Shown: positions 1-64,000 of the stretch, one piece after another
Numbering within the stretch: the first letter of the stretch is position 1
Layout of the letters: each line of letters starts with the position of its first letter
Assembly: GCA_001179505.1 (NCBI GenBank)
Contig: CDMY01000246.1
Span: forward strand, 62,001 to 126,000
From: Vitrella brassicaformis CCMP3155
Taxonomy: Eukaryota; Protista; Chromerida
Direction: 5' to 3'
Length of the DNA: 64,000 bases
The notes under the pieces: generated by a model
Told to the model about the DNA's origin: nothing
What the model saw: the letters and a program-made list of their open reading frames with translations, nothing else
Databases searched by the model: none
Position numbers and translations under genes: made by a program

Positions 1-519
1 GCGGTGCGGTTTTTGGGGTGGGGGCTGCGGTGGATTTTGACAGTCACCGAATCGATCAAGATTGGCAGCGAGCGAAGGGTAGCCCTTGCTTAGGCGAAAC
101 CCGTTTTGTGGTGCTGTGCTGTGCTGTTCTGTGCCCTCTTCTCTTGTTTGTAAGAAAGACTGACTGCACGTGTCGTGTCGTGTGCTGCTGAGAGTGCTGA
201 GAGCTCGTGTGGCTCCTTGTCCTTGTGGCCCTTGCAAGCTCATCGTCATTCTGCCCACCAGCCAGAGCGAAAAAAGAGCCACGGGGCTTCTCTGACCGAC
301 CGAAAAAGCGACGCACTCTCTGCAGACAGACAGACAGACAGACAGACGTGTGTGTATTTGTATATGTGTTATGGGACATGCCAATGAACAGTGTAATGTG
401 TGTGTAGAGACCTGCTGGATCAACAGGCTAAATAGGCTGTGTGTGAGGTTACTCCTGTGACCGTAATCAATCCGTGGATTGAGCCAAGCAAGTCGCTGCT
501 TCACATATCATGCACACAT

Positions 520-2261
520 GCCATGTCTGTCTGTATGTCGGTATGCATCCCGTCTCGAGTCCATCCATCCATCCATTCACCAGTTTGTCCATCCATCCAT
601 CACGCACGGCCATTGTCCCCTCCCCCCCTCTCTACATCCCACCCACCGCCCAGCAGCTCAGTGTACGCAGCTATCCACACTTTACTGTGGTTTGTGTGCG
701 CGAGGGGCAGTTAGGCCACCTTGCGCTTCTTGCGCTTCCTCTCCACCTCATTAGCCCCACCGTCCTGTCCCTTGTCCGCCTGCAGACGGCCCTTCTTGGC
801 CTCGCCCGCCATCACCAAACCCCCGCCCTCGCCGTGCTGCACCCCGCCATCCACAGCACTCGGGGCCGCCCGCTTCTTATTGCGCCGGGGGCGCATGCGG
901 TATCGGCGGCCGTTGTCCTGTGGCTGCTCTTGCACAGCAGCAGCAGCAGGGACCACAGCAGGGACGACGGCAGCGGCAGCGATGGCAGCAGGGGGAGGTG
1001 TCTGAGCATGGGGTGCCTGAGCTTGGGGCGCCTCGATGGAGGGCGGCTCGTAGACCGGCTCCACCTCGATGCGCGGCGTGTAGGGCTGGATGAACTGGCC
1101 GCCGACGTCAGCCGCCCAGTGCTGAAACTCCTGCACCCAACACACACACACAAATGAATGGGCCAGGAGAGGTGGAGGTGGTGCGTGTGAGGGTGATGGA
1201 GGCACTCTGCTGGTGGTGTGAGTTGGCTGGGTACCTGTTTGTCCAGATCGTCAAAGTAGGGGTGATTAACCGCCTCCGCCGCCGTCAAACGCTCAGCGGG
1301 GTCAAACCTAATCAGACTGACACACACAGTTGACAGAGGAATGCAGCCATGGGAGGGAGGGAGGGAGGTTGCTGATGGGCTGACGTACTCGTAGAGAAAG
1401 TCGAACTTCTCGTCGGTGATGGTCACGCCGTTCTCGCCCTCGGCCAGGGTCTTCTGGAACTTGGCGCGCACCTCGGCCTTGCTGCGCTGCGGAATCCGCG
1501 GCAGGGTAAGGCACTGCACAGACACACAGCCGGACGGACTCGTGTTTGTGCTTTGTGTGTCTGTGGTGCTTTGGTTCCATACGTGTGAGTTATACAGCGG
1601 CAGGTTGAGCGCCCGCAGTCTGCTGTGCGGCGGCAGCCCCAGCAAATCGATCATCTTAATCAGCGAGCCATAGTCAGAACCCATAGGACACTAACACACA
1701 CAGACAGACAGAGAAGTACACACACTTATCTCTGTCTGTGTGTGTGTGGCTGTGTGTGGCTGTGTGTGTGTGCATGGCTCGGTCGGTCGGCGAGTGGCTG
1801 ACTCACATCGAAGGGCGAGCGACGGCATCCGAGCATCTCAGCGAATATGCAGCCTGCACACACACAGACAGACAGACACACAAAAAGCATCCCGCAGGTG
1901 CCATGTGTGAGTCCCTCCCTCCCTCCCTCATACCAGCAGCCCAGATGTCCACGGCCGTCCCGTGTGTCCGCTGCCCCAGCACCATCTCGGGCGCCTTATA
2001 CGATGGCGTCCCCAACGCAGTCGGGTTCTGATGAATGGCACAACGGATTCACACGTGTCGCTGACACATGGCGCCGCTGGGTCAGTGCGGTGTTTACGGT
2101 GTGCCGGACGGGCGGGGCGCCGAGGCTGTCCAGCAGGCGGCCGTGGCCGAGATTGGTCAACAACAACTTCTCACTGCATCCACACAGACACGTAGACCGA
2201 CACAGTGGGTGTGTGTGGGGTGTGGGAGGTGTCGCATACCGTCCAGGTGTCGTGCTGTTGT

Positions 2262-2292
<31 letters not shown>

Positions 2293-4050
2293 ATGGGCGA
2301 TGTCGTGCGAGTGAACGTGGGCCAACGACAACAGCAGCTGTCCAATCCAACACACAGCAGATGGGGGGCATCCCATGGCTGTGTGTGCCTCTCTCCTTAG
2401 TACCTGGAACATATAGCGCTTGACCTGCTCGGGCGGCAGAATCCGCGGCACTTTGACCTTTCGCTGCATTCGCGAATGCTGACAGCACACACGATGGTCC
2501 ATCCATCCGTCGGCTCTGTCGGTTTCCTTGGTTTGTTTGCTGGTTTGCTTACCGGTGGGAACATGCGGCGGAGGAACCTGAAGAGGTCGCCGCCGGAGGC
2601 ATACTCCATGACCATGTAGAGCCGCCCCTCCTCGCCAGACACCCAGGCCTCCACCACCTTGGCAACATTCTCGTGCTTCATCTTAGTCAGAATGGCCTGC
2701 ATCACTCACAGCCACACACACATCCACACCCGCCACACATCACACGCCCTCCCCCCTCCATCCCTCCCCACCTCACCACGTCGCGGACCGCCTCGACAGG
2801 GATACCCTCCCAGCAGGTCGAGAAGTCCTGCACCTTGGCTGCGAACAGACGGCCCGCCGGCCCTTTGCCCTTCTCACGTACCAGCACCACCTTGCCGAAC
2901 GAGCCGGCGCCCAGCTCACCCAACGACATCGTACTTGGCATACAGAGTCGGGTCGTTGTATAGGTCAACCTCGCACGCCGACATGGCGAGTGCGTTGCCC
3001 TGGCTGGGCCTCCCAGATGGACGGTGGGCCTGTCAACAGCTGCTATGCCGTTGAGCACCTGCAGGCCTGTGGGGAGCGGCTGACCCGCTCGCGCTGGCCG
3101 TCTGATGGACTCGACTGAGGCCGGATGACCTGCCGCTACACTGCCGTCGGCGGCAAGAGCCTCCAACGCCGTCACGATGCCGTGGACGAGAGCGGGGGAC
3201 GAGAGCGAGTGTCAGAGCCGATGAACGTCAGCTCAAATAGTCCCTTTCCATGAAGACCGGGCGGTGTTTACTGTGTGGGACGATGAATGCGGAAGAATGC
3301 ACCCCCTCCCGCCTCTTTCGAGTTAGAGCATGATGTGGTACACGGCAGATCTGTGCAGTGTTTGGCGTTGAGGACTGCTCATGGATGCGGTGAGCGGTTG
3401 CGAGTTGGGAGGCTGGCATGAGTTTGTTTGTCATGGTCTTCGTGTGTGTGTCATCTCGCAGCTGAAGTCTGAGGCGGCGGGCATCGAGCACAGCCTGGAC
3501 CAGTTGCTGCAACTGCAGTCAAAGGTGAGCATGAAGATACACGTGGTTGAGAAGCCCATGTGCTCACACAGCTTGACTTCTGTGTGGTGTGGTTGTTGCA
3601 GGTTGGTGGCTGTCTGTCGCAGATCAAGCAGCTGGAGCTGTCCAATGACGGCCCTGCACAGGTCAGTCAGTCAGGGCTGTGTGGCCCGATTGGTCGACTG
3701 ACTTGTGGTCTTTTTTGTCTCTTCTCAACACTGCAGGCGTCTTGTCATGAGTCGTTGCGCCTTCAGCTGTCGCTGCTGGCCGGCCACTGCACGGCCTCTG
3801 TCAACCAGCTGTCGTGCTTGGCACCCGCCCTCTCCAGTGCCGTAGATGCGCTCACACCAGTAGGGGACGCACCGCCTACCATCAGCCCGGCAGCCGCAGC
3901 AACCGATGGGCAGACAGAGGTGCGCACGAAGAATGGCCACAACGGACTGTGCATAAGGGGGTTCGCCTTTTACCTTGCTGTGGTGTGATGTCAGGTGGCT
4001 GCGGAGAGGCGTCCGTCATATCGTCTAGTGCATAGGAGCGGCAATGCACC
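520..4050 (+). repeat. Left arm of a near-identical inverted segmental duplication (kinase + shared promoter + 5' exons of family gene)
   Basis: Introns, intergenic DNA and exons match the reverse complement of about 28010-31660. The ORF track shows the same peptides on opposite strands (3560..3988+ vs 27973..28479-; 711..1205- vs 30980..31471+). Confidence 0.9.
711..2984 (-). pseudogene. CDK-like (CMGC) Ser/Thr kinase, copy A; multi-exon, with a 1-bp insertion frameshift in exon 1
   Basis: Spliced motifs GAGSFGKV, FAAK, EGIPVEAVRDV-AILTKMKHENV (PSTAIRE-like), HRDLKPANVLL, DLG, GTPSYKAPE, DIWAAG, RFDPAERLTAAEAVNHPYF and C-terminal KRKKRKVA*. ATG at 2984, stop at 711-713. Exon 1 has one extra C (ctcacccaacg at about 2915-2925, versus ctcaccaacg in the other copies), giving V-V-G-TGA. 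Confidence 0.75.
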
Positions 4051-4113
4051 ACCACCCGACGAGGACCCGGTAAGAGCCACGCATACATCAGATACACACA
4101 TACCCACTGATGT
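3381..4113 (+). other. Partial copy (5' exons only) of the coiled-coil/F-box-like family gene, cut off by the assembly gap
   Basis: ATG GAT GCG|gtgagc, then exons LKSEAAGIEHSLDQLLQLQSK, VGGCLSQIKQLELSNDGPAQ, ASCHESLRLQLSLL... and VAAERRPSYRLVHRSG. Duplicate of 5112-5843 at offset 1731. Confidence 0.75.
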
Positions 4114-4413
4114 NNNNNNNNNNNNNNNNNNNNNNNNNNNNNNNNNNNNNNNNNNNNNNNNNNNNNNNNNNNNNNNNNNNNNNNNNNNNNNNNNNNNNNN
4201 NNNNNNNNNNNNNNNNNNNNNNNNNNNNNNNNNNNNNNNNNNNNNNNNNNNNNNNNNNNNNNNNNNNNNNNNNNNNNNNNNNNNNNNNNNNNNNNNNNNN
4301 NNNNNNNNNNNNNNNNNNNNNNNNNNNNNNNNNNNNNNNNNNNNNNNNNNNNNNNNNNNNNNNNNNNNNNNNNNNNNNNNNNNNNNNNNNNNNNNNNNNN
4401 NNNNNNNNNNNNN
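4114..4413. other. Assembly gap (300 N)
   Basis: Run of N. Confidence 1.
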
Positions 4414-4476
4414 ACATCCACACCCGCCACACATCACACGCCCACCCACCCCTCCCTCCCTGCCTCCCAACCTCAC

Positions 4477-4683
4477 CACGTCGCGGACCGCCTCGACAGG
4501 GATACCCTCCCAGCAGGTCGAGAAGTCCTGGACCTTGGCCGCGAACAGACGGCCCGCCGGCCCTTTGCCCTTCTCCCACACCAGCACCACCTTGCCGAAC
4601 GAACCGGCGCCCAGCTCACCAACGACATCGTACTTGTCATAGAGAGTCGGGTCGTTGTATAGGTCAACCTCGCACGCCGACAT
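4477..4683 (-). other. Isolated intact exon 1 of the CDK-like kinase (rest lost in the gap)
   Basis: MSACEVDLYNDPTLYDKYDVVGELGAGSFGKVVLVWEKGKGPAGRLFAAKVQDFSTCWEGIPVEAVRDV|gtgagg, identical in peptide to exon 1 of copy B (29109). Confidence 0.85.
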
Positions 4684-5111
4684 GGCGAGTGCGTTGCCCT
4701 GGCTGGGCCTCCCAGATGGACGGTGGGCCTGTCAACAGCTGCTATGCCGTTGAGCCCCTGCAGGCCTGTGGGGAGCGGCTGACCCGCTCGCGCTGGCCGT
4801 CTGATGAGCTGTTCTCAGGACGGCTCGACTGTGGCCGGATGAGCTGCCGCCAATTGGCTGCCGCTACACTGCCGTCCGCAAGAGCCTCCAACGCCGTCAC
4901 GATGCCGTGGCAATTGTGCCGTGGGGGGACGAGAGCGAGTGTCAGAGCCGATGAACGTCAGCTCAAATAGTCGCCGTCCATGACGAGCGGGCGGTGTTTA
5001 CTGTGTGGGACGATGAATGCGGAAGAATGCATTCCTTGCGTGCCTCTTTCGGGTTAGAGCATGATGTGGTACACGGCAGATCTGTGCAGAGTTTGGCGTT
5101 GAGGGCTTCTC

Positions 5112-7829
5112 ATGGATGCGGTGAGCGGTTGCGAGTTGGGAGGCTGGCATGAGTTTGTTTGTCATGGTCTTCGTGTGTGTGTGATCTTGCAGCTGAAGTC
5201 TGAGGCGGCGGGCATCGAGCACAGCCTGGACCAGCTGCTGCAACTGCAGTCAAAGGTGAGCATGAAGATACACGTGGTTGAGAAGCCCATGTGCTCACAC
5301 AGCTTGACTTCTGTGTGGTGTGTTTGGTGCAGGTTGGTGGCTGTCTGTCGCAGATCAAGCAGCTGGAGCTGTCCAATGACGGCCCTGCACAGGTCAGTCA
5401 GTCAGGGCTGTGTGGCCCGATTGGTCGACTGACTTGTGGTCTTTTTTGTCTCTTCTCAACACTGCAGGCGTCTTGTCATGAGTCGTTGCGCCTTCAGCTG
5501 TCGCTGCTGGCCGGCCACTGCACGGCCTCTGTCAACCAGCTGTCGTGCTTGGCACCCGCCCTCTCCAGTGCCGTAGATGCGCTCACACCAGTAGGGGACG
5601 CACCGCCTACCATCAGCCCGGCAGCCGCAGCAACCGATGGGCAGACAGAGGTGCGCACGAAGAATGGCCACAACGGACTGTGCATAAGGGGGTTCGCCTT
5701 TTACCTTGCTGTGGTGTGATGTCAGGTGGCTGCGGAGAGGCGTCCGTCATATCGTCTAGTGCATAGGAGCGGCAATGCACCACCACCCGACGAGGACCCG
5801 GTAAGAGCCACGCATACATCAGATACACACATACCCACTGATGTCCTGTTGGTTGACAATTCAGGCCCGCCTTCGTCTGTCCCGTGACGCACTCTCCAAT
5901 GTGTTCGGCCACCTGCAGCCTTCACTTGACGCGCCACCGCCGGCCCCTCGGCACGCCCCTCTTCCATCAGTCGGCCGCCACCTACACCAAGCTGGTCATC
6001 GACTGTAAGGGCGACAAGGCGCGGCGCATGTGGGAGACCATGCCGCTGGCCGTGGCGCAGAGATGGGGCAAGAGGGCGACCAACGTGCGAGAGATCAAGC
6101 GTCGCCATCCCGCGGGCCGAGAGGGCTGGTGTCGCGGGACGTGGATGGCCTTAGTGGAGGGACACGCCGTCGGCCGGGCGGCCATCGCAGACAAGAAGCG
6201 ACGGGAGAGGGAGGGCGGGGAGGGGACTGCTGCTGCCGCGGCAGAGCAAGATGATGACGGCAGCTGGTCGGCCGACGAGGGCACATTGGAGGTGCTGTCA
6301 TTCGAGGCCGTCGAGCTCGACGACATCAGTCGCCTCCCCCGCCCTCCCCCCTCATCTGCCCTGCCCGCCGCCCGCTCCGCCCCCGTCCACCTGCCGGCAC
6401 TCAAAACCGTCGACAACATACCCGATGAGTGCCTGGCTGCTCGCGTGGGGCGCCCGTGGCGGACACCTGCCATCAAGACGCTCATCACTCGAGTCCATTT
6501 TGGTGCGTCCAAGGAGGCTGTGAAGGCGTGGCTAAACGGCTGCGAGGCCATTGAGGTGCTCGACCCCGCCATGTTGGGCGCCGACGATGCGGTGGATGTG
6601 CTGAGTGCGCTGCCCGCTGACGGGAAGTCGCTCGGGTCACTTCGCACTCTGCGAGGCGTCCGGGTTGGTCGGGGTGGCCCCGCTGACATCGACCGACTGC
6701 GTGAGGTGCTGGTGGGGAGGGGCGCCAAGCGGTGGATCAGCGAGCTCAAGATCGACATGCGTGGTGTTCGTTCGTACACAGACGAGGACTGGGAGAGACT
6801 GCAGAAGGCCGCACAGCTCGTGTAAGGACACATGGGAAGGGGAAGGTCAGGTCTGCGTGACGCACACCGATGTGGTCGTCTTTTCTGCAGTGATGCCGTT
6901 GCGCATCGTGAGGCGTTTTCGCAGCCGATTGTCCGCGCAGCCACGGACGGTTTCTTTGACGTGGGACTCCTCTCCCGCAGCAGAACTGCTACCCCCACCG
7001 TCCAGACCCTCATCAGTGATTTCGCCAAGACGGCTGCTACCGTGTCGTACCGAGGAGAAGACGGGACCATCCCTGCAGACGGCACATTCCCCACCGCTAG
7101 CAAACTGCAGCTTGAAAGCGGTGCCCTCGACGATGAGGCCAAGAAGGAGCGCGCAGTCGAGATCGCCTCCAACATGCCCAACCTGTCACACATCCAGGCA
7201 GAAGACCCCTTTCACACACCTGCTGGTGAGGTGTGGACGTTCCTCGAGCGGCTGCAGACGGCGCTGGTCAGCAAGGGGAGAGAGAGAAGCTTGTCGGTGG
7301 AGATGCGTCTGCCGGCAAGTGCAGTTGTGGAGCCCGTGCACACTGACCGGAGCCCGTGTCTGTGGGGGCGTCGCAGCAACGACAAGCTGCCGCCGGTCGA
7401 GGACGTGACGATCACCGTGGATGGTGAGGCGGGACGGGAGTGCGTGGGAGAACCACCACACATGGCGCCCGTGTGTATTGTCCGTGTTACTTCATTGTAG
7501 GCGGTGTAGAGGATGACGACTTGGAGCCCTTCTACCGGCGCGTGATGGCCTCTGTGGCCTCATTCAGCAACGAGCTCAAGGTGCGCCTCAAACCACCCAC
7601 ACAGACAGCTGCGGGGCGATGTGTGTGTGCCCACTGTCCTGTTGCCCGAATCAATGACAGGGCCACAAGAAGACCGAAGTGTACTGATGGAACGACGAGG
7701 AGGCTGCGGCCGACTTCGAGCGGCGTTTCCTGACTGAGCAGGTTGGCCTCAACTTCAGCGGTGGGCCGTACAAGTTCAGCTTCCATCGCTTCTTTCGTTA
7801 CGCGCTGGTTGTCGAGCGCCGCACGTAAC
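5112..7829 (+). pseudogene. Lineage-specific coiled-coil + F-box-like + LRR-like protein, copy 1 (disrupted)
   Basis: Multi-exon paralogue of copies 2-4. Net 2-nt deletion at 5921-5926 (cagcc-ttcact-tgacg vs cagcc-atgggagc-tgacg) shifts the frame in the QPWEL motif. In-frame TGA at 7685-7687 in the last exon. Terminal VVERRT-TAA at 7827-7829. Confidence 0.75.
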
Positions 7830-8608
7830 CATCCCTCAGGTGAATGGCTTACCGTAGGTGAGGACGCCGAACGATAAATGGGGGCGTCACCAGCTATCCC
7901 CCTCTGATATGTGTGTTGTCAGATCTGACGGCGGCTGGGGGGGTGTGGGTGCTCGGGCGGATGCTGCGTGAGGGAGCAGCTAATAGCATGATGGACAGAT
8001 GGCGGATAAACAGACAGACAGACAGGCAGCTCCCACCCACGGCTGCAATGCCTGCTACACACTTTTAGACAGGCACCTTCTTGCTCGGCTCGGCTCGGTG
8101 CGTGTATGTGTGTTTGTGTTGGTGACCTCCTTGTGGCTGGCTGGCTGCGGTTCAATGTGTCCCAGAGAAGCGACGGATCAGAAAGTGCGTGTCGATTTGC
8201 AGAAAGTACACAAATGTCACGTCCATCCATCCATCCATCGGTGTCTGTCTGGCACACCGCCGACCATGGCATCCATCCGGCTGTCTGCCACACACACGTC
8301 CTACACCTTACAAAGTACTCCACACACACTACACACACAGTGGCTGAGGTATCCGTCTCTTGCTCACATTCGTCCTTCCATCCATCCATCCATCCATCCC
8401 ATAGATAAAGAAACGTCACGATCCGTGGGGATCAATGCGATAGACACACTCTCTCGGGTAACAAGGCAGCTCGGTGGGTCGGTGGCTGGGTGTCGCTGTA
8501 CAACTATCAAGGCAGGTGGTGTGGACAAGTAAGTCGTGTCAAGAAGAACGAGAAAGCCAAACCATCCCTCTCTCATATCGATCTATTCATCCCCCCGCCA
8601 TTCCATCT

Positions 8609-11448
8609 TCAGTCGTCATAGCTCCAGCCGGCCATTCCCTGCTGCTGCTCCACCACCCGGCTGATCTTGCTATACAGCAGTCGCATCAGACTCGCAGACG
8701 TGCACGGGATCTGATACGCCGTACCACTCTTGACCCTGCACACAACACACACACACACACACTCACACCTTTGCTCATGTGTGTGTGTGTGTGTGTTGCT
8801 GAGAGTGTCTGACCTGATGATGACACCGTGCGACGAGACCCTGACGTCAGCGATGTCGGAGATCTTGACCTGCCACCGCCGCCGTGCGGTGGGCCCCCTG
8901 TCGGTGCTGTAGCTGGTGCCACTGGCATATGTGTGGTCGGCATCGCCCCCGCCCAGGTCGGTGTAGGCCAGGTACTTGGGGTAGAAGAGCAGTGCCAGGT
9001 GCTCCATCTGGGCCCCCTTGGTCGTGCCCCAGAAGTCGGTGCTCCCGCCCGTAGGCACCACCGTCGCTGAGCTCGTCTGCGCCCTGCCAGCCATCAGCAC
9101 ATGCATTGCAATGCAGAGAAAGACATACCCACACGCGCAGAGAGTGCGTGCGTACTTTCTGACGGTAATGCAGTCGAGAATGTTCTTGGCGAGTCCCAGG
9201 CCGAGGGTCTCCCGAAGCTCAGCTTCCTCCGAGCTGTACTCCCTGATATCAATCATCACATCCATTCATTACATGTGCGTGTCTGTCTGTGTTGCCATTC
9301 CCCCCACCCACCTGATGGCGCCTAGCTCTCCCCAGAGCATCCTGGGTTTCCTCCTTCGCTCGCTGCGCGCCTTCTGGCCGCCCATGAGTGGCTTCTGCAG
9401 GTCTGCACTCACCCCCTCGGCCAGGCTGCTGAAGGCCTGACCGACCTTGTCCAGCGGCTTGACCAGCGTGCCCATGACGCCCTTGCCGATGCCCTTGACG
9501 AAGCCCTTGAGGCCCTCCCGCTGGGCGCCCTCGATCGGCTTGGTCACGATGTTGGTCACCGACAGGATGCCCTCGCCCACGTTGCGGCCGAAGTTGACGA
9601 ACCCCTCGCCCACATTCTGCGCACGGCGGGAGCGCAGCTCCTTCTGTCTTTTGTTGATGTACTCCCTGTCGAAGGTGAGCTGCCCGACGAGGTTGGACGT
9701 CTCGCCCAGGAGGTCCTTTGCGGCGGTGAATGCAAAGCCGATGGTGGTCTTGCCGAGCTCGAGGGGAATCTTGGGCACGTTGAGCAGCGACGAGTGGCCC
9801 AGGATGGGCAGCAGACAGCCCAGCACCTTCTGGTTGTACTTGTCCGCGAAGGTCGTCATGAACGTGTTGACGCTGCCACGAACGTTGGCGAGATTCTCCT
9901 CCTCAAGACATATGGGCGCACCCTGATAGACCACACACATGGAAAGCGGGTTCTCAACCATCGCTCTTTCTCCAGGCACGGACCTTGAGCTCGAGTGTGC
10001 CGCTGAAAGAGATCATCTGTATGGCGAGCTTGATGACGTCGGGCAGGAAGTCGACGCGGCGCAGTGCGAGGGAGACCCATGTGAAGAGGGTGAACTTGGG
10101 GACGTACAGCTGCTCGAGTGTGAGGACGCCCGGCAGGGGCGGGGGCGTGTAGCCGTCGTGGATGGGCTTGCTGTTCCACGAGAGGATCTCGCTCTTGGTG
10201 AAACCTGTCGATGAGGTGCCACCGATGGACTCCAGGCACTCAGTGACGAAACCCTAGGGGGACACACAGAGACACACACGACGCCATCCATCACCTCCCA
10301 TTCTGCTGCTCTTCCCTGTCATATATACCGAAAGTCCGTTGAGCATCCAGTCATCGAACTCCACCTCAAGGTTGTCCACAAACAGGTGCGCCGCCTGGAT
10401 CACCAAGTCGCTCTGGCTCGACGCGAACCCCCTGTCGATGAACAGCGACAGAAACGGGCAGTACCCGTCGGTACCCACCACCTCCGTCACACCCTCTGCC
10501 ACGGCAGCTGACGCGCTCGACGCGCCTGATGCCTCGGCGCCGCGAAGGCCGCGGTTGGCGAGGAGGACGGGCTTCTCGGATGCCTCGAGCTGGCTGTCGA
10601 TCTGAATGTCGCTGATCTCGAAGTTGATGCGCTGGTTCTCGCCCTTTTGGCACATCACAAACGTGACCTGCTGCATCTCGGCGAAGAGCAGCTCCTCGCG
10701 GAGGGCGTCAGACACACACGAGAGACCGATCTGACGGCCAAGACACACACACATTCACCAAACAGGCTGATTGATGCTGCCCCCACTTTCTCCCCCTCCC
10801 TGTCTCTGTCTCTTTGTGCGTAGACAGTCTGTGTGGGTGTACCTGTCCAAGAGTGATCTCGTACTGCAGGCTGACGTCCTTGATGTCGGGCTTTGCGGGT
10901 GCGTCCCTCCCCGCAGCAGTCGTGCCCGTCGGCTGGTCGGCCACAGCCAAGGCGTCCACGGTCTGTGTGTGGTCCTCTCTGTGTCCATGCTGCTGCTGCT
11001 GCTGCTGGGGGTGGTGGGGGTGGTGGGGCTGGTGGTGGGGCTGCTGCGTATGGGCGATCTCCCTGTCCTCGCCGCTCTTGCTCCTGGCCCCTCGTGTGAA
11101 GGCGTTGATGGATGCCAGCATGAGGTTCTTCTCGCGGATGATGTCCTGAAGGCGTCGGCGCTGCTTGGGCCTGACCTCGATGATGGTGAGGTCGCCCCGC
11201 TTGTCGGTGGAGATCCACACGCGCTCGTGGATGCCCATCGACTGCAGATCTGATATCTCATACCTGTCAATTAATCGATGGTGGACACAAACACGATGAG
11301 TGAGTGAAAGCAGTGATGGTTTTCGCTGTGCTGCCGGTGAGATTCTCACCTCTTTGGTTGGAAGCCGACTGATTTGAGGTTGAGGACCAGGGGCATCTTG
11401 GGGGCGACCGTCTGGCTGTCAATCACCAGCACCAAACTCACCTAAACA

Positions 11449-11485
<37 letters not shown>

Positions 11486-14400
11486 CAGAGAGGCAGGTGA
11501 TATGCACCACCCCCCCACACACCACACCTGGCTGGCTGCCGGTCTCTCTGTCGTTTTGTTCCCCACAACAGACCTGTCTAGAGGTGTGTGTGAAGGGGTG
11601 CGTCCACCCAACCACCGCCCTGTCCTTGACTTGGAAGAATATCTCCAGCTCCGGGGGCAGGTGTGTGGCCTTGGAAGTCCCGTGGCCCCGGGCCTGCTGC
11701 ATCTCGGGGTGGAACGGCATCACCACCACGCCCTCCAGGAAGGGACACCGGTTCACCACCACAAAGGCGTGGGGCGACGCCTCCGCCGGCCGCACCGTCA
11801 CGGTCTTGACGCCACGGTCGGGACTCACCTGCACACAACACATACAGATCGCCATTTGTTCTGCGTCGGTGGGCGGGGGCGTGCCTGACCTCGATGGCCA
11901 GGACGGAGGGAGTTCCCTGTTCGCTGTTGAGTACGGCGAGTGAGGTGCATCCGGTGGTCTCCTCTGAGGCCACAATGGGCCCCGACCACAGGCAGCCGTC
12001 GGGCTTCTCGGGGCGGATCTGGAAGGCCAAAGGCTGCTTCTCGTCAGACCAGTAGATGGGCCGCGTCTCACCGGCCGGCACTGACCAACAAGACGACACA
12101 CACGCCCATTCTCGCCTCGCCCATGTGTGTGTGTTTGTGTGTGCCTGACCGCACCCTCTCACCTGCAATGGTGACGTCGTGTCTGGGGGCGTGTGTGTGG
12201 ACCTGCCTGACGAGCAGCTGTCCGTCGAGCTCGTTGGAGAGCAGCATGAGCGGGACGAGTGTGACGATGCGGCTCATGGCGCCGGCCGTCTCGTTGAGGG
12301 CCACCTTGTCGGCGTGCAGGCAGAACGTGAACGCCTGACCCGCGCCGGAAACGGCCGTCTCGCTGAAGCCCCCCAAAGTGGGGATCTCGGCCACGCACCT
12401 GATTGACGCAGTCGGCACAAACAGGCATATGCTGTGTGTCGCTGTCTTGTGTGTGCGGCGTCTGGCTGACCTGGGTGGTTCCTTCGTGCCGTGTCCTGCC
12501 CGTATCCAATAGCGCTCGGGCAGCAGCAGCTCCACTTGAGGTTTCTGATCCATCAACGTGATGAACATCCGTCCATACATGCACCAGACACACTCGTGGT
12601 GGTGGTGCATTGAGATTCACCCACCTCTGACGGCCCCAACAGGAATATGTTGTTGAAGTCGGGCAGCCGACGACCGCCGAGTGTGGGCTGGATGCCCAAG
12701 CCGGTGCGGTCCACAAACCACCTACACACACACACACACACACACAGGGGGTGGAAGGTCGGGCTTGCTCATGGGTGCAGAGGGCTGGCCGGCCTCACCC
12801 CACCTGGGTGCAGAAATGACGACAGAGTGTTGCCTGGGGTCGATGAGAGCGAGGCTGGCCCCGCCCGAGAGCGCCTTGGGCCCCCTGTACACCTGCAGCT
12901 CCACCGGCGCCTGCAGCTTGGACGGCATCAGCACCTCCTGCACCGGATCCTGCTCACACAACACACACAACACATGACCTCCCCTCCGCCCCTCCCCCCC
13001 TCCCTCCCCCTCTCTCTCTCTCTCTCTCTCCACACCTTTGGCACGTCGGTGATGTCTTCAATGGGTTTTGACCACTCGGCGTCGTCCAGTGCCGAGAACC
13101 GCAAAGCCATGTTGATGGGTGCTTGAGGTGCGGGTGAGACCTCGTAGACGAAAAAGGACGAGTGCGGCACCAAGGTGGCGTTGAAGTTGATGGGCCGCTG
13201 CTGGGCGGGGGCCGCTGCGCTGGTGGTGGTGGTGGTGTTGGTGCGGATCGGCTGCTGCCGGAGGTTGACATCCAGCGTGGTGGGGGTGCCGTTGACACTG
13301 ACACATGGAGAGGGAGGGAGAGAGAGAGAGAGAGTTCAATGGTGGGTGTTGTGCTGTGTTTTGTGTGTGGGAGGCGGCTTACAGTGTGAGAGCGGGGTAG
13401 ATGTGCACGGTGATGAGCTTGATCTCCGCCGGCAGGGGAGACGCCTTCCTGCACTCATCCACACCAACAGCAACACCAACACACACACACAGAGACACAG
13501 AGACACTTCATGAGCTCCTGGCCTTTCCCTCCCCCACCCCTAACTCACGATTCGACATTGATGTGGTAGCTGAGATACATTGTCCTCTTCTCGTACTGAA
13601 TGACCGACGTCTTGATGCTGCTCCTCCCAGCATGCCGCTCAGTGTCGATCAGCTCCGAGAAGGCCGCCCCGCCCGTCAGCTCAGTGCCCGGGCGGAGAGG
13701 GCGGCCTTGCAAAGCCGCCGGACGGAAACACATCATGGCCCTGCGCACACACACACACGCACAGACACACACGAGAGATGCAGCAACGATCAGCGTGCGG
13801 TGTGTTGTACGCTCACCTTGCAGCAGAGAGGCAGCACTCCTCAGGCACGGTGAGGAAGTGCCCGTGCGGCACCACCACGCGCGTCGTGACGGCGGCCTTC
13901 CCACCCGATGAGGAGGGGGGCGGGGGCGGCGGTTGTGCGCTCTCGGGCATCTTGAGCAGCCAGTGGGGCGACGCATTCACCTCTCTGTACTCGCCCGCCT
14001 CGTTCACCGTCGGACTCAGCAGAGTCAGCGGCGCCACCCTCTCCCTCAGTGCCGGGAAAGGCACCACCCTCAGCTGCGGGTCGAGAAAAGCGAATTCCAG
14101 GGGCATGCCCGACCTGTTGTAGACTTTGATAGGGGTGGTGATCATCATCAGCTTGAAGGATGGGTGGGGCGAGAGCACCTCACACAGCGGAGGGGGCGGC
14201 CGGGGGGCCTGGGGCTCGCCCGACAAGCCGGCCGTGTGTGTGTGCGTGTGGGTGTGAGAGGCGGGGGGGCTGACGAGTGAGGGCGGGATGCACACGCAGC
14301 TGTTGCGGGAGAGGGGCACCGGCACCAGCCCGGCTTTGCCCTTGAGCTTCTGTGGGATGACTGAGTCCCATGGCAGCCCCAGGGGCAGGTCGTCGCGGAC

Positions 14401-17400
14401 CGTGCCGGAGAGGAGGTTGTCTTGGGTCTGAACGGGGTCTCGCGTGAGGAGGAGGTCGCGGTGAATGAGCTCCCGCCGCACTCGGGGGAAGGTGCTCTGG
14501 AGCTTGGACACCTCCTCCTCTGGAACGGCCTCGGATATGTACAAGTACCTGAGTGGGACACACACACACACACACAGATTTCCATGACTCCACCTACGGA
14601 TGTGCGTGTGTCTGTGTGTGTGGCTGGGTATCTTACTTGCCGCGGTCTGCTGTGTGTCTGAGTGCCTCGGCAGAGGTGCCCCCCGCCACGAGAGTGTCCA
14701 GCGGGGCCTCCACCACACACGGGGGCAAGCTCAGGCTCATCCCAAACCCTATCCTGTCTCGGTTCTCGGGCTTCTCCTCCATACCCTCACCACCACCACC
14801 ACTTGACGCCGCCCCGGCCGCTTGCTGTTGTGTGCCGGTGGTGGGACCCTCTGACGGCTCCAGGGCGGGGAAGGCCTTGTAGGACCGTGAGGTCAGATTG
14901 ACCCAGCGGAATGCGGCGCTGCGGGCGTACTTGGCCTCCTCGTCCTCTGTCTCCTCCTCGGCCTTGCTCTCGACGGTGGTGCTGGTGAGGTTCTGCAGCA
15001 GATAGGGCACGAACCATATCATCAGCTGGCACAGCTGCGGCGTGACGTTGATCCACAGAGGGGCCGGGCTGCCCAGCTTGACCAGTGTCTTGGGGTTGAA
15101 CCCCTCCCAGGGGTCCTTGGCCTTTTTGGACGCACTGCTGCTGCTGCTGCTCGACGATCCACTCGCCTTGGTGTCCTGCCCCCCGGCTGCTATGGGTGGC
15201 GGGCACCTGCTCTTCGGCACGGCAGCTGGTCTGGTGCCACGGCCCACTGAGTCGAGAGGCGGCGGCTTGTTCTTGTAGTTCTTGTAGACGAGGTTGATGC
15301 GACTGCGCTCTAGGAAAGGCTCCCACTCGCCCACACGTGGGTTGAGGTACTCGATCTTGGTGGCCAGGTCGCTGAGCGAGACGGTCATGGCAGATGGGTC
15401 GAGGACGGTGCGCACCGAACCGATGGCCACGTTGAGGCGGACAACTGGCACCACTGTCGGCCTGCACTCACACACACACGGAGAATGCATGGAAGCAATG
15501 GGTCAATTTGCGTGTATGAGTCACCTCAGATCGTCGAGCAGCGAGCAGTTGGCCCCCTTGACACACACGTCCACCAGCACCATCATGCCCTTGGCCGCGG
15601 CGGCGGTCCCCTCCCCACCCGCCTCCTCCAGCTTACTTCCAGAAGTAGACCGGCCGCTGACGCCGCTGTCGGCCTGTATCACCTGGCCCACCTTTGGGCT
15701 GCCCTCCAGGGGCGACGATGCCGCCTCGGTGTCAGGCATGGGCCCCGCGTCTGCGTAGGCGGCGAGCTTCATCTGTGTGAGGTCGGGGGCCACCGAGGGG
15801 GTGTCGGCCATGATGTTGGAGATGGCCGCCAAGACCAGCGCCAGATCCCGGCTCGACAGACGGACCAAAAACACTGAGAACGGACACAGAGAGATGGTGA
15901 GTGATGGCCTGTCTGTCGTGTGTCTGAATGACCCACATCACCTGGCACGTCGAATGCGAGTCGCACCTCCGCCTCATGGTCCGGGGGGCTGATGTAGGTG
16001 CCCCACCCAAGCAGCTGGAAGTTTTCGCACAGCAGCACCTGACTGCGCGTCTGGAACAGGGTGCTTCCGCGGTCGACGCGCTTGCGGCCGTCCGTTGTGG
16101 CAGTGACGGCGTGGCTGGGGCCGACGCGAGGCTTGGGCGGCATCAGTGTCGGCGAGTGCGGCACCGGCGGCTTCTTCTGCAGCCCCATTGGTGCGTCCTG
16201 CTGGATCTCAAGACGGCTGATGCTGCAGTCTGCACACACACATCCACACAGACAAGTATGTGGTTCTGCGAGTTGGGGAGGGAGGGGAGGGGAGGGGAGG
16301 GGGTGTCTGGCGTACTTGAGAAGGCGATTCGTTCGATGGCGACGGTTTGGTCTTTCATGGATATGGTGACGTTGAGGTCGGTGGACCCCTGGATGAGGGG
16401 CGAGCTGGGGTTGGCGATGTCCGTGTACACCTTGAACTTGCCGTGGCGAACTATCACCTCCACCGACGTCTGCACACACACATCCATCCATCCATCCACA
16501 CACGGGAGGCAGAGATGGTGACCCACACCCCTTCTCCCCCTCTCCCTGACCTCTTTGCTTGGTGGAGGTATCTCGATGTCGAGCACGTCTCGGTCAGGAG
16601 GCGTGATATCCCCTGCCTGCACTGCCTGAGGGCTCACCGGCGGCAGCGGCCCGCGACCCTCATCCGTGTCCGTCTCTGCCTCCGTCTCGACATGCACAAT
16701 CGGCTTAGGGTACATAGCCATGGTGCACAGCGCCCACGCCGAGTTGGCCCACGCCGCGATGTCCAGCATCTCCACCAGCAGCACGTAGATTGTCGGGTTC
16801 TCCAGCACCACCTCCATCGCCAGCCTCTCCTCCCCCTGGCTCAGGACGAAGCGAATCCCAGGCGGCCGCACCACGGGGGCGTCGGTGCTGATGGACATGG
16901 CGTCGAAGTTGGGCGGCTCCATGAAGGACCCACCGAAGCCGGCACGCGCGCGTCGGGGGATGTAGGTGGCGGAGCTGCCGCTGACAGAGGGGGAATCGTC
17001 CTGGTCGGACACGTAGGACGTGCTGCGGCCGCCATCCTGGTCGCCACGTTTGTCGCCGTGATTGGGGGACGAGGCGCTAGTGCTCACGGGGTCATCTGTG
17101 CGTGGCAGAAGAGCAGAGCAGGGGAGAAAATCATACGTGTGGGTGGGTGTTTCCGTGTGTGGTCGGCGTGTTGTGTTGTGTCTTGTGCGTACCGTGGTAG
17201 CACTCGGCGAGCTTCTTGTAGACATTTCGCGTGTCGATCCGCGTGTCGTCAATGTCGAAGGATTGCACAAAGAGACCGAACTGATACGCCATGCCTGACA
17301 CAGGCGACAGAGAGCCATGAGACCCCTTCCCCCCTCCCTCCCTCCCTCCCCGCCCGCTCACTCTGTGCAGTGAGGGTGACATCGCACGAGACCATCAGCT

Positions 17401-20400
17401 GCGTCATGTTCACCGCCGCCAGGGGCGTCACGCGGCCGAAGGACGTCTCCATATCGATGGCAGGGATGCACACCCGCACGCTGACCCTCAGAGGCGGCGG
17501 GGCGTCACTCGACCGCCGTCTGCTCTCGGCCAGGATCTTCTCGGCCTCGCCCGGACTGCCGACGGTACGGGCCTTGTGGATGTGCTCCTCGTCCTCGCGC
17601 GGGAGGGAGTCCTTCCTCTGACCTGGAATGGGGGCGCCCGTGGTGTGCGAGCGGGAGATGGTGGGCTCTGGCGGTTGCGGTGGCTCTGCGGCGGGTGTGA
17701 GTGCGGGCTGTGGGAGGTACCCCCTGCCTGTGAGGTTTTCGTTGACGATGTCGAGTAGGAGGGTGAGCTGGGGGCGGCTGAGCTTCATCCGGAAGCGGGA
17801 GAAGTCTATCGATATCGTCATGGGGTCACCTGATCAACACACAGACACACAGACACGCACACAGAGAGAGGGAGAGAGTGGTCGGCCTGTGTGTGGGTGA
17901 ATGCGTGGGTAGGTGGGGGTGTGGGGTGCATGGTACTTGTGACGAGCTCTAGTTTAGCGTCGACCTTCTCCAGCAGCTTGCCCGCCGCCTCGCCCTCGTC
18001 GCCACCACCAGCACCACCATCGATGCTCGCTCTCGCACTAAAGGGCTGCTTCATGTTCATCTGGATGCCGCCCATCTCCAGGTGCAGGGCGAAATGCGGG
18101 CCGGCCTCTCTCTCGCCCAGGCCGTCCTTGATGTGCCCCCAATCATCTGCCGACCTCTTGACGCGGATGTTGGGCGTGGCCGAGGGGTACACGTACCCGT
18201 TGCGCACCTTGAGGTGGCCCAGGTCGAAGACGGCGTAGGAGCCGACGTCGCTGAGGTCCACAGACCGTTTGAGCACCATGACCACTCGCCGCTTGGACCG
18301 ATTCATGCGCCTGATGCCGGGAATGGGCGAGAGGAGAGAGACACCTCCCTCCGCAGCACCGGGTTGGTCTCGTGCGGCCGCAATGCGTCTTCTGGTCTCC
18401 TGCCGCCTGTCGAGGAAGCTCTTGAGGTCGGGGCCGGCCATGGGGCTGGAGGTGAGGAGGGCCTTGTCCTCGGGCAGATGGAGCAGGGGGCACTCGACAT
18501 TGAAGGCGAAGAGGAAGTAGGAGTGGGAGGCCACCTCCTTCACCGCCTGCAGACAGACATTCAACGCATGAAGACGTGACACAGGCGAGGGAGGGTATTG
18601 GCCGTCCGTGTGTGTCACTGACCTGTGCTGATTTGGTGATGACCACGTTGATGATGCCGTCACTGAGATAAGACAGCAGCTCGCTGCAGTCCTTCTGGTA
18701 ATACAGCACGGACACCTGACCAATCGACCACACACACGCACACACACACACGAGCGAGGTGAGGGTCTCAGCAGCACACACAACAAGAGGCTCTCTGCGG
18801 GCACCGTACCGTGTGCAGCGTACCTGGAATATGTCCCCCTTGATGCAGGTGGTGTATGGCCGCTCCACCCCCTCCCTCTTGCCATAGCACTTGACATCGA
18901 AACGCATCAGCACCGCCTCCTTCTCGTCACGCCGCGGCGCCACAATGCACCTCTCATGGATGTCCACCACACCGCCCCCAATGCTCACGCTGTACCTGCT
19001 GTCCCCCTCGCTCAGCATCTCGCCCGCCACACGGACGTCACGCAGACCCATCCGCGAGAAGACCGCCTTGTCGCGCCAGAAGGACACGTAGGCGCCGTCG
19101 ATCACCACCTCCACCTTGGTGGTCACCTTTGCCGCCTCTGCAGCCGATTTCTCGCTCTCCAGCGGTGGCAGGGGGGCCTCCAGGCTGAGCCCCTCTGCAA
19201 TCCGCCTCTCGGTGTCGGGCGAGATGTCGTCTGTCTTGGTCCACTCGGTGCGAAGGGTCAGGTCTGGTGTGGGGGTCTCGCCGCCCATTCCACCGGGTTG
19301 CTGCTGCTGTTGTTGTGATGTGCGTGGGGTGTACTCCCGACTAAAATGGGGCAGCACGTCTCTCTGGATGAGGTTTGAGGCCTTGCGTGAGATCTGCAGC
19401 GCGCCGGAGGCCTCGAAGTTGGACTTGGTGGTCTCGAAGTCCTCGATGATGTGCGTCTTGAGGCTGTCGATGACGTGCACGACGTTGCTGATGGACTGGC
19501 TGTGCCACTGCACCTCGATGGGCGCCAGCTTCACAAACACGCTCGACACGGGCTTGCTCTGGAACCGGCACAGCAAAGACGCGCCGAGGTCCTCCGCCGC
19601 ATCCACAAAGTCCGCCTCCTCCGCATCCTCCTCTGTGCCCTCCTCTCCTTCCCCCTCTCCCTCTGGCTCCTCTTGCTCTCGCGTGACGAGCATCCGATTG
19701 TCGAGAAACGGGTCCCGCACCTCGGCCTTCTCCAGAGCCACCTCAGCGGAGAAGAACTCCGTCTTGGTGTTGTACTGGCCCTTGAACGACGCACCGTTGG
19801 CCTCCACACGCAGCACCTCCTTCCTCTCCTCCTGGAAGAGGGCGAAGCCCACATGGCGGACGAGAAACGAGGCGGTGATCTGCCGCTCGGGGTGGGCCTC
19901 CGGGGTCCCACTAGGGCCCTCCGTGGGTGGAGGGCCCTCACTATCACCACCACTACCACCACCAACGCCGCCGGCATCGCTTTTCTCGCTCTCTGAAGCG
20001 GCAGACAGAGGGCGACAGATGATTGTTTGTTGGAAAGAAGGGGCTTCTGTTGCGTACCTTTCATGGCTTGTGCCTTGAGTGCGCTGAGCAGGTGCACCGA
20101 CGTGACGGACGATGCCCGTTTCTCACGAGACGCCTGCCGCCCCAGAGGCAGCAGCCCCAGCCCATCAGAGGCGTCAGCGACGGCACTCTCAGGAGCTGCC
20201 GGAAGCGCCTTAGGCTTGTCGAGCCCCCCTGCTCCCTCCTCTTTGGCTTTGGCCTGAGCCTCCTGTTCCTGCTGCCGCTGCCATATGACGAGTGCTGACG
20301 AGAAGGAGGTGGGGACGGCGAGGAGGATGCAGACGGCCTCGGCCCCGACCTCAAAGAAGATGTCGTCGAGAACCAATGACAGATCCACATCCTGCAGGCA

Positions 20401-23400
20401 GGCAGGCAGGCAAGCATGGTGCATGGTGTCCTTCCCTTCCTGGGGGCGGCCTGCACGTCACCTCTCACTGACCTCGAGTTTCTTGAGGTCGAGCCTGACG
20501 TGCACAGGGACGGGCCTGAGGATGGTGTACTCCTCGACCTTGCCGGTCTTGGCGTCCCGCCTGACGCACTTGATCTGGGTGTCGAACAGCTCCATCGTCA
20601 CCGACACGTCCTCGTACGCACACGGGCCGTTGGTCTTGAGCTGGAAGGTACCCAGATGGCCCTCAACCACACCATAGCCACCCGTGTCGACTTGCAGCAC
20701 AGGACCTGATATCAGACCACATACACACACGCACACTCACCATGCACAGCTTCCATCCACCATGATTTTTCTCAATCCTCTCACCGACCTGCCACTGAGA
20801 TGTCGAGTGCGATCCTGTCCGGCACTGTGGCTGTGGTTGCGGCCTGCCTGAACCGGTCGTATCCCTGCTCGACAAAGTCCTCCATCAGGTCGTTCCGGAT
20901 CTGCTGCACTATGTCGGCCTCCTCCGCCTCAGTCAGGCCACCAGCGATGGGCGAGGGGGGCTCACTGGGCGGGAGTTGGGGGCCAGGGGGTGGACCTGCT
21001 GGCTCTTGCTCCTCGGCTGGTGCGGGCGAGGGAGGTGCTTCGCTGCGGGGGAGGGAGGGGGCGGCCGTCGAGTCATCACGCACCTGAATGCATTGGCAAC
21101 ACAACGCAGAAGACGGAGTGTACAGTGGGTGAGTGAATGCACCTCGTCCGTCCACTGACCGTTTCGATTGGCGGCGGTAGCGGCTTTTCCTCTGCTACTG
21201 GTGGTGGTGGTGGTGGCGCTGGTGGTGGTGCCTCAGCTTCGGCGAGTTCCTTGACGGCCTTGGCTGCTCGCTGCGGTACGGCGAAGAAGCTGAGCAGATC
21301 GACCAGCACTGTGGGCTCGATCTTGAACTGAGCCGGCTGACATCTGAGTTGGGCGCTGAGTAGGTTGCCGTCAGGTTGTATCGAGTGGGAGATGCGCATG
21401 TCGGTGGCGACGCGCTCAGCCGACGACCCGGCGCCGTCTTTGATCTCCTCCTCCTCGTGAAAAAACACCACGGGAGCCTTCCGGTGCCTGCATCCACCAC
21501 ACACACACCAGCCGCAAGGCAATCGTCGTCCAGGCATATGACACGCGATGCCATGTGTTTGTGTGTGTGCACGTGTGCGCGCGTACTTGATAGAGAAGTC
21601 GGTCATGGTGGTGGCGAACCTCCACTCGGTGTTGTCCCTGTCGTTGCGGTCCACCTTGGACTGCAGATCCACCGACGCCGAAAAACCACGAACCTCCAAA
21701 CCCAACAACCGGCTCTGACAGACCGAAACACAACACACAACACACAATGCGTCCATCCATCCATCCATCCATCCATCCACGAGTGATACCTCATCAGCCG
21801 CGGCATTAGCAGCGTCCTGTGCAGTGCCCTCCTCGGCCACGGGCGGCAGGGGTGCCGGGGGAGCCCCGCCCTTGATCGACATCCTCCCGCCCCTCATGTG
21901 CTGCGTCTGGTTGGCTCGGGCGTCATCGTGCAGCTCGATGGAGAAGTTGGAGAGCAGGAAGGCCAGGCTGTACTTGGTGGGGATCTCCACCTCCTCGAAG
22001 TTGTTCACATCCTCCACTGCGTCGGTGATTTCTTTGATTTCGTCCGCCGTGAGGACGGGCTCCGACGTCGGCGAGGCACTCGACGCATTGGACGCTTCGG
22101 CCTGAGACAGCAAGGAAGGAATGGCAATCAGACACGCGTGTGTGTGTGGTTGCATCGAGAGCCATGCGCGTGTGGGTGCTGTGGTTGTGTCAGGTGAGGT
22201 CAGCGTACCCCTCTCGCCCACTGCCACCATGTCCGGTTCGCCTTCTGTTCGGCCACTGCGGCCTTCTCCTTCTGCTTGGTGCCCTCCAGGATCCGCTCGG
22301 CCTTCTCGCGACACTGAGCACGCCACTTGGCCAACTGCACACATCCATCCAGACAGTGGTGGTGGTGTGTGTGTCAGTGTGTCAGTGTGTTGTCCTTTCA
22401 TACGTGTCTGACGCCGACGACGTTGTGCAGGGTCTGCAGGCGCCTCTTCTCCCCTTCGCTCAAGGCCACCGAGCCAGCCAGACCTGCAACAACACAACAC
22501 AACACAATACAGCACACCAGCCAGCAATCACACAGCAGGTCTCCCGGGCGACCGTGTCATGACTGCTTGCTGCTTACTGAGCTCGTAGTTGATGTGTTTC
22601 GTGTAGAGGCTGACGAACTCGTCCCGCGTCTCGGTGCGGATGCCGTCGGGGTCCAACCGGACAGTAGGGGCATCGCGGAGAAGCAAACGCCGCTCCCTGA
22701 CCGATGGCGACGCAGAGAGAAAGGATACATCATCAGTGTGTGTGTGTAACCCTCCATCGATCTCACTTGCTCTTCTGAATGGATGCGTCCTGTGCTACGT
22801 CCAGGATGGTGATGAACTGGTCCCGCGATATCGCTATGCCCTGCGCCTCCTTGCCGATCTCCAACCTACAAGACAACACACATCGACACCCACGTTCACA
22901 CACCAGGCATCTCCTCCCTCCCTCCCTCCCCTCTCTCACCTGGCCTGCAGCTCCTTGTCCTTGGGGTCGTGGTGCACCCTCAGCCGCAGATGCAGCGGCT
23001 TCAGCAGATAGTGGTAGCTACACGCCCCTCCCTCGCTCTCAAGTGAAGGCGACGCGCCGGCGTCCAGCTGCGGGGAGGCCTGGGCGGCCGAGGAGGGCGC
23101 GTATGTCTGAACGTAGACGCCGAGCCCCTCGATGCCGGCCTCTTTGTAGAGGGCCGTCACGGACTCGGCCTTGGCGGGCTCCTCCTCGGCCGACTCGATG
23201 GCCTTATTCCAGAAACGATCGGTGCTGCACCACAGAGGACACACAGATCCCTTCATGTGTTGTTTGGGGTGGTGGTTGAGATGTATGTCCCTACTTACCT
23301 GTGAAGGGAGAGTGTCTGCTGCATGAGGCCGATGGTAAACCCCCGTTGCTTGTCGGCGAAGGCCACGTGCACGTCAGTGACGTCGATCTGGATGTTGTTG

Positions 23401-24048
23401 ACAATCTTGTTGAGCAGCCGCAGACCCCACCCGGGCGAGGCGTCCGCTCCGCCATTCTCGCCCCCCTGCTGCTTCTGCGCCTCCAACACATTGACGTACT
23501 GCTGCTCACGCAACTCAACCTGCCAACCAACCAGACACACAAACAGATCGAGCAGCATTGGTGTGCAGTGCATCCACACGATGGCCGGCCGATCCGTTCA
23601 TTAAGCCATTCATGTCCTGCACACCCACCTGGCTGAGTTTGGCGGCCTGCAGTTTGTTGAGAATGTCCTGCTCGGCCTTCTGCTCGAACTGCCGCTGGCT
23701 GACGAAGAGGTGCACGGTGCGAATGGAAATGACGACGGGTTTGGTGTAGAGGGCCCGCCAGGGGATCTTGATCTCGATTGAGTCAATCTGTCCGTGTTCG
23801 ACCTCTAGCGGCAGGTCGAGGATGTCTGTGATCTCGGGCTTGACCTTGAGGCTCGACAGGCTGATGTTGCCGCTCCACACGCCCAGCTTCAGGTGGTCGC
23901 TCGTGATGCCCTCCACATACGGAGCCAGAAACTTGTTGAGCACCTTCAAAGATCAACCCATGCCATGCATCATTCAAATGTTTGTATGGTGCTTGATTGC
24001 ATTCACAAGGCTAGGCTGCCTCACCTTCTCCAAGATGCTCTCAAACAT
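8609..24048 (-). CDS. VPS13: VPS13 family bridge-like lipid transfer protein (many exons)
   Basis: Chorein-N start MFESILEK|VLNKFLAPYVEGITSDHLKLGVWSGNISLSSLKVKPE...IKIPW...LLNKIVNNIQIDVTDVHV (ATG 24048). VAB/SHR-BD-like repeats (e.g. HAFVVVNRCPF, RPIYWSDEKQPLAFQIRP). C-terminal GEGILSVTNIVTKPIEGAQREGLKGFVKGIGKGVMGTLVKPLD, then a PH-like tail ending WSYDD* at 8609. Confidence 0.95.
8736..8813 (-). repeat. Representative intron with 5' (CA)n and 3' (TG)n microsatellites. (CA)n, (TG)n, (ATCC)n, (CAGA)n and (GGGA)n tracts occur in most introns of the window
   Basis: Sense strand: gtcagacactctcagcaacacacacacacacacacatgagcaaaggtgtgagtgtgtgtgtgtgtgtgttgtgtgcag. Confidence 0.9.
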
Positions 24049-24479
24049 TGTCGAGATCTGCTGCTGCTACGTACCGAAGGCGGATGCCGTCATTCTCCGA
24101 AAGCTCGCAATTTCCCGCGAGCTGAGCTTGCAGATCTCCCGCGCGAAGCTGCTAGTGCCTGCAGCGGAGCCGGTGTGGCGACAAAGCAAGAGATCCAGGA
24201 TGACGAACGTCAACAGATGGTAAACCTTGTCCATTATCCTGCATCCAGCCACTGATGTGCATATCTGTGTGCTGTTGTCACTCAGGTCATTCTGTCCATC
24301 CAAGTGCAGGACAAGAAGGAGTCGAGCACCATCCCGCCGCCAATGGCCTCCCCATTTTGTTGACGCCGTCAACCACACTGTAGGGAAGGACACCAGGCTT
24401 GCAGTGACCCGCCAGCGATTGGTGGTACGGAGGTCAAAACGCGGGCATTGCCGTCTGCCATCCTATGGGGAGGTGTGAG

Positions 24480-25240
24480 TGCTGAAGCTGACGAGAGGCG
24501 CCAGCGGCGCAACAGCGAGGGCTGCTGGCAAAGATGGAGCGGTTCAACCACAGAGACGTCATGGAGCTGCTGCGGGCGGAGGGGTCCCCTGAGGCCTTCG
24601 CCAGACCGTAGACATCCTGCAGCAGGTGAGGCGGGCGAGCATGGCACACTCACTCTGGTGTGCGTCCGTGATGAAACTCTGTTTGTCTTGTTCTCTCTCT
24701 TTACAGCTGAATGCCTCTGGCTATGTCTTGATGCAAATCGTCAACGCGACCAAAAGAGGCGATGCGGACCGCCAGCAGCTGACCGGTCGACTGCACCTCT
24801 AGCAAGGGATCCCCGTCGGCCCACTGGTACAGCTGGAGGCCATAAGCCACCGCATTGTGAAATCGGCGGCATTCGGAGGGATGGGGGGAATCGCTGAGCT
24901 GATTGAGGAGCTGTTGAGGCCGACGTGCTCACTGCAGCGTCTCGGCGTCTCTCGTCTGCGTGACGTGTTGAGGGACCACGACTCAGAGGATTGCAATATA
25001 CATGGTGACCCGAAGCGGCACGCGAATGCAGGCCGAATGTGGTTTATTGTACTTCGCTGTGTGTGTGTGTGTGTCAGGAGGGTGTGTGCGGCGACGTCGT
25101 GTGGCGTCTGCTGAAGCATGACGGGAGTGCTGCGAGTGAGGGGATGGTTCCCTGGATCGATGTGTCGGGGCTGACCGACACGCAACGGTTCTGTCGGGTG
25201 ACTGCCTTGCTGACGTATGGCAACAGGGGGTGGATGTCCA
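24480..25240 (+). pseudogene. Possible degenerate gene fragment of unknown family
   Basis: Protein-like stretches (AKMERFNHRDVMELLRAEGSPEAFAR; IAELIEELLRP; GDVVWRLLKHDG...RVTALLTYGN) are broken by stops or frame changes, with a donor-like cag|gtgagg at about 24626. Confidence 0.25.
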
Positions 25241-25896
25241 TGTGTAATTCTTGGCTTTGGGTCGTTGCAGTGTATTCTGGCCGGGCCTGTGCGCGCCCGT
25301 TTGTGAGGTGCTGTGGCTGTGTGCCATTCATTCATTAGTCACTTCTTTGTTGTCAGTCAGTTATGGTGGCAGATGTCGCTCTCACGTCACGTCATCTGAC
25401 CTAGCCGTCCTTCCTGCTGATCGAAATCTGTCTCCCTCTGTGATTGAGTGATAGCAGCGAGTGATCGTGGGACCTGTGGATGAAGACATTCCATGAATTA
25501 AATAAACCCAGCCAGTCAAATTGTATACAGTACACACCATCGAGCATGCACACACGTCAGAAACCGGGCTAGGCTACACTGCTAGCCAGTCAGAACCGGG
25601 TTCAGGTAACCAGTTAGCCACTCATCTCTCTGTCCTCCCACCATTCTACGCACGCCGTCAGGATCATCTGCGGCCCACTAAATCTGACAGGCCCCACACA
25701 CCCGAACAGACACACAGTCAAGATACGTCGTCGGCTGTCGTGTGTGAGATGTCTTCCTTACAGATGTGGCGGTGTCGCCGCGCTCTACAACCAGCCCGCC
25801 GCCATCGAGGCTGAGCAGTCAGACGTGACACAAAAGGCAGTCAGATGTGATGGGTACACTAGGTGGGTGGAACGTGCTCCTTACCTATGAAGGGCC

Positions 25897-28577
25897 CTAC
25901 GTGTCGCGGCGCTCAACACACAGAGCGGCGATACGATGGCTGAGCTTGTATGGCCCGCCACTGAGGTTGAGCGCGGCCTGGTTTACCAGGAAACGATGCC
26001 TAAAGTAGTTGGACACGCCGGCGTTGTTAAACTCGACTATAGTCCTCTTGTGGCCCTTTCATCCATCCAACCAACACGACGACAAGCACGGAAACAAACC
26101 CATCACCCAGGGACTACCTGTCGCCTTGTGGAAGTGTATGCTGTCGCGGACCTTCAACTCATCATTGAAGGAAGTCACCATAGCCATGACGTGCTGATAT
26201 AGTGTTTCCAACAGATGAGCCGCCACACCGCCTGGAATGAACGATTCCAAACACCATACACAGAGTCTTTGGCGCCTTTCCGTTCGCCCTCCCTCACCTG
26301 ACACGTAGATAATCACTTCTTCGAGAGTCATGCTGTAATGGCCCCCCCACAGACAGGGGCTCTGGCTGTCGTACAACGGCACGGTGAATGCGCTGGCCGA
26401 CAGGCTTAGCAGCTCCACATCTAGGCTCCTCTCCCTCCCCCTGCTAGTCATCTCCTTCTGCAGCTTGTGGAGGAACTGCCACACCTCACTGACAGGCGCG
26501 TTGAGGACGCCCCCGTGATGCTCGTCTCCTCCCTCGATTTTGTACAGGTTGGGCATGCGCGAGGCGACCTCGAGAACCCTCTTCTTTTTGGTGTTGTTGG
26601 CGAGGGCGTCGCCTGCCAGCCGCAGGGTGTGGGCGGTCGGGAATGTGTCGTCGGTGACGGCCAGAGAATGGGCCTCATCGTCGAATCCGCGATAGGTCAC
26701 GATGCAAGCGACCTTGGCGCATTCGCAAATGGTCCTCTGCGCTGTGGGAGTGCCAAGGCTGCTGCGGCTGGTGGAGAGAATCTCCGCATCGATTTCGCCA
26801 TTCGAGTAACCGAAGCCCATGATGTGCTGAGAAAGCGCATCGGGATGCGCGACGGCTTCACTGCAGAAATACACGCAGTCGAGAGGACGTGAGCAGAAAT
26901 TATCTACATGCTTTTGCTTAGGTGTCCTTACACGAGCTGTGCCGTCTTCTGCAGTATCTCCCAGTGCTCGTCTGTGTCCCGCAGCACCTCGCCAATGTCG
27001 ATCTTGAGCTCTCTGATGGACCGCTTCACGCCCCTCGCCACCAGCACCTCACGCAGCCTGTCGATGTCGTCAAGGCTGCCAGCCTGCCAGTACCCCCTGT
27101 AGGGATAGCCTGCCACTGCCAGCCCCCGCAGTGTGCGGAGGCCCGAGAGTGAGTGCGGCGGCAGCTCACTGAGCGCACCCACCATTTCACCGCAGCCAAC
27201 TTCTGAATCGATGACGTCCAGCACTTCAAGCCCGCCACAGTCCGCCAGCCGTGCCTTCGCATTCTCCATATGCACACCGTCGGATGGAAAGTGACCAAAC
27301 CGCCGCAGGCCGAGGGTCTTGATCCCACGTGTGCGCCAATTGCGGCCCGCGCGAGCGGACGCGCACTCGTCGGGTATGTTGGCGACCGTCTTGAGTGCCG
27401 GCAGGTGGACGGGGGCGGCGGGGGCGGGGGGCAGATCATGTGAGGGGGGACGGCGGGAGATGTCACCAAAGGCCATGCAGCGGTCGAATGACAAGACTGC
27501 CAGTGTGCCCTCATCGTCCGGGTCATCGCCATCGTGCCCCCCTGCCGCGGCAGCAGCTGTCCCCTCCCCTCCTTCCCTCTCTCGTATCTTCTTTTCTGCC
27601 ACGGACACCCGGCCGCTCGCGTGACCCTCCACCAAACTCGCCCAGGTCCCGCGACACCAGCCCTCCCCCATCTCGGGATGGCGGTGCTTGACCTCTCGAA
27701 TGTTGATCGATCTGCGCCCCCATCTGTGTGCCACGGGCAGCGGCATGGCCGCCCACATGGGCCGCGCCGTGTCGTTCTCCCAGTCGATGACCAGTTTGGT
27801 GTAGTTGGCGGCCGACTGATGGAAGAGGGGCGTGCCGAGGGGCCGGCGGTAGCGCGTCAGCTCCCATGGCTGCAGGTGGCCGAACACGTTGGAGAGTGCG
27901 TCACGGGACAGACGAAGGCGAGCCTGAAGTGTCAACGAACAGGACATCGATAGGTCAATTCGATGTCCAAATCTATGATGGTGCCATTCTGACCGCTCCT
28001 TGGTGGATGGGTGCATTGCCGCTCCTATGCACTAGACGATACGACGGACGCCTCTCCGCAGCCACCTGACAACACACCACCCGTATGCACAGACCGTTGT
28101 GGCCATTCTTCGTGCGCACCTCTGTCTGCCCATCGGTTGCTGCGGCTGCCGGGCAGGTGGTAGGCGGTGCGTCCCCTGCTGGTGTGAGCGCATCTACGGC
28201 ACTGGAGAGGGCGGGTGCCAAGCACGACAGCTGGTTGACAGAGGCCGTGCAGTGGCCGGCCAGCAGCGACAGCTGAAGGCGCAACGACTCATGACAAGAC
28301 GCCTGCAGTGTTGAGAAGAAACAAAGGAGACCACAAGTCAGTCCACCAATCGGGCCACACAGCCCTGACTGACTGACCTGTGCAGGGTCTTCATTGGACA
28401 GCTCCAGCTGCTTGATCTGCGACAGACAGCCACCAACCTGCACCAAACACACCACACAGAAGTCAAGCTGTGTGAGCACATGGGCTTCTCAACCACGTGT
28501 ATCTTCATGCTCACCTTTGACTGCAGTTGCAGCAGCTGGTCCAGGCTGTGCTCGATGCCCGCCGCCTCAGACTTCAG
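25897..28577 (-). CDS. Lineage-specific coiled-coil + F-box-like + LRR-like protein, copy 2 (apparently intact; start exon lies in the gap)
   Basis: Open through ARLRLSRDALSNVFGHLQPWELTRYRRPLG...WCRGTWASLVEGH...VHLPALKTV...QKTAQL|, SEAVAHP...MPNLYKI..., GGVAAHLLETLYQHVMAMVTSFNDELK| and GHKRTIVEF...GGPYKLSHRIAALCVERRDT-TAG (25897-25899). Confidence 0.8.
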
Positions 28578-28630
28578 CTGCAAGATCACACACACACGAA
28601 GACCATGACAAACAAACTCATGCCAGCCTC

Positions 28631-28930
28631 NNNNNNNNNNNNNNNNNNNNNNNNNNNNNNNNNNNNNNNNNNNNNNNNNNNNNNNNNNNNNNNNNNNNNN
28701 NNNNNNNNNNNNNNNNNNNNNNNNNNNNNNNNNNNNNNNNNNNNNNNNNNNNNNNNNNNNNNNNNNNNNNNNNNNNNNNNNNNNNNNNNNNNNNNNNNNN
28801 NNNNNNNNNNNNNNNNNNNNNNNNNNNNNNNNNNNNNNNNNNNNNNNNNNNNNNNNNNNNNNNNNNNNNNNNNNNNNNNNNNNNNNNNNNNNNNNNNNNN
28901 NNNNNNNNNNNNNNNNNNNNNNNNNNNNNN
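28631..28930. other. Assembly gap (300 N)
   Basis: Run of N. By homology to 4862-5139, about 278 bp are missing, including the family-gene start exon. Confidence 1.
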
Positions 28931-29108
28931 GCAGCCAATTGGCGGCAGCTCATCCGGCCACAGTCGAGCCGTCCTGAGAACAGCTCATCAGACGGCCAGC
29001 GCGAGCGGGTCAGCCGCTCCCCACAGGCCTGCAGGGGCTCAACGGCATAGCAGCTGTTGACAGGCCCACCGTCCATCTGGGAGGCCCAGCCAGGGCAACG
29101 CACTCGCC

Positions 29109-31471
29109 ATGTCGGCGTGCGAGGTTGACCTATACAACGACCCGACTCTCTATGACAAGTACGATGTCGTTGGTGAGCTGGGCGCCGGTTCGTTCGGCAA
29201 GGTGGTGCTGGTGTGGGAGAAGGGCAAAGGGCCGGCGGGCCGTCTGTTCGCGGCCAAGGTCCAGGACTTCTCGACCTGCTGGGAGGGTATCCCTGTCGAG
29301 GCGGTCCGCGACGTGGTGAGGTTGGGAGGCAGGGAGGGAGGGGTGGGTGGGCGTGTGATGTGTGGCGGGTGTGGATGTGTGTGTGGCTGTGAGTGATGCA
29401 GGCCATTCTGACTAAGATGAAGCACGAGAATGTGGCCAAGGTGTTCGAGGCCTGGGTGTCTGGCGAGGAGGGGCGGCTCTACATGGTCATGGAGTATGCC
29501 TCCGGCGGCGACCTCTTCAGGTTCCTCCGCCGCATGTTCCCACCGGTGAGCAAACCAGCAAACAGACCAAGGAAACCGACAGAGCCGACGGATGGACCCT
29601 CGTGTGTATGTGTGTACTCTGCTGTCATGCATTCGCGAATGCAGCGAAAGGTCAAAGTGGATCGGATTCTGCCGCCCGAGCAGGTCAAGCGCTATATGTT
29701 CCAGGTACCTGAGAGAGAGGCACACACAGCCATGGGATGCCCCCCCCTCTGCTGTGTGTGTTGGATTGGACAGCTGCTGTTGTCGTTGGCCCACGTTCAC
29801 TCGCACGACATCGCCCATCGCGACCTCAAACCCGCTAACGTGCTGCTCAACAAGAGCACCACACCTGGACGGTATGCGACATTCCCCCCCGCCCAAACGC
29901 GTCAACCAAACCCACACACCACACACCCACACACACGTTTGTCCGTTTACGTGTCTGTGTCCGTTTACGTGTCTGTGTGGATGCAGTGAGAAGTTGTTGT
30001 TAACCGATCTCGGCCACGGCCGTCTCCTGGACAGCCTCGGCGCCCCGCCCGTCCGACACACCGTAAACACCGCACTGACCCAGCGGCACCATGTGTCAGC
30101 GACACGTGTGAATCCGTTGTCCCATTCATCAGAACCCGACTGAGTTGGGGACGCCATCGTACAGAGCGCCGGAGGTGGTGCTGGGGCAGCGGACACACGG
30201 GACGGCCGTGGACATCTGGGCTGCTGGTATGAGGGCGGGAGGAGGGACTTACACATGGCACCTGCGGGATGCTTATTGTGTGTCCAATTGTGTCTGTCTG
30301 TCTGTCTGTCTGTGTGCAGGCTGCATATTGGCTGAGATGCTCGGATGCCGTCGCTCGCCCTTCGATGTGAGTCAGCCACTAGCCGGCTCACCGAGCCATG
30401 CACACACACACAGCCACACACAGCCACACACACACAGACAGAGATAAGTGTGTGTGTGTCTGTGTGTATGTGTGTTAGTGTCCTGTGGGTTCTGACTACG
30501 GCTCTCTGATTAAGATGATCGATTTGCTGGGGCTGCCGCCGCACAGCAGACTGCGGGTGCTCAACCTGCCGCTGTATAACTCACACGTATGGACACACGA
30601 AACCAAAGCACCACACACACCACACACACGAGTCCGTCCGGCTGTGTGTCTGTGTGTCTGTGCAGTACCTCATCCTGCCGCGGATTCCGCAGCGGAGCAA
30701 GGCCGAGGTGCGCGCCAAGCTCCAGAAGACCCTGGCCGAGGGCGAGAACGGCGTGACCATCACTGACGAGGAGTTCGACTTCCTCTATGAGTAAGTCAGA
30801 CCATCAGGCATCCTCCCTCCCTCCCTCCCTCCCTCCCATGGCTGCATTCCTCTGTCAACTGTGTGTGTCAGTCTGATTAGGTTTGACCCTGCTGAGCGTG
30901 TGACGGCGGCGGAGGCGGTCAACCACCCCTACTTTGACGACCTGGACAAACAGGTACCCAGCCAACCACACCACCAGAAGTGCACCTATCCCTCACACGC
31001 AGCCCTCTCCACCTCTCCTGGCCCATTCATTTGTGTGTGTCTGTGTGTGTGTGTTGGGTGCAGGAGTTTCAGCACTGGGCGGCTGACGTCGGCAGCCAGT
31101 TCATCCAGCCCTACACGCCGCACATCGAGGTGGAGCCGGTCTACGAGCCGCCCTCCATCGAGGCGGCCCACGCTCAGACACCTCCCCCTGCTACACCTCC
31201 CCCTGCTGCCATCGCTGCCGCTGCCGTAGTCCCTGCTCCTGCTGCTGTCCAAGAGCAGCCCCAGGACAACGGCCGCCGATACCACATGCGCCCCCGGCGC
31301 AATAAGAAGCGGGCGCCGCCGGGTGCTGTGGATGGCGGGGTGCAGCACGGCGAGGGCGGGGGTTTGGTGATGGCGGGCGAGGCCAAGAAGGGCCGTCTGC
31401 AGGCGGACAAGGGACAGGACGGTGGGGCTAATGAGGTGGAGAGGAAGCGCAAGAAGCGCAAGGTGGGCTAA
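29109..31471 (+). CDS. CDK-like (CMGC) Ser/Thr kinase, copy B, intact
   Basis: Exons join in frame at GT-AG sites: GAGSFGKV, FAAKVQ, EGIPVEAVRDV|AILTKMKHENV, HRDLKPANVLL, TDLGHGR, NPTELGTPSYRAPE, DIWAAG|CILAEML, YD-LIRFDPAER and KRKKRKVG-TAA. Confidence 0.9.
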
Positions 31472-32149
31472 CTGCCCCTCGCGCACACAAACGATAGCAA
31501 AAGTGTGAGTAGCTGTCGTACACTGAGCTGGGCGGTGGGGGGGATGTAGAGGGGGAGGGGAGGGGAGGGGACAATGGCCGTGCGTGATGGATGGATGGAC
31601 AAATGGATTGATGGATGGGCGAGACAGACAGACAGACGTGATGCATACAGACATGTACCTGGTGTGAATGAATGGGACCGACCGATCCACGGGCCGGCCA
31701 AGAGGCAATCAAACAAACAGGGGCAATGACACCTGAAAGGGTGCACGCGTGACGGTCGCCACTGAGAATTCAGGAGACAGGCGAGGCGATGCAAGGCTGA
31801 CAGCACTCAGGCAGGCACTAGAAACCAATCCTCACTGACGCACCCATCCATTTCATTGCACACGCACACGCATACGCATACCAGCGGCAGGAAGGAGTGC
31901 ATGAGGGAGGGACGTCTACCCATCCATGAGCAGCTGCCACCGCCCCGCCCGTCCATGACAGCATAGGAGGACCGAGGGGGCCGTGGGTGGGTGCTGTCTG
32001 TCTGTCTGTCAGTCTGTCTGTCTGTTCATCCGCAGCTGTCCACCATGCTATCAGCTGCTCCCTCACGCAGCATCGCCCCGAGCACCCACCCCCGAGCCCT
32101 TTGCCGGTCGATGTCCTCACCTACGGGAAGCCATTCATCTGAGGGATGG

Positions 32150-34901
32150 TCACGTGCGGCGCTCGACAACCAGCCCGTCGCCATCGAAGCTGAGCTTGTA
32201 CGGCCCGCCGCTGAAGTTGAGGGAGGCCTGCTCAGCCAGGAAACGCCGCTCGAAGTCGGTGCGCACGCCATTCTCGTCTTCAAATTCTACTATGGTCTTC
32301 TTGTGACCCTGTCATTAATTCCACCAAGAGGAGAGTGGGCACACACACACCACCCGGCAGCTGTCTGTGTGTGGTGTGTGTGCGGCGCACCTTGAGCTCG
32401 TTGCTGAATGAAGCCACCGAGGCCATCACGCGCAGGTAGAAGGTCTCCAATTCGTCATCCTCTACACCGCCTACAGCGAGTGGCGAGTGAACACAGACAC
32501 CACACAGAGATGTCATGTGTGCTGGTTCTCCCATCCCCCCTCACCATGCACGTGGATCGTCACGTCCTCGATCGGCGGCAGCTTGTCGTTGGTGCGCCGC
32601 CCCCACAGACACGGGCTCTGGTGGTCGTCAGCGAATTCATTCGTCAGCGGATTCAGATCCACCGCGAGGCTCCTCTCCCTCCCCTTGCTGACCAGCGCCG
32701 CCTGCAGCCGCTCGAGAAACATCCACACGTCACCAGCCGGCGCGTTCAGCAACTGCCCGTCCCCATCTGATCCCTTGATGTGTGACAGGTTGGGCATGTG
32801 CGAGGCGATCTCGACTGCCCGCTCCTTCTTGGCCTCATCGTCGAGGGCAACGTTCAGCAGCAGCAGGGTGTGGGCGGCTGGGAATGTGTCGTCAGTGATG
32901 ACTGCAGGGACGGCCTCGTCGAATCCCCTGTAGGCGACGATGTGGGCTGTCTTGGCGAGCTCGCCGACGAGCTTCTGGACAGTGGGGGTCCCGGTGCTGC
33001 TGCTGCGCGAGAGTATCTCGGCGTCGATCTGCCCATCCCTGTCACACTCACGCATAATTGGCTGTGACAGCGCCTCGGGATGCGCGACGGCGTCACTGCA
33101 GAGAAGCATCAAAAAGACGAGCACATCGGTATACGTCACGTGTACTTGGCCCTGTACTTGGCCCATTCCCCATCTGACGCGTTCTTACACGAGTTGTGCC
33201 GTGTTCTGCAGTCTGTTCCAGTAGCGTCTCCCAGTAGCTTGGTCTATCTCAAGCTCTCGAAGGGACCGGCTGACGCCCCTCGCCACCAGCACCTCACGCA
33301 GTCGGTCGATGTCGGCGGGGCTGCTATCCATCTCGACGCCGCGCAGTGTGCGAAGCGCTGCGAGCGACTTCCCGTCAGCGGGCAGCGCACTCAGCACACT
33401 GGCCGCATCGTCATCGTCCCACCGGAGCTCGAGCACCTCAATGGCCTCAAAGTCGCCCACCCATGCCCTCGCACCCTCCACCTCAGCTGAAAGGTCTCGA
33501 ATGATGAGCGTCTTGACAGCGGGCGTCAGCCACTGGCGGCCCTCGCGAGCCGAAAGGCACACGCCGGGTATGTTGTCGACGGTCTTGAGTGCCGGCAGGT
33601 GGACGGGGGCGGAGGGGGCGGCGGGCAGGGCAGATGACGGGGGAGGGTAGGGGATGTCGTTGCGAATGCTGTCGTCGAGCTCGACCTCCTCGAATGACAG
33701 CACCTCCAATGTGCCCTCGTCGGCCGACCAGCTGCCATCATCATCTTGCTCTGCCGCGGCAGCAGCTGTCCCCTCCCCGCCCTCCCTCTCTCGTCGTTTC
33801 TTCTCTGCGATTTCCGCCCTGCCGACGGCGTGTCCCTCCACTAATGCCACCTAGGTGCCGCGACACCAAGCCCATCGCCACTCGGGGTAGCGGCGCCTGA
33901 TCTCTCGCACGTTGGTCGCCCTCTTGCCCCATCTCTGCGCCACGGCCAGTGGCATGGTCCCCCACATGCGCCGCGCCTTGTCGTCCTTACAGTCTATGAC
34001 CAGGTTGGTGTAGTTGGCGGCCGACTGATGGTAGAGGGTCGTGCCGAGGGGCCGGCAGTGGCGGGCCAGCTCCCATGGCTGCAGGTGGCCGAGCACGTTG
34101 GAGAGCTCATCGCGGGACAGACGGAGGCGAGCCTAAGGCCGATACATATGACACACGTGTGACTGAATGCAAAAGGGATGCTCGTGTGCGTCATCACTCA
34201 CCGGTCCAATGTTGATGGGCAGCTGGCCACTCTCGTAGATCAAACGATAGGACCTCTCAGCAGGAGCAGCCTGAACCTCACACGCACACACCACATGCAG
34301 CAATCCTCTCTGCATAGAGCCCTCTGTGGTCGTGCAGGTGTACCTGTGGCTGCTCCTCTACGGTGTCTACTGGTGCCTCGGCGGGCGGCTCAGCGGCCGT
34401 CGCTATGAGGGCATCCACTGCAGTGGCCAGCAGGGGCTCCACTGTCGACAGCTGGGTGGCGGCAGCGTTGCACTGAGCAGTGAGGAGGGACAAGTGGACA
34501 CGCAGCTCGCGAGTCGAGGCCTGCATGGACAGCCAGAAAGCAAAACGCATGATTCATCAGAGAGAGAGGGGCGAGGCGAAGATAAGGATTCACACCACTG
34601 TGTCGTTATTCGCAGGCTCCGTCCGCTGCTTGATCTGCGTGAGGTGTTCATTAACCTGAGAGAGAGGAAGCAGTGGCAGCGGTGAGCGAGTGAGACCATG
34701 TATGGCTGCTGTGTTTGGCTGAAATACCTTTGTCTGAAGTTGCATGAGGCGTTTCAGGCTCTCGCTCGCCAACTGAGCATCCTCCCGAAGCTGCCGCTGC
34801 TGCATCAAACGACCAGGCAACACACACAGCAGCCGAAAGGTGAAAGGCGCTGCGTGTGTTTTAACGCCTGCTTTCATCTTCCTCACCTCGTTTGCATCCA
34901 T
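32150..34901 (-). pseudogene. Lineage-specific coiled-coil + F-box-like + LRR-like protein, copy 3 (single nonsense codon)
   Basis: ATG MDANE| at 34901. In-frame TAG at 33851-33853 replaces the Trp of WCRGTW conserved in the other three copies. Remaining exons are open and end VVERRT-TGA (32150-32152). Confidence 0.75.
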
Positions 34902-35123
34902 TCTGTTGACCGCCGTCAGGGATTAAGGCCCTCCGAGGCCCCTCCTAGGACGCAGAGGCGACGCCCTGCGATCGAATGACATCTGCCGCCTCTGCCGTCA
35001 TCACACGAAGGTTTCCCAGCACGGTTGACCTCGTCTGACGCAAGATCTACGGCATTTGATGGAAAAAAACGAACGCCCTTTCCAGCTCGCAATTTTGAAG
35101 GTGGGTGAGGTGAAATAGCGATA

Positions 35124-37403
35124 ATGTCGGAGCCTAAGAAGCGGAAGGGGCCGCCTGATGGTGACAGTGACGATCAGCTTCCCTTTCGGTCCACTCGGCC
35201 AGCCTTTGTCAGCGATGCGCTCCGCTCCATCGCTTGCCACTTCGACGACGCCGGACGGGCCCTCGCATTCAAGCAACAGGCCCTCGAAGAGATGCAGATC
35301 GCCAAACAGCGGCTGTTGAATGATACTGGCTGGCGGGAGGATGCCGCCGGCGACGCCAACCAGAAGCTGTACCTGTCAGTGGGCGGCACTCAGCGTGACG
35401 TTCCTCGCGGCTGGCTGACCAAGAAGGCCGACAGTCTGCTGGCGTTCATCTTCAGCGGCCATCTCGACGGGCGGCTGGTTCGCTGCACCGACGGATCCAA
35501 TCGCATCTTCCTGGACCTTGACGGCGCTATCTTCGACAAGTTCCTGGACGCTCTGGCAACATTCGACGGCAGCAGCAGGGCGAGTCAGGCGCAGATCAGA
35601 GGTGAGCTCGGTGAGGCGTTCTTCTTCGATGCGCTGCTCAACAATCCCCTCCCCAACGTCACCCCCTCCCCCGGCCCCCCTCCCTCACACACGGACGCAC
35701 CAGCTATGCCCCCTCAGATGCTCGAGGCCATGCCGTCAGGCGCCGCCATCATGGAAGACATCAAGTCGGTGTGTGTTGGGTACATGAAGGAGCATGCGGC
35801 CATTGACGCGCAGATCGATGACGTCAAGTGTACCATGCGGCAGCTAGAGGATCGCATGAAGCTGGCTGAGCCCTGGCTGCAGCCGTCGACGGGGGGCGGG
35901 GTGGGGGTGGTGAGTCTGAGTGTAGTCGGGATGACGCTTAGCACGACCACGGCCACTGTAGAGGCGTGTGGCGGAGACGACTCGCCATTCGCAAATCGCT
36001 TCAATGGGTGAGTACGGACACGACACATGCTAAGGGCAACACACGTGTGAACGCTTGTTTGCTCTTGCCTTAGGTCCTCGTTGGACGCCACCTCACCAGC
36101 GATTGTCCGCAAGGCCATCAATTTCGCCCGCCAACACCGCCTTGCACCCTCCCAATCCCTCGCCATCCCCACCTTACAGGGTTCATCGGCCAACGGCACG
36201 CTGGAGCTGCGCCGGACACTCGAGATGTTCGGTCTCATCGGGCCGCATGGGCACTGTGTGCAGCGCATCGCACCGTCAACTCATTTTGGAGGTCCGGGGA
36301 TGGGGATGTTAGCGGGGCGGGCGGAGCTGAATAGGCTTGTGGGCTGGCTTGAGGAGGAATGGAACAAACCTGTAGAGGACATACGGTGCACATACAGGTA
36401 CGCACGCGGATGTGGATAGGCGGAAGTACGCTGGCAACATGGATGTCTTTGTTCCTCAGTTGTTCGTCGGCAACCGCGTACGATGGCGCCGCCTTCCTGG
36501 CGAGCATCCCAGCACCCGAGGCGGAGAAGGGCTGGGTGAGTATGGCAGACGACAGCAATGCAAGCAGGTGGATACACTCGACACATGGTGCATTGCTGTG
36601 TCTGGATGTGCAGGTGTTCTTGTTGAAGAAGGGTCAGGAGGTGGTGGGTGCAGCCTGCCCCTTGGGGCTTAAAAAGGACACGAAATGGCTCCGTGCGGGG
36701 TACGTCATCATTTTGTGTGCAGCACGTGAGCACGTGAGCACGTGTGCACTCTTGTGTGTGTTGGCAATGAGCGCAGGTTGGCCACACCGCGTCAGAGGCG
36801 TCGCCGGCGGCGGGACGATGTTAGTAGTGAAGACGATTTTACTATCGTGGATGACGATTCCGATGAGGACGAGTTCCCTCCAACACCACCACGTGAGCCG
36901 ATGGTCACAGGTACGAGCCAACGGTCTTCCAGAGGCATATTGGTTGTGGGTGTGGGTGGCTTGGGCCTGTGTCAGGAGAGCCCGGGGGGCTCCCGGAGGA
37001 GCTGATGAAGATCGAGAACGCGGATGAGTGTACCGACTACCACCGCTCTTCGCAGGAGCCGATTCCCTTCCTCTGCAAGCTGGCCGACCCCGACCACCCC
37101 GACACCGTCACAAAGACGACAGGAGACCGATCGAGGGTCGTCGTCAGCAAGAGGGAACCGATCCTCGGTGACCGAGCGTTGAAGATCAGTGTACTGTCTT
37201 TGGGAGAGAAGGCCTTCTTCCACGGTCTCTCTGTGCACCTGACGTTCCCCTTTTACCCTGGCGTTTGTGCATTCAGTCAGACAGAGAGACCTCTCTTAAG
37301 CGGTGCACCAGCCATCCAGGGGTGCAATCAGATTGTGCGTGGAGGGTGGGATTTGGTCGAGGTGTGGCAGGTGTCCTACATGGGGCAGAGAGCCACGACA
37401 TAG
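35124..37403 (+). CDS. KCTD-type tandem BTB/POZ + TLDc-like domain protein
   Basis: BTB1: KLYLSVGGTQRDVPRGWLTKKADSLLAFIFSG...RIFLDLDGAIFDKFLDAL. BTB2-like: VVSLSVVGMTLSTTTATVEAC...SPFANRF...SPAIVRKAINFAR. TLDc-like: LVGWLEEEW...CTYR|CSSATAYDGAAF...FLLKKGQEVVGAAC...FLCKL...WDLVEVWQV. Confidence 0.75.
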
Positions 37404-37483
37404 CTATGTTTGGGGGGACGGGACGTACATTCATGATGGACAGACATGTCGCGGGTGTACAGTGATGATAATATTACTATCAA

Positions 37484-39308
37484 TCAAAGGCACATGTGTT
37501 GTCTTCTCCAGTCTGCCAACCCCTCACACACAGGCCTTAGAGCGTCAGAAGCCTTCTCATACACACACATCAGCTCACAAAACGCCCCCGCTTCACTCAC
37601 ACACGGCTCATAAGTCACACCATCTGCCAGGCCCTGTGTCTCCGCCATGGCCGCGCCAGCCAGCCCAACCAGCGAAGGCTCACAGGGCACCATCACACTC
37701 CTGTTGAGAGCGGTGCTGAGTGTCTGGGCGAGAAGAGAAGAGTTGGCGCATCCCCCAACCACCACAACCGGCTGAGATGAAGACACATCCACAACCGATG
37801 GCATGTACTTCTCGAGGTGTCGAATCAGCCGGGCTGCCTGGAACGCCACGCCCTCGTGGACGGCGCGGCAGAGGTCGGCAGGCGAGGTCGATGCCGTCAC
37901 CCCGATAAACGCGCCGGATGCATTTGGACCTGCCCACACAGACATCAAGAGATACCTCCACGGCATCCAAGCAGCGAAAATACCCATGGTTCCGCACTTA
38001 CAGTTGTCAGGCGATCTCTCCCCCTTGAGGTGCGGCAACCAGAGCACGCCTCCGCCACCAACTCGACCCTCAGACGCCATAGCCTCCATCCCTTTCCCCA
38101 CGCCGGCTCCGATCTGCAGGCCCTCCAGCCACTCAAAGTTGCCTCCAGCCGTCAGCATTGGCGCAGCAAGGACAACACGGGAGGGATCATAGTGATACGC
38201 CAACGTGAAGATCCCCTCAGTGGCCGCAGGTGGGGACGAGCCAGGGGGTAGCAGGGTGGCTGCCCAGCCAGATGTGCCGAGGTAGAGATAGGTGGGACAG
38301 ACAGACGCCGGCTGTGTGTTGGAGGTGGGGGTGGGGGCGAAGGAGAGGGCGCCGTGGGTGATGGAGGCGACGTCTCCACCGGCGTGATAGACTTGAGCGC
38401 CTCGGATCCATTGCAGCACTCTGTCAGCGCCATCCACATTGGCGACACTCTTCCCTCCCACCGTCACAGCGCCAACCACCTCCCCTGCTGCCGCAATCCG
38501 AGGCAGCGCCTCAACCAACCCTTCAGCCACACCAGTCCTCAGCAGAACCTCCTTCGCCCACAAGGCTTCCCCTCCGGCGTCATTCTGCCCCCTCCACACC
38601 TTCTCCATCTCATGAACGCTCAGCAGTCCAGTAGTTGACGCGTTGGTCACGTCCGTCACGCACTCGCCCGTCAGCCAGTGGATGAGATAGTCGGCTGCGC
38701 CGAGCAGGACTTGTCGGCATTGTCTAGCTGCGTCGGGATGGTGCTTCATGACCCAGAGCAGCTTTGCGGGGAGGGACGATGGCCCCTTGAAGGATAGCAA
38801 GGTGGACGAAAGGTCAGGAGGGATGGATGCCGCCTCGTCGATGGCGCGGCTGTCGCTGTAGAGCAGGCAGGGAGCGATGGGGAGCAGGCCGAGAGCCGCA
38901 TCTCCATCTGTGTGGCCGAGCATCATCACTGAACAGAGAGAGGAAAGGACACACACAATGAGTGCGCTCATGGCCCTGTTGGGTGTGCCTTGCTGACGTG
39001 TTTGCATGAGTCCGCTGACGCAGATCTTGGTCGGCTTGCAGTGCGGCTCTTGTGTCATGATGGCATCCAGCCCCTTGACGACCATCTCAGCCCAGCAGCT
39101 GGGGTCCACTTCGCCCTGCGCCATCTTTGTCCGGCACGATGGCGGATAGCGCTGCGTGCTCGTTGCGATGATGGACACTCTCGATGCCTAATCAGCAAGC
39201 AAACTGAGGGAGAAGGCAACTGCAAGGAGAGGGGGTCGCGCTGCTTACCTCGTCTGTGTTTATGAGTGCCACTTTCACGCTCGTCGAGCCAAGATCTACA
39301 CACAGCAT
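37484..39308 (-). CDS. FGGY-family carbohydrate kinase (xylulokinase-like)
   Basis: MLCVDLGSTSVKVALINTDE|ASRVSIIATSTQRYP, VDPSCW, SGLMQT-LMML, LLYSDSRA, LPAKLLW, GAADYLIHWLTGECVTDVTNASTTGL, GGDVAS, YLGTSGW, WLPHLKGERSP, AVHEGVAF and VVGGCANS. Confidence 0.9.
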
Positions 39309-39410
39309 GATGAGCTCTGACGATGAGGATCAACCGCGGATCTGGAGGAGGAGCTTCTCGAGCTCGCGTCTGATCCGGGCCGAATTCAGAGCGTGAGAAT
39401 AGCCGACAGG

Positions 39411-42134
39411 ATGAGGGACAGGGACAGATCTCTAGAAGACGTCCGGGAGCCCGAGCGCGTCGAACCCGTCACCACCATCGTCCTCAACTGCTGCAACCTT
39501 GGTCAGCTGATGAGATGAGATCCACAGATTTGGATGGATGAGGACGCCCAGTGGTATGGTGTGTGTATGCGTCTGCCGGTCTGTGCGTCAGGTCGCGACT
39601 ATGCCTTCTCCAAGTTGAGTGCGAGCCCTCCGCCTACGAATTTCGACTGGAACGGCGTGCGGAAGGCTTTGGAGTACTACGACAGCCGCAAGAAGAAGGC
39701 CAAGATCATGGGCATCGTCACCCACCGCATTCTCAGAGACCACCCTGTGAGGTGCCAGCCAGATACGATGGATGGATGGATGGATGTGTGAAAAGAATCT
39801 GTGTGTGTGTTGTTGTTGTGTTGTGCAGCTGCCGAAGGACCTGCTTCAGAGGAAGTTCATTCGTGCCGAGTGGAGCGACGCGCCGACGAGAGATCTGCCG
39901 GATGTGGACATGACGAGCACACTGAGGACTGGTGAGGCTCGGTGCGGGAAGACGCACAGAAAGAAATCCCTCTCGCTCACCGTGTGTTGTGTGTGATCAG
40001 CACAGGAGCACGACGCTCAATTCGTGTGCAACGACGAGTACCTCTGCTGGGAGGAAGACCCACCCAACGACATCAGGAAGTTCATCATTGGGTCAGCACG
40101 CCTCCACACAAACGCACCTCCACACACTCGTGTCGCTATACCGTTTGTTTGTGTGTGTGCTTGTGCTGCCGACATCTGTCTGATTCATGTCAGCAAGGGT
40201 GCGTCCCACCAGGTTCAGTATTTGTTTCTGCCGAGCGGTCACTTCATGCCCAGCCAAATCCCGTGGCCTGAGGGGCCGCCCAACCCGCCGCCACACCTGC
40301 CCAACAGAACCGCTAGAGGCGCACACACATACCGACAGGTGAGCAGGTGGGGTGGGTGGCAAGGGTGGTGGAGAGTGGATGGGTGTGTATGTGTGTGTTG
40401 TGTGTGTGTTGTGTGTGGTGCAGTGTTTCATGACGCGTGACCGTTTGTCGACCATGCTGCGCGATGCCCAAGTGAGCCTCAGCAAGGCCGACGAGGAGCA
40501 ACTTCTGCAGAAACTCAACAACATAGAGGTGAGGCCACCCAGCCACAACCCCTCTACACACACACACACACACACACACATACACACACTGCTGGCACGA
40601 GTGTGCTGTGTGCTGTGCGTTGTATGGGTCAGATGGATTTGATGATCGACCCCAACACCGACCCCCGCCCGACGTTGTCCAAGAACGTGGCCGCCACCGT
40701 GTACGAGCGGGCCCTCGAGTCGGGCGTCGGTGATGTAGAACCGGTGGGTTCCTTCAACGCACCCAACACGACGCCACAGCACACCCCTTTGAATCTGTGT
40801 GTTATGTTCGTTGTGTGTGGCAGTTAGAGTGCGTGGCGTTTCTGCTGCACTCGCAGGCCATAGTGCAGCACATCTACATGGACGTAAGGACGGACGGATA
40901 CACAGACATACATATATACGCGCAGCGAGGCAGCCGACAGGCCAAAGGAAGAAATGACGTGTGGTGTGGTATGGTCCGTGGTCTGCTGTGTGTGTGGTGT
41001 GCAGGTGTATGCGGAGGTGACAGTGCGGCTGGCGGAGTACTTCGACTCCAAAATGAGCTCCAAAAACTTCGCAAAGTATAGGCATTTAGGGAGGGTGGCT
41101 CACACGCAGCCATCCATCCATCCATGCATCCATCGGGCATGCACATATGTGTGGTGTGGTGTGTGTGGTCAGGTTGGTGGTGCGTCAGTGCGAGCAGTGT
41201 TTCGAGGAGGAGGGCATCAAGGGCGCCCTCTGCGTTAGCGGAATGAGTACACGCACACACACTGACCCACACACAACAGTACAGTACAATGCCACAGACA
41301 CATCTTCTGTCTGTCTGTTCCTCTCTCTGATCAGACGACCGCAGCACCCCCACGTGTTTCAACTTCGTCCGACGCCTGCTCGGCACACTCAAACTGCTCG
41401 GTCGGGCCGGTGCACACACCACACACAACACATGACACGTGTCCGTCCAGTCCATGGTCACTCGTCATTTTCGTCGAATGCATTTCGTCTGTCGCTGCTG
41501 AATGAATGTGTTGATTCGTTCGTTCGTTCGTTCAGGTCGTCTGATAGCGAATGGTGTGTGTCAGCAGCCGTCCGTCGTCTTCGACATCGCCCGGAGCGTC
41601 CAGACCGTCGGAGGCGAAAACTGGAAGGCCGAATGGCACCTGGTCCGGGGGATGTGATGTGCACAGGCAGACAGACAGAGGATGCTCACACGGTGGTGGT
41701 GTGTTCTTCTAATTTGCAGGAGGGTTTGTGTGCGTTGCTGGCCTCCGTGACCTCCATGCTGGCCAAGGACGTACGCAGCGTACAACGACCCTCTTTATCT
41801 CGTGTGATTCAGCTGATGTGTGTATGTGTGTGTGGTGTGTGTTTCCCTTGGCAGCCTGTTCGCGTGAAGGATTTGGACGAGGTCTACAACAAGCTGACGC
41901 AGCTGAGCAACAGCATCGACAGGAAGCGCAAACAACACATCAAAGACCTCATCAAAGTCACTCACCGACACACACGCGCACCATGATCGATATGCATCTC
42001 TGTATGTGTGGGTGCAGGTCGTCCGCGACATCCGTGCCAGCTGCGCCAAGGCCACCCCCGCGCAGGCGTCCGATAGCCCAGGCGCCTCACCAGCTGCAGC
42101 GTCGTCAAGTGCGGCGCGTGTGCCCTCCCAGTGA
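39411..42134 (+). CDS. Fusion protein: Regnase/Zc3h12a-type PIN (NYN) domain + eIF4G-type MIF4G domain
   Basis: PIN: TTIVLNCCNL|GRDY...FDWNGVRKALEYYDSR...DVDMTSTLRT|AQEHDAQFVCNDEY...DIRKFII|G...[12 protein letters not shown]. MIF4G: AATVYERALES...P|VYAEVTVRLAEY...NFAK|LVVRQCEQCFEEE...RRLLGTLKLL|GRLI...EGLCALLASV...DEVYNKLTQL...HIKDLIK|VVRD. Stop at 42132-42134. Start is uncertain (39411, or 39307 via a frameshift). Confidence 0.8.
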
Positions 42135-42375
42135 CTGACCGACCGAAGCGTCGCTATAGCATAGTGTAGTCGAATGAATGACTGTATGTAGAGAAGCCCG
42201 CCTAGGCCCGCCACACACTGACGGGTGGTTGGTGACCAGTGCTTTCCTGGGTGGCTATGTGTGTGAATAGGGGAGGGAGAGAGCGGCGCATGTGTGCGAG
42301 TGAGTGTGTACGGTCCTTCACGATGGCGTGTGAGTTTACGATTGGCGGAGTTTCTTTGCGCCAATCGTCATCGCA

Positions 42376-43790
42376 ATGTTTTCAGGACTTCATAGCAATG
42401 TTTTTGGCCAGGCTCGCCCGTCGCCTCAGCCGCGGGCGCTGCTCGAAGACGCTCTTCTCTTTGCCCGCGCTGCTCGCAACCCCGCCGCACCTGTGCTTCG
42501 TCCCATCCCTGAGGACCTTCCGGCTCCTCCTCGGAGCCCTGCCCGTCCGGCCGCTCCCCGCCGTGCTCGCAACTCTCCTGTGCCGGTGCGTTTCCCCAGT
42601 GTCGACGCCAACCTCATCGCAGTGCTTGACAGAGGTGAGTGACCAACGACACAGACGATAACTCGTGACACAAAAATCATCTGTTTGCCTGTCTGGTGGA
42701 AACAGTGCCTGACGAGGAGTTTGCCGATGACGTGCCTCGGTGCCCGCTGACGCTCACCGTGCCGCGGACACCCGTGACCACACCGTCAGGTCACGCAACG
42801 AACACCAAACGCTCAAGCAAACGCTCATCTTCTTGTGATTGTCTTCTGTGATGCGCACCATTATGCAGGCAACTGCTACGACCTGTCCCCTCTTCGCAAG
42901 CACATCCGCACCAACGCTCCCTACGCCAAGTCGCCCATGACGCGACAGCTGCTGCGCGAAGAGGATCTGCGTCCGGACCGCTCCGCCCTGCACCACATCG
43001 AAAGATGCGCCAAGAAGGTAGCTGCCTGCCAGCATACACGCCCACACACACGGAACATCCGGACGGGCAAGTTTGTTTGTGTGTAGATTTGGGATGACCA
43101 GCAGGCGGCGATTCAGCAGGCCAGTGAGAGTGCATCGGCGGCGGCGGCGGCGGCGGCGTCCTCAAACGCACACGATGACAACGAGACTGACCAGACCAGC
43201 AATAGTACGCACGTACCAACAGATGCATCATGGACCTTTGTGTCATGGTGCTGTGGTGCTGTGCTGTGTTGTGTTGTGTTGTATCGTGTAGGCATGACTC
43301 TTGTGAAGGAGCTGTGGGGGCGCTACAAGCATAAGATCACCATGACACACAATGACCTGACACCGACACCCAAACTCATCGATGCGGTGAAAACACCATC
43401 ACAGCACAACACAGCACAACACAACGCATGCCTCTGCGCGCCTCTCCGTCTGTGTGTATGCTGTTCAGTTCCTGACCGACAAGCACACAGACACAATGGA
43501 TGTGCTCGAGTGGCACAAGGAGCAGATCAAGAAGCAGTCCAAGAAACACGTAAGGACCCCCACACACACCAACACCACATCACACCAATGTGTGTGTCCA
43601 CTTGTATCAGCTCAAGGAGATTCATGACGTCGTGTCGCATTCTTTCGAGAAGGAGATGGTCGCGTGGCTCAATAGCTACAGTCGCACAACCCAGCAGGCC
43701 GGCTACACCAAACGACGATCCCTCACAGGCTTCCACCCCACACTCATCCGTGATGCTGTCTCGGCCATTCTCAAGGAGGCGCTCAAGTGA
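42376..43790 (+). CDS. U-box domain protein (putative E3 ubiquitin ligase)
   Basis: Spliced VPDEEFADDVPRCPLTLTVPRTPVTTPS|GNCYDLSPLRKHIRTNAPYAKSPMTRQLLREEDLRP fits the U-box consensus (CPIT...PV.TPSG..YD...I..H...P.TRQ.L...DL.P). Helical C-terminus ends ILKEALK-TGA. Confidence 0.8.
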
Positions 43791-44859
43791 CCACACCACC
43801 AACCCCCCACGACACAGACCCATCAAGTGAGCAACGGAGCGCACAAGGGAGGGATGTGGGTCATGCGCCTGCTGTGCTGCCATTCAGGTGTCGATGTATC
43901 ATGTGGTCGTGAATTCAGTGGAAGTGGCTGGCACATGTCCTTCCATGTGTGTGTGTGGTGCATGCCATGGATGGGTGAGAGATTCCAAGAAAGAGAGACA
44001 GACAGAGAAACAGAAGAGACAGACAGCAATTCCGACAGACCGGAAAGCAGGCAGTAATTCACACATGCAGACACAGCACAGCCTGTGTGTGCCTTCTCTC
44101 GCCCTCCATGTACCGACAGACGTGTGTGTGTATGTCTGAATGCGTGTCTACATGTTTGTGTATGGCAGTGGACATCGCTTCCATGATGAAAGAGTACTTA
44201 CGTCTGTCCAGTTCGTTCTCATGAATGCGGCAAGCCACTCAACATCAGCCTTCCATTTGTTTTGCACTTGGTCCAGCCTCCCACACAGCGACCCAGCCAC
44301 CACGCAGCACGCACCTTGCCGGCGACACCGTCCCGTCTTCCTATCCTTCTACACCAGCGGCACATAGCGCTGGACAAACGCACACAAAGCAATGGCATGC
44401 AGCAAATGTCTGGCTGCACGCCGACTAGCTGTATGGCTCACCACTCCGAATATCTTTTTCTGTCTGGTGTGTCCGCTGGCGTCCTTGGTGACCTCATACA
44501 GGTCCTGCGGGCCTCCCTCTGGACCCAAAGGGATCATCATGGAAGTGTCTCATCCGCCCGCCATCGATATCCGATCCCTCAGACACACTCACCCTCAAAA
44601 AGGGCCGGTCGCCGATGCGTCGTTAGGGGTTAGCTGAGCACTTCAGCGCTCCCCCTGCCCACCTGCAATGGGAAAAAGCCTCCCAGCAGGATCGGCAAAC
44701 CCTGCGAGCTTAGACGTCGCAAAGAGGGGCCTCACCGCCGAGTCTTCCCATCTGCAATCCCGAGATGGAGGGTCATGCGACTCATCGCAGGGGTTTGATT
44801 GCTGCCGCCTTTGCTGTCTGATAGCTTTGTCGCTGGTTCTCCGCCACCAGCTCATCTGG

Positions 44860-47511
44860 ATGGACGTCAATCAGGTGAGTTCAGACACACGAGCACAGAA
44901 GAGAGAACTCACGCGGAGAAAGGGCGCCACCACGCTTTTGGTTTCTCTGCGTTCAGTTTGTTGCGAATGCCCGTTCCGTGAAGGACAGCCTGGTGCTGCT
45001 CCTCGACCAAGATCCCGCCACCGTCGCCGCACAGGTGGGTTGCACTGACTGGCTGAGTAAACATTGACGAGGAGCCGCTCACTGTGTCCTTGATTGATGC
45101 AGGCGTCGTCGCCCGAGGCATGGCTTGAATCATCAGCTGGGCTCGATAGCCCCACTGCTGAGCACCCTCACGACCCGGCTCCAGCAGGGAGGGCCCACCC
45201 TCACCAGTGCTGTAGTTGTAGATGCACCCACGTCGACCACAGAGGCCGCTGCTGCAACGGGAGCCGCACACACAGAGCCACGGGTGGGGAGAGTTGGGGT
45301 GCGTGGCCGTCCGTCCGTGGTCATCTGTGCAGGGATCCGCCCTCTGCGTTGCGGGTGTCGTGTTGTATTGTTGCATTGCAGGCGCCTGTGAACACTGGTG
45401 GCCCATCGTTTCGTCGCATCCATACCACCGGCAACCCTCCACCGGTCAACGTTAACCAAGGACCGGTAAGGGCCACGCACAAGAATGAGTGTGATGCAAT
45501 CAGCTCATGGCGTGTTGCCGTCCTGTTGGTTGTCACTTCAGGCTCGTCGTCGTCTCTCGCGTGACGAATTGGCGAATGTGTTCGGCCACCTGCAGCCCTG
45601 GGAGCTGACGCGACACCGCCGGCCCCCTCGGCACGACCCTCGTCCATCAGTCGGCAGCCAACTACACCAAACTGGTCATCGACTGCAATAAGGGCGACAA
45701 GGCGCGGCCCATGTGGGAAGCCATTCCACTGGCCGTGGCGCACAGGTGGGGCAAGAGGGCGACCAACGTGCGAGAGATCAAGCACCGCCATCCTGAGATG
45801 CGATGGGCTTGGTGTCGCGGGACCTGGGTGGCCTTAGTGGAGGGACACACCATCGGCCGGGCGGCCATAGCAGACAAGAAACGACGAGAGACAGCTGCTG
45901 CCGCGGCAGCTCAAGATGATGATGGCAGCTGGTCGGCCGACGAGGGCACGTTGGAGGTGCTGTCCTTCGAGGCCGTCGAGCTCGGTTCCAGCATTCGCAT
46001 CCCCTACCCTCCCCCCTCATCTGATCTGCCCGCCGCCCCCTCCGCCCCCGTCAACCTGCCCGCACTCAAGACCGTCGACAACATACCCAGCGAGTGCCTG
46101 GCTGCTCGCGTGGGGCGCCAGTGGCGGACACCTGCCGTGAAGACGCTCATCACTCGAGGCTATTTCAGTGCGTCAGAGGAGGCTGTGAAGGCGTGGGTGG
46201 TCGACTGTGAGGCCATTGAGGTGCTCGACCCCGCCATTTTGGGCGCCGCCGATGCGGCGGATGTGCTGAGTGCGCTGCCCGCTCACGGGAAGTCGCTCGG
46301 GTCACTTCGCACACTGCGAGGCGTCTGGATCGGTAGCAGCTCCGCCGACATCGACCGACTGCGTGAGGTGTTGGTGGCGAGGGGGGTCAAGCGGTGGATC
46401 AGCGAGCTCAAGATCGACATGGGTGGCCATCTGGGGAACACAGACGAGGAATGGGAGAGACTGCAGAAGACCGCACAGCTCGTGTGAGGACAGATAAGAA
46501 GGGAGAGGGGTTCAACCCCAGATGTGCTCGTCTTTTCGTGGTGCATTTCTGCAGTGACGCTGTGGCGCATCGTGAGGCGTTGTCGAGGCGCATTGTGGGC
46601 AACATCATTTGGCGTGGATCCATCGACCTGGAGCTCATCTCCCGCACCAGCAGCAGCGGCACTCCCCTTATGCAGCGGATCATTGACAACTACGCCAAGG
46701 GAGCCCACGTCGTCGCCTACAGCGGAGGTGACGAGGCCATCCCTGCAGCCATCACCGACGACTCATTCCCAGCCGCCCACACCCTGCAGCTGCTGGACGA
46801 TGCCCTCGACGATGAGGCCAAGAAGGAGCGCGCCCTCAATATCGCCTCACACATGCCCAGCCTATCGTGTATCAAGACAGGAGACGGCGAGGTCGGGGAG
46901 GTGATGGACGCACCCGTCCGTGAGGTCTGGCGCTTTCTCGAGTGGCTGCAGGAGGCGCTGGTCAGCAAGGGGAGGGAGAGGAGCCTGACGCTGGAGATCG
47001 TCGTGTCGGCCGCCGACTTCACAGCACCCCTCAGCGGTGGCCGAAGCCCGGCGCTGTGGGGTCAGGGCAGTAACGCCAAACGGCCGCCGATCGAGAAAGT
47101 GTCCGTCTCTATTGATGGTGAGCGGTGACGGGAATAAGCAGGGACAGCCGTTGGCCGCGTCGTCGGTGCATGGCGATCATGTTTGTGCACTGTGTTCGTG
47201 TTCAATTTACCGCAGGCGATGTAGCGGATGACGAGTTGGAGAGATGGTACCAGCACGTGATGGCCTCGCTCAACTCATTCAACCACAAGCTCAAGGTGCG
47301 ACGCGCACCACCCACACACACAGATGACTCACTGCCGGACAATGAATGACAGGGCCACAAGAGGACCACTGTGTGCTTTGAGGACGACGCCGTGCGCACC
47401 TACTTCGAGCAGCGTTTCCTGGCTGAGCTGGCCGGACTCAACCTCAATGGCGGCCCGTACGAGTTCAGCTTCTCCGATTTCTCGCTGGTTGTTGAGCGGC
47501 TGGACACATAG
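44860..47511 (+). pseudogene. Lineage-specific coiled-coil + F-box-like + LRR-like protein, copy 4 (frameshifted)
   Basis: ATG GAC GTC AAT CAG|gtgagt (MDVNQ, cf. MDA/MDANE). ARRRLSRDELANVFGHLQPWELTRHRRP, then an extra C in the C5 run at 45623-45627 shifts the frame. Downstream exons are open and end VVERLDT-TAG (47509-47511). Confidence 0.75.
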
Positions 47512-48069
47512 GTAAGACGCAAAGCGTTTGCACGCCGCCGAAGTGCCTTGAGCGTCTGTCAGCCTGTGTGTGCTGTACTGTGCTGCGTCAGGTCGGCACA
47601 GAAGCATGACACGACACCGGTAGCTGGCCGTTGATGGGCGGATGGATGGATGGAGGGATGGCTGCTGCCGTGAGTGAGCAGCTTGATGGCGTGTACAGGC
47701 GGTGGACAGACAGTTAGGCACCTAGATCGACGGCTGGATGGAGGGGTACTTTACTCAGCCATCGCTTATGCCCACCACGGCCAAGACATGACAGGGCGGT
47801 CGGTGATTCTGCATGTGTAGCTACTTGTTTCCTTGCTCGATGCGTGCGTGCATTGCTGTTGGTGTCCATGACCTACCTGCCGCCTCACTGTTGTGTGAAT
47901 GAAAATGCATGCGTCTGTGCCTTCCCAAATCAAGGCGAGTCAGGGCCATGCAGGAAAGCGTGTTAGGTATTGCAATCCATTGGTCGTTAATGTACACACA
48001 CTGCACGTCACCCTGGTCCCTCACACCTCTCACACCACACCAGTCAATCACCACATCGCCCCCTATCAA

Positions 48070-51000
48070 TCACCTCCTCCCATGGTAGCTACCATCACGA
48101 TACCCCCCATCCCTCTCCCACCCATCCCTCTGCCGATATCTCCGATCACGGTTACCGCGCAAATCGCGGTCAGGTGTGTGGCGGCGCCTGACGTCACGGT
48201 CTTGCACGGGCTGCCGACAGGGCGGCGGGGCATAAAGCTCAATCGGCTCCTCCTGAACAACCACAAGAGACAGACAGATGCATCCATAGAGGTGGATGGA
48301 TGGCAGGCCTGATCTGTGTGTGTGTGTGTGTGTGTGTGTCTGTAGGTGATGAGTGCGACTGACCAGTCGTCGCAGCCGCTCTTCCTGGTCATCGCCTCCC
48401 CAGCTCGGGTGCTCATCAGGCCCGCCATAGTGAGAGCGGGTCTCCCGGTCCCGCGGCGCCCCTGCTGGCACATCCCTCCGGCCCCGTTCGCCCAGCTCAG
48501 GGTCGACCATGTCTCTTCCCGCTCTGCTCACGTTGGTGCGGGCCTCGTAGGTGTCCTCTGGTGGCCCGGGCTGATAGTCCTGCTGTGGATGGCGAACTTC
48601 ATGCCGGCGTTCCGACGACCTGTGCGTATGTGCCGAGCGGGCCTCATTACTGCGGCGGGGAGGAGGGAGGAGGGGAGGGATTGGAGAGTAGGAGCTGGAG
48701 GGAGAGTCATCGCTGTCCTGGTTGGGGGGAGACTCGATGAGGCTGAGAGTGCGGTCGACCATGCCGAGCATGGCATTCAGCTTGTGGATTTGCTCAACAA
48801 CAGCCGAGTTCTGCGGGCCCGATCTCAGGTTGCGCAACTGGTCCAATAGGAGCTCCCTGTGATACGCTGTCTCCAGTGGCTGACTATCCTGACGCGAGTG
48901 ACGAGAGAAAGACGAGCCCGCACTGTCGCGCCTGCCGAGGACAGGTGGTGGGTCAGGACGGTGGATCGCAGGTGGGTCAAGCAGGGGGTTGGCGGGCCGC
49001 TCGCGATGGTCACTGCCACGGCTGGGGCGGGCATCACGATCGTCGTAGTAGTCACGGCTGCGCCGGTCTTGCTCGCGACGGTCCTCCACCCGACCACCTC
49101 CCATCCGATATTCGTCACCCGGCAGCTCACGGTTTCGATAACCAGCACGACGGCGATCCATCGGCTCGCGGGGCTGGTAGGGGGGGTCTCGGTCATAGCC
49201 CCTCTCCCTCACATCGTCCCGTCTGCTATTATCATGTCTGTCGTAGTCCCTCTCCCTCTCGTCTCGCCGCTCACGGTCCCGATCGCGATCGTGAGGCGAC
49301 TCCCGCTGTCTCCTGCCATAGGCGCGGGTATCCTCGACTGGCCCCTGCTCCCTCCTCGCCTGCGCTCGTGTGTCCTCAGGTGGCATGTCACTCCGAGAAA
49401 CGACGCTTCTCTCAGGCGACTCCCAGTCATGCCGTTGGCTGCCATGCGAGCGGAGGTAGAAGTGATCGTGGCGGTCGTTGAGACGCCTCCCGTCTGCAGG
49501 ACCTGGCTCACGGTCACGCTCGGGTGCACGTCGAGTGGCCGTCGGTCCGGTGGGTTGAGTCAGCTGGGCAGCAGCTCCCCGCTCCGCGACGACGGATACC
49601 GACTCCAGCTCATCGGTGTTGACGGCAGACGGCGGCCCCCCTTGTCCCTGAGCTGGCGGCGACGGCCCTTGGAAGGGCATCTCCGGCATCTCTCCCAAGT
49701 CTCGCACCTCGGGCATATCTCGCACCATCTGTGGCGCCGGCTCTCGCCCCACCGCGGCATTCGAGTAGACCTCCCACACATCGTCAAGAGACTCGTAGTT
49801 GGCCGTGCATGGAGCGGCGGGGCCAGCTGTGGGCTGGTCTGGCGACACACTGAGATAGCCGGCCGGAGGCGACGCCGCCATGTCGAAAGACGAAGGGGCC
49901 GGCCTGGCCTCGGCTTTCGCCTTCGGCTGTGGAGACGGTGAGGAGTCCAAGCCGCTTCCACCTGCCGCCGCAGACACACCTGCTGCACGACCCTGCTGGC
50001 CCAGGCTGTGCCGAACGATTCGCCGGGCAGCAGCCTGGTCAACGCGAATAATGAGGGGCGGGGTAGCCCGGCTGGCAGAGGGGACTGCCTTGGGTGCAGG
50101 AGAAGGGCCATTGTCTGGCGCATCCTCAGACAATACCCGTGGCGGCAGGGGAGGCCTGCTGTTGCCGGGCGGCCCACGGGGGATGGGGGGACTTGGGGTC
50201 TGCTGCTCAAGAGAGAGGCGCTGCACCCTGTCGGAGAGGCGGTCACGCTCGAAGGCTGAACAGTAGGACCCAAACAGAGGGGCGGGAGAGCGCTCGGGCA
50301 GCTCTGATGTTAATTACCCCACACCAAGGAAGGCAAGCAATCCAAACCATCACCTAGGTGTGCGGCCAGCGTACCTTCATCAGGCTCGAACGCAGACATC
50401 GCCTCATCGTCGCGGATGCACTCAGACGGCGGGGGGCGAAAAGCGTTCGGGTTGTGCCGGTAGAAGTTCCTGTAGCGCTGCTTGAGCACCTTGAGCGAGT
50501 CACCGAAGAACACCCATGGGAACGACCGGAAGGTGTGCGAGCGATCTCCCGCCGTCGGCTCCGACGTGTCGCTGGTGGAGCGGGGGATGTTGGCATCGAC
50601 TCTGTGGGGTCGTGGATGATACGCTGCGATGAATGCCGCCGATGCGCGGACCAGCATGCGCTCATTGGCCCGCTGCCGCTCCTCATCGCTGGCACCGATG
50701 TCGCCCCCGTCGTCGAAGAGTCGTCGCTTCGTTGCGTCCACCTCGGCCCGCAAGGCATACGAGAGCTGAGATTGAAGGCAGAGGAATGGTGTGGTGGACA
50801 TGCAGTGGATTGAGGTACGTATTTGTGGGAGTTTGTGGCCATCTGACCTTGCTGGAGAGATCACGGTCCTTCTTTTGTCTGCCGTGGACGTGTGTGATGC
50901 ACCCGGTGAGCAGCTGCGGACAGAGAGACAGGGCGTCAATATTGGTGTAGTGTACCTATTGTATCATGTGTTGTGTCGTGTTGTGTGGGGTAGGTACCTC

Positions 51001-54000
51001 GCTCTCTTCCGCGATGCCGTACTGCTGCATGAGGTGCACCACCTGACACAGACATGACACACAGACATTCACCAAGCAGAGATGATGATGGTCAGCAAGT
51101 GAGGCTCTCCATCCGTCCCGCATGCCTGCCTGCCTGCCTGCCTGGATGGATGGATGGATGCCCACCTTTTGCCTCCATCGGTTGCATTCCATGCGCATCT
51201 CATCCACATGGTCCATGGCGTCCTTGTGCAGCACGTCGGGGTCGACCACACCCGGCGGCATCGGCTCATTCTCCGGCCAACGCCACTCATCCGCGTCCGC
51301 ATCCGCATCATCCTCCTGATCGCCCTCATCACCCCCACCTCCCAAAGCATCGGTCTGTGGCCTGTCAGGGCTCTCCGTGGCGGGCGGCGGCTGCTCGACT
51401 GTCTCGAAGAAGACGTCTCGCGGCATCCGCATCTGCGCCCCATCCACATACACCATGGGGGTGTCGTCATCGTCATGCTCCTGCCGGCCACTCATCCGGG
51501 CACGAACTCGGTTCTTCATCCAGCTGACGATTGCTGCTGCAGACGGCTGGTCTCGCCGCAGCAGGTAAGTCGCTGGGCCAGCACAAGCGGCGGCTGCTGG
51601 TGGGTCAGGTATGGTTATGTCGGGTGTGGGGGTGGTGGCGTCGCGCTGCTCGGGAGGGGATGACATGGCCTCCGACGTGTTGTCGCTGACGTCAGCGTCA
51701 CCCATCCGCCCAGCAGAGTCGTCGGGGGTGCGTTGCGACAGGCTGTTGCTACTGGGAGCGCTCGAGACGTGGGAGGGTCGTTGGGTGCGCGTGGGCGGCC
51801 GCGGTGGAGGTCGGCGGCGTGTGAGGGGTGTGGGGCGCTTGACGTAGAAGTCGGTTACTTGGTAGAGCTCGCAGAAGAAGAGGGACGCCTGGAGGCTGGT
51901 GAATCGGACGTCGTATACGTGACGCTGGTCGCTGGCCTCTGGCTGGAACGGCGTGATGGCGGGACGCCTGATGGGCGCACACAATAGGGTGAGGTGACAG
52001 AGGGGCGGGCGCAGTGGTTGTGGGTGGATATGTCGCTTACCCTCCCAGGGATGACCGCTGGTCGGTTCTCCGTCGGTCGATGCCGCTGATGGGCGTGTGC
52101 TCCCGCGTGATGCCGTGCAGGTGCAGGTATCGCGTCAGTGTCCTCCGCAACTCGTCCTGAGATCGCAATACAGACCACAAGCGCACACGTCCCCTTCTAC
52201 TCGCCGCTGTAGCGTGTTGCCCACGCACCTTGTCGAGGGAGCAGTGTTCGACGGTGACGGCGAATGTTTTGTTGTAGAAGTGCTCCATCTGGGAGATGGC
52301 GTCGAAGAAGAAACTACGGCTGTCAGAATCTGCATAACCACACACCACACCGGGGAGGGGATCAGCACCCCTCTCTGTCATTGGCATGAATGTGTGCACA
52401 CCTGTGGATGTTCGCGGGGCGCCCCGTGCGTCTGTGGGCTCCTTGACGTCGAAGGCCTGCAGGGTCTTCTCGTCGGCTGTGGCGTCCGACCTGGCTTTGA
52501 GCTCGCTCCAGCACACGTCGAAGCACGCCGCTGCCTTGACCGTCTGCGCACACACATCCACACACACATCCATCCATCCACCCTCAGGGGTGCACTAATG
52601 GCGTCAAATTCGTTCATCCATATGTGTTTGTGTGTGTGTGTGTGTGTGTCTTGACCTGGAAAAGGATATCGAGGTAGGACTGGTTTGGCCCTGCCCGTCT
52701 GATGAGGAGGTCGACGAAGGCCAGATCCTTCGACCTGATCCACTTGACGATCAGCCGCAGCTGCTCGCACAGCCGGGCACGGTTGAAGCCATCCTCTGAC
52801 ATACATGACGCACACAAACCAACAAAGGGAAATCCATGGATAAAGGATAAAGGGCAGTGGGTGAGGTGCACCGCTAGGCCTACCGGGAGCCAGGGGTGTG
52901 ATGCGCCTGACGCGGCCGATGTCGGGGCCGCCGACCAAGTCCTTGTCGAAGTTCTTGCTGTTCTTCTCACGCATCAGGCACGTGCCGTAGCTCTTGATCA
53001 GCGAATCCTCCTCTGCACCACACACACACACACACACACGGCCACATACAAAGGGCAGCGGTTGACACGTGTGTCCGTCTGCGTGCGTGTTTGTGCCGAC
53101 CGCCCGACTGACCAAGTGAGACACGGACAGTGGCCTTTCTGCCAGTGCTCTTCCACTTGATTTGCAGCTTCCCTCCTGGGATCCGCCTGATGAGCTCCGC
53201 AGCCACCTCGGGGCTGCTCACGGGCACCTGCGCCGACCAGCACTCCGACACATGACCCGGCGACACCTCCCGGGGGTACCCCCAGCACCTCTGCAAGCGA
53301 CCAACCAGCCATGTGTCGGTGGGGTGTTTGTGCGGCTGCCCTGCCATCCAGCCAGCGACTGACCGTGACTTGGTGTGTGGGTATGATGTTGTCTCCGCGG
53401 TTGAGGGGCAGGTCGAGTTTGCGGCGGAATTCTTTCTCGAGAATCTCCTCCAGCACAATGGGCCCGTTGTCGACGGGGATGTGGGACACAAACAGGTGGT
53501 CGCGCTGACCTGATTGGCGAACACACAAGCATACACACACAGGGGGGCCAGAGGGTCGGGTGAGGTGGTGTGCTGTGCTTACGGTCGCATGCTTCTGCAT
53601 GTCGAAACTCGTCCTCCACAGCGATCTGCAAGGGCTCGCTCGCCACCGACGTGTCGCTGAGACCCCCCTCGCGAAGCCACACCTGAAGGAAAGGCATACA
53701 AAGCCGACTGCCACCTGTCTGTTTGTGTGTGTGTGTGTGTTGGTGCGATGGATCCGCAGCTACCTGCACTTGGAACTGGACGGTCTCCATCGTCAGAGGG
53801 ATGGACAGCTCCTCTCGCGCGTCGCTTCTGCGTGTGTTGTACACGAGCTCTTCGAACGGCGCGTTGCACTGGTAGAGGTTGCTGAACATGTGGCTGTTGC
53901 TGGGGTGCCGGGGGTGCTGGCCGTCGATGAGCCCCCTGATGAGGATGCGGTGCCCCACCGCCCTCTGGGCAAGCCCGAAAGGGATCCGCCAGCTCAGCAG

Positions 54001-57000
54001 CACACCTCTCGCCACCGGCCGCTGGGTCGCCGGGTCGCGGACCAGCCATGGCTCTGGCGCCACCTCTGGCCGCACCGGACGGTGGCCTGCAGTTCACACG
54101 ACAGACACACAGAAATGCTGGTTGGCTGCTTGGGTCGCTGGTTGGTGTCGTGTTTGTGTGCTGACTGACCGGCGTCACTGATGGCGTTGTCGACTGTGTC
54201 AGCGAGGTAGAGCATCTCGCGGTATATCTCGCCGCACACCGAGATGCTGGGGAAGACGCGGCCCCGCTCCCAGTGGATCGGCTCGGCCAAAAAGTCGGCG
54301 CGGTCCTTGGCCGTCCACTCGACCGGCAGCTTCACACACCGACCTGTTTTGGCGCTGTCGACGGCCTCTGCGTGCAGGGCGGCGAGGCGAAGGCAGGCGG
54401 GATCGTTGGCCTGGCGCGACAAGGACACAGAGAGACATGCACGAGGGTGCTGAGTGTGGGCGGACCCGCCTGCCCGCCCGCCTGGTCACCTTGAGCTCGG
54501 CGTATATCTGGGGTTGGTAGACCATGTTGAGCCAGGCCACAGCTATCTTACCCAGGTTGTCGCTGCAGAAGTAATTGATGAAATACTCCTACACACACAC
54601 AGTGTCACCAACACATCCATCCATCGATCCATCCACCCACCCATGCGCCCACTTGCCTTGAGCAGCCTCTGTCTCTCGGCGGGGTTCTCAAGTGGGTTGT
54701 CGTCCCGCCCCGCCGCCCTCCCCTTCGGCCGCGGCTTGTAGTACTCCGCACCAGGGGGATTGGGCGTCGGCGGAATCAGGCGTTGGTCCCATATCACGTG
54801 GTACTGGTCACCTGACAGACACAAAGAGAGACGGAGAGAGAGCGATGCATCGGTGTGTCGGTCGCGCACCATCGAGGTCTGATCCGCTGAGCTCGTTTGG
54901 GTGCGGCCGCGAGCCCTTGACGGGGAAGACTATGACGTTGACGCAGTGTCGCAGCTCAGGTCTGTCGACCGCCTCGAAGACGCGTGTGTCGCCGGGGTCG
55001 AAGCAGGGGTTCTTGGACACATTCACCCTCCCTGATGACAGACAGACAGACACAGTGGACCATTACACAGACAGGTGCATCTGTGGGGTGTTGATTGTCC
55101 TCTCCCCCCCCTCCCCGCCCTCCACACACACACACCCCGACCGACCTGTGATGGTGTGTTCGTGTCCGTCTGGGTCCTTGACCCTCACGTGCACCTGCCC
55201 CTCCTCCAGTACTCGAGCCTCGCTCTCGTCAGACACACCATGCAGCACCGCACCTTGCTGTCTCACACAGACAGACAGCCAGACATCACCAAGCCCACGT
55301 AGCTGGCTGGATGGCTGTGGGTGCATGGGGCTGGCTGGCTGGGTGGCTGTGTGTGTGTGTATGTTGGCGCCTTACCTCTACGTATAGGTGTGTCTTTGCG
55401 AGGATGTCCTTGACGGTGAACCGGCGGATCTCGCTGAGGCACGCGCGCAGGAAGGGCTCGTCGCTCACGTTGAACCCCTGACGCAGAAAGTCCCCCAGCA
55501 GCGCCAAGAAGAAGTGATCGCGGCCGAGGTGAGCCAGCATACGCAGCGCCGCACCTGACACATGACACATGACACATGACACAGGGGAGGGAAGAGAATG
55601 CCAGCCATTGTGTGGCTGGGTCGGTGGGTGTGGGGTGCGCTGTCTACCGTTGTCGTCAAGCGCCTGTCGGATGTCTGTGAGCATCTCGTCTTTGAGTTGG
55701 TGGAAGACCTCTGGCTTGACGGCTCGGGTGAGGAGCAGCGTGATAACCTCCCTGTTGAGATGGAGGGGGATGAACCGCGCGTGGTCACAAGTCTCCAATT
55801 GCTGATGGGCGGAACGGTGGGACAGCACGAAAGCGAGCGTCTCCATGTGTGTGTGAGGGCGTGTGTGGTTGTGCCTACGTCATGGTGGGCTTTGAACTTC
55901 AGCTGAGACTGCCGGACCGCCATGCGGACACTGAACCACCGGGAAACAGCCCACTCAATGAAGGGACGGTGCCCCCTCACACACACACAGAGGTGTGGCT
56001 TACGGCTCTGGGTGTTTCTGCCTGAAGGAGGGGTCGAGTACGATCATGCCCTTGACACCGTTGAACCGAATCTGACGAACACAGAACACCACACCAGGCC
56101 AAGGGGACACTTATGACGTGACGGACGATGTGCGGCAGGTAGGTACACACCTGGAAGGCGCAGGGCACATAGTCGATCTTGAGCTCCGTCGCCACCTCCT
56201 TGGCAACACTCCTGTCGCAATACCCACACCCATCTGACACAGCCAAAGCCAAGAAGTCAGGAGGGGTCATCCATCCACTCATCCACCCCGCAACGGACCG
56301 GTAAATTCGTAGTCTCCTCTGTCTGGGTCGTCTGGGTCGATGGGCGCGGTGATGTCCTTCTCGACTACCCACTCCTCTGGCGCGATCCTGATGGCCTGGC
56401 GGGTGGCGCTGAAGCACTGACCCTGACGCGCCGCATACTTGCCTGCAGGTGGGGGTGGGTGACGCACACACACACACAGATGGGTGGGCCAGTCGTATGT
56501 GTGTGTATGTTTACGGCCAGACCAGGCATGTCGATGCTCGTGAAGTCGCCCATGAAGGACTCGATGTAGACGAACTCCAGCTGCTCATCTGAATCAACCA
56601 CACACACACACACACGACCACATCCACCCAGCTGCTCGTGTGAGTGCTGGCTACCCCACCCCCCCATCCCACCATGCTCCTACCTGGCCTGAACATCCAG
56701 CAACCGCAGTTGCGCAACTGCGATGACGAGTAGGCCAGCAACTCATACGGCGGCAGACAGGCCAGGCTGATCCCTGAAGGAGCGAGAGAGGGAGGGAGGG
56801 AGGGAGGGACAACACCAGCACCTCGGACGCCCAACGTACCCCGTGTGGACATATTTCGAGAGTCTCTACCTACCGTCATCGAGTACCTTCTTCATCCGGT
56901 GCGTGACGACTTCGTCCAGCGACGCCTCGTAGAAGAGACGGTCACAGTCCTCCTCTGCAACGAGTGACGGGCAGCAACACAGGAGAGGGCCGTGAATGTG

Positions 57001-60000
57001 CGGCATCAGTTGTGTCTTTCCTGTTCGCCTCTGCTGACCGACGAACGCGACGCGAAGAAAGTTGTCGGTCTTGTCGCGGAACCGACGCAGCACACTGACG
57101 AGAAGACACACACATAGACACAGACAGGGAGTGTCTGTGTCTGTGTGTGGATGTGGCTATGTGTTGTGTTGTGTCGTGTTGCATACCGGTTGGACTGCTC
57201 GACGAAGGGCCCCCTGACGTACATCTTGAGTGGCGTGACGTCGACGTGCAGGATGCGCATGCAGTGCTCGGGGTAGTCCATGAGGGTGTGGACCAGGCCC
57301 AGTTGCCGCTGACCACGGGCCGCGATCCTCTCAAACTCTGAGAACCCGAAACACCACACACAGACAAAGACAAGAGAGAGAGAGATGCAATACGCGCGTT
57401 GGTCTGTTTGTGGTGGCAGCCAGCAGACCTACTACCTTGTTTCGGGTTCATGATGGGCTGGCCGATCTTCTCCATCGCCTGGTACAACACACAGACACAC
57501 TCCATCCTCCCCTCCCTCCCATTTGTGCGTTGGGCGGTGGTGTGCCGACCGTCAGACAGTAGATTTTGACCATGGGGTCGAGCTGGGCGGCCAGCAGGCA
57601 GTCGTTCACGAACGATGGGTCAAGCTGACCACACAATGAATGGCCACAGAAGGGATCGCATCCATCCATCCATCCATTCCCCTCTCTCTTGAACACCGAC
57701 CCACCGCATTGGAGCCCTGCAGCAGCCCTGCATGTATGACGCGCACAAACACAACAAACACCAGACAATGATTGGTACAGGAGTCGGTGCGTGACGAATT
57801 GGTGCTCACCCACCGTTTGTGACCAGCACTTGGTATGAGGCGAAGAGCAGGAAGCCGTGCTCCCCACTCGTCAGCAGCTCCATCGACACACTACAAATCA
57901 TCAACACACCACACCACAAACCCAACACACGTGTGTGTGGAGACGTGGCCGCCGAGCCGTTTACTTGTCGTCCAGGCCACCGACCGGTCAATGCCCGTGA
58001 AGATGTCGTTGACGGATGGGATCTGCAGAGGGGGTGCGTCGGGCGGGAGGTCCTCCTGCTCGGCCCGCGGCAGAAAGGTGGGCCTGTCCTGGTGCAAGTG
58101 GACGTAGCGGATGTCCTCGTACGGACACGACGCAATCCCACCAGACCTGCAGGTGGGGTGGTGAATGAGGGAACCGTGCGTGTCGTGTCGTGTCGTGCTG
58201 TGTTGGGTGCGGTCGGTGTGGTGTGGTGTGGTCGGTGCGGTGTATATGGCCGAGCGCAACTACCCGTTGTCGCTAGTGGGCAGCAGCCCTGCCTTCATGA
58301 GCGACGGTGCGATGTTCTGCTCGAAATGGGCCTGCAGCCATCCATCAAACACACACCGCACCAAGCATGTATGGATGCGTCTGTGTGTGTGTGGGGGGGT
58401 GTCAGGCGGGGTCTTCGTCTTACGTGTCGCTTGGGACAGACCACCGTGATGCACCACGAGGCCTCCAGGGCCTGACAAACACACACATTGCTGTGTGAGT
58501 CAAGGACCACAGGACTTTCTGTCTCCTTTTGCCCTGCCCACCGTGACGTCCTTGGTGCAGGGGTGGACCGTGACGCCGTCGCCCCACTTGCCACCTTTGC
58601 CCTTGCCCTTGCCCTTGCCGGCCGCTGGGTGGGCGTCGTCGCCCCAATCGCTCCCCCACACGCCGTCGTCGGGTCGGCCGCTCGGCCGTGAGGACGACGA
58701 AGAAGACGCCCCCATGTTGCCTCGGGGCTTCTTCGGGCCGCGTGTCTGGTCGAACCCACCCTACACACACGAACAGAGAGACAGTACGGGGCGTGTGTGG
58801 GAGTGTGGGAGGGTCTGTATGTGTGTTGTACCGGTGGCTGGTAGCCGTCGTGTCCTGTGGTGGTGGTGGTGGATATGATCCAGGGGTCGGTCATGCGGCT
58901 GAAGTCGACCCGGTTGTTGGGGCTCTCATCGGGGCGGTCCGACTCGTCCGGGCTGAGGTGGCGGAAGCCGTCGCCGACGTCACGATAGGACAACTGCACC
59001 GATCGCACCAATGGATAGAGGGACGGACACACGCACACAAGAGGTGTGTGGTGTGGCGTGGTGCGTGTGTGCGGGGTGGTACCTACCCTGGGTGCTCTCG
59101 AGAAGAGGATGACCAGGTGGATGTCGTCATCTTGGTCGGGGGCACTGGCAGGGACCAGGAGCACACGCAGCTGGACATGCTTGAAGGGCCACTCGAGCCG
59201 GTAGCACCGGTAGTCCTTGCTGACCACACATACACAGGGAAGGAAGAGGATCACAGCACCATCCATCCATCCACTCATCCGGCGAGGATGTGTGTGTGCT
59301 GTGTCTGTGTGTCTCTGTGTCTGTGTGTCTGTGTGTCATGCTCACGTGAATGTTATCCGCAGCATCCTCTGGGTGAGGAGGAAGAGGCAGCCGACCACGC
59401 CACGCGTCAAGGCGTCACAGTCCTCCTCATAGTCGTGCTGCACTAAGAGCGAATTCTGCACGCACACACACACACACACACACATGGACGGCCAGCTGGA
59501 CGGACGGATGAATGGATGGTTGGACAGCTGGACGGTGGTGTGCTTACGGCTTTCCGCAATTGTTTCAGCTCCTTGTACGTCTCTATAAGTTTTTCCTTGA
59601 CCTGCGCACACACACCACACACCAGCCCACCAACTGCCCCCCTGCTACGACACACGCCCGCAGGTACTCAGTTGTCACTCAGTCACTGACCATGTTGCCG
59701 AAGTACAGCCGCGTGCCGAAGAGCGCCGTGGTCCGGTGGGAAGGCTTGGATGCGTCCAGGTCGACCGACAGCATGGCCTGCAGCGGGCCCTCACGCTGGT
59801 GGGTCTCCTGGCAGGCGTGCTCTGCCCTGTCACGGCTGTAATACCGGATGACCGCCACGCCATCGCCCGACATCCAGATCCTGGCAGGCACCAAAAAAGC
59901 GTTCCAACTTCCCCTCCCTCTCTGCTCTGCGTGTGTGCGTGTGTGCGTGTGTGCGTGTGCGTCATCCAAGAGAGTACTCACTCATCGACGAGTCCATGGT

Positions 60001-60373
60001 TCTCATAGGTCTGCCGCAACTCCCATGCCGTCGTCCGTGGGTTCAGCCCTTTGACCACCAACGTGCCGGAAGACTGCTCGAGGCCCTGCACACGTCAACA
60101 GGCAGCCAAGGGGCAGACAGAATATGGATGGAAATTGCCCTTCTCTCAGATCACAAATCAGTGTCGGTGTGCTCACCCACCTCATGCTCCTTGCGCCAGC
60201 TCGTCTGACAGGCTCTGCATGGGCCGCCCTTGACCAGAAACACAGATCCTGCATGACACAGAGACGTCATGGTCCATGGCGCGCACACACACACACAGAC
60301 GGGCATGAGGAGCATCCCATCCCGTAGGTGAGATCTCACCGTCGATGTCGGCGTACTCATGGTCCGCTGCCAT
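48070..60373 (-). CDS. Eukaryotic cellular RNA-dependent RNA polymerase (RDR/QDE-1 family) with N-terminal RRM, large internal insertion and long C-terminal low-complexity tail
   Basis: VTPLKMYVRGPFVEQSNR|VLRRFRDKTDNFLRVAF, GKYAARQGQCFSAT, DGCG...AFQ|IRFNGVKG, LHLNREVITLL, SKNPCFDPGD, LRHCVNVIVFPVKGSRPHPNELSGSDLD|GD (catalytic DxDGD split by an intron), LAALHAEAVDSAKTG, LMQQYGIAEESEV|LLTGCI, RASAAFIAAYHP and RSFPW. The 3' end (48070) and first exon (ATG 60373) are less certain. Confidence 0.93.
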
Positions 60374-60906
60374 GATTCAATCAACCACAGAAGAGAACCA
60401 ACATCTACTCATCAGTTCGACTACGGGGCAGCACGATGCAGTGACGGCTAGCTGAGGAGGCCCGTGTGCTGGCGTGCTTCTCTTCGGCTCACGAGAAAAA
60501 CCCAAAAGCAGACGCGATCGCAGTTCAGTCGAGCTCGCAAATGCGATCTCAAAACCTCCAGGCTTTTTTTCGCGCCAGAGCTTCCAACGACGCACGAGAT
60601 GATGATGCACAACAGCGAGAACACAGGTTCGTGGCGTGACGAGACGTGGTGACCCGCTGTCTGGCAAGATGGTCAAGTAGCCGCTCCCAAGCAGTGGGGG
60701 TGGCGGACAGCCGCAGCAGGGCGTGGAGATTTGTTCCCACGTCGCCGTCGAGAAGACAACGGCGTCAAGACACGTCATTCGGCGTTTCCGACTGCCAGCG
60801 GATCTGTGAGTGGTGGTGGTAACTGAGAGAGGCCACGTTGCCGTCCGTGTGCAGCACCCAGCGTCCCTCCCTCCCTCCCCTCCCTCCCCCCTGTGCGATA
60901 TCCCGC

Positions 60907-61666
60907 ATGTCGATGGGCCTGAGCTTCTCGTCAGGGGAGGCCACAGGCGCCCACCTCGAGCAGCCAGCCGTCGGCCGAGTGACAGACGACATCCTCCCCT
61001 CCCCGCCTAACCACCTGACCAAGAACCACTCGACCCGCCCCCCGCTGTCCAACCATCGCAAGCACCAGCACCTGCCCACCACACACGCGACCACCAACAA
61101 CAACCACCGGCTGCTGCACACGTCGTCACGGTCACGCTCGAGGGCCATCCAGAACCGCCCTCTACCCCCGTCGCGGCCTCTGCGTGCTCTGTCTGGCGAG
61201 ATGTGCAACGGCGTGGGCGGTTCGTCGTGCTCGTCGGTGGGCGACGGGGTGTGTGAGGATGAGGAGCCGATATATTTCCTGTGGGACCTGGACGAGACTT
61301 TGATAACCTTCCAGTGTTTGCTGGCGGAGCAGCCGACGCTGAGGGAAAAATACGGCATCGAGACCAACGCGGGCGCCATTAGGGGCAAAATTAACGCGGT
61401 GAGGACCACTCAAGCAACATGTGCACGGCACGGCACACGGAAAGGCACTGAATGGCCCCTCTCCTCTCTCTCTGTCTGTCTGTCTGTCTGTGTGGTGTCA
61501 GTATACGTTGAGTGAGTGTATTTTGAGCATAGCGGAACGTTACATGGGTCTGAGTGAGATCGAGCGGCTCGACCTCGTCCCGACAACCTGCCTGGAGTTC
61601 AGGGTGCGTTTGCACGCAACACACAGCCGGCCAATCGACACACACACAGCATAACATGAAATCGCG

Positions 61667-61697
<31 letters not shown>

Positions 61698-63828
61698 CAG
61701 GCGTATGAGGAGGACGGTGGCACATCCGGTGGTGAGGAGCGGTTCAATCAGTTCATATCACCCCCGCCCTGCCCCAAACTCGCATCACTCACAGAGCAAA
61801 ACAAAAAGTAAGCAGAAGCGGGCAGATGCACTACACGGGATGGGATGTACCACACATGGCACATGTCCGTCCGTCTCTCCGTCCGTGTGTCTGTGTTGTG
61901 TGTCTGTGCCCATGAGCAGGCAGCTCGCGCGGCTCTTCAAGGAGATCCGTCGCGTCTACAGCGCCTACCCCAACGAGGTAAACCTGCCGGTCTTCCACCA
62001 GCTGCTGCCCGACAGGCAGCACTACCTCATGGAGAAACACCTCAAGCAGACCACCAGTGCCATCCCACCCATACCCCCCTCGCCCACACCCAACACCCCC
62101 ACCAACACCGGCAACGGCAGTGGCAAGGGCAATCCTGCCGCCAGCAGCCCCACCACCCGCCCAATCCAGCCGTCCATCCGGCTGCCCAACGGGCTCATTC
62201 CTGCGGTGTCTTCCTCCCGGCTGATGACCAAACTCGCGCCCAAGGTCGCGGCGGACGGCCCTGCAGTGCAGCACGAGAGCGAGGACGAGGAGATGGAGCC
62301 GGTGGATGCGTCTGTGGTCGATGGGGACGGCTGTGACGGCGACGGCTGTGACGGTGATGGGTGCTGCGAGGGGGATGGGTGCGAGGAGGGGGAGGCCAGC
62401 CGTGTGCCGAGGGAGCGGGGCCCCTCGCCGCCCCTCGACCTCGATGCAGCCACGGGGCGGTCGGTCAAGCGGCGGCCGTCCCTTCCCGACTCCCAGATCA
62501 AGAAGAGGCGCGTCGACGGCGACAAGATGATGGCCATCATGCCGGCCTCCCACGTCGTCGACCCCGATGACGGCTGGGAGGACCCTTTCGCCCACACCCT
62601 CTCCCATGATGGGTGGATCCACCAGGACGCTGAGTGTGTTGACGGTGACGATGACGTCGAGGACGAGGGCGGCCCCAGCACCCCCGACGGCCCCGTCCCC
62701 CGCCTCAAGACAGACGTCTTCACCCCCCAGCACCGGCAGAAGGGCGCCGACTGCCCCCAGCGGCTGGCGACCGACTGCTCGATGGCTGACAACGGCACAT
62801 CAGACGACAACCGGAGTTCCGAAGATGGGGCCGGTGATGCGATGGATGACGGCGGGATGAATCGGGTGCGGCTGCGTGCGGCCATGAGGGCGCTGGGTGT
62901 GGGTGGGAAGGTGGTGTTGGGGGAGGAGCAGGGTGCGACGGCGCTGCTGGCGTCGCCCAAGGGTGCCGATTTTCTTGAGAGGTGCACGACCAACGACCTC
63001 ATGACGCTCATTCGCGCGGGGGACCTGACAGACGTCAAACTGCTCGTCGACTGGTGAGCAACGCCCCGCACACCCGTCAGATGTTGTCTCTCATGTGGTG
63101 TGGTGTTGTGCTGTGTCTGTCTCTCAGGATCAACACGGTGTCCCGCGGCTGGATGGACAACGCCCGTCGCGTGCTGACGACACTGACACGGCACTGCAAG
63201 GCCCCCGTGCGACACTACATCGTGTCGGCGGGCCAGCTGCTGCCCACGGTTGTGAAGCTGTGTCTGTTCGGCCTCAAGGACCACTTCCCGATCGAGCACG
63301 TCTACTCGTCGGCGGCCTACGGCAAGAAGGAGTGCTTCGAGCGCATCCTGGCCGACATCGTGCGCGAGCACAACCACCGGCGGCAGACCAAGGAGCGCCG
63401 GGGCGACAGCAGCGGGCGGTCGTGTGGCGGCGGCGGGGGCGCAAGTGTCGACTCCGCATCCTCCGGACACAGCGACGTGAGTGAAACACAAACAGACAGA
63501 CACGTCGAGCAGAGAGCGCCATGATTGTCATCCCTTGTCCTGTGCCTGCCTGTGTGTGTTGGTGCGTCAGGTGTTGAATGTTCGTGTGTGCGCGATTGGT
63601 GACGGTATTGAGGAGAGGGAGGCCGCTCACACTCTTGGAATCGACTTCTATGCGGTAAGGCAGCACGCCAGCTGCCCAACGACCGATCTGCAGACACCTC
63701 ACACCTTCATGTGTGCTGTGTTGTGTTGTGTTGTGTGTCAGGTTGAGGGATGGCAGGACCTCTACACCGTGCTGCGCGACTTCACCGGCCTCGAGCAAGC
63801 GGACCATGAACAAGACAGACCAGGGTAG
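60907..63828 (+). CDS. EYA: Eyes absent (EYA) family HAD phosphatase
   Basis: IYFLWDLDETLITFQCLL (motif I at 61282), RQLARLFKEIRRVY, WMDNARRVL, IVSAGQLLPTVVKLCLFGLKDHFPIEHVYSSAAYGKKECFERI and CAIGDGIEEREAA match the EYA domain. The start ATG is uncertain. Confidence 0.9.
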
Positions 63829-64000
63829 ACAGACGAGCCTCGCCCGCCCCCTGGCCCCTCCCTCTGCCCCTTCTCGTAGATCGGTGTTCCGTGATCATTA
63901 TTATCATTATCATTGTTATAACCTCTTTGCTCGATCGTCGACCCTTCCATCCATCCATCCATCCAGTCTTTAGGCACTAGAACGTCCACACTACTACTTG

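Follow-up and report, generated by a model that had tools for sequence, protein, structure and literature searches.

Within the window, a 64,000-nucleotide stretch of the Vitrella brassicaformis genome, positions 39411-42134 of the plus strand hold a 15-exon gene whose 14 introns are all of the GT-AG type and whose spliced translation yields a protein of 482 aa (Table 1). The translation is identical, letter for letter, to the V. brassicaformis protein CEL96794.1 (A0A0G4EJA2), whose gene has the same span in the public annotation, and the 1449-nt frame is open through all 15 exons. The exons of the original prediction are borne out by spliced transcript contigs from three runs (X1, X7 and X8), which agree with every junction, 11 as explicit joints and the other 3 inferred from contiguous record coordinates; no letter differences between contigs and genome were seen. 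A single contig of 2825 nt (X7 record 9) spans all exons and carries both domains of the protein, which are therefore encoded by one gene rather than two, as had been proposed. Upstream of 39411 the transcribed 5' UTR lacks any ATG, and a TGA in the same frame stands at 39324.

Table 1. Transcribed extent, exons and active-site codons of the CEL96794.1 gene (positions within the window)
Feature	Position	Strand	Remarks
5' UTR (transcribed extent)	39368-39410	+	contig starts: X7 39368, X1 39380, X8 39383
Exon 1, aa 1-30 + 1 base	39411-39501	+	strand beta-1 TTIVLNCCNL
Asn26 (AAC), exon 1	39486-39488	+	Regnase Asp141 column
Asn29, exon 1	39495-39497	+	Asn144 column
Exon 2, aa 31-82	39592-39746	+	NYN fold helix alpha-1, strand beta-2
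Exon 3, aa 83-116	39829-39931	+	carries Asp109, Met110
Asp109, exon 3	39907-39909	+	Asp225 column
Met110 (ATG), exon 3	39910-39912	+	Asp226 column
Exon 4, aa 117-146	40001-40091	+	Cys126-Asn127-Asp128 (40027-40035) in Ser242-Asn243-Asp244 columns
Exon 5, aa 147-195	40194-40338	+	final NYN strands with family FMP motif, then Pro-rich linker (low model confidence)
Exon 6, aa 196-230	40424-40528	+	helical linker before MIF4G-like domain
Exon 7, aa 231-267	40633-40743	+	MIF4G-like HEAT domain begins, about aa 236
Exon 8, aa 268-287	40824-40883	+	MIF4G-like domain
Exon 9, aa 288-310 + 2 bases	41005-41075	+	MIF4G-like domain
Exon 10, aa 311-335	41173-41246	+	NFAKLVVRQCEQCFEEE aligned to eIF4GII NFRKLLLNRCQKEFEKD
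Exon 11, aa 336-357	41335-41400	+	helix RRLLGTLKLLG
Exon 12, aa 358-393	41536-41642	+	MIF4G-like domain
Exon 13, aa 394-410	41720-41770	+	EGLCALL aligned to eIF4GII ECLCRLL
Exon 14, aa 411-444	41855-41956	+	final HEAT helices
Exon 15, aa 445-482 + TGA	42018-42134	+	MIF4G-like domain ends at ~aa 455; Ala/Ser/Pro-rich tail

The Regnase-type NYN domain and its catalytic site

Residues 20-173 of CEL96794.1 form an NYN (PIN-like) domain of the Regnase/Zc3h12a type that has diverged strongly. Plain HMMER searches, which the original prediction had put forward as a check on both of its domains, matched neither PF11977 nor PF02854 even at E<=10, with the whole protein, its halves or sub-windows as the query. 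Likewise, the precomputed Pfam record of the protein is empty, and neither domain was detected by Pfam, NCBIfam or phmmer against the PDB.

The NYN assignment draws on comparison with a reference family of 19 fetched domains, all of them PF11977-positive (best 4.4e-69). Using hhalign, aa 1-195 aligned to the profile of these 19 domains over 139 columns (Q20-173) with Prob 79.4 and P 1.5e-5, and the real score of 38.9 was approached by 0/297 shuffled controls (mean 13.6, maximum 27.0). A local HMM of the family scored 8.2 bits on CEL96794.1, a value reached by none of 3000 shuffles; one pairwise segment of the NYN half by itself was marginal (p about 0.03). Identity to the Regnase family is ~20%, with 17 of the 38 strongly conserved columns identical, and the retention of fold-defining positions at this level of identity speaks for selection having long acted on the fold.

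Structure models were compared as well. The ESM Atlas's own model of the NYN half reaches TM 0.58-0.68 to seven PF11977/PRORP clusters, while AlphaFold, run on an alignment of this half with the 19 family members (alignment A6), returned a model with pLDDT 77.6 and pTM 0.71, the core lying at pLDDT 85-95. When this model was submitted to Foldseek, the top 22 matches were MCPIP1, ZC3H12B/C and KHNYN structures (best E 5.5e-7), a result that is not independent of the alignment hypothesis, since the model was itself built on a Regnase-family alignment. With the same dependence, VIA aligned the model to MCPIP1 (3v34_A) over 136 residues (model 19-174, chain 134-296) with Z 15.0 and rmsd 2.6 A; by family, Z was 14-15 for MCPIP1, ZC3H12B/C and KHNYN, 8-13.5 for PRORP, and about 6 for the MARF1 NYN and Utp24, so that MCPIP1 ranked above PRORP, FEN1 and Utp24. 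The models thus support placing the N-terminal domain in the Regnase (Zc3h12a/NYN) type rather than in another PIN family.

The protein falls into one common register against the PF11977 domains, that of Table 1, whether aligned by HMMER, by hhalign in global or local mode, or by MAFFT; these alignments follow the collinear PIN segments that had been read from the translation. The two substitutions claimed at the active site came out the same in all three aligners: at the columns of Asp141 and Asp226, which are Asp in 19/19 family members of alignment A6, CEL96794.1 carries Asn26 and Met110, and the equivalents of Asp225 and Asp244 (Asp109 and Asp128) are kept. The canonical four-Asp Mg2+ site (D141, D225, D226, D244) is therefore incomplete and, judged by its sequence, the domain is a structural member of the family and not a canonical enzyme. 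With two of the four acidic residues of the Mg2+ site lost, it is most likely a pseudonuclease, and Asp104 and Asp107, near the site, may supply a compensating acidic residue.

A C-terminal MIF4G-like domain

The region of aa ~236-455 looks like an eIF4G/DAP5-type MIF4G domain, an assignment less firm than that of the NYN half. In the Atlas, a low-confidence model (pLDDT 0.59) of the C-terminal half matches clusters of eIF4G2 and MIF4G at TM 0.72 and 0.71 over 226 aligned residues, the next family standing at 0.37. Unseeded Smith-Waterman alignment recovered two segments similar to eIF4GII, aa 266-324 against 41-105 (score 53, reached by 2/3000 shuffles, p<=7e-4) and aa 390-450 against 179-237 (score 56, 0/3000 shuffles, p<3e-4). 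The two matches are collinear, with a spacing of 74 versus 66 residues, and uphold the eIF4G-like segments read earlier, which thereby find their match in real eIF4GII sequence; the likeness of this half to bona fide MIF4G sequence is above chance.

Single-sequence modelling, of low confidence (pLDDT 39 for the AlphaFold model of the full protein), predicts ten helices over aa 216-456. The longest VIA matches of this model are to eIF4G/DAP5 MIF4G structures, 2vso_E (Z 11.4, 198 residues) and 4iul_B (Z 10.7, 202 residues), at Z values that generic helical repeats also reach, and Foldseek with the same poor model gave no match for the C-terminal half at E<=0.001. UniRef names CEL96794.1 a 'MIF4G domain-containing protein'. 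An eIF4E-binding motif in the linker was considered and rejected by reading, the nearest string, Y193RQCFMT, being a misfit to YxxxxL-phi. In characterised relatives, DEAD-box helicases such as eIF4A dock onto this kind of domain.

Distribution and possible function

No relative of CEL96794.1 was found in 5.8 billion clustered proteins or the other collections searched, and none of these collections yielded a second NYN+MIF4G protein, in keeping with the unfamiliarity of the architecture noted at the outset. Word-index searches with the whole protein and with each half returned only CEL96794.1 itself, as did an exhaustive search of representative proteins for which the piece from exons 4-5 was the query; a further match (P0002) was discarded, having matched solely the intron-derived low-complexity part of that piece. 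Nothing was recovered in searches for related loci in viral and metagenome contigs, by tblastn on plasmids, or by Pfam on single exons, which are too short for it, and when viral contigs were scanned with back-translated motifs of Regnase-type and eIF4G-type genes, the hits were irrelevant or none. Matches from phmmer against the PDB were artefacts (designed PPR repeats, chemokines), both for the whole protein and for pieces of it from single exons. Profiles grown from one short motif of Regnase or eIF4G have circular scores and therefore served for residue mapping only, and a MAFFT alignment with three short motifs was dropped because it scattered them. Several short exon-like metagenome loci (L118, L060, L074, L025, L111 and L063 among them) look vertebrate, possibly human; they were read only in two bulk passes over all fetched loci, L118, L060 and L074 being too short for the ORF set, and entered no alignment, model or separate search. 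The combination was found only in V. brassicaformis, with no orthologue in which purifying selection could show, and the fusion to MIF4G is unprecedented among the proteins searched. A gene for a 2754-aa RdRP lies 6 kb away, three genes off and on the other strand; it may be there by coincidence and was counted as no evidence of a link.

Several readings of this protein have to be weighed. It is improbable, in our estimate, that the NYN domain still cleaves RNA by means of a metal site that is reduced or rearranged (Asp109, Asp128, Asn26, Asn29 and perhaps Asp104/Asp107), as a nuclease docked to the translation machinery through the MIF4G domain. Such activity would fit the retention of two of the four Asp and the conserved Asn, the survival of S-N-D as C-N-D, the existence of a family member (L010) in which one Asp of the DD pair is likewise missing, and the behaviour of Tetrahymena Smg6L, in which a change of the Asp141 equivalent to Ala lost only part of the NMD function (PMC5499736). 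However, both lost positions are Asp in all 19 diverse family members, a Met in the Asp226 column is unable to ligate metal, and in Regnase-1, where the four Asp form the catalytic centre, the D226N/D244N change abolishes activity (PMC4772114); furthermore, relatives in C. elegans whose sites are degenerate have turned out to be pseudonucleases (bioRxiv 10.64898/2026.09.04.749402).

Nor is the gene likely to be a lineage-specific chimera, young or drifting, that serves no selected function and is transcribed and open but heading to decay. The lack of any detectable relative, the extreme divergence from both parent families and the lost catalytic residues would all be expected of such a gene, but its intact frame, its 14 GT-AG introns spliced correctly in three runs, and its conserved fold positions (17/38 columns, modelled core at pLDDT 85-95) speak against it. 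We see only a small chance that a generic helical repeat of HEAT/ARM-like kind, with eIF4G-like motifs acquired by convergence, makes up the C-terminal half, in which case the helicase-docking inference falls. The failure of PF02854 and Foldseek to match this half, and the designed repeat proteins and importins that equal the Z of eIF4G on a poor model, are what such a repeat would give; against it stand the gap in Atlas TM between MIF4G clusters (0.71-0.72) and all the rest (<=0.37), the two collinear eIF4GII matches at p<1e-3 each, the agreement of ten modelled helices with a five-HEAT MIF4G, and the UniRef name.

Our preferred reading, to which we assign a probability of roughly 0.55, is that CEL96794.1 is an expressed two-domain protein that joins a likely pseudonuclease NYN domain to a MIF4G domain and acts as an adaptor in the control of mRNA decay or translation. 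It would be a new domain architecture made from known parts, and is probably a non-catalytic adaptor. The inactive Regnase-1 D226N/D244N protein retains RNA binding and can act as the secondary PIN of a dimer (PMC4772114), and the Asp141 equivalent matters in Tetrahymena Smg6L (PMC5499736). The dead NYN domain of the adaptor may bind to RNA, to another NYN domain as its partner, or to both of these. Through its MIF4G domain, the adaptor could deliver an eIF4A-like helicase to the RNAs that the NYN domain holds; alternatively, the protein could be the 'secondary' subunit in a pair with an active cellular NYN nuclease, linking that nuclease to a helicase. Either arrangement would result in control of mRNA decay or translation; we infer that activity is lost and RNA bound, and likewise which partners and pathway are involved. 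A far more specific proposal, and a long shot, is that CEL96794.1 unites in one chain the nematode design of a pseudonuclease and a helicase-like scaffold (NYN-1/MUT-15): the dead NYN would pair with an active Vitrella NYN nuclease (Smg6L-type or other Zc3h12a-like) and the MIF4G would recruit and activate an eIF4A-like helicase, coupling unwinding and cleavage in NMD or in RdRP-based small-RNA amplification.

Nucleases of the Regnase type do not work unaided: Regnase-1 depends on dimerisation and on the UPF1 helicase, and RDE-8 on the pseudonuclease NYN-1 and a pseudohelicase. If the adaptor reading is true, the fusion of a dead Regnase-type domain to a helicase-docking-type domain would suggest that NYN-helicase coupling is a recurrent solution, now found outside animals, and would offer a compact protein with which to probe whether a pseudo-NYN binds RNA, completes the active site of a partner, or does neither. 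Moreover, as both domains escape standard Pfam annotation, similar architectures in poorly sampled protists may be under-counted.

Comparison with known systems

The closest known relatives of the N-terminal half are Regnase-1/MCPIP1 (ZC3H12A), ZC3H12B-D, KHNYN and N4BP1, all of PF11977, which have the same fold and belong to the same family (best PDB Z 14-15, rmsd 2.6-3.5 A) and share with CEL96794.1 the collinear beta-1 xxhhhDGxN, DD helix, SND strand and FMP motifs. The Vitrella domain differs from them in its divergence, which puts it below the reach of the Pfam model, and in its Asn and Met at the two catalytic columns, and in place of their UBA-like, CCCH zinc-finger, KH or Regnase C-terminal domains it has the MIF4G-like domain. 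For aa 236-455, the best structure and sequence matches are the MIF4G domains of eIF4G, DAP5 (eIF4G2) and PAIP1, and the region has NFxKLxxxxCxxxFE and ExLCxLL motifs in common with them; unlike these proteins, CEL96794.1 has no MA3, W2, YxxxxL-phi eIF4E-binding motif or PABP-binding part. SMG5 and SMG6 share its general design, a PIN-like domain on a helical scaffold (14-3-3-like/TPR) in mRNA decay, and the PIN domain of SMG5 is reported to lack catalytic residues, but they use another PIN subfamily and another helical module, in reversed domain order.

Within alveolates, Tetrahymena Smg6L combines an EST1 domain with a C-terminal Zc3h12a-like NYN domain and is, like CEL96794.1, an alveolate NYN protein fused to a helical interaction module, in this case one from mRNA surveillance (PMC5499736). 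In Smg6L, however, the NYN domain sits at the C-terminal end with its catalytic residues intact, NMD requires it, and its partner is EST1/14-3-3-like rather than MIF4G. The Regnase-family pseudonucleases of C. elegans, among which NYN-1 is a scaffold linking a nuclease module to the DEAD-box-like MUT-15, have naturally degenerate active sites (bioRxiv 10.64898/2026.09.04.749402), as does CEL96794.1, with homology at the family level. These are single-domain proteins with a helicase-like partner in trans, whereas CEL96794.1 carries a helicase-docking-type domain in cis. Naturally dead Regnase-family domains are already known, and it is only the MIF4G fusion that is new here.

Gene structure, transcripts and neighbours

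The table below lists window positions for the gene that encodes the protein P0001 in Vitrella brassicaformis CCMP3155, a chromerid alga (contig CDMY01000246.1, assembly GCA_001179505.1), and for its surroundings. In our own model an open frame of 1449 nt is interrupted by introns of 61-135 nt, and the encoded 482 aa match CEL96794.1 (UniRef A0A0G4EJA2) in every letter. The span agrees with the public annotation, and the start codon is the earliest ATG in the assembled transcripts, with an in-frame TGA lying 5' at 39324. Logan contigs of three transcript runs (X1, X7 and X8; at least two studies) map to exons only; 11 junctions were seen as explicit GT..AG joints, and the remaining three (39746/39829, 40338/40424 and 41770/41855) were deduced from unbroken record coordinates. 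All exons lie in a single contig (X7 record 9, 2825 nt) that runs from 39368 to past 42400; both halves of P0001 are thus on one mRNA, in one gene rather than two. The contigs show 0 base differences from the genome over the gene, so an assembly error cannot account for Asn26 or Met110. Retention of intron 4 would add 34 residues inside the N-terminal domain with the frame intact; no retained form was seen among the transcript contigs.

Features of the P0001 locus (window positions) and catalytic columns (P0001 residues)
Feature	Position	Strand	Details
P0001 gene	39411-42134	+	15 exons, GT-AG introns throughout
Intron 4 of P0001 gene	40092-40193		102 nt, in frame, no stop codons
FGGY-family carbohydrate kinase gene (5' neighbour)	37484-39364	-	FGGY_N and FGGY_C matches
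U-box protein gene (3' neighbour)	42376-43790	+	321 aa
RNA-dependent RNA polymerase gene	~48070 onward	-	2754 aa (PF05183, PF26253); public annotation
Regnase-1 Asp141 column	Asn26		family Asp 19/19
Regnase-1 Asn144 column	Asn29		family Asn 19/19
Regnase-1 Asp225 column	Asp109		family Asp 18/19
Regnase-1 Asp226 column	Met110		family Asp 19/19
Regnase-1 Ser242-Asn243-Asp244 columns	Cys126-Asn127-Asp128		family state set by search pattern

Exon 1 of the FGGY kinase gene ends about 4 nt from the transcript contig's 5' end, so the two genes stand head to head with hardly any spacer. On the other side, X7 record 9 extends 1067 nt beyond 42400, which indicates read-through or overlapping UTRs between the P0001 gene and the U-box gene on the same strand. 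The RNA-dependent RNA polymerase gene lies three genes downstream in convergent orientation; large single ORFs in that region had no Pfam match taken singly. Regnase-family proteins are linked to such polymerases' pathways in nematodes, and the proximity is noteworthy given this link, yet it is no evidence.

An N-terminal Regnase-type domain with a degenerate active site

A plain Pfam search gave no support to the predicted PIN and MIF4G domains, with neither family matching P0001 (whole, halves, sub-windows or exons) even at E<=10. NCBIfam gave no match, phmmer against the PDB gave chance matches only, and word-index searches of 5.8 billion clusters with the full-length protein and with residues 1-195 each recovered P0001 alone. 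Pairwise alignment with a single real ZC3H12C segment was marginal (p about 0.03), which explains why ordinary searches failed on this half.

As an independent test of the Atlas lead described below, family members were gathered by scanning metagenome contigs with the back-translated motif G[IV][IV]VSND.[YF]RD. Nearly all of the 120 loci returned encode genuine Regnase-type (NYN) domains, from which 19 complete and diverse ones were aligned, all matching PF11977 (19/19; best E 4.4e-69). Short exon-like ORFs almost identical to vertebrate ZC3H12A/C motifs (L118, L060, L074, L025, L111, L063 and similar loci) probably stem from animal, and possibly human, DNA in the metagenomes; they are absent from all alignments, models and single-locus searches and present only in two bulk reads of all fetched loci. 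Against the 19-member profile, hhalign aligned residues 20-173 over 139 columns (probability 79.4, P 1.5e-5), with a score of 38.9 compared to a shuffle mean of 13.6 (sd 2.7, max 27.0, n=297) and 13.1 for the reversed sequence. A local HMM built from 15 members scored the N-terminal half at 8.2 bits, a value reached by 0 of 3000 shuffles. Among the 38 columns where at least 15 of the 19 members agree, P0001 has the shared residue in 17, at an overall identity of about 20%.

Structural comparison points in the same direction. The first positive lead came from the ESM Atlas, where the nearest clusters by features (0.89-0.90) were NYN/Zc3h12a-like, and the Atlas's own model of this half reached TM 0.58-0.68 to seven clusters, each PF11977 or PRORP. 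AlphaFold2 run on the alignment with P0001 added gave a mean pLDDT of 77.6 (pTM 0.71, core blocks 85-95; pLDDT 39 from the single sequence). With this model, Foldseek put MCPIP1/Regnase-1, ZC3H12B, ZC3H12C and KHNYN in the top 22 places (E from 5.5e-7) and PRORP after them. VIA alignment placed model residues 19-174 on 134-296 of 3v34_A (Z 15.0, rmsd 2.6 A, 136 residues) and ranked Regnase/KHNYN (Z 14-15) ahead of PRORP (8-13.5), FEN1/EXO1 (7-8), Utp24 (about 6.5) and the MARF1 NYN domain (6.1). As this model depends on the alignment itself, its high confidence indicates that the sequence is compatible with a Regnase-type fold; the Atlas model, built independently of the alignment, also suggests that fold. 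The predicted Regnase-type segments are thus recovered at the profile level, and the N-terminal half is very probably an NYN domain of this type.

Local HMMER, hhalign (global and local) and MAFFT gave an identical register, and these four routes bear out the original prediction that the first catalytic Asp is replaced by Asn and the Asp226 equivalent by Met, with those of Asp225 and Asp244 kept. Family conservation of Ser242-Asn243-Asp244 is uninformative because the search pattern required that motif; the other four columns lie outside the pattern and are hence unselected. The catalytic centre of Regnase-1 consists of four Asp that stabilise Mg2+, and D226N/D244N Regnase-1 is inactive with RNA binding kept (PMC4772114). 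On its residues, the P0001 domain is predicted to be nuclease-dead. Two natural metagenomic NYN domains (L010:1350-2753, whose ORF runs on into a VWA-like domain, and L022:168-1151) have degenerate DD pairs (AAD and IAD instead of YDD), indicating that catalytic Asp loss is recurrent in the family beyond nematodes.

A MIF4G-like C-terminal half

P0001 bears the UniRef name 'MIF4G domain-containing protein', while its C-terminal half has no Pfam match, a word search with residues 196-455 returned only itself, and viral-contig scans for family members gave nothing useful. By Atlas features this half falls with MIF4G/eIF4G clusters (0.88), and its Atlas model, with 226 aligned residues, reached TM 0.72 to an eIF4G2 (DAP5) cluster and 0.71 to a MIF4G cluster, with the next family at 0.37. 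AlphaFold on the single sequence gave a poor model with ten helices within 216-456; the highest Foldseek target TM values of this model were to DAP5, eIF4GI/II and yeast eIF4G MIF4G (0.58-0.63, E 0.02-0.13). The longest VIA alignments were to yeast eIF4G with eIF4A (2vso_E, Z 11.4, 198 residues) and DAP5 (4iul_B, Z 10.7, 202 residues), which are not decisive because designed helical repeats score equal Z. Two real eIF4GII segments from PDB search output were also aligned without seeding (3000 shuffles). Segment 41-105 matched P0001 266-324 (score 53, reached by 2 shuffles) and 179-237 matched 390-450 (score 56, reached by none); the matches are collinear, with spacings of 74 and 66 residues. 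The predicted eIF4G-like segments find support here, and this half is probably a MIF4G domain.

Architecture, function and nearest known systems

No relatives of P0001 were found in any collection searched, although a blank in limited searches need not hold for unsampled protists. The Atlas has no large cluster similar to the whole protein, and its clusters closest to the NYN model combine PF11977 with UBA_6/Regnase_1_C, N4BP1 KH domains, S1 or PPR/PRORP, never MIF4G. In ten long NYN ORFs from the metagenomes the accompanying domain is UBA_6, Regnase_1_C, KH_N4BP1 or VWA, or there is none; no fetched metagenome ORF resembles the C-terminal half, and a full-text literature search for the two domains together turned up two papers, both without mention of a fusion. 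The pseudo-NYN-MIF4G architecture, seen so far in one species, is unprecedented among the collections searched.

We favour P0001 as a non-catalytic adaptor, at a probability of roughly 0.55. The dead NYN domain would bind RNA or pair as a secondary subunit with an active NYN nuclease, a role that a dead Regnase-1 PIN can take in a head-to-tail dimer (PMC4772114), and the MIF4G domain would dock an eIF4A-like DEAD-box helicase; the outcome may be decay, repression or activation, among which sequence cannot discriminate. Asp104 or Asp107 may compensate for a lost Asp, and residual nuclease activity is unlikely with two of the four catalytic Asp replaced. A functionless, lineage-specific drifting chimera, a reading that the orphan status of P0001 might invite, is comparably improbable: the gene has an unbroken frame and 14 correctly spliced introns, and it keeps the positions that define the fold at about 20% identity. 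That the C-terminal half is merely a generic helical repeat, as the scores of designed repeats would allow, overlaps with these alternatives and is doubtful beside the collinear eIF4GII matches. The original observation is confirmed and its interpretation supported in part, leaving a neat, testable orphan protein known here from sequence and transcripts.

Among the metagenomic loci, three related ORFs of ~410 aa (L038:5306-6550, L018:1885-3105 and L082:3357-4574) share the N-terminal position of the NYN domain with P0001, but their ~250-residue tails have no Pfam family and are not MIF4G-like. Four ORFs of 730-860 aa (L006:24-2216, L014:152-2356, L051 and L081:3903-6485) have a C-terminal NYN domain that matches PF11977 (E 1e-19 to 1e-21) and contains a long insertion behind strand beta-2; it is preceded by ~560-700 residues without other Pfam match, a layout resembling alveolate Smg6L. 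Smg6L is an NMD nuclease in which an EST1 scaffold bears a Zc3h12a-like NYN domain, and in Tetrahymena its Asp820, the Asp141 equivalent, is important for NMD (PMC5499736). Because naturally inactive Regnase-family domains are already known, the novelty of P0001 lies in the fusion and not in the dead site; in C. elegans, NYN-1 contributes to a cleft and tethers its module to the pseudo-DEAD-box helicase MUT-15 (bioRxiv 10.64898/2026.09.04.749402).

What the first reader, a model, noticed from the sequence alone, without database searches (positions are those of the whole stretch)
58575..58666. Putative Argonaute-hook WG/GW motifs built into the RdRP
Seen: an in-frame exon (phase 0 at both ends) in the disordered N-terminal region encodes RPDDGVWGSDWGDDAHPAAGKGKGKGKGGKWGDG, with three WG dipeptides in about 30 Gly/Asp/Lys-rich residues. 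The C-terminal tail adds HPSWGGDD (about 48400) and RDGWERDG (about 48120). Established: WG/GW repeats in G/D/K/S-rich disordered sequence bind the AGO PIWI domain (GW182/TNRC6, S. pombe Tas3, plant NRPE1 CTD). Inference: this RdRP may dock directly on Argonaute, collapsing RITS/RDRC-type coupling into one polypeptide.
Basis: partly seen in the sequence, partly recalled or inferred. Interest (0 to 1): 0.72.

Follow-up and report, generated by a model that had tools for sequence, protein, structure and literature searches.

The report
Tryptophan-glycine loop in algal RdRP
One of the three RNA-silencing RNA polymerases of the alga Vitrella brassicaformis carries an expressed, floppy surface loop with three Trp-Gly pairs that looks like a short Argonaute docking site, but its relatives lack the tryptophans and binding is untested.

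Summary
The gene lies on the minus strand and is CEL96798.1, a 2754-aa cellular RdRP of Vitrella brassicaformis with 47 exons. Exon 9 (58542-58760, 219 nt, phase 0/0) is included in a spliced cDNA contig and encodes W320, W324 and W344, each followed by Gly.

The segment is not an N-terminal tail. It is a paralogue-specific insert in a surface loop predicted to be disordered (pLDDT 23-29), just after a motif shared with plant RDRs.

With my re-implementation of the Karlowski 2010 WG/GW matrix it scores 37.55 half-bits (cut-off 6.99). That is the best of 142 RdRPs and the best in the six-frame window, but only just above compositional noise in this GC-rich DNA (35.7, 29.6).

Against the hook reading:
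- None of the Trp is conserved in the two Vitrella paralogues or in the Chromera RdRP.
- The DNA shows fresh slippage repeats.
- No Argonaute sequence could be examined.

A functional AGO/PIWI hook remains a plausible, unproven candidate (about 0.35-0.4), level with neutral low-complexity growth.

The scan had already noted this same stretch in another window, and similar WG clusters on the HEN1, TUTase, GTSF1-like and helicase genes of this genome.

The parts
48070..60508 (-). RdRP gene (CEL96798.1, 2754 aa). CDS 60373..48073 in 47 exons; 5' UTR reaches at least 60508.
   Evidence: Exact mapping of P0001 onto the window; cDNA contig X5 record 17 reaches 60508; identity of P0001.
58542..58760 (-). 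Exon 9 (residues 286-358), the WG exon: 219 nt, phase 0/0.
58575..58712 (-). Ago-hook-like WG domain, residues 302-347 (GASSSSSSRPSGRPDDGVWGSDWGDDAHPAAGKGKGKGKGGKWGDG); dos 37.55 half-bits.
   Evidence: matrix from PMC2910046.
58644..58658 (-). W320-G and W324-G inside the acidic stretch DDGVWGSDWGDD.
58584..58586 (-). W344 (KWGDG). Its 18-nt unit repeats the W324 unit 60 nt away, in phase (15/18 identical).
58587..58619 (-). (Gly-Lys) run, residues 333-343, encoded by a perfect hexamer tandem repeat (GGCAAG x 3.8).
58722..58736 (-). PKKPR (residues 294-298), a string that looks like a nuclear localisation signal.
   Evidence: Sequence; fit to the K-K/R-x-K/R consensus is from general knowledge and was not tested.
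58880..58897 (-). Conserved R-x-x-D-P-W motif (R264, D267, P268) at the N-terminal anchor of the loop. It aligns with the plant RDR motif 'RxTDF'.
58424..58471 (-). Exon 10, ALEASWCITVVCPKRH: the conserved strand (W364, C370, P371, R373) at the C-terminal anchor of the loop.
59793..60061 (-). N-terminal RRM (residues 43-98, split by an intron).
   Evidence: PF00076, 20.9 bits; Foldseek matches to RRM domains.
54216..57239 (-). RdRP domain PF05183 (residues 557-1139, many exons). The catalytic DLDGD (residues 987-991) lies at 54807-54879, across an intron.
48400..48402 (-). W2682 (HPSWGGDD) in the C-terminal R/D/E-rich tail; dos 8.41.
48118..48120 (-). W2739 (RDGWERDG) near the C-terminus; dos 7.36.

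Best explanation
Exon 9 encodes a paralogue-specific, fast-evolving disordered insert in a surface loop of the RDR2-like N-terminal region of one Vitrella RdRP.

The mechanism I think most likely is inferred, not shown. The acidic W-G-x-x-W-G...W-G cluster would act as a short, weak, multivalent tryptophan motif (an 'Ago hook'). It would tether this RdRP to an Argonaute/PIWI protein, or to the small-RNA complexes and granules built around one, so that RNAs targeted by small RNAs are copied into dsRNA. In plants the same job is done through the separate GW-bearing cofactor SGS3, and in fission yeast through Tas3 of RITS.

Shown: the exon is real and expressed, the loop is predicted to be disordered, and its composition and score are hook-like. 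Inferred: every step that involves Argonaute.
For: - The exon is real and spliced in frame.
- Residues 235-363 have pLDDT 23-29 and no secondary structure, and are flanked by strands 231-236 and 364-370.
- Three of three W are followed by G (p = 0.0105 given the exon composition).
- W density in the loop is 3 in 88 residues, against 4 in about 715 in the same protein's C-terminal tail.
- dos is 37.55 half-bits against the published cut-off of 6.99. This is the best of 142 RdRP-family proteins (next best 11.06) and the best in the six-frame window.
- The domain has no L/I/M/Y/C, the residues the published matrix disfavours.
- It has an adjacent acidic patch, as required for SGS3-AGO1.
- GW proteins bind a PIWI-clade Argonaute in another alveolate, Tetrahymena.
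- AGO Trp pockets couple to an RdRP pathway in plants.
- Leads only, not tested here: other scan notes report Argonaute/PIWI genes in this genome, and WG clusters on its HEN1, TUTase, GTSF1-like and DEAD/KH helicase genes.
Against: - None of the three Trp, and neither C-terminal Trp, is conserved in paralogues P0002 and P0023 or in Chromera P0015. P0002 has an equally long loop with no W at all.
- There are only three W, and two of them lie in an in-phase 18-nt repeat unit, so they are not independent.
- The K-G run is a perfect hexamer microsatellite, so the segment is young and prone to slippage.
- In this GC-rich DNA, arbitrary reading frames reach dos 35.7, 29.6 and 28.4. Six domains score 25 or more in 107,571 residues.
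- Karlowski et al. warn that Gly-rich segments are the main false positives.
- No Argonaute of this organism was examined.
- No binding data exist, and no paper on chromerid RNAi was found.
Confidence: 0.37

Rival explanations
1. Neutral low-complexity growth. This loop is a tolerated insertion site in chromerid RdRPs. In this paralogue it expanded by replication slippage in G-rich DNA, and the TGG-GGN pairs are by-products with no Trp-specific function.
For: - Loop length varies from about 20 to about 88 residues, with unrelated composition among the four chromerid RdRPs.
- There is a perfect (GGCAAG)x3.8 repeat, and in-phase 18-nt and 9-nt repeats carry the WGD and DGV units.
- No Trp is conserved.
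- Comparable scores arise in non-coding frames of the same window.
- Three W within 25 aa somewhere in a protein with 32 W is not unusual in itself (p = 0.57).
Against: - W is otherwise sparse in this protein's disordered parts.
- All three W sit in the same W-G context (p about 0.01).
- The segment is the top scorer in the window and a clear outlier among 142 RdRPs.
- It is kept in the mature mRNA.
Confidence: 0.35
2. The loop works without Argonaute. It could be a flexible basic and aromatic arm (PKKPR, a Ser run, the K-G run, Trp 'stickers') that provides nuclear import, non-specific RNA binding near the polymerase, or partitioning into RNA granules.
For: - PKKPR and (GK)n lie in the same exon.
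- Paralogue P0002 has GRGGGRAGR (RGG-like) at the aligned position of the K-G run, so a Gly-basic element is the only feature shared between the two long loops.
- Aromatic residues in disordered regions also drive condensation, which is why the SGS3 study needed W-to-Y controls.
Against: Pfam finds nothing in the exon, and the language-model look-alike search gave no usable hit. The acidic residues that directly flank the Trp argue against simple RNA binding by that part.
Confidence: 0.2
3. The Trp cluster is a docking motif for a partner other than Argonaute, for example another subunit of an RdRP complex such as a helicase, a nucleotidyl transferase or Dicer.
For: Only general: RdRPs act in complexes, and Trp-based linear motifs are used by many systems (general knowledge). 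Nothing specific was found.
Against: No known non-AGO motif fits. W-acidic kinesin motifs need W followed by D/E, whereas here W is followed by G.
Confidence: 0.08

Closest known systems
Arabidopsis SGS3 N-terminal IDR (GW/WG dipeptides) binding the Trp pockets of AGO1 to promote RDR6-dependent siRNA amplification (bioRxiv 10.1101/2025.10.18.683247)
   Same: A few Trp (five in SGS3, three here), often next to Gly, in a disordered region with an adjacent acidic patch. The logic is the same: link a small-RNA-loaded Argonaute to an RdRP.
   Different: In plants the hook sits on a separate cofactor. RDR6 itself was screened and has no Trp in disordered regions. The SGS3 Trp and acidic patch are conserved across about 200 species; here the Trp are in one paralogue only. 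Binding here is untested.
S. pombe Tas3 (RITS) Ago hook and RITS-RDRC coupling
   Same: A short hook with few Trp, rather than a long repeat platform, linking Ago1 to the RdRP complex (general knowledge; cited via Till et al. 2007).
   Different: Tas3 is a scaffold, not the polymerase, and there is no sequence homology to it.
[quoted passage not shown]
   Same: They show that GW-Argonaute docking operates in alveolates and with PIWI-clade proteins.
   Different: They are many-repeat GW proteins without polymerase activity. Ciliates are only distantly related to chromerids.
Plant NRPE1 CTD, SPT5L and animal GW182/TNRC6 WG/GW platforms
   Same: The composition rules (W, G, S, N, A, D favoured; L, I, M, Y, C avoided) are met, and the dos score is above the cut-off.
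   Different: Those platforms carry 10-40 motifs with dos above 90-150. This one has three motifs and dos 37.55 ('medium' class, which includes known Gly-rich false positives).
Arabidopsis RDR2 (PDB 7eu0/7eu1/7roz/7rqs) and other alpha-clade RDRs
   Same: The catalytic core aligns at E about 1e-86. The N-terminal region gives RDR2 as the top Foldseek hit. The loop anchor motif R-x-x-D aligns with plant RxTDF.
   Different: Plant RDRs have a short loop of about 8 residues at this site and no WG cluster. The best dos among the other 141 RdRP-family proteins is 11.

Membership tests
Eukaryotic cellular RdRP (RDR, PF05183) | PF05183 domain above the gathering score | tested here: met
   E = 2.1e-146, 489.5 bits, residues 557-1139. 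Individual exons also hit the family.
Eukaryotic cellular RdRP (RDR, PF05183) | Catalytic DxDGD loop | tested here: met
   SGSDLDGDQYHVIW, residues 984-997, aligned to the RDR chain 7w82_A.
Ago hook / WG-GW Argonaute-binding platform | Two or more Trp next to Gly in an intrinsically disordered region | tested here: met
   W320G, W324G and W344G. pLDDT is 23-29 with no secondary structure.
Ago hook / WG-GW Argonaute-binding platform | Domain composition score (dos, Karlowski 2010) above 6.99 half-bits | tested here: met
   37.55 half-bits for residues 302-347, from my re-implementation. The ics score was not computable and the cut-off was calibrated on Arabidopsis. Background in this window reaches 35.7.
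Ago hook / WG-GW Argonaute-binding platform | Trp spaced far enough apart (about 10 or more residues) to reach two PIWI pockets | tested here: inconclusive
   W324-W344 = 20 residues; W320-W324 = 4. The spacing rule is from memory of the Ago2-TNRC6 structures and was not checked here.
Ago hook / WG-GW Argonaute-binding platform | Trp (and acidic patch) conserved in orthologues | tested here: not met
   There is no Trp in the loop of P0002, P0023 or Chromera P0015. The tail motifs are not conserved either.
Ago hook / WG-GW Argonaute-binding platform | Trp-dependent physical binding to the PIWI domain of an Argonaute | not testable with these tools
   Needs pull-down or co-IP with W-to-A and W-to-Y controls.
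Ago hook / WG-GW Argonaute-binding platform | A partner Argonaute with Trp-binding pockets in the same organism | not tested
Other scan notes report such genes, but I did not check them.
CCCH zinc finger | Conserved C-x(4-15)-C-x(4-6)-C-x3-H ligands | tested here: not met
   C354-x11-C365-x4-C370-x3-H374 exists in P0001, but the first Cys and the His are replaced in the paralogues and in Chromera. There is no Pfam hit. The segment is a conserved beta-strand plus helix of the RDR N-terminal region.

The most novel reading that the evidence does not exclude
This RdRP carries its own Argonaute/PIWI hook, so that in Vitrella the amplifier polymerase docks directly on the small-RNA effector without an SGS3- or Tas3-type adaptor. 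It would be one instance of a wider design in this alga, where several small-RNA enzymes (RdRP, HEN1, a TUTase, a GTSF1-like factor, a DEAD/KH helicase) are each tethered to PIWI through short WG clusters.
Probability: 0.3. Interest if true: 0.75.

Novelty: new variant of a known kind. Interest (0 to 1): 0.45.

Why it matters
How a small-RNA-loaded Argonaute recruits an RdRP is a central and only partly solved question in RNA-silencing amplification. In plants the link was recently traced to GW dipeptides on the cofactor SGS3 and the Trp pockets of AGO1. An RdRP with the hook built in would be the simplest possible version of that coupling. It would give a compact, testable system: one loop, three Trp.

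It would also open the undescribed RNAi machinery of chromerids, the free-living relatives of apicomplexan parasites. No paper on chromerid RNAi turned up in the library searches.

If the loop is only neutral low-complexity sequence, the case is a useful warning that WG clusters arise easily in GC-rich, Gly-rich genomes.

Tried and rejected
1. M301 (MGASSSS...) as the start codon, with possible N-myristoylation: rejected. The cDNA contig and the deposited protein join exon 9 in frame to eight upstream exons that start at ATG 60373.
2. CCCH zinc finger across exons 9 and 10: rejected, because the ligands are not conserved.
3. W-acidic kinesin-type motif: rejected, because W is followed by G, not D/E.
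4. Blind enumeration of exon chains from the contig gaps timed out or was too ambiguous. It was replaced by reading the splice sites directly and by the exact match to P0001.
5. Searches for near relatives or independent cDNA-derived ORFs covering the loop found nothing beyond the protein itself:
   - word-based search of residues 130-520 and of residues 1-560;
   - JGI metagenome/transcriptome scan by protein;
   - the same scan by an exon 8/9-or-8/10 junction pattern.
   Exon skipping therefore could not be tested.
6. The ESM Atlas look-alike search for residues 296-352 gave no usable hit.
7. Literature searches found no paper on chromerid RNAi and no paper describing an RdRP with its own GW hook.
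8. The Trp pockets of the organism's Argonautes could not be examined, because no AGO sequence was obtainable from any tool.

Full report
**What is there.** The stretch lies on the minus strand, inside a large multi-exon gene. Translated pieces of the region hit Pfam RdRP (PF05183) and contain the catalytic ...SGSDLDG|DQYHVIW... motif split by an intron. A HMMER search of the 1.84-billion-protein library with one core exon returned a 2754-aa protein, P0001. Its N-terminus is identical to the exon model I had read from the splice sites. P0001 is CEL96798.1 / A0A0G4EIH3, 'RNA-directed RNA polymerase' of Vitrella brassicaformis CCMP3155. It maps exactly onto the window as 47 exons from 60373 to 48073. 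I joined the exons only inside a local script, to check the translation. All later searches used the deposited protein by its id, or single exons by reference.

**Check of the observation.** Exon 9 is 58760-58542: 219 nt, 73 codons, acceptor AG|GGT, donor ACG|GT, phase 0 at both ends. Its product is GGFDQTRGPKKPRGNMGASSSSSSRPSGRPDDGVWGSDWGDDAHPAAGKGKGKGKGGKWGDGVTVHPCTKDVT, residues 286-358.
- Run X5 has no record of its kind, but it yields spliced contigs and so behaves as cDNA.
- Its record 17 (1821 nt) covers 58541-58759 with no differences and abuts 58831-58993 directly (record positions 830/831).
- The same record continues upstream to 60508. Downstream it reaches 58144-57985 with a 117-nt gap, which fits exons 10 and 11 (48 + 68 nt, plus one ambiguous base).
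- Two DNA data sets from different studies (X1, X2) show the same exon sequence.
- The two C-terminal motifs are real: W2682 at 48402-48400 and W2739 at 48120-48118.

One correction is needed: this is not an N-terminal tail.

**Anatomy.** P0001 has these parts in order:
- an N-terminal RRM (PF00076, 20.9 bits; Foldseek RRM hits);
- a beta-rich region whose best structural match is Arabidopsis RDR2;
- the PF05183 core at residues 557-1139 (E about 1e-86 to 1e-88 to solved plant RDR structures);
- a long insert noted by an earlier report of this scan;
- a C-terminal tail of about 700 aa rich in R/D/E.

An AlphaFold2 model of residues 1-560 was built from a shallow five-sequence alignment (mean pLDDT 52). 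It gives confident strands at 171-236 and 364-370 and a helix at 374-387. Residues 235-363 have pLDDT 23-29 and no secondary structure.

In alignments, the loop starts after the invariant R264..D267-P268 motif, which lines up with the plant RDR1/RDR2 motif 'RxTDF'. It ends before the invariant T358-A359..E361..S363-W364...C370-P371. Plant RDRs have about 8 residues at this site. The Vitrella paralogue P0023 has about 20, Chromera velia P0015 about 45, Vitrella P0002 about 86 and P0001 about 88. Exon 9 is therefore a lineage-specific expansion of a surface loop that is variable in chromerid RdRPs.

**Is it more than chance?**
- Given the exon's own composition (23% Gly), all three W being followed by G has p = 0.0105. 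Given the whole-protein composition, 3 or more G-adjacent W within 30 aa has p = 0.004. Three W within 25 aa somewhere in the protein is not unusual in itself (p = 0.57).
- I re-implemented the published WG/GW domain score (matrix and dec = 8.6 from PMC2910046). Residues 302-347 score 37.55 half-bits. The published cut-off is 6.99 and the 'medium' class is 25-150.
- The two C-terminal motifs score only 8.4 and 7.4.
- Among the 142 RdRP-family proteins fetched, the next best domain scores 11.06.
- In a six-frame translation of the whole window, the exon is the top domain. Arbitrary frames still reach 35.7, 29.6 and 28.4, and six domains score 25 or more in 107,571 residues.
- The paper itself warns that Gly-rich segments are the main false positives, and its P-values are for Arabidopsis.

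The cluster is thus clearly unusual for an RdRP and for this protein. It is not far above the compositional noise of this GC-rich genome.

**Conservation.**
- P0002, the paralogue with an equally long loop, has poly-Q, an acidic run and GRGGGRAGR, but no Trp.
- P0023 has GGGQGG. The Chromera loop has no Trp.
- The only feature the two long loops share is an acidic stretch followed by a Gly-basic element.
- The C-terminal tails do not align, and their W are not positionally conserved.
- Further searches for closer relatives or other cDNA-derived ORFs found nothing.

At the DNA level the K-G run is a perfect (GGCAAG)x3.8 microsatellite. The W324 and W344 units lie in an 18-nt repeat (15/18 identical) exactly 60 nt apart, and a 9-nt unit (GACGGCGT-) is repeated as well. 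The segment is therefore young and grows by slippage or duplication, and two of the three WG are not independent events.

**What is known elsewhere.**
- Trp in disordered regions, often next to Gly, binds hydrophobic pockets on the PIWI domain of many Argonautes, as in TNRC6, NRPE1, SPT5L and Tas3 (introduction of bioRxiv 10.1101/2025.10.18.683247).
- That preprint shows that five Trp plus an acidic patch in the SGS3 IDR, together with AGO1 pockets 1 and 3, are needed for RDR6-dependent siRNA amplification. W-to-Y mutants are defective too, which argues for a specific pocket contact rather than condensation.
- The same study screened RDR6 itself and did not retain it as a candidate with Trp in an IDR.
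- I found no paper describing an RdRP with its own hook and none on chromerid RNAi.
- Other notes of this scan report Argonaute/PIWI and Dicer genes in this genome, and WG clusters on its HEN1, a TUTase, a GTSF1-like protein and a DEAD/KH helicase. These are unchecked leads. They come from readers who flag WG mainly when the protein is RNAi-related, so they are not independent support.

**Reading.** The loop meets the sequence-level criteria of a short hook: disorder, WG context, a favoured composition without L/I/M/Y, an acidic patch, and a 20-residue spacing between W324 and W344. It sits on an enzyme for which docking to Argonaute makes mechanistic sense. It fails the conservation criterion, has only three Trp, and is made of fresh low-complexity repeats. 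Neither the partner's pockets nor binding could be tested.

My estimates are:
- 0.37 for a Trp-dependent tether to AGO/PIWI or its complexes;
- 0.35 for neutral low-complexity growth;
- 0.20 for an Argonaute-independent role of the basic and aromatic arm (the NLS-like PKKPR, the K-G run aligned to an RGG-like run in the paralogue, granule partitioning);
- 0.08 for another partner.

The two C-terminal motifs add little. They are single, unconserved W in an R/D/E-rich tail with marginal scores.

**Verdict.** If real, it would be a new variant of a known kind: an RDR-family polymerase with a built-in Ago hook, doing in cis what SGS3 or Tas3 do in trans. The decisive work is a W-to-A/W-to-Y pull-down with the alga's Argonautes, inspection of their Trp pockets, and a proteome-wide enrichment test.

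Noticed in passing
window 535-8000, 27000-34140 and 45520-46990: Large dispersed repeats. 535-2205 matches 31654-29955 (inverted, 90% identity, 1.7 kb). 2720-4113 matches 4414-5844 (direct, 94%). 5843-6932 matches 45520-46596 (84%), and there are several more pairs. One copy ends about 1 kb 3' of the RdRP gene. This could be a transposon family or a segmental duplication; I did not identify it.
   Followed up: partly
window 57186-57341 (exon for residues 524-574) and paralogue P0023/P0003: A second DNA contig with 4 differences covers 57222-57341 in X1, X2, X5 and X6. The paralogue CEL96779.1, on the same 150-kb contig, is nearly identical to P0001 over EFERIAARGQRQLGLVHTLM.YPEHCMRILHVDVTPL, although the proteins are only about 50% identical elsewhere. 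This suggests local gene conversion between the two RdRP paralogues.
   Followed up: partly
window 58354-58471 (end of exon 9 and exon 10): A C-x11-C-x4-C-x3-H spacing that looks like a CCCH finger spans the exon 9/10 junction. The first Cys and the His are not conserved in the paralogues, so it is most likely a coincidence within a conserved strand.
   Followed up: yes
window 48073-50304 (exons 46-47): The C-terminal tail of about 700 aa is extremely rich in R/D/E, with runs such as RDRDRERRDERERDYDRHD. It is unalignable with the tails of the paralogues and of Chromera. Its function is unknown.
   Followed up: no
introns throughout 48000-60500, e.g. 59250-59330, 58380-58420: Introns of this gene are packed with (CA)n/(TG)n and GGATGGATGG runs close to the splice sites. 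These give recurrent 'HTHTHT' and 'GWMDGWMD' strings in off-frame translations and caused repeat-related joints in the read-laying output.
   Followed up: no
L001 (JGI 3300017148, 9959 nt) and L002 (Logan SRR646408): Intron-less transcript contigs encode the paralogue as a 1476-aa ORF. On L001 separate ORFs follow, including the RdRP head domain, whereas the genome annotation gives 1669 aa. Either the transcript assembly has frameshifts or the gene model of this paralogue needs revision.
   Followed up: no
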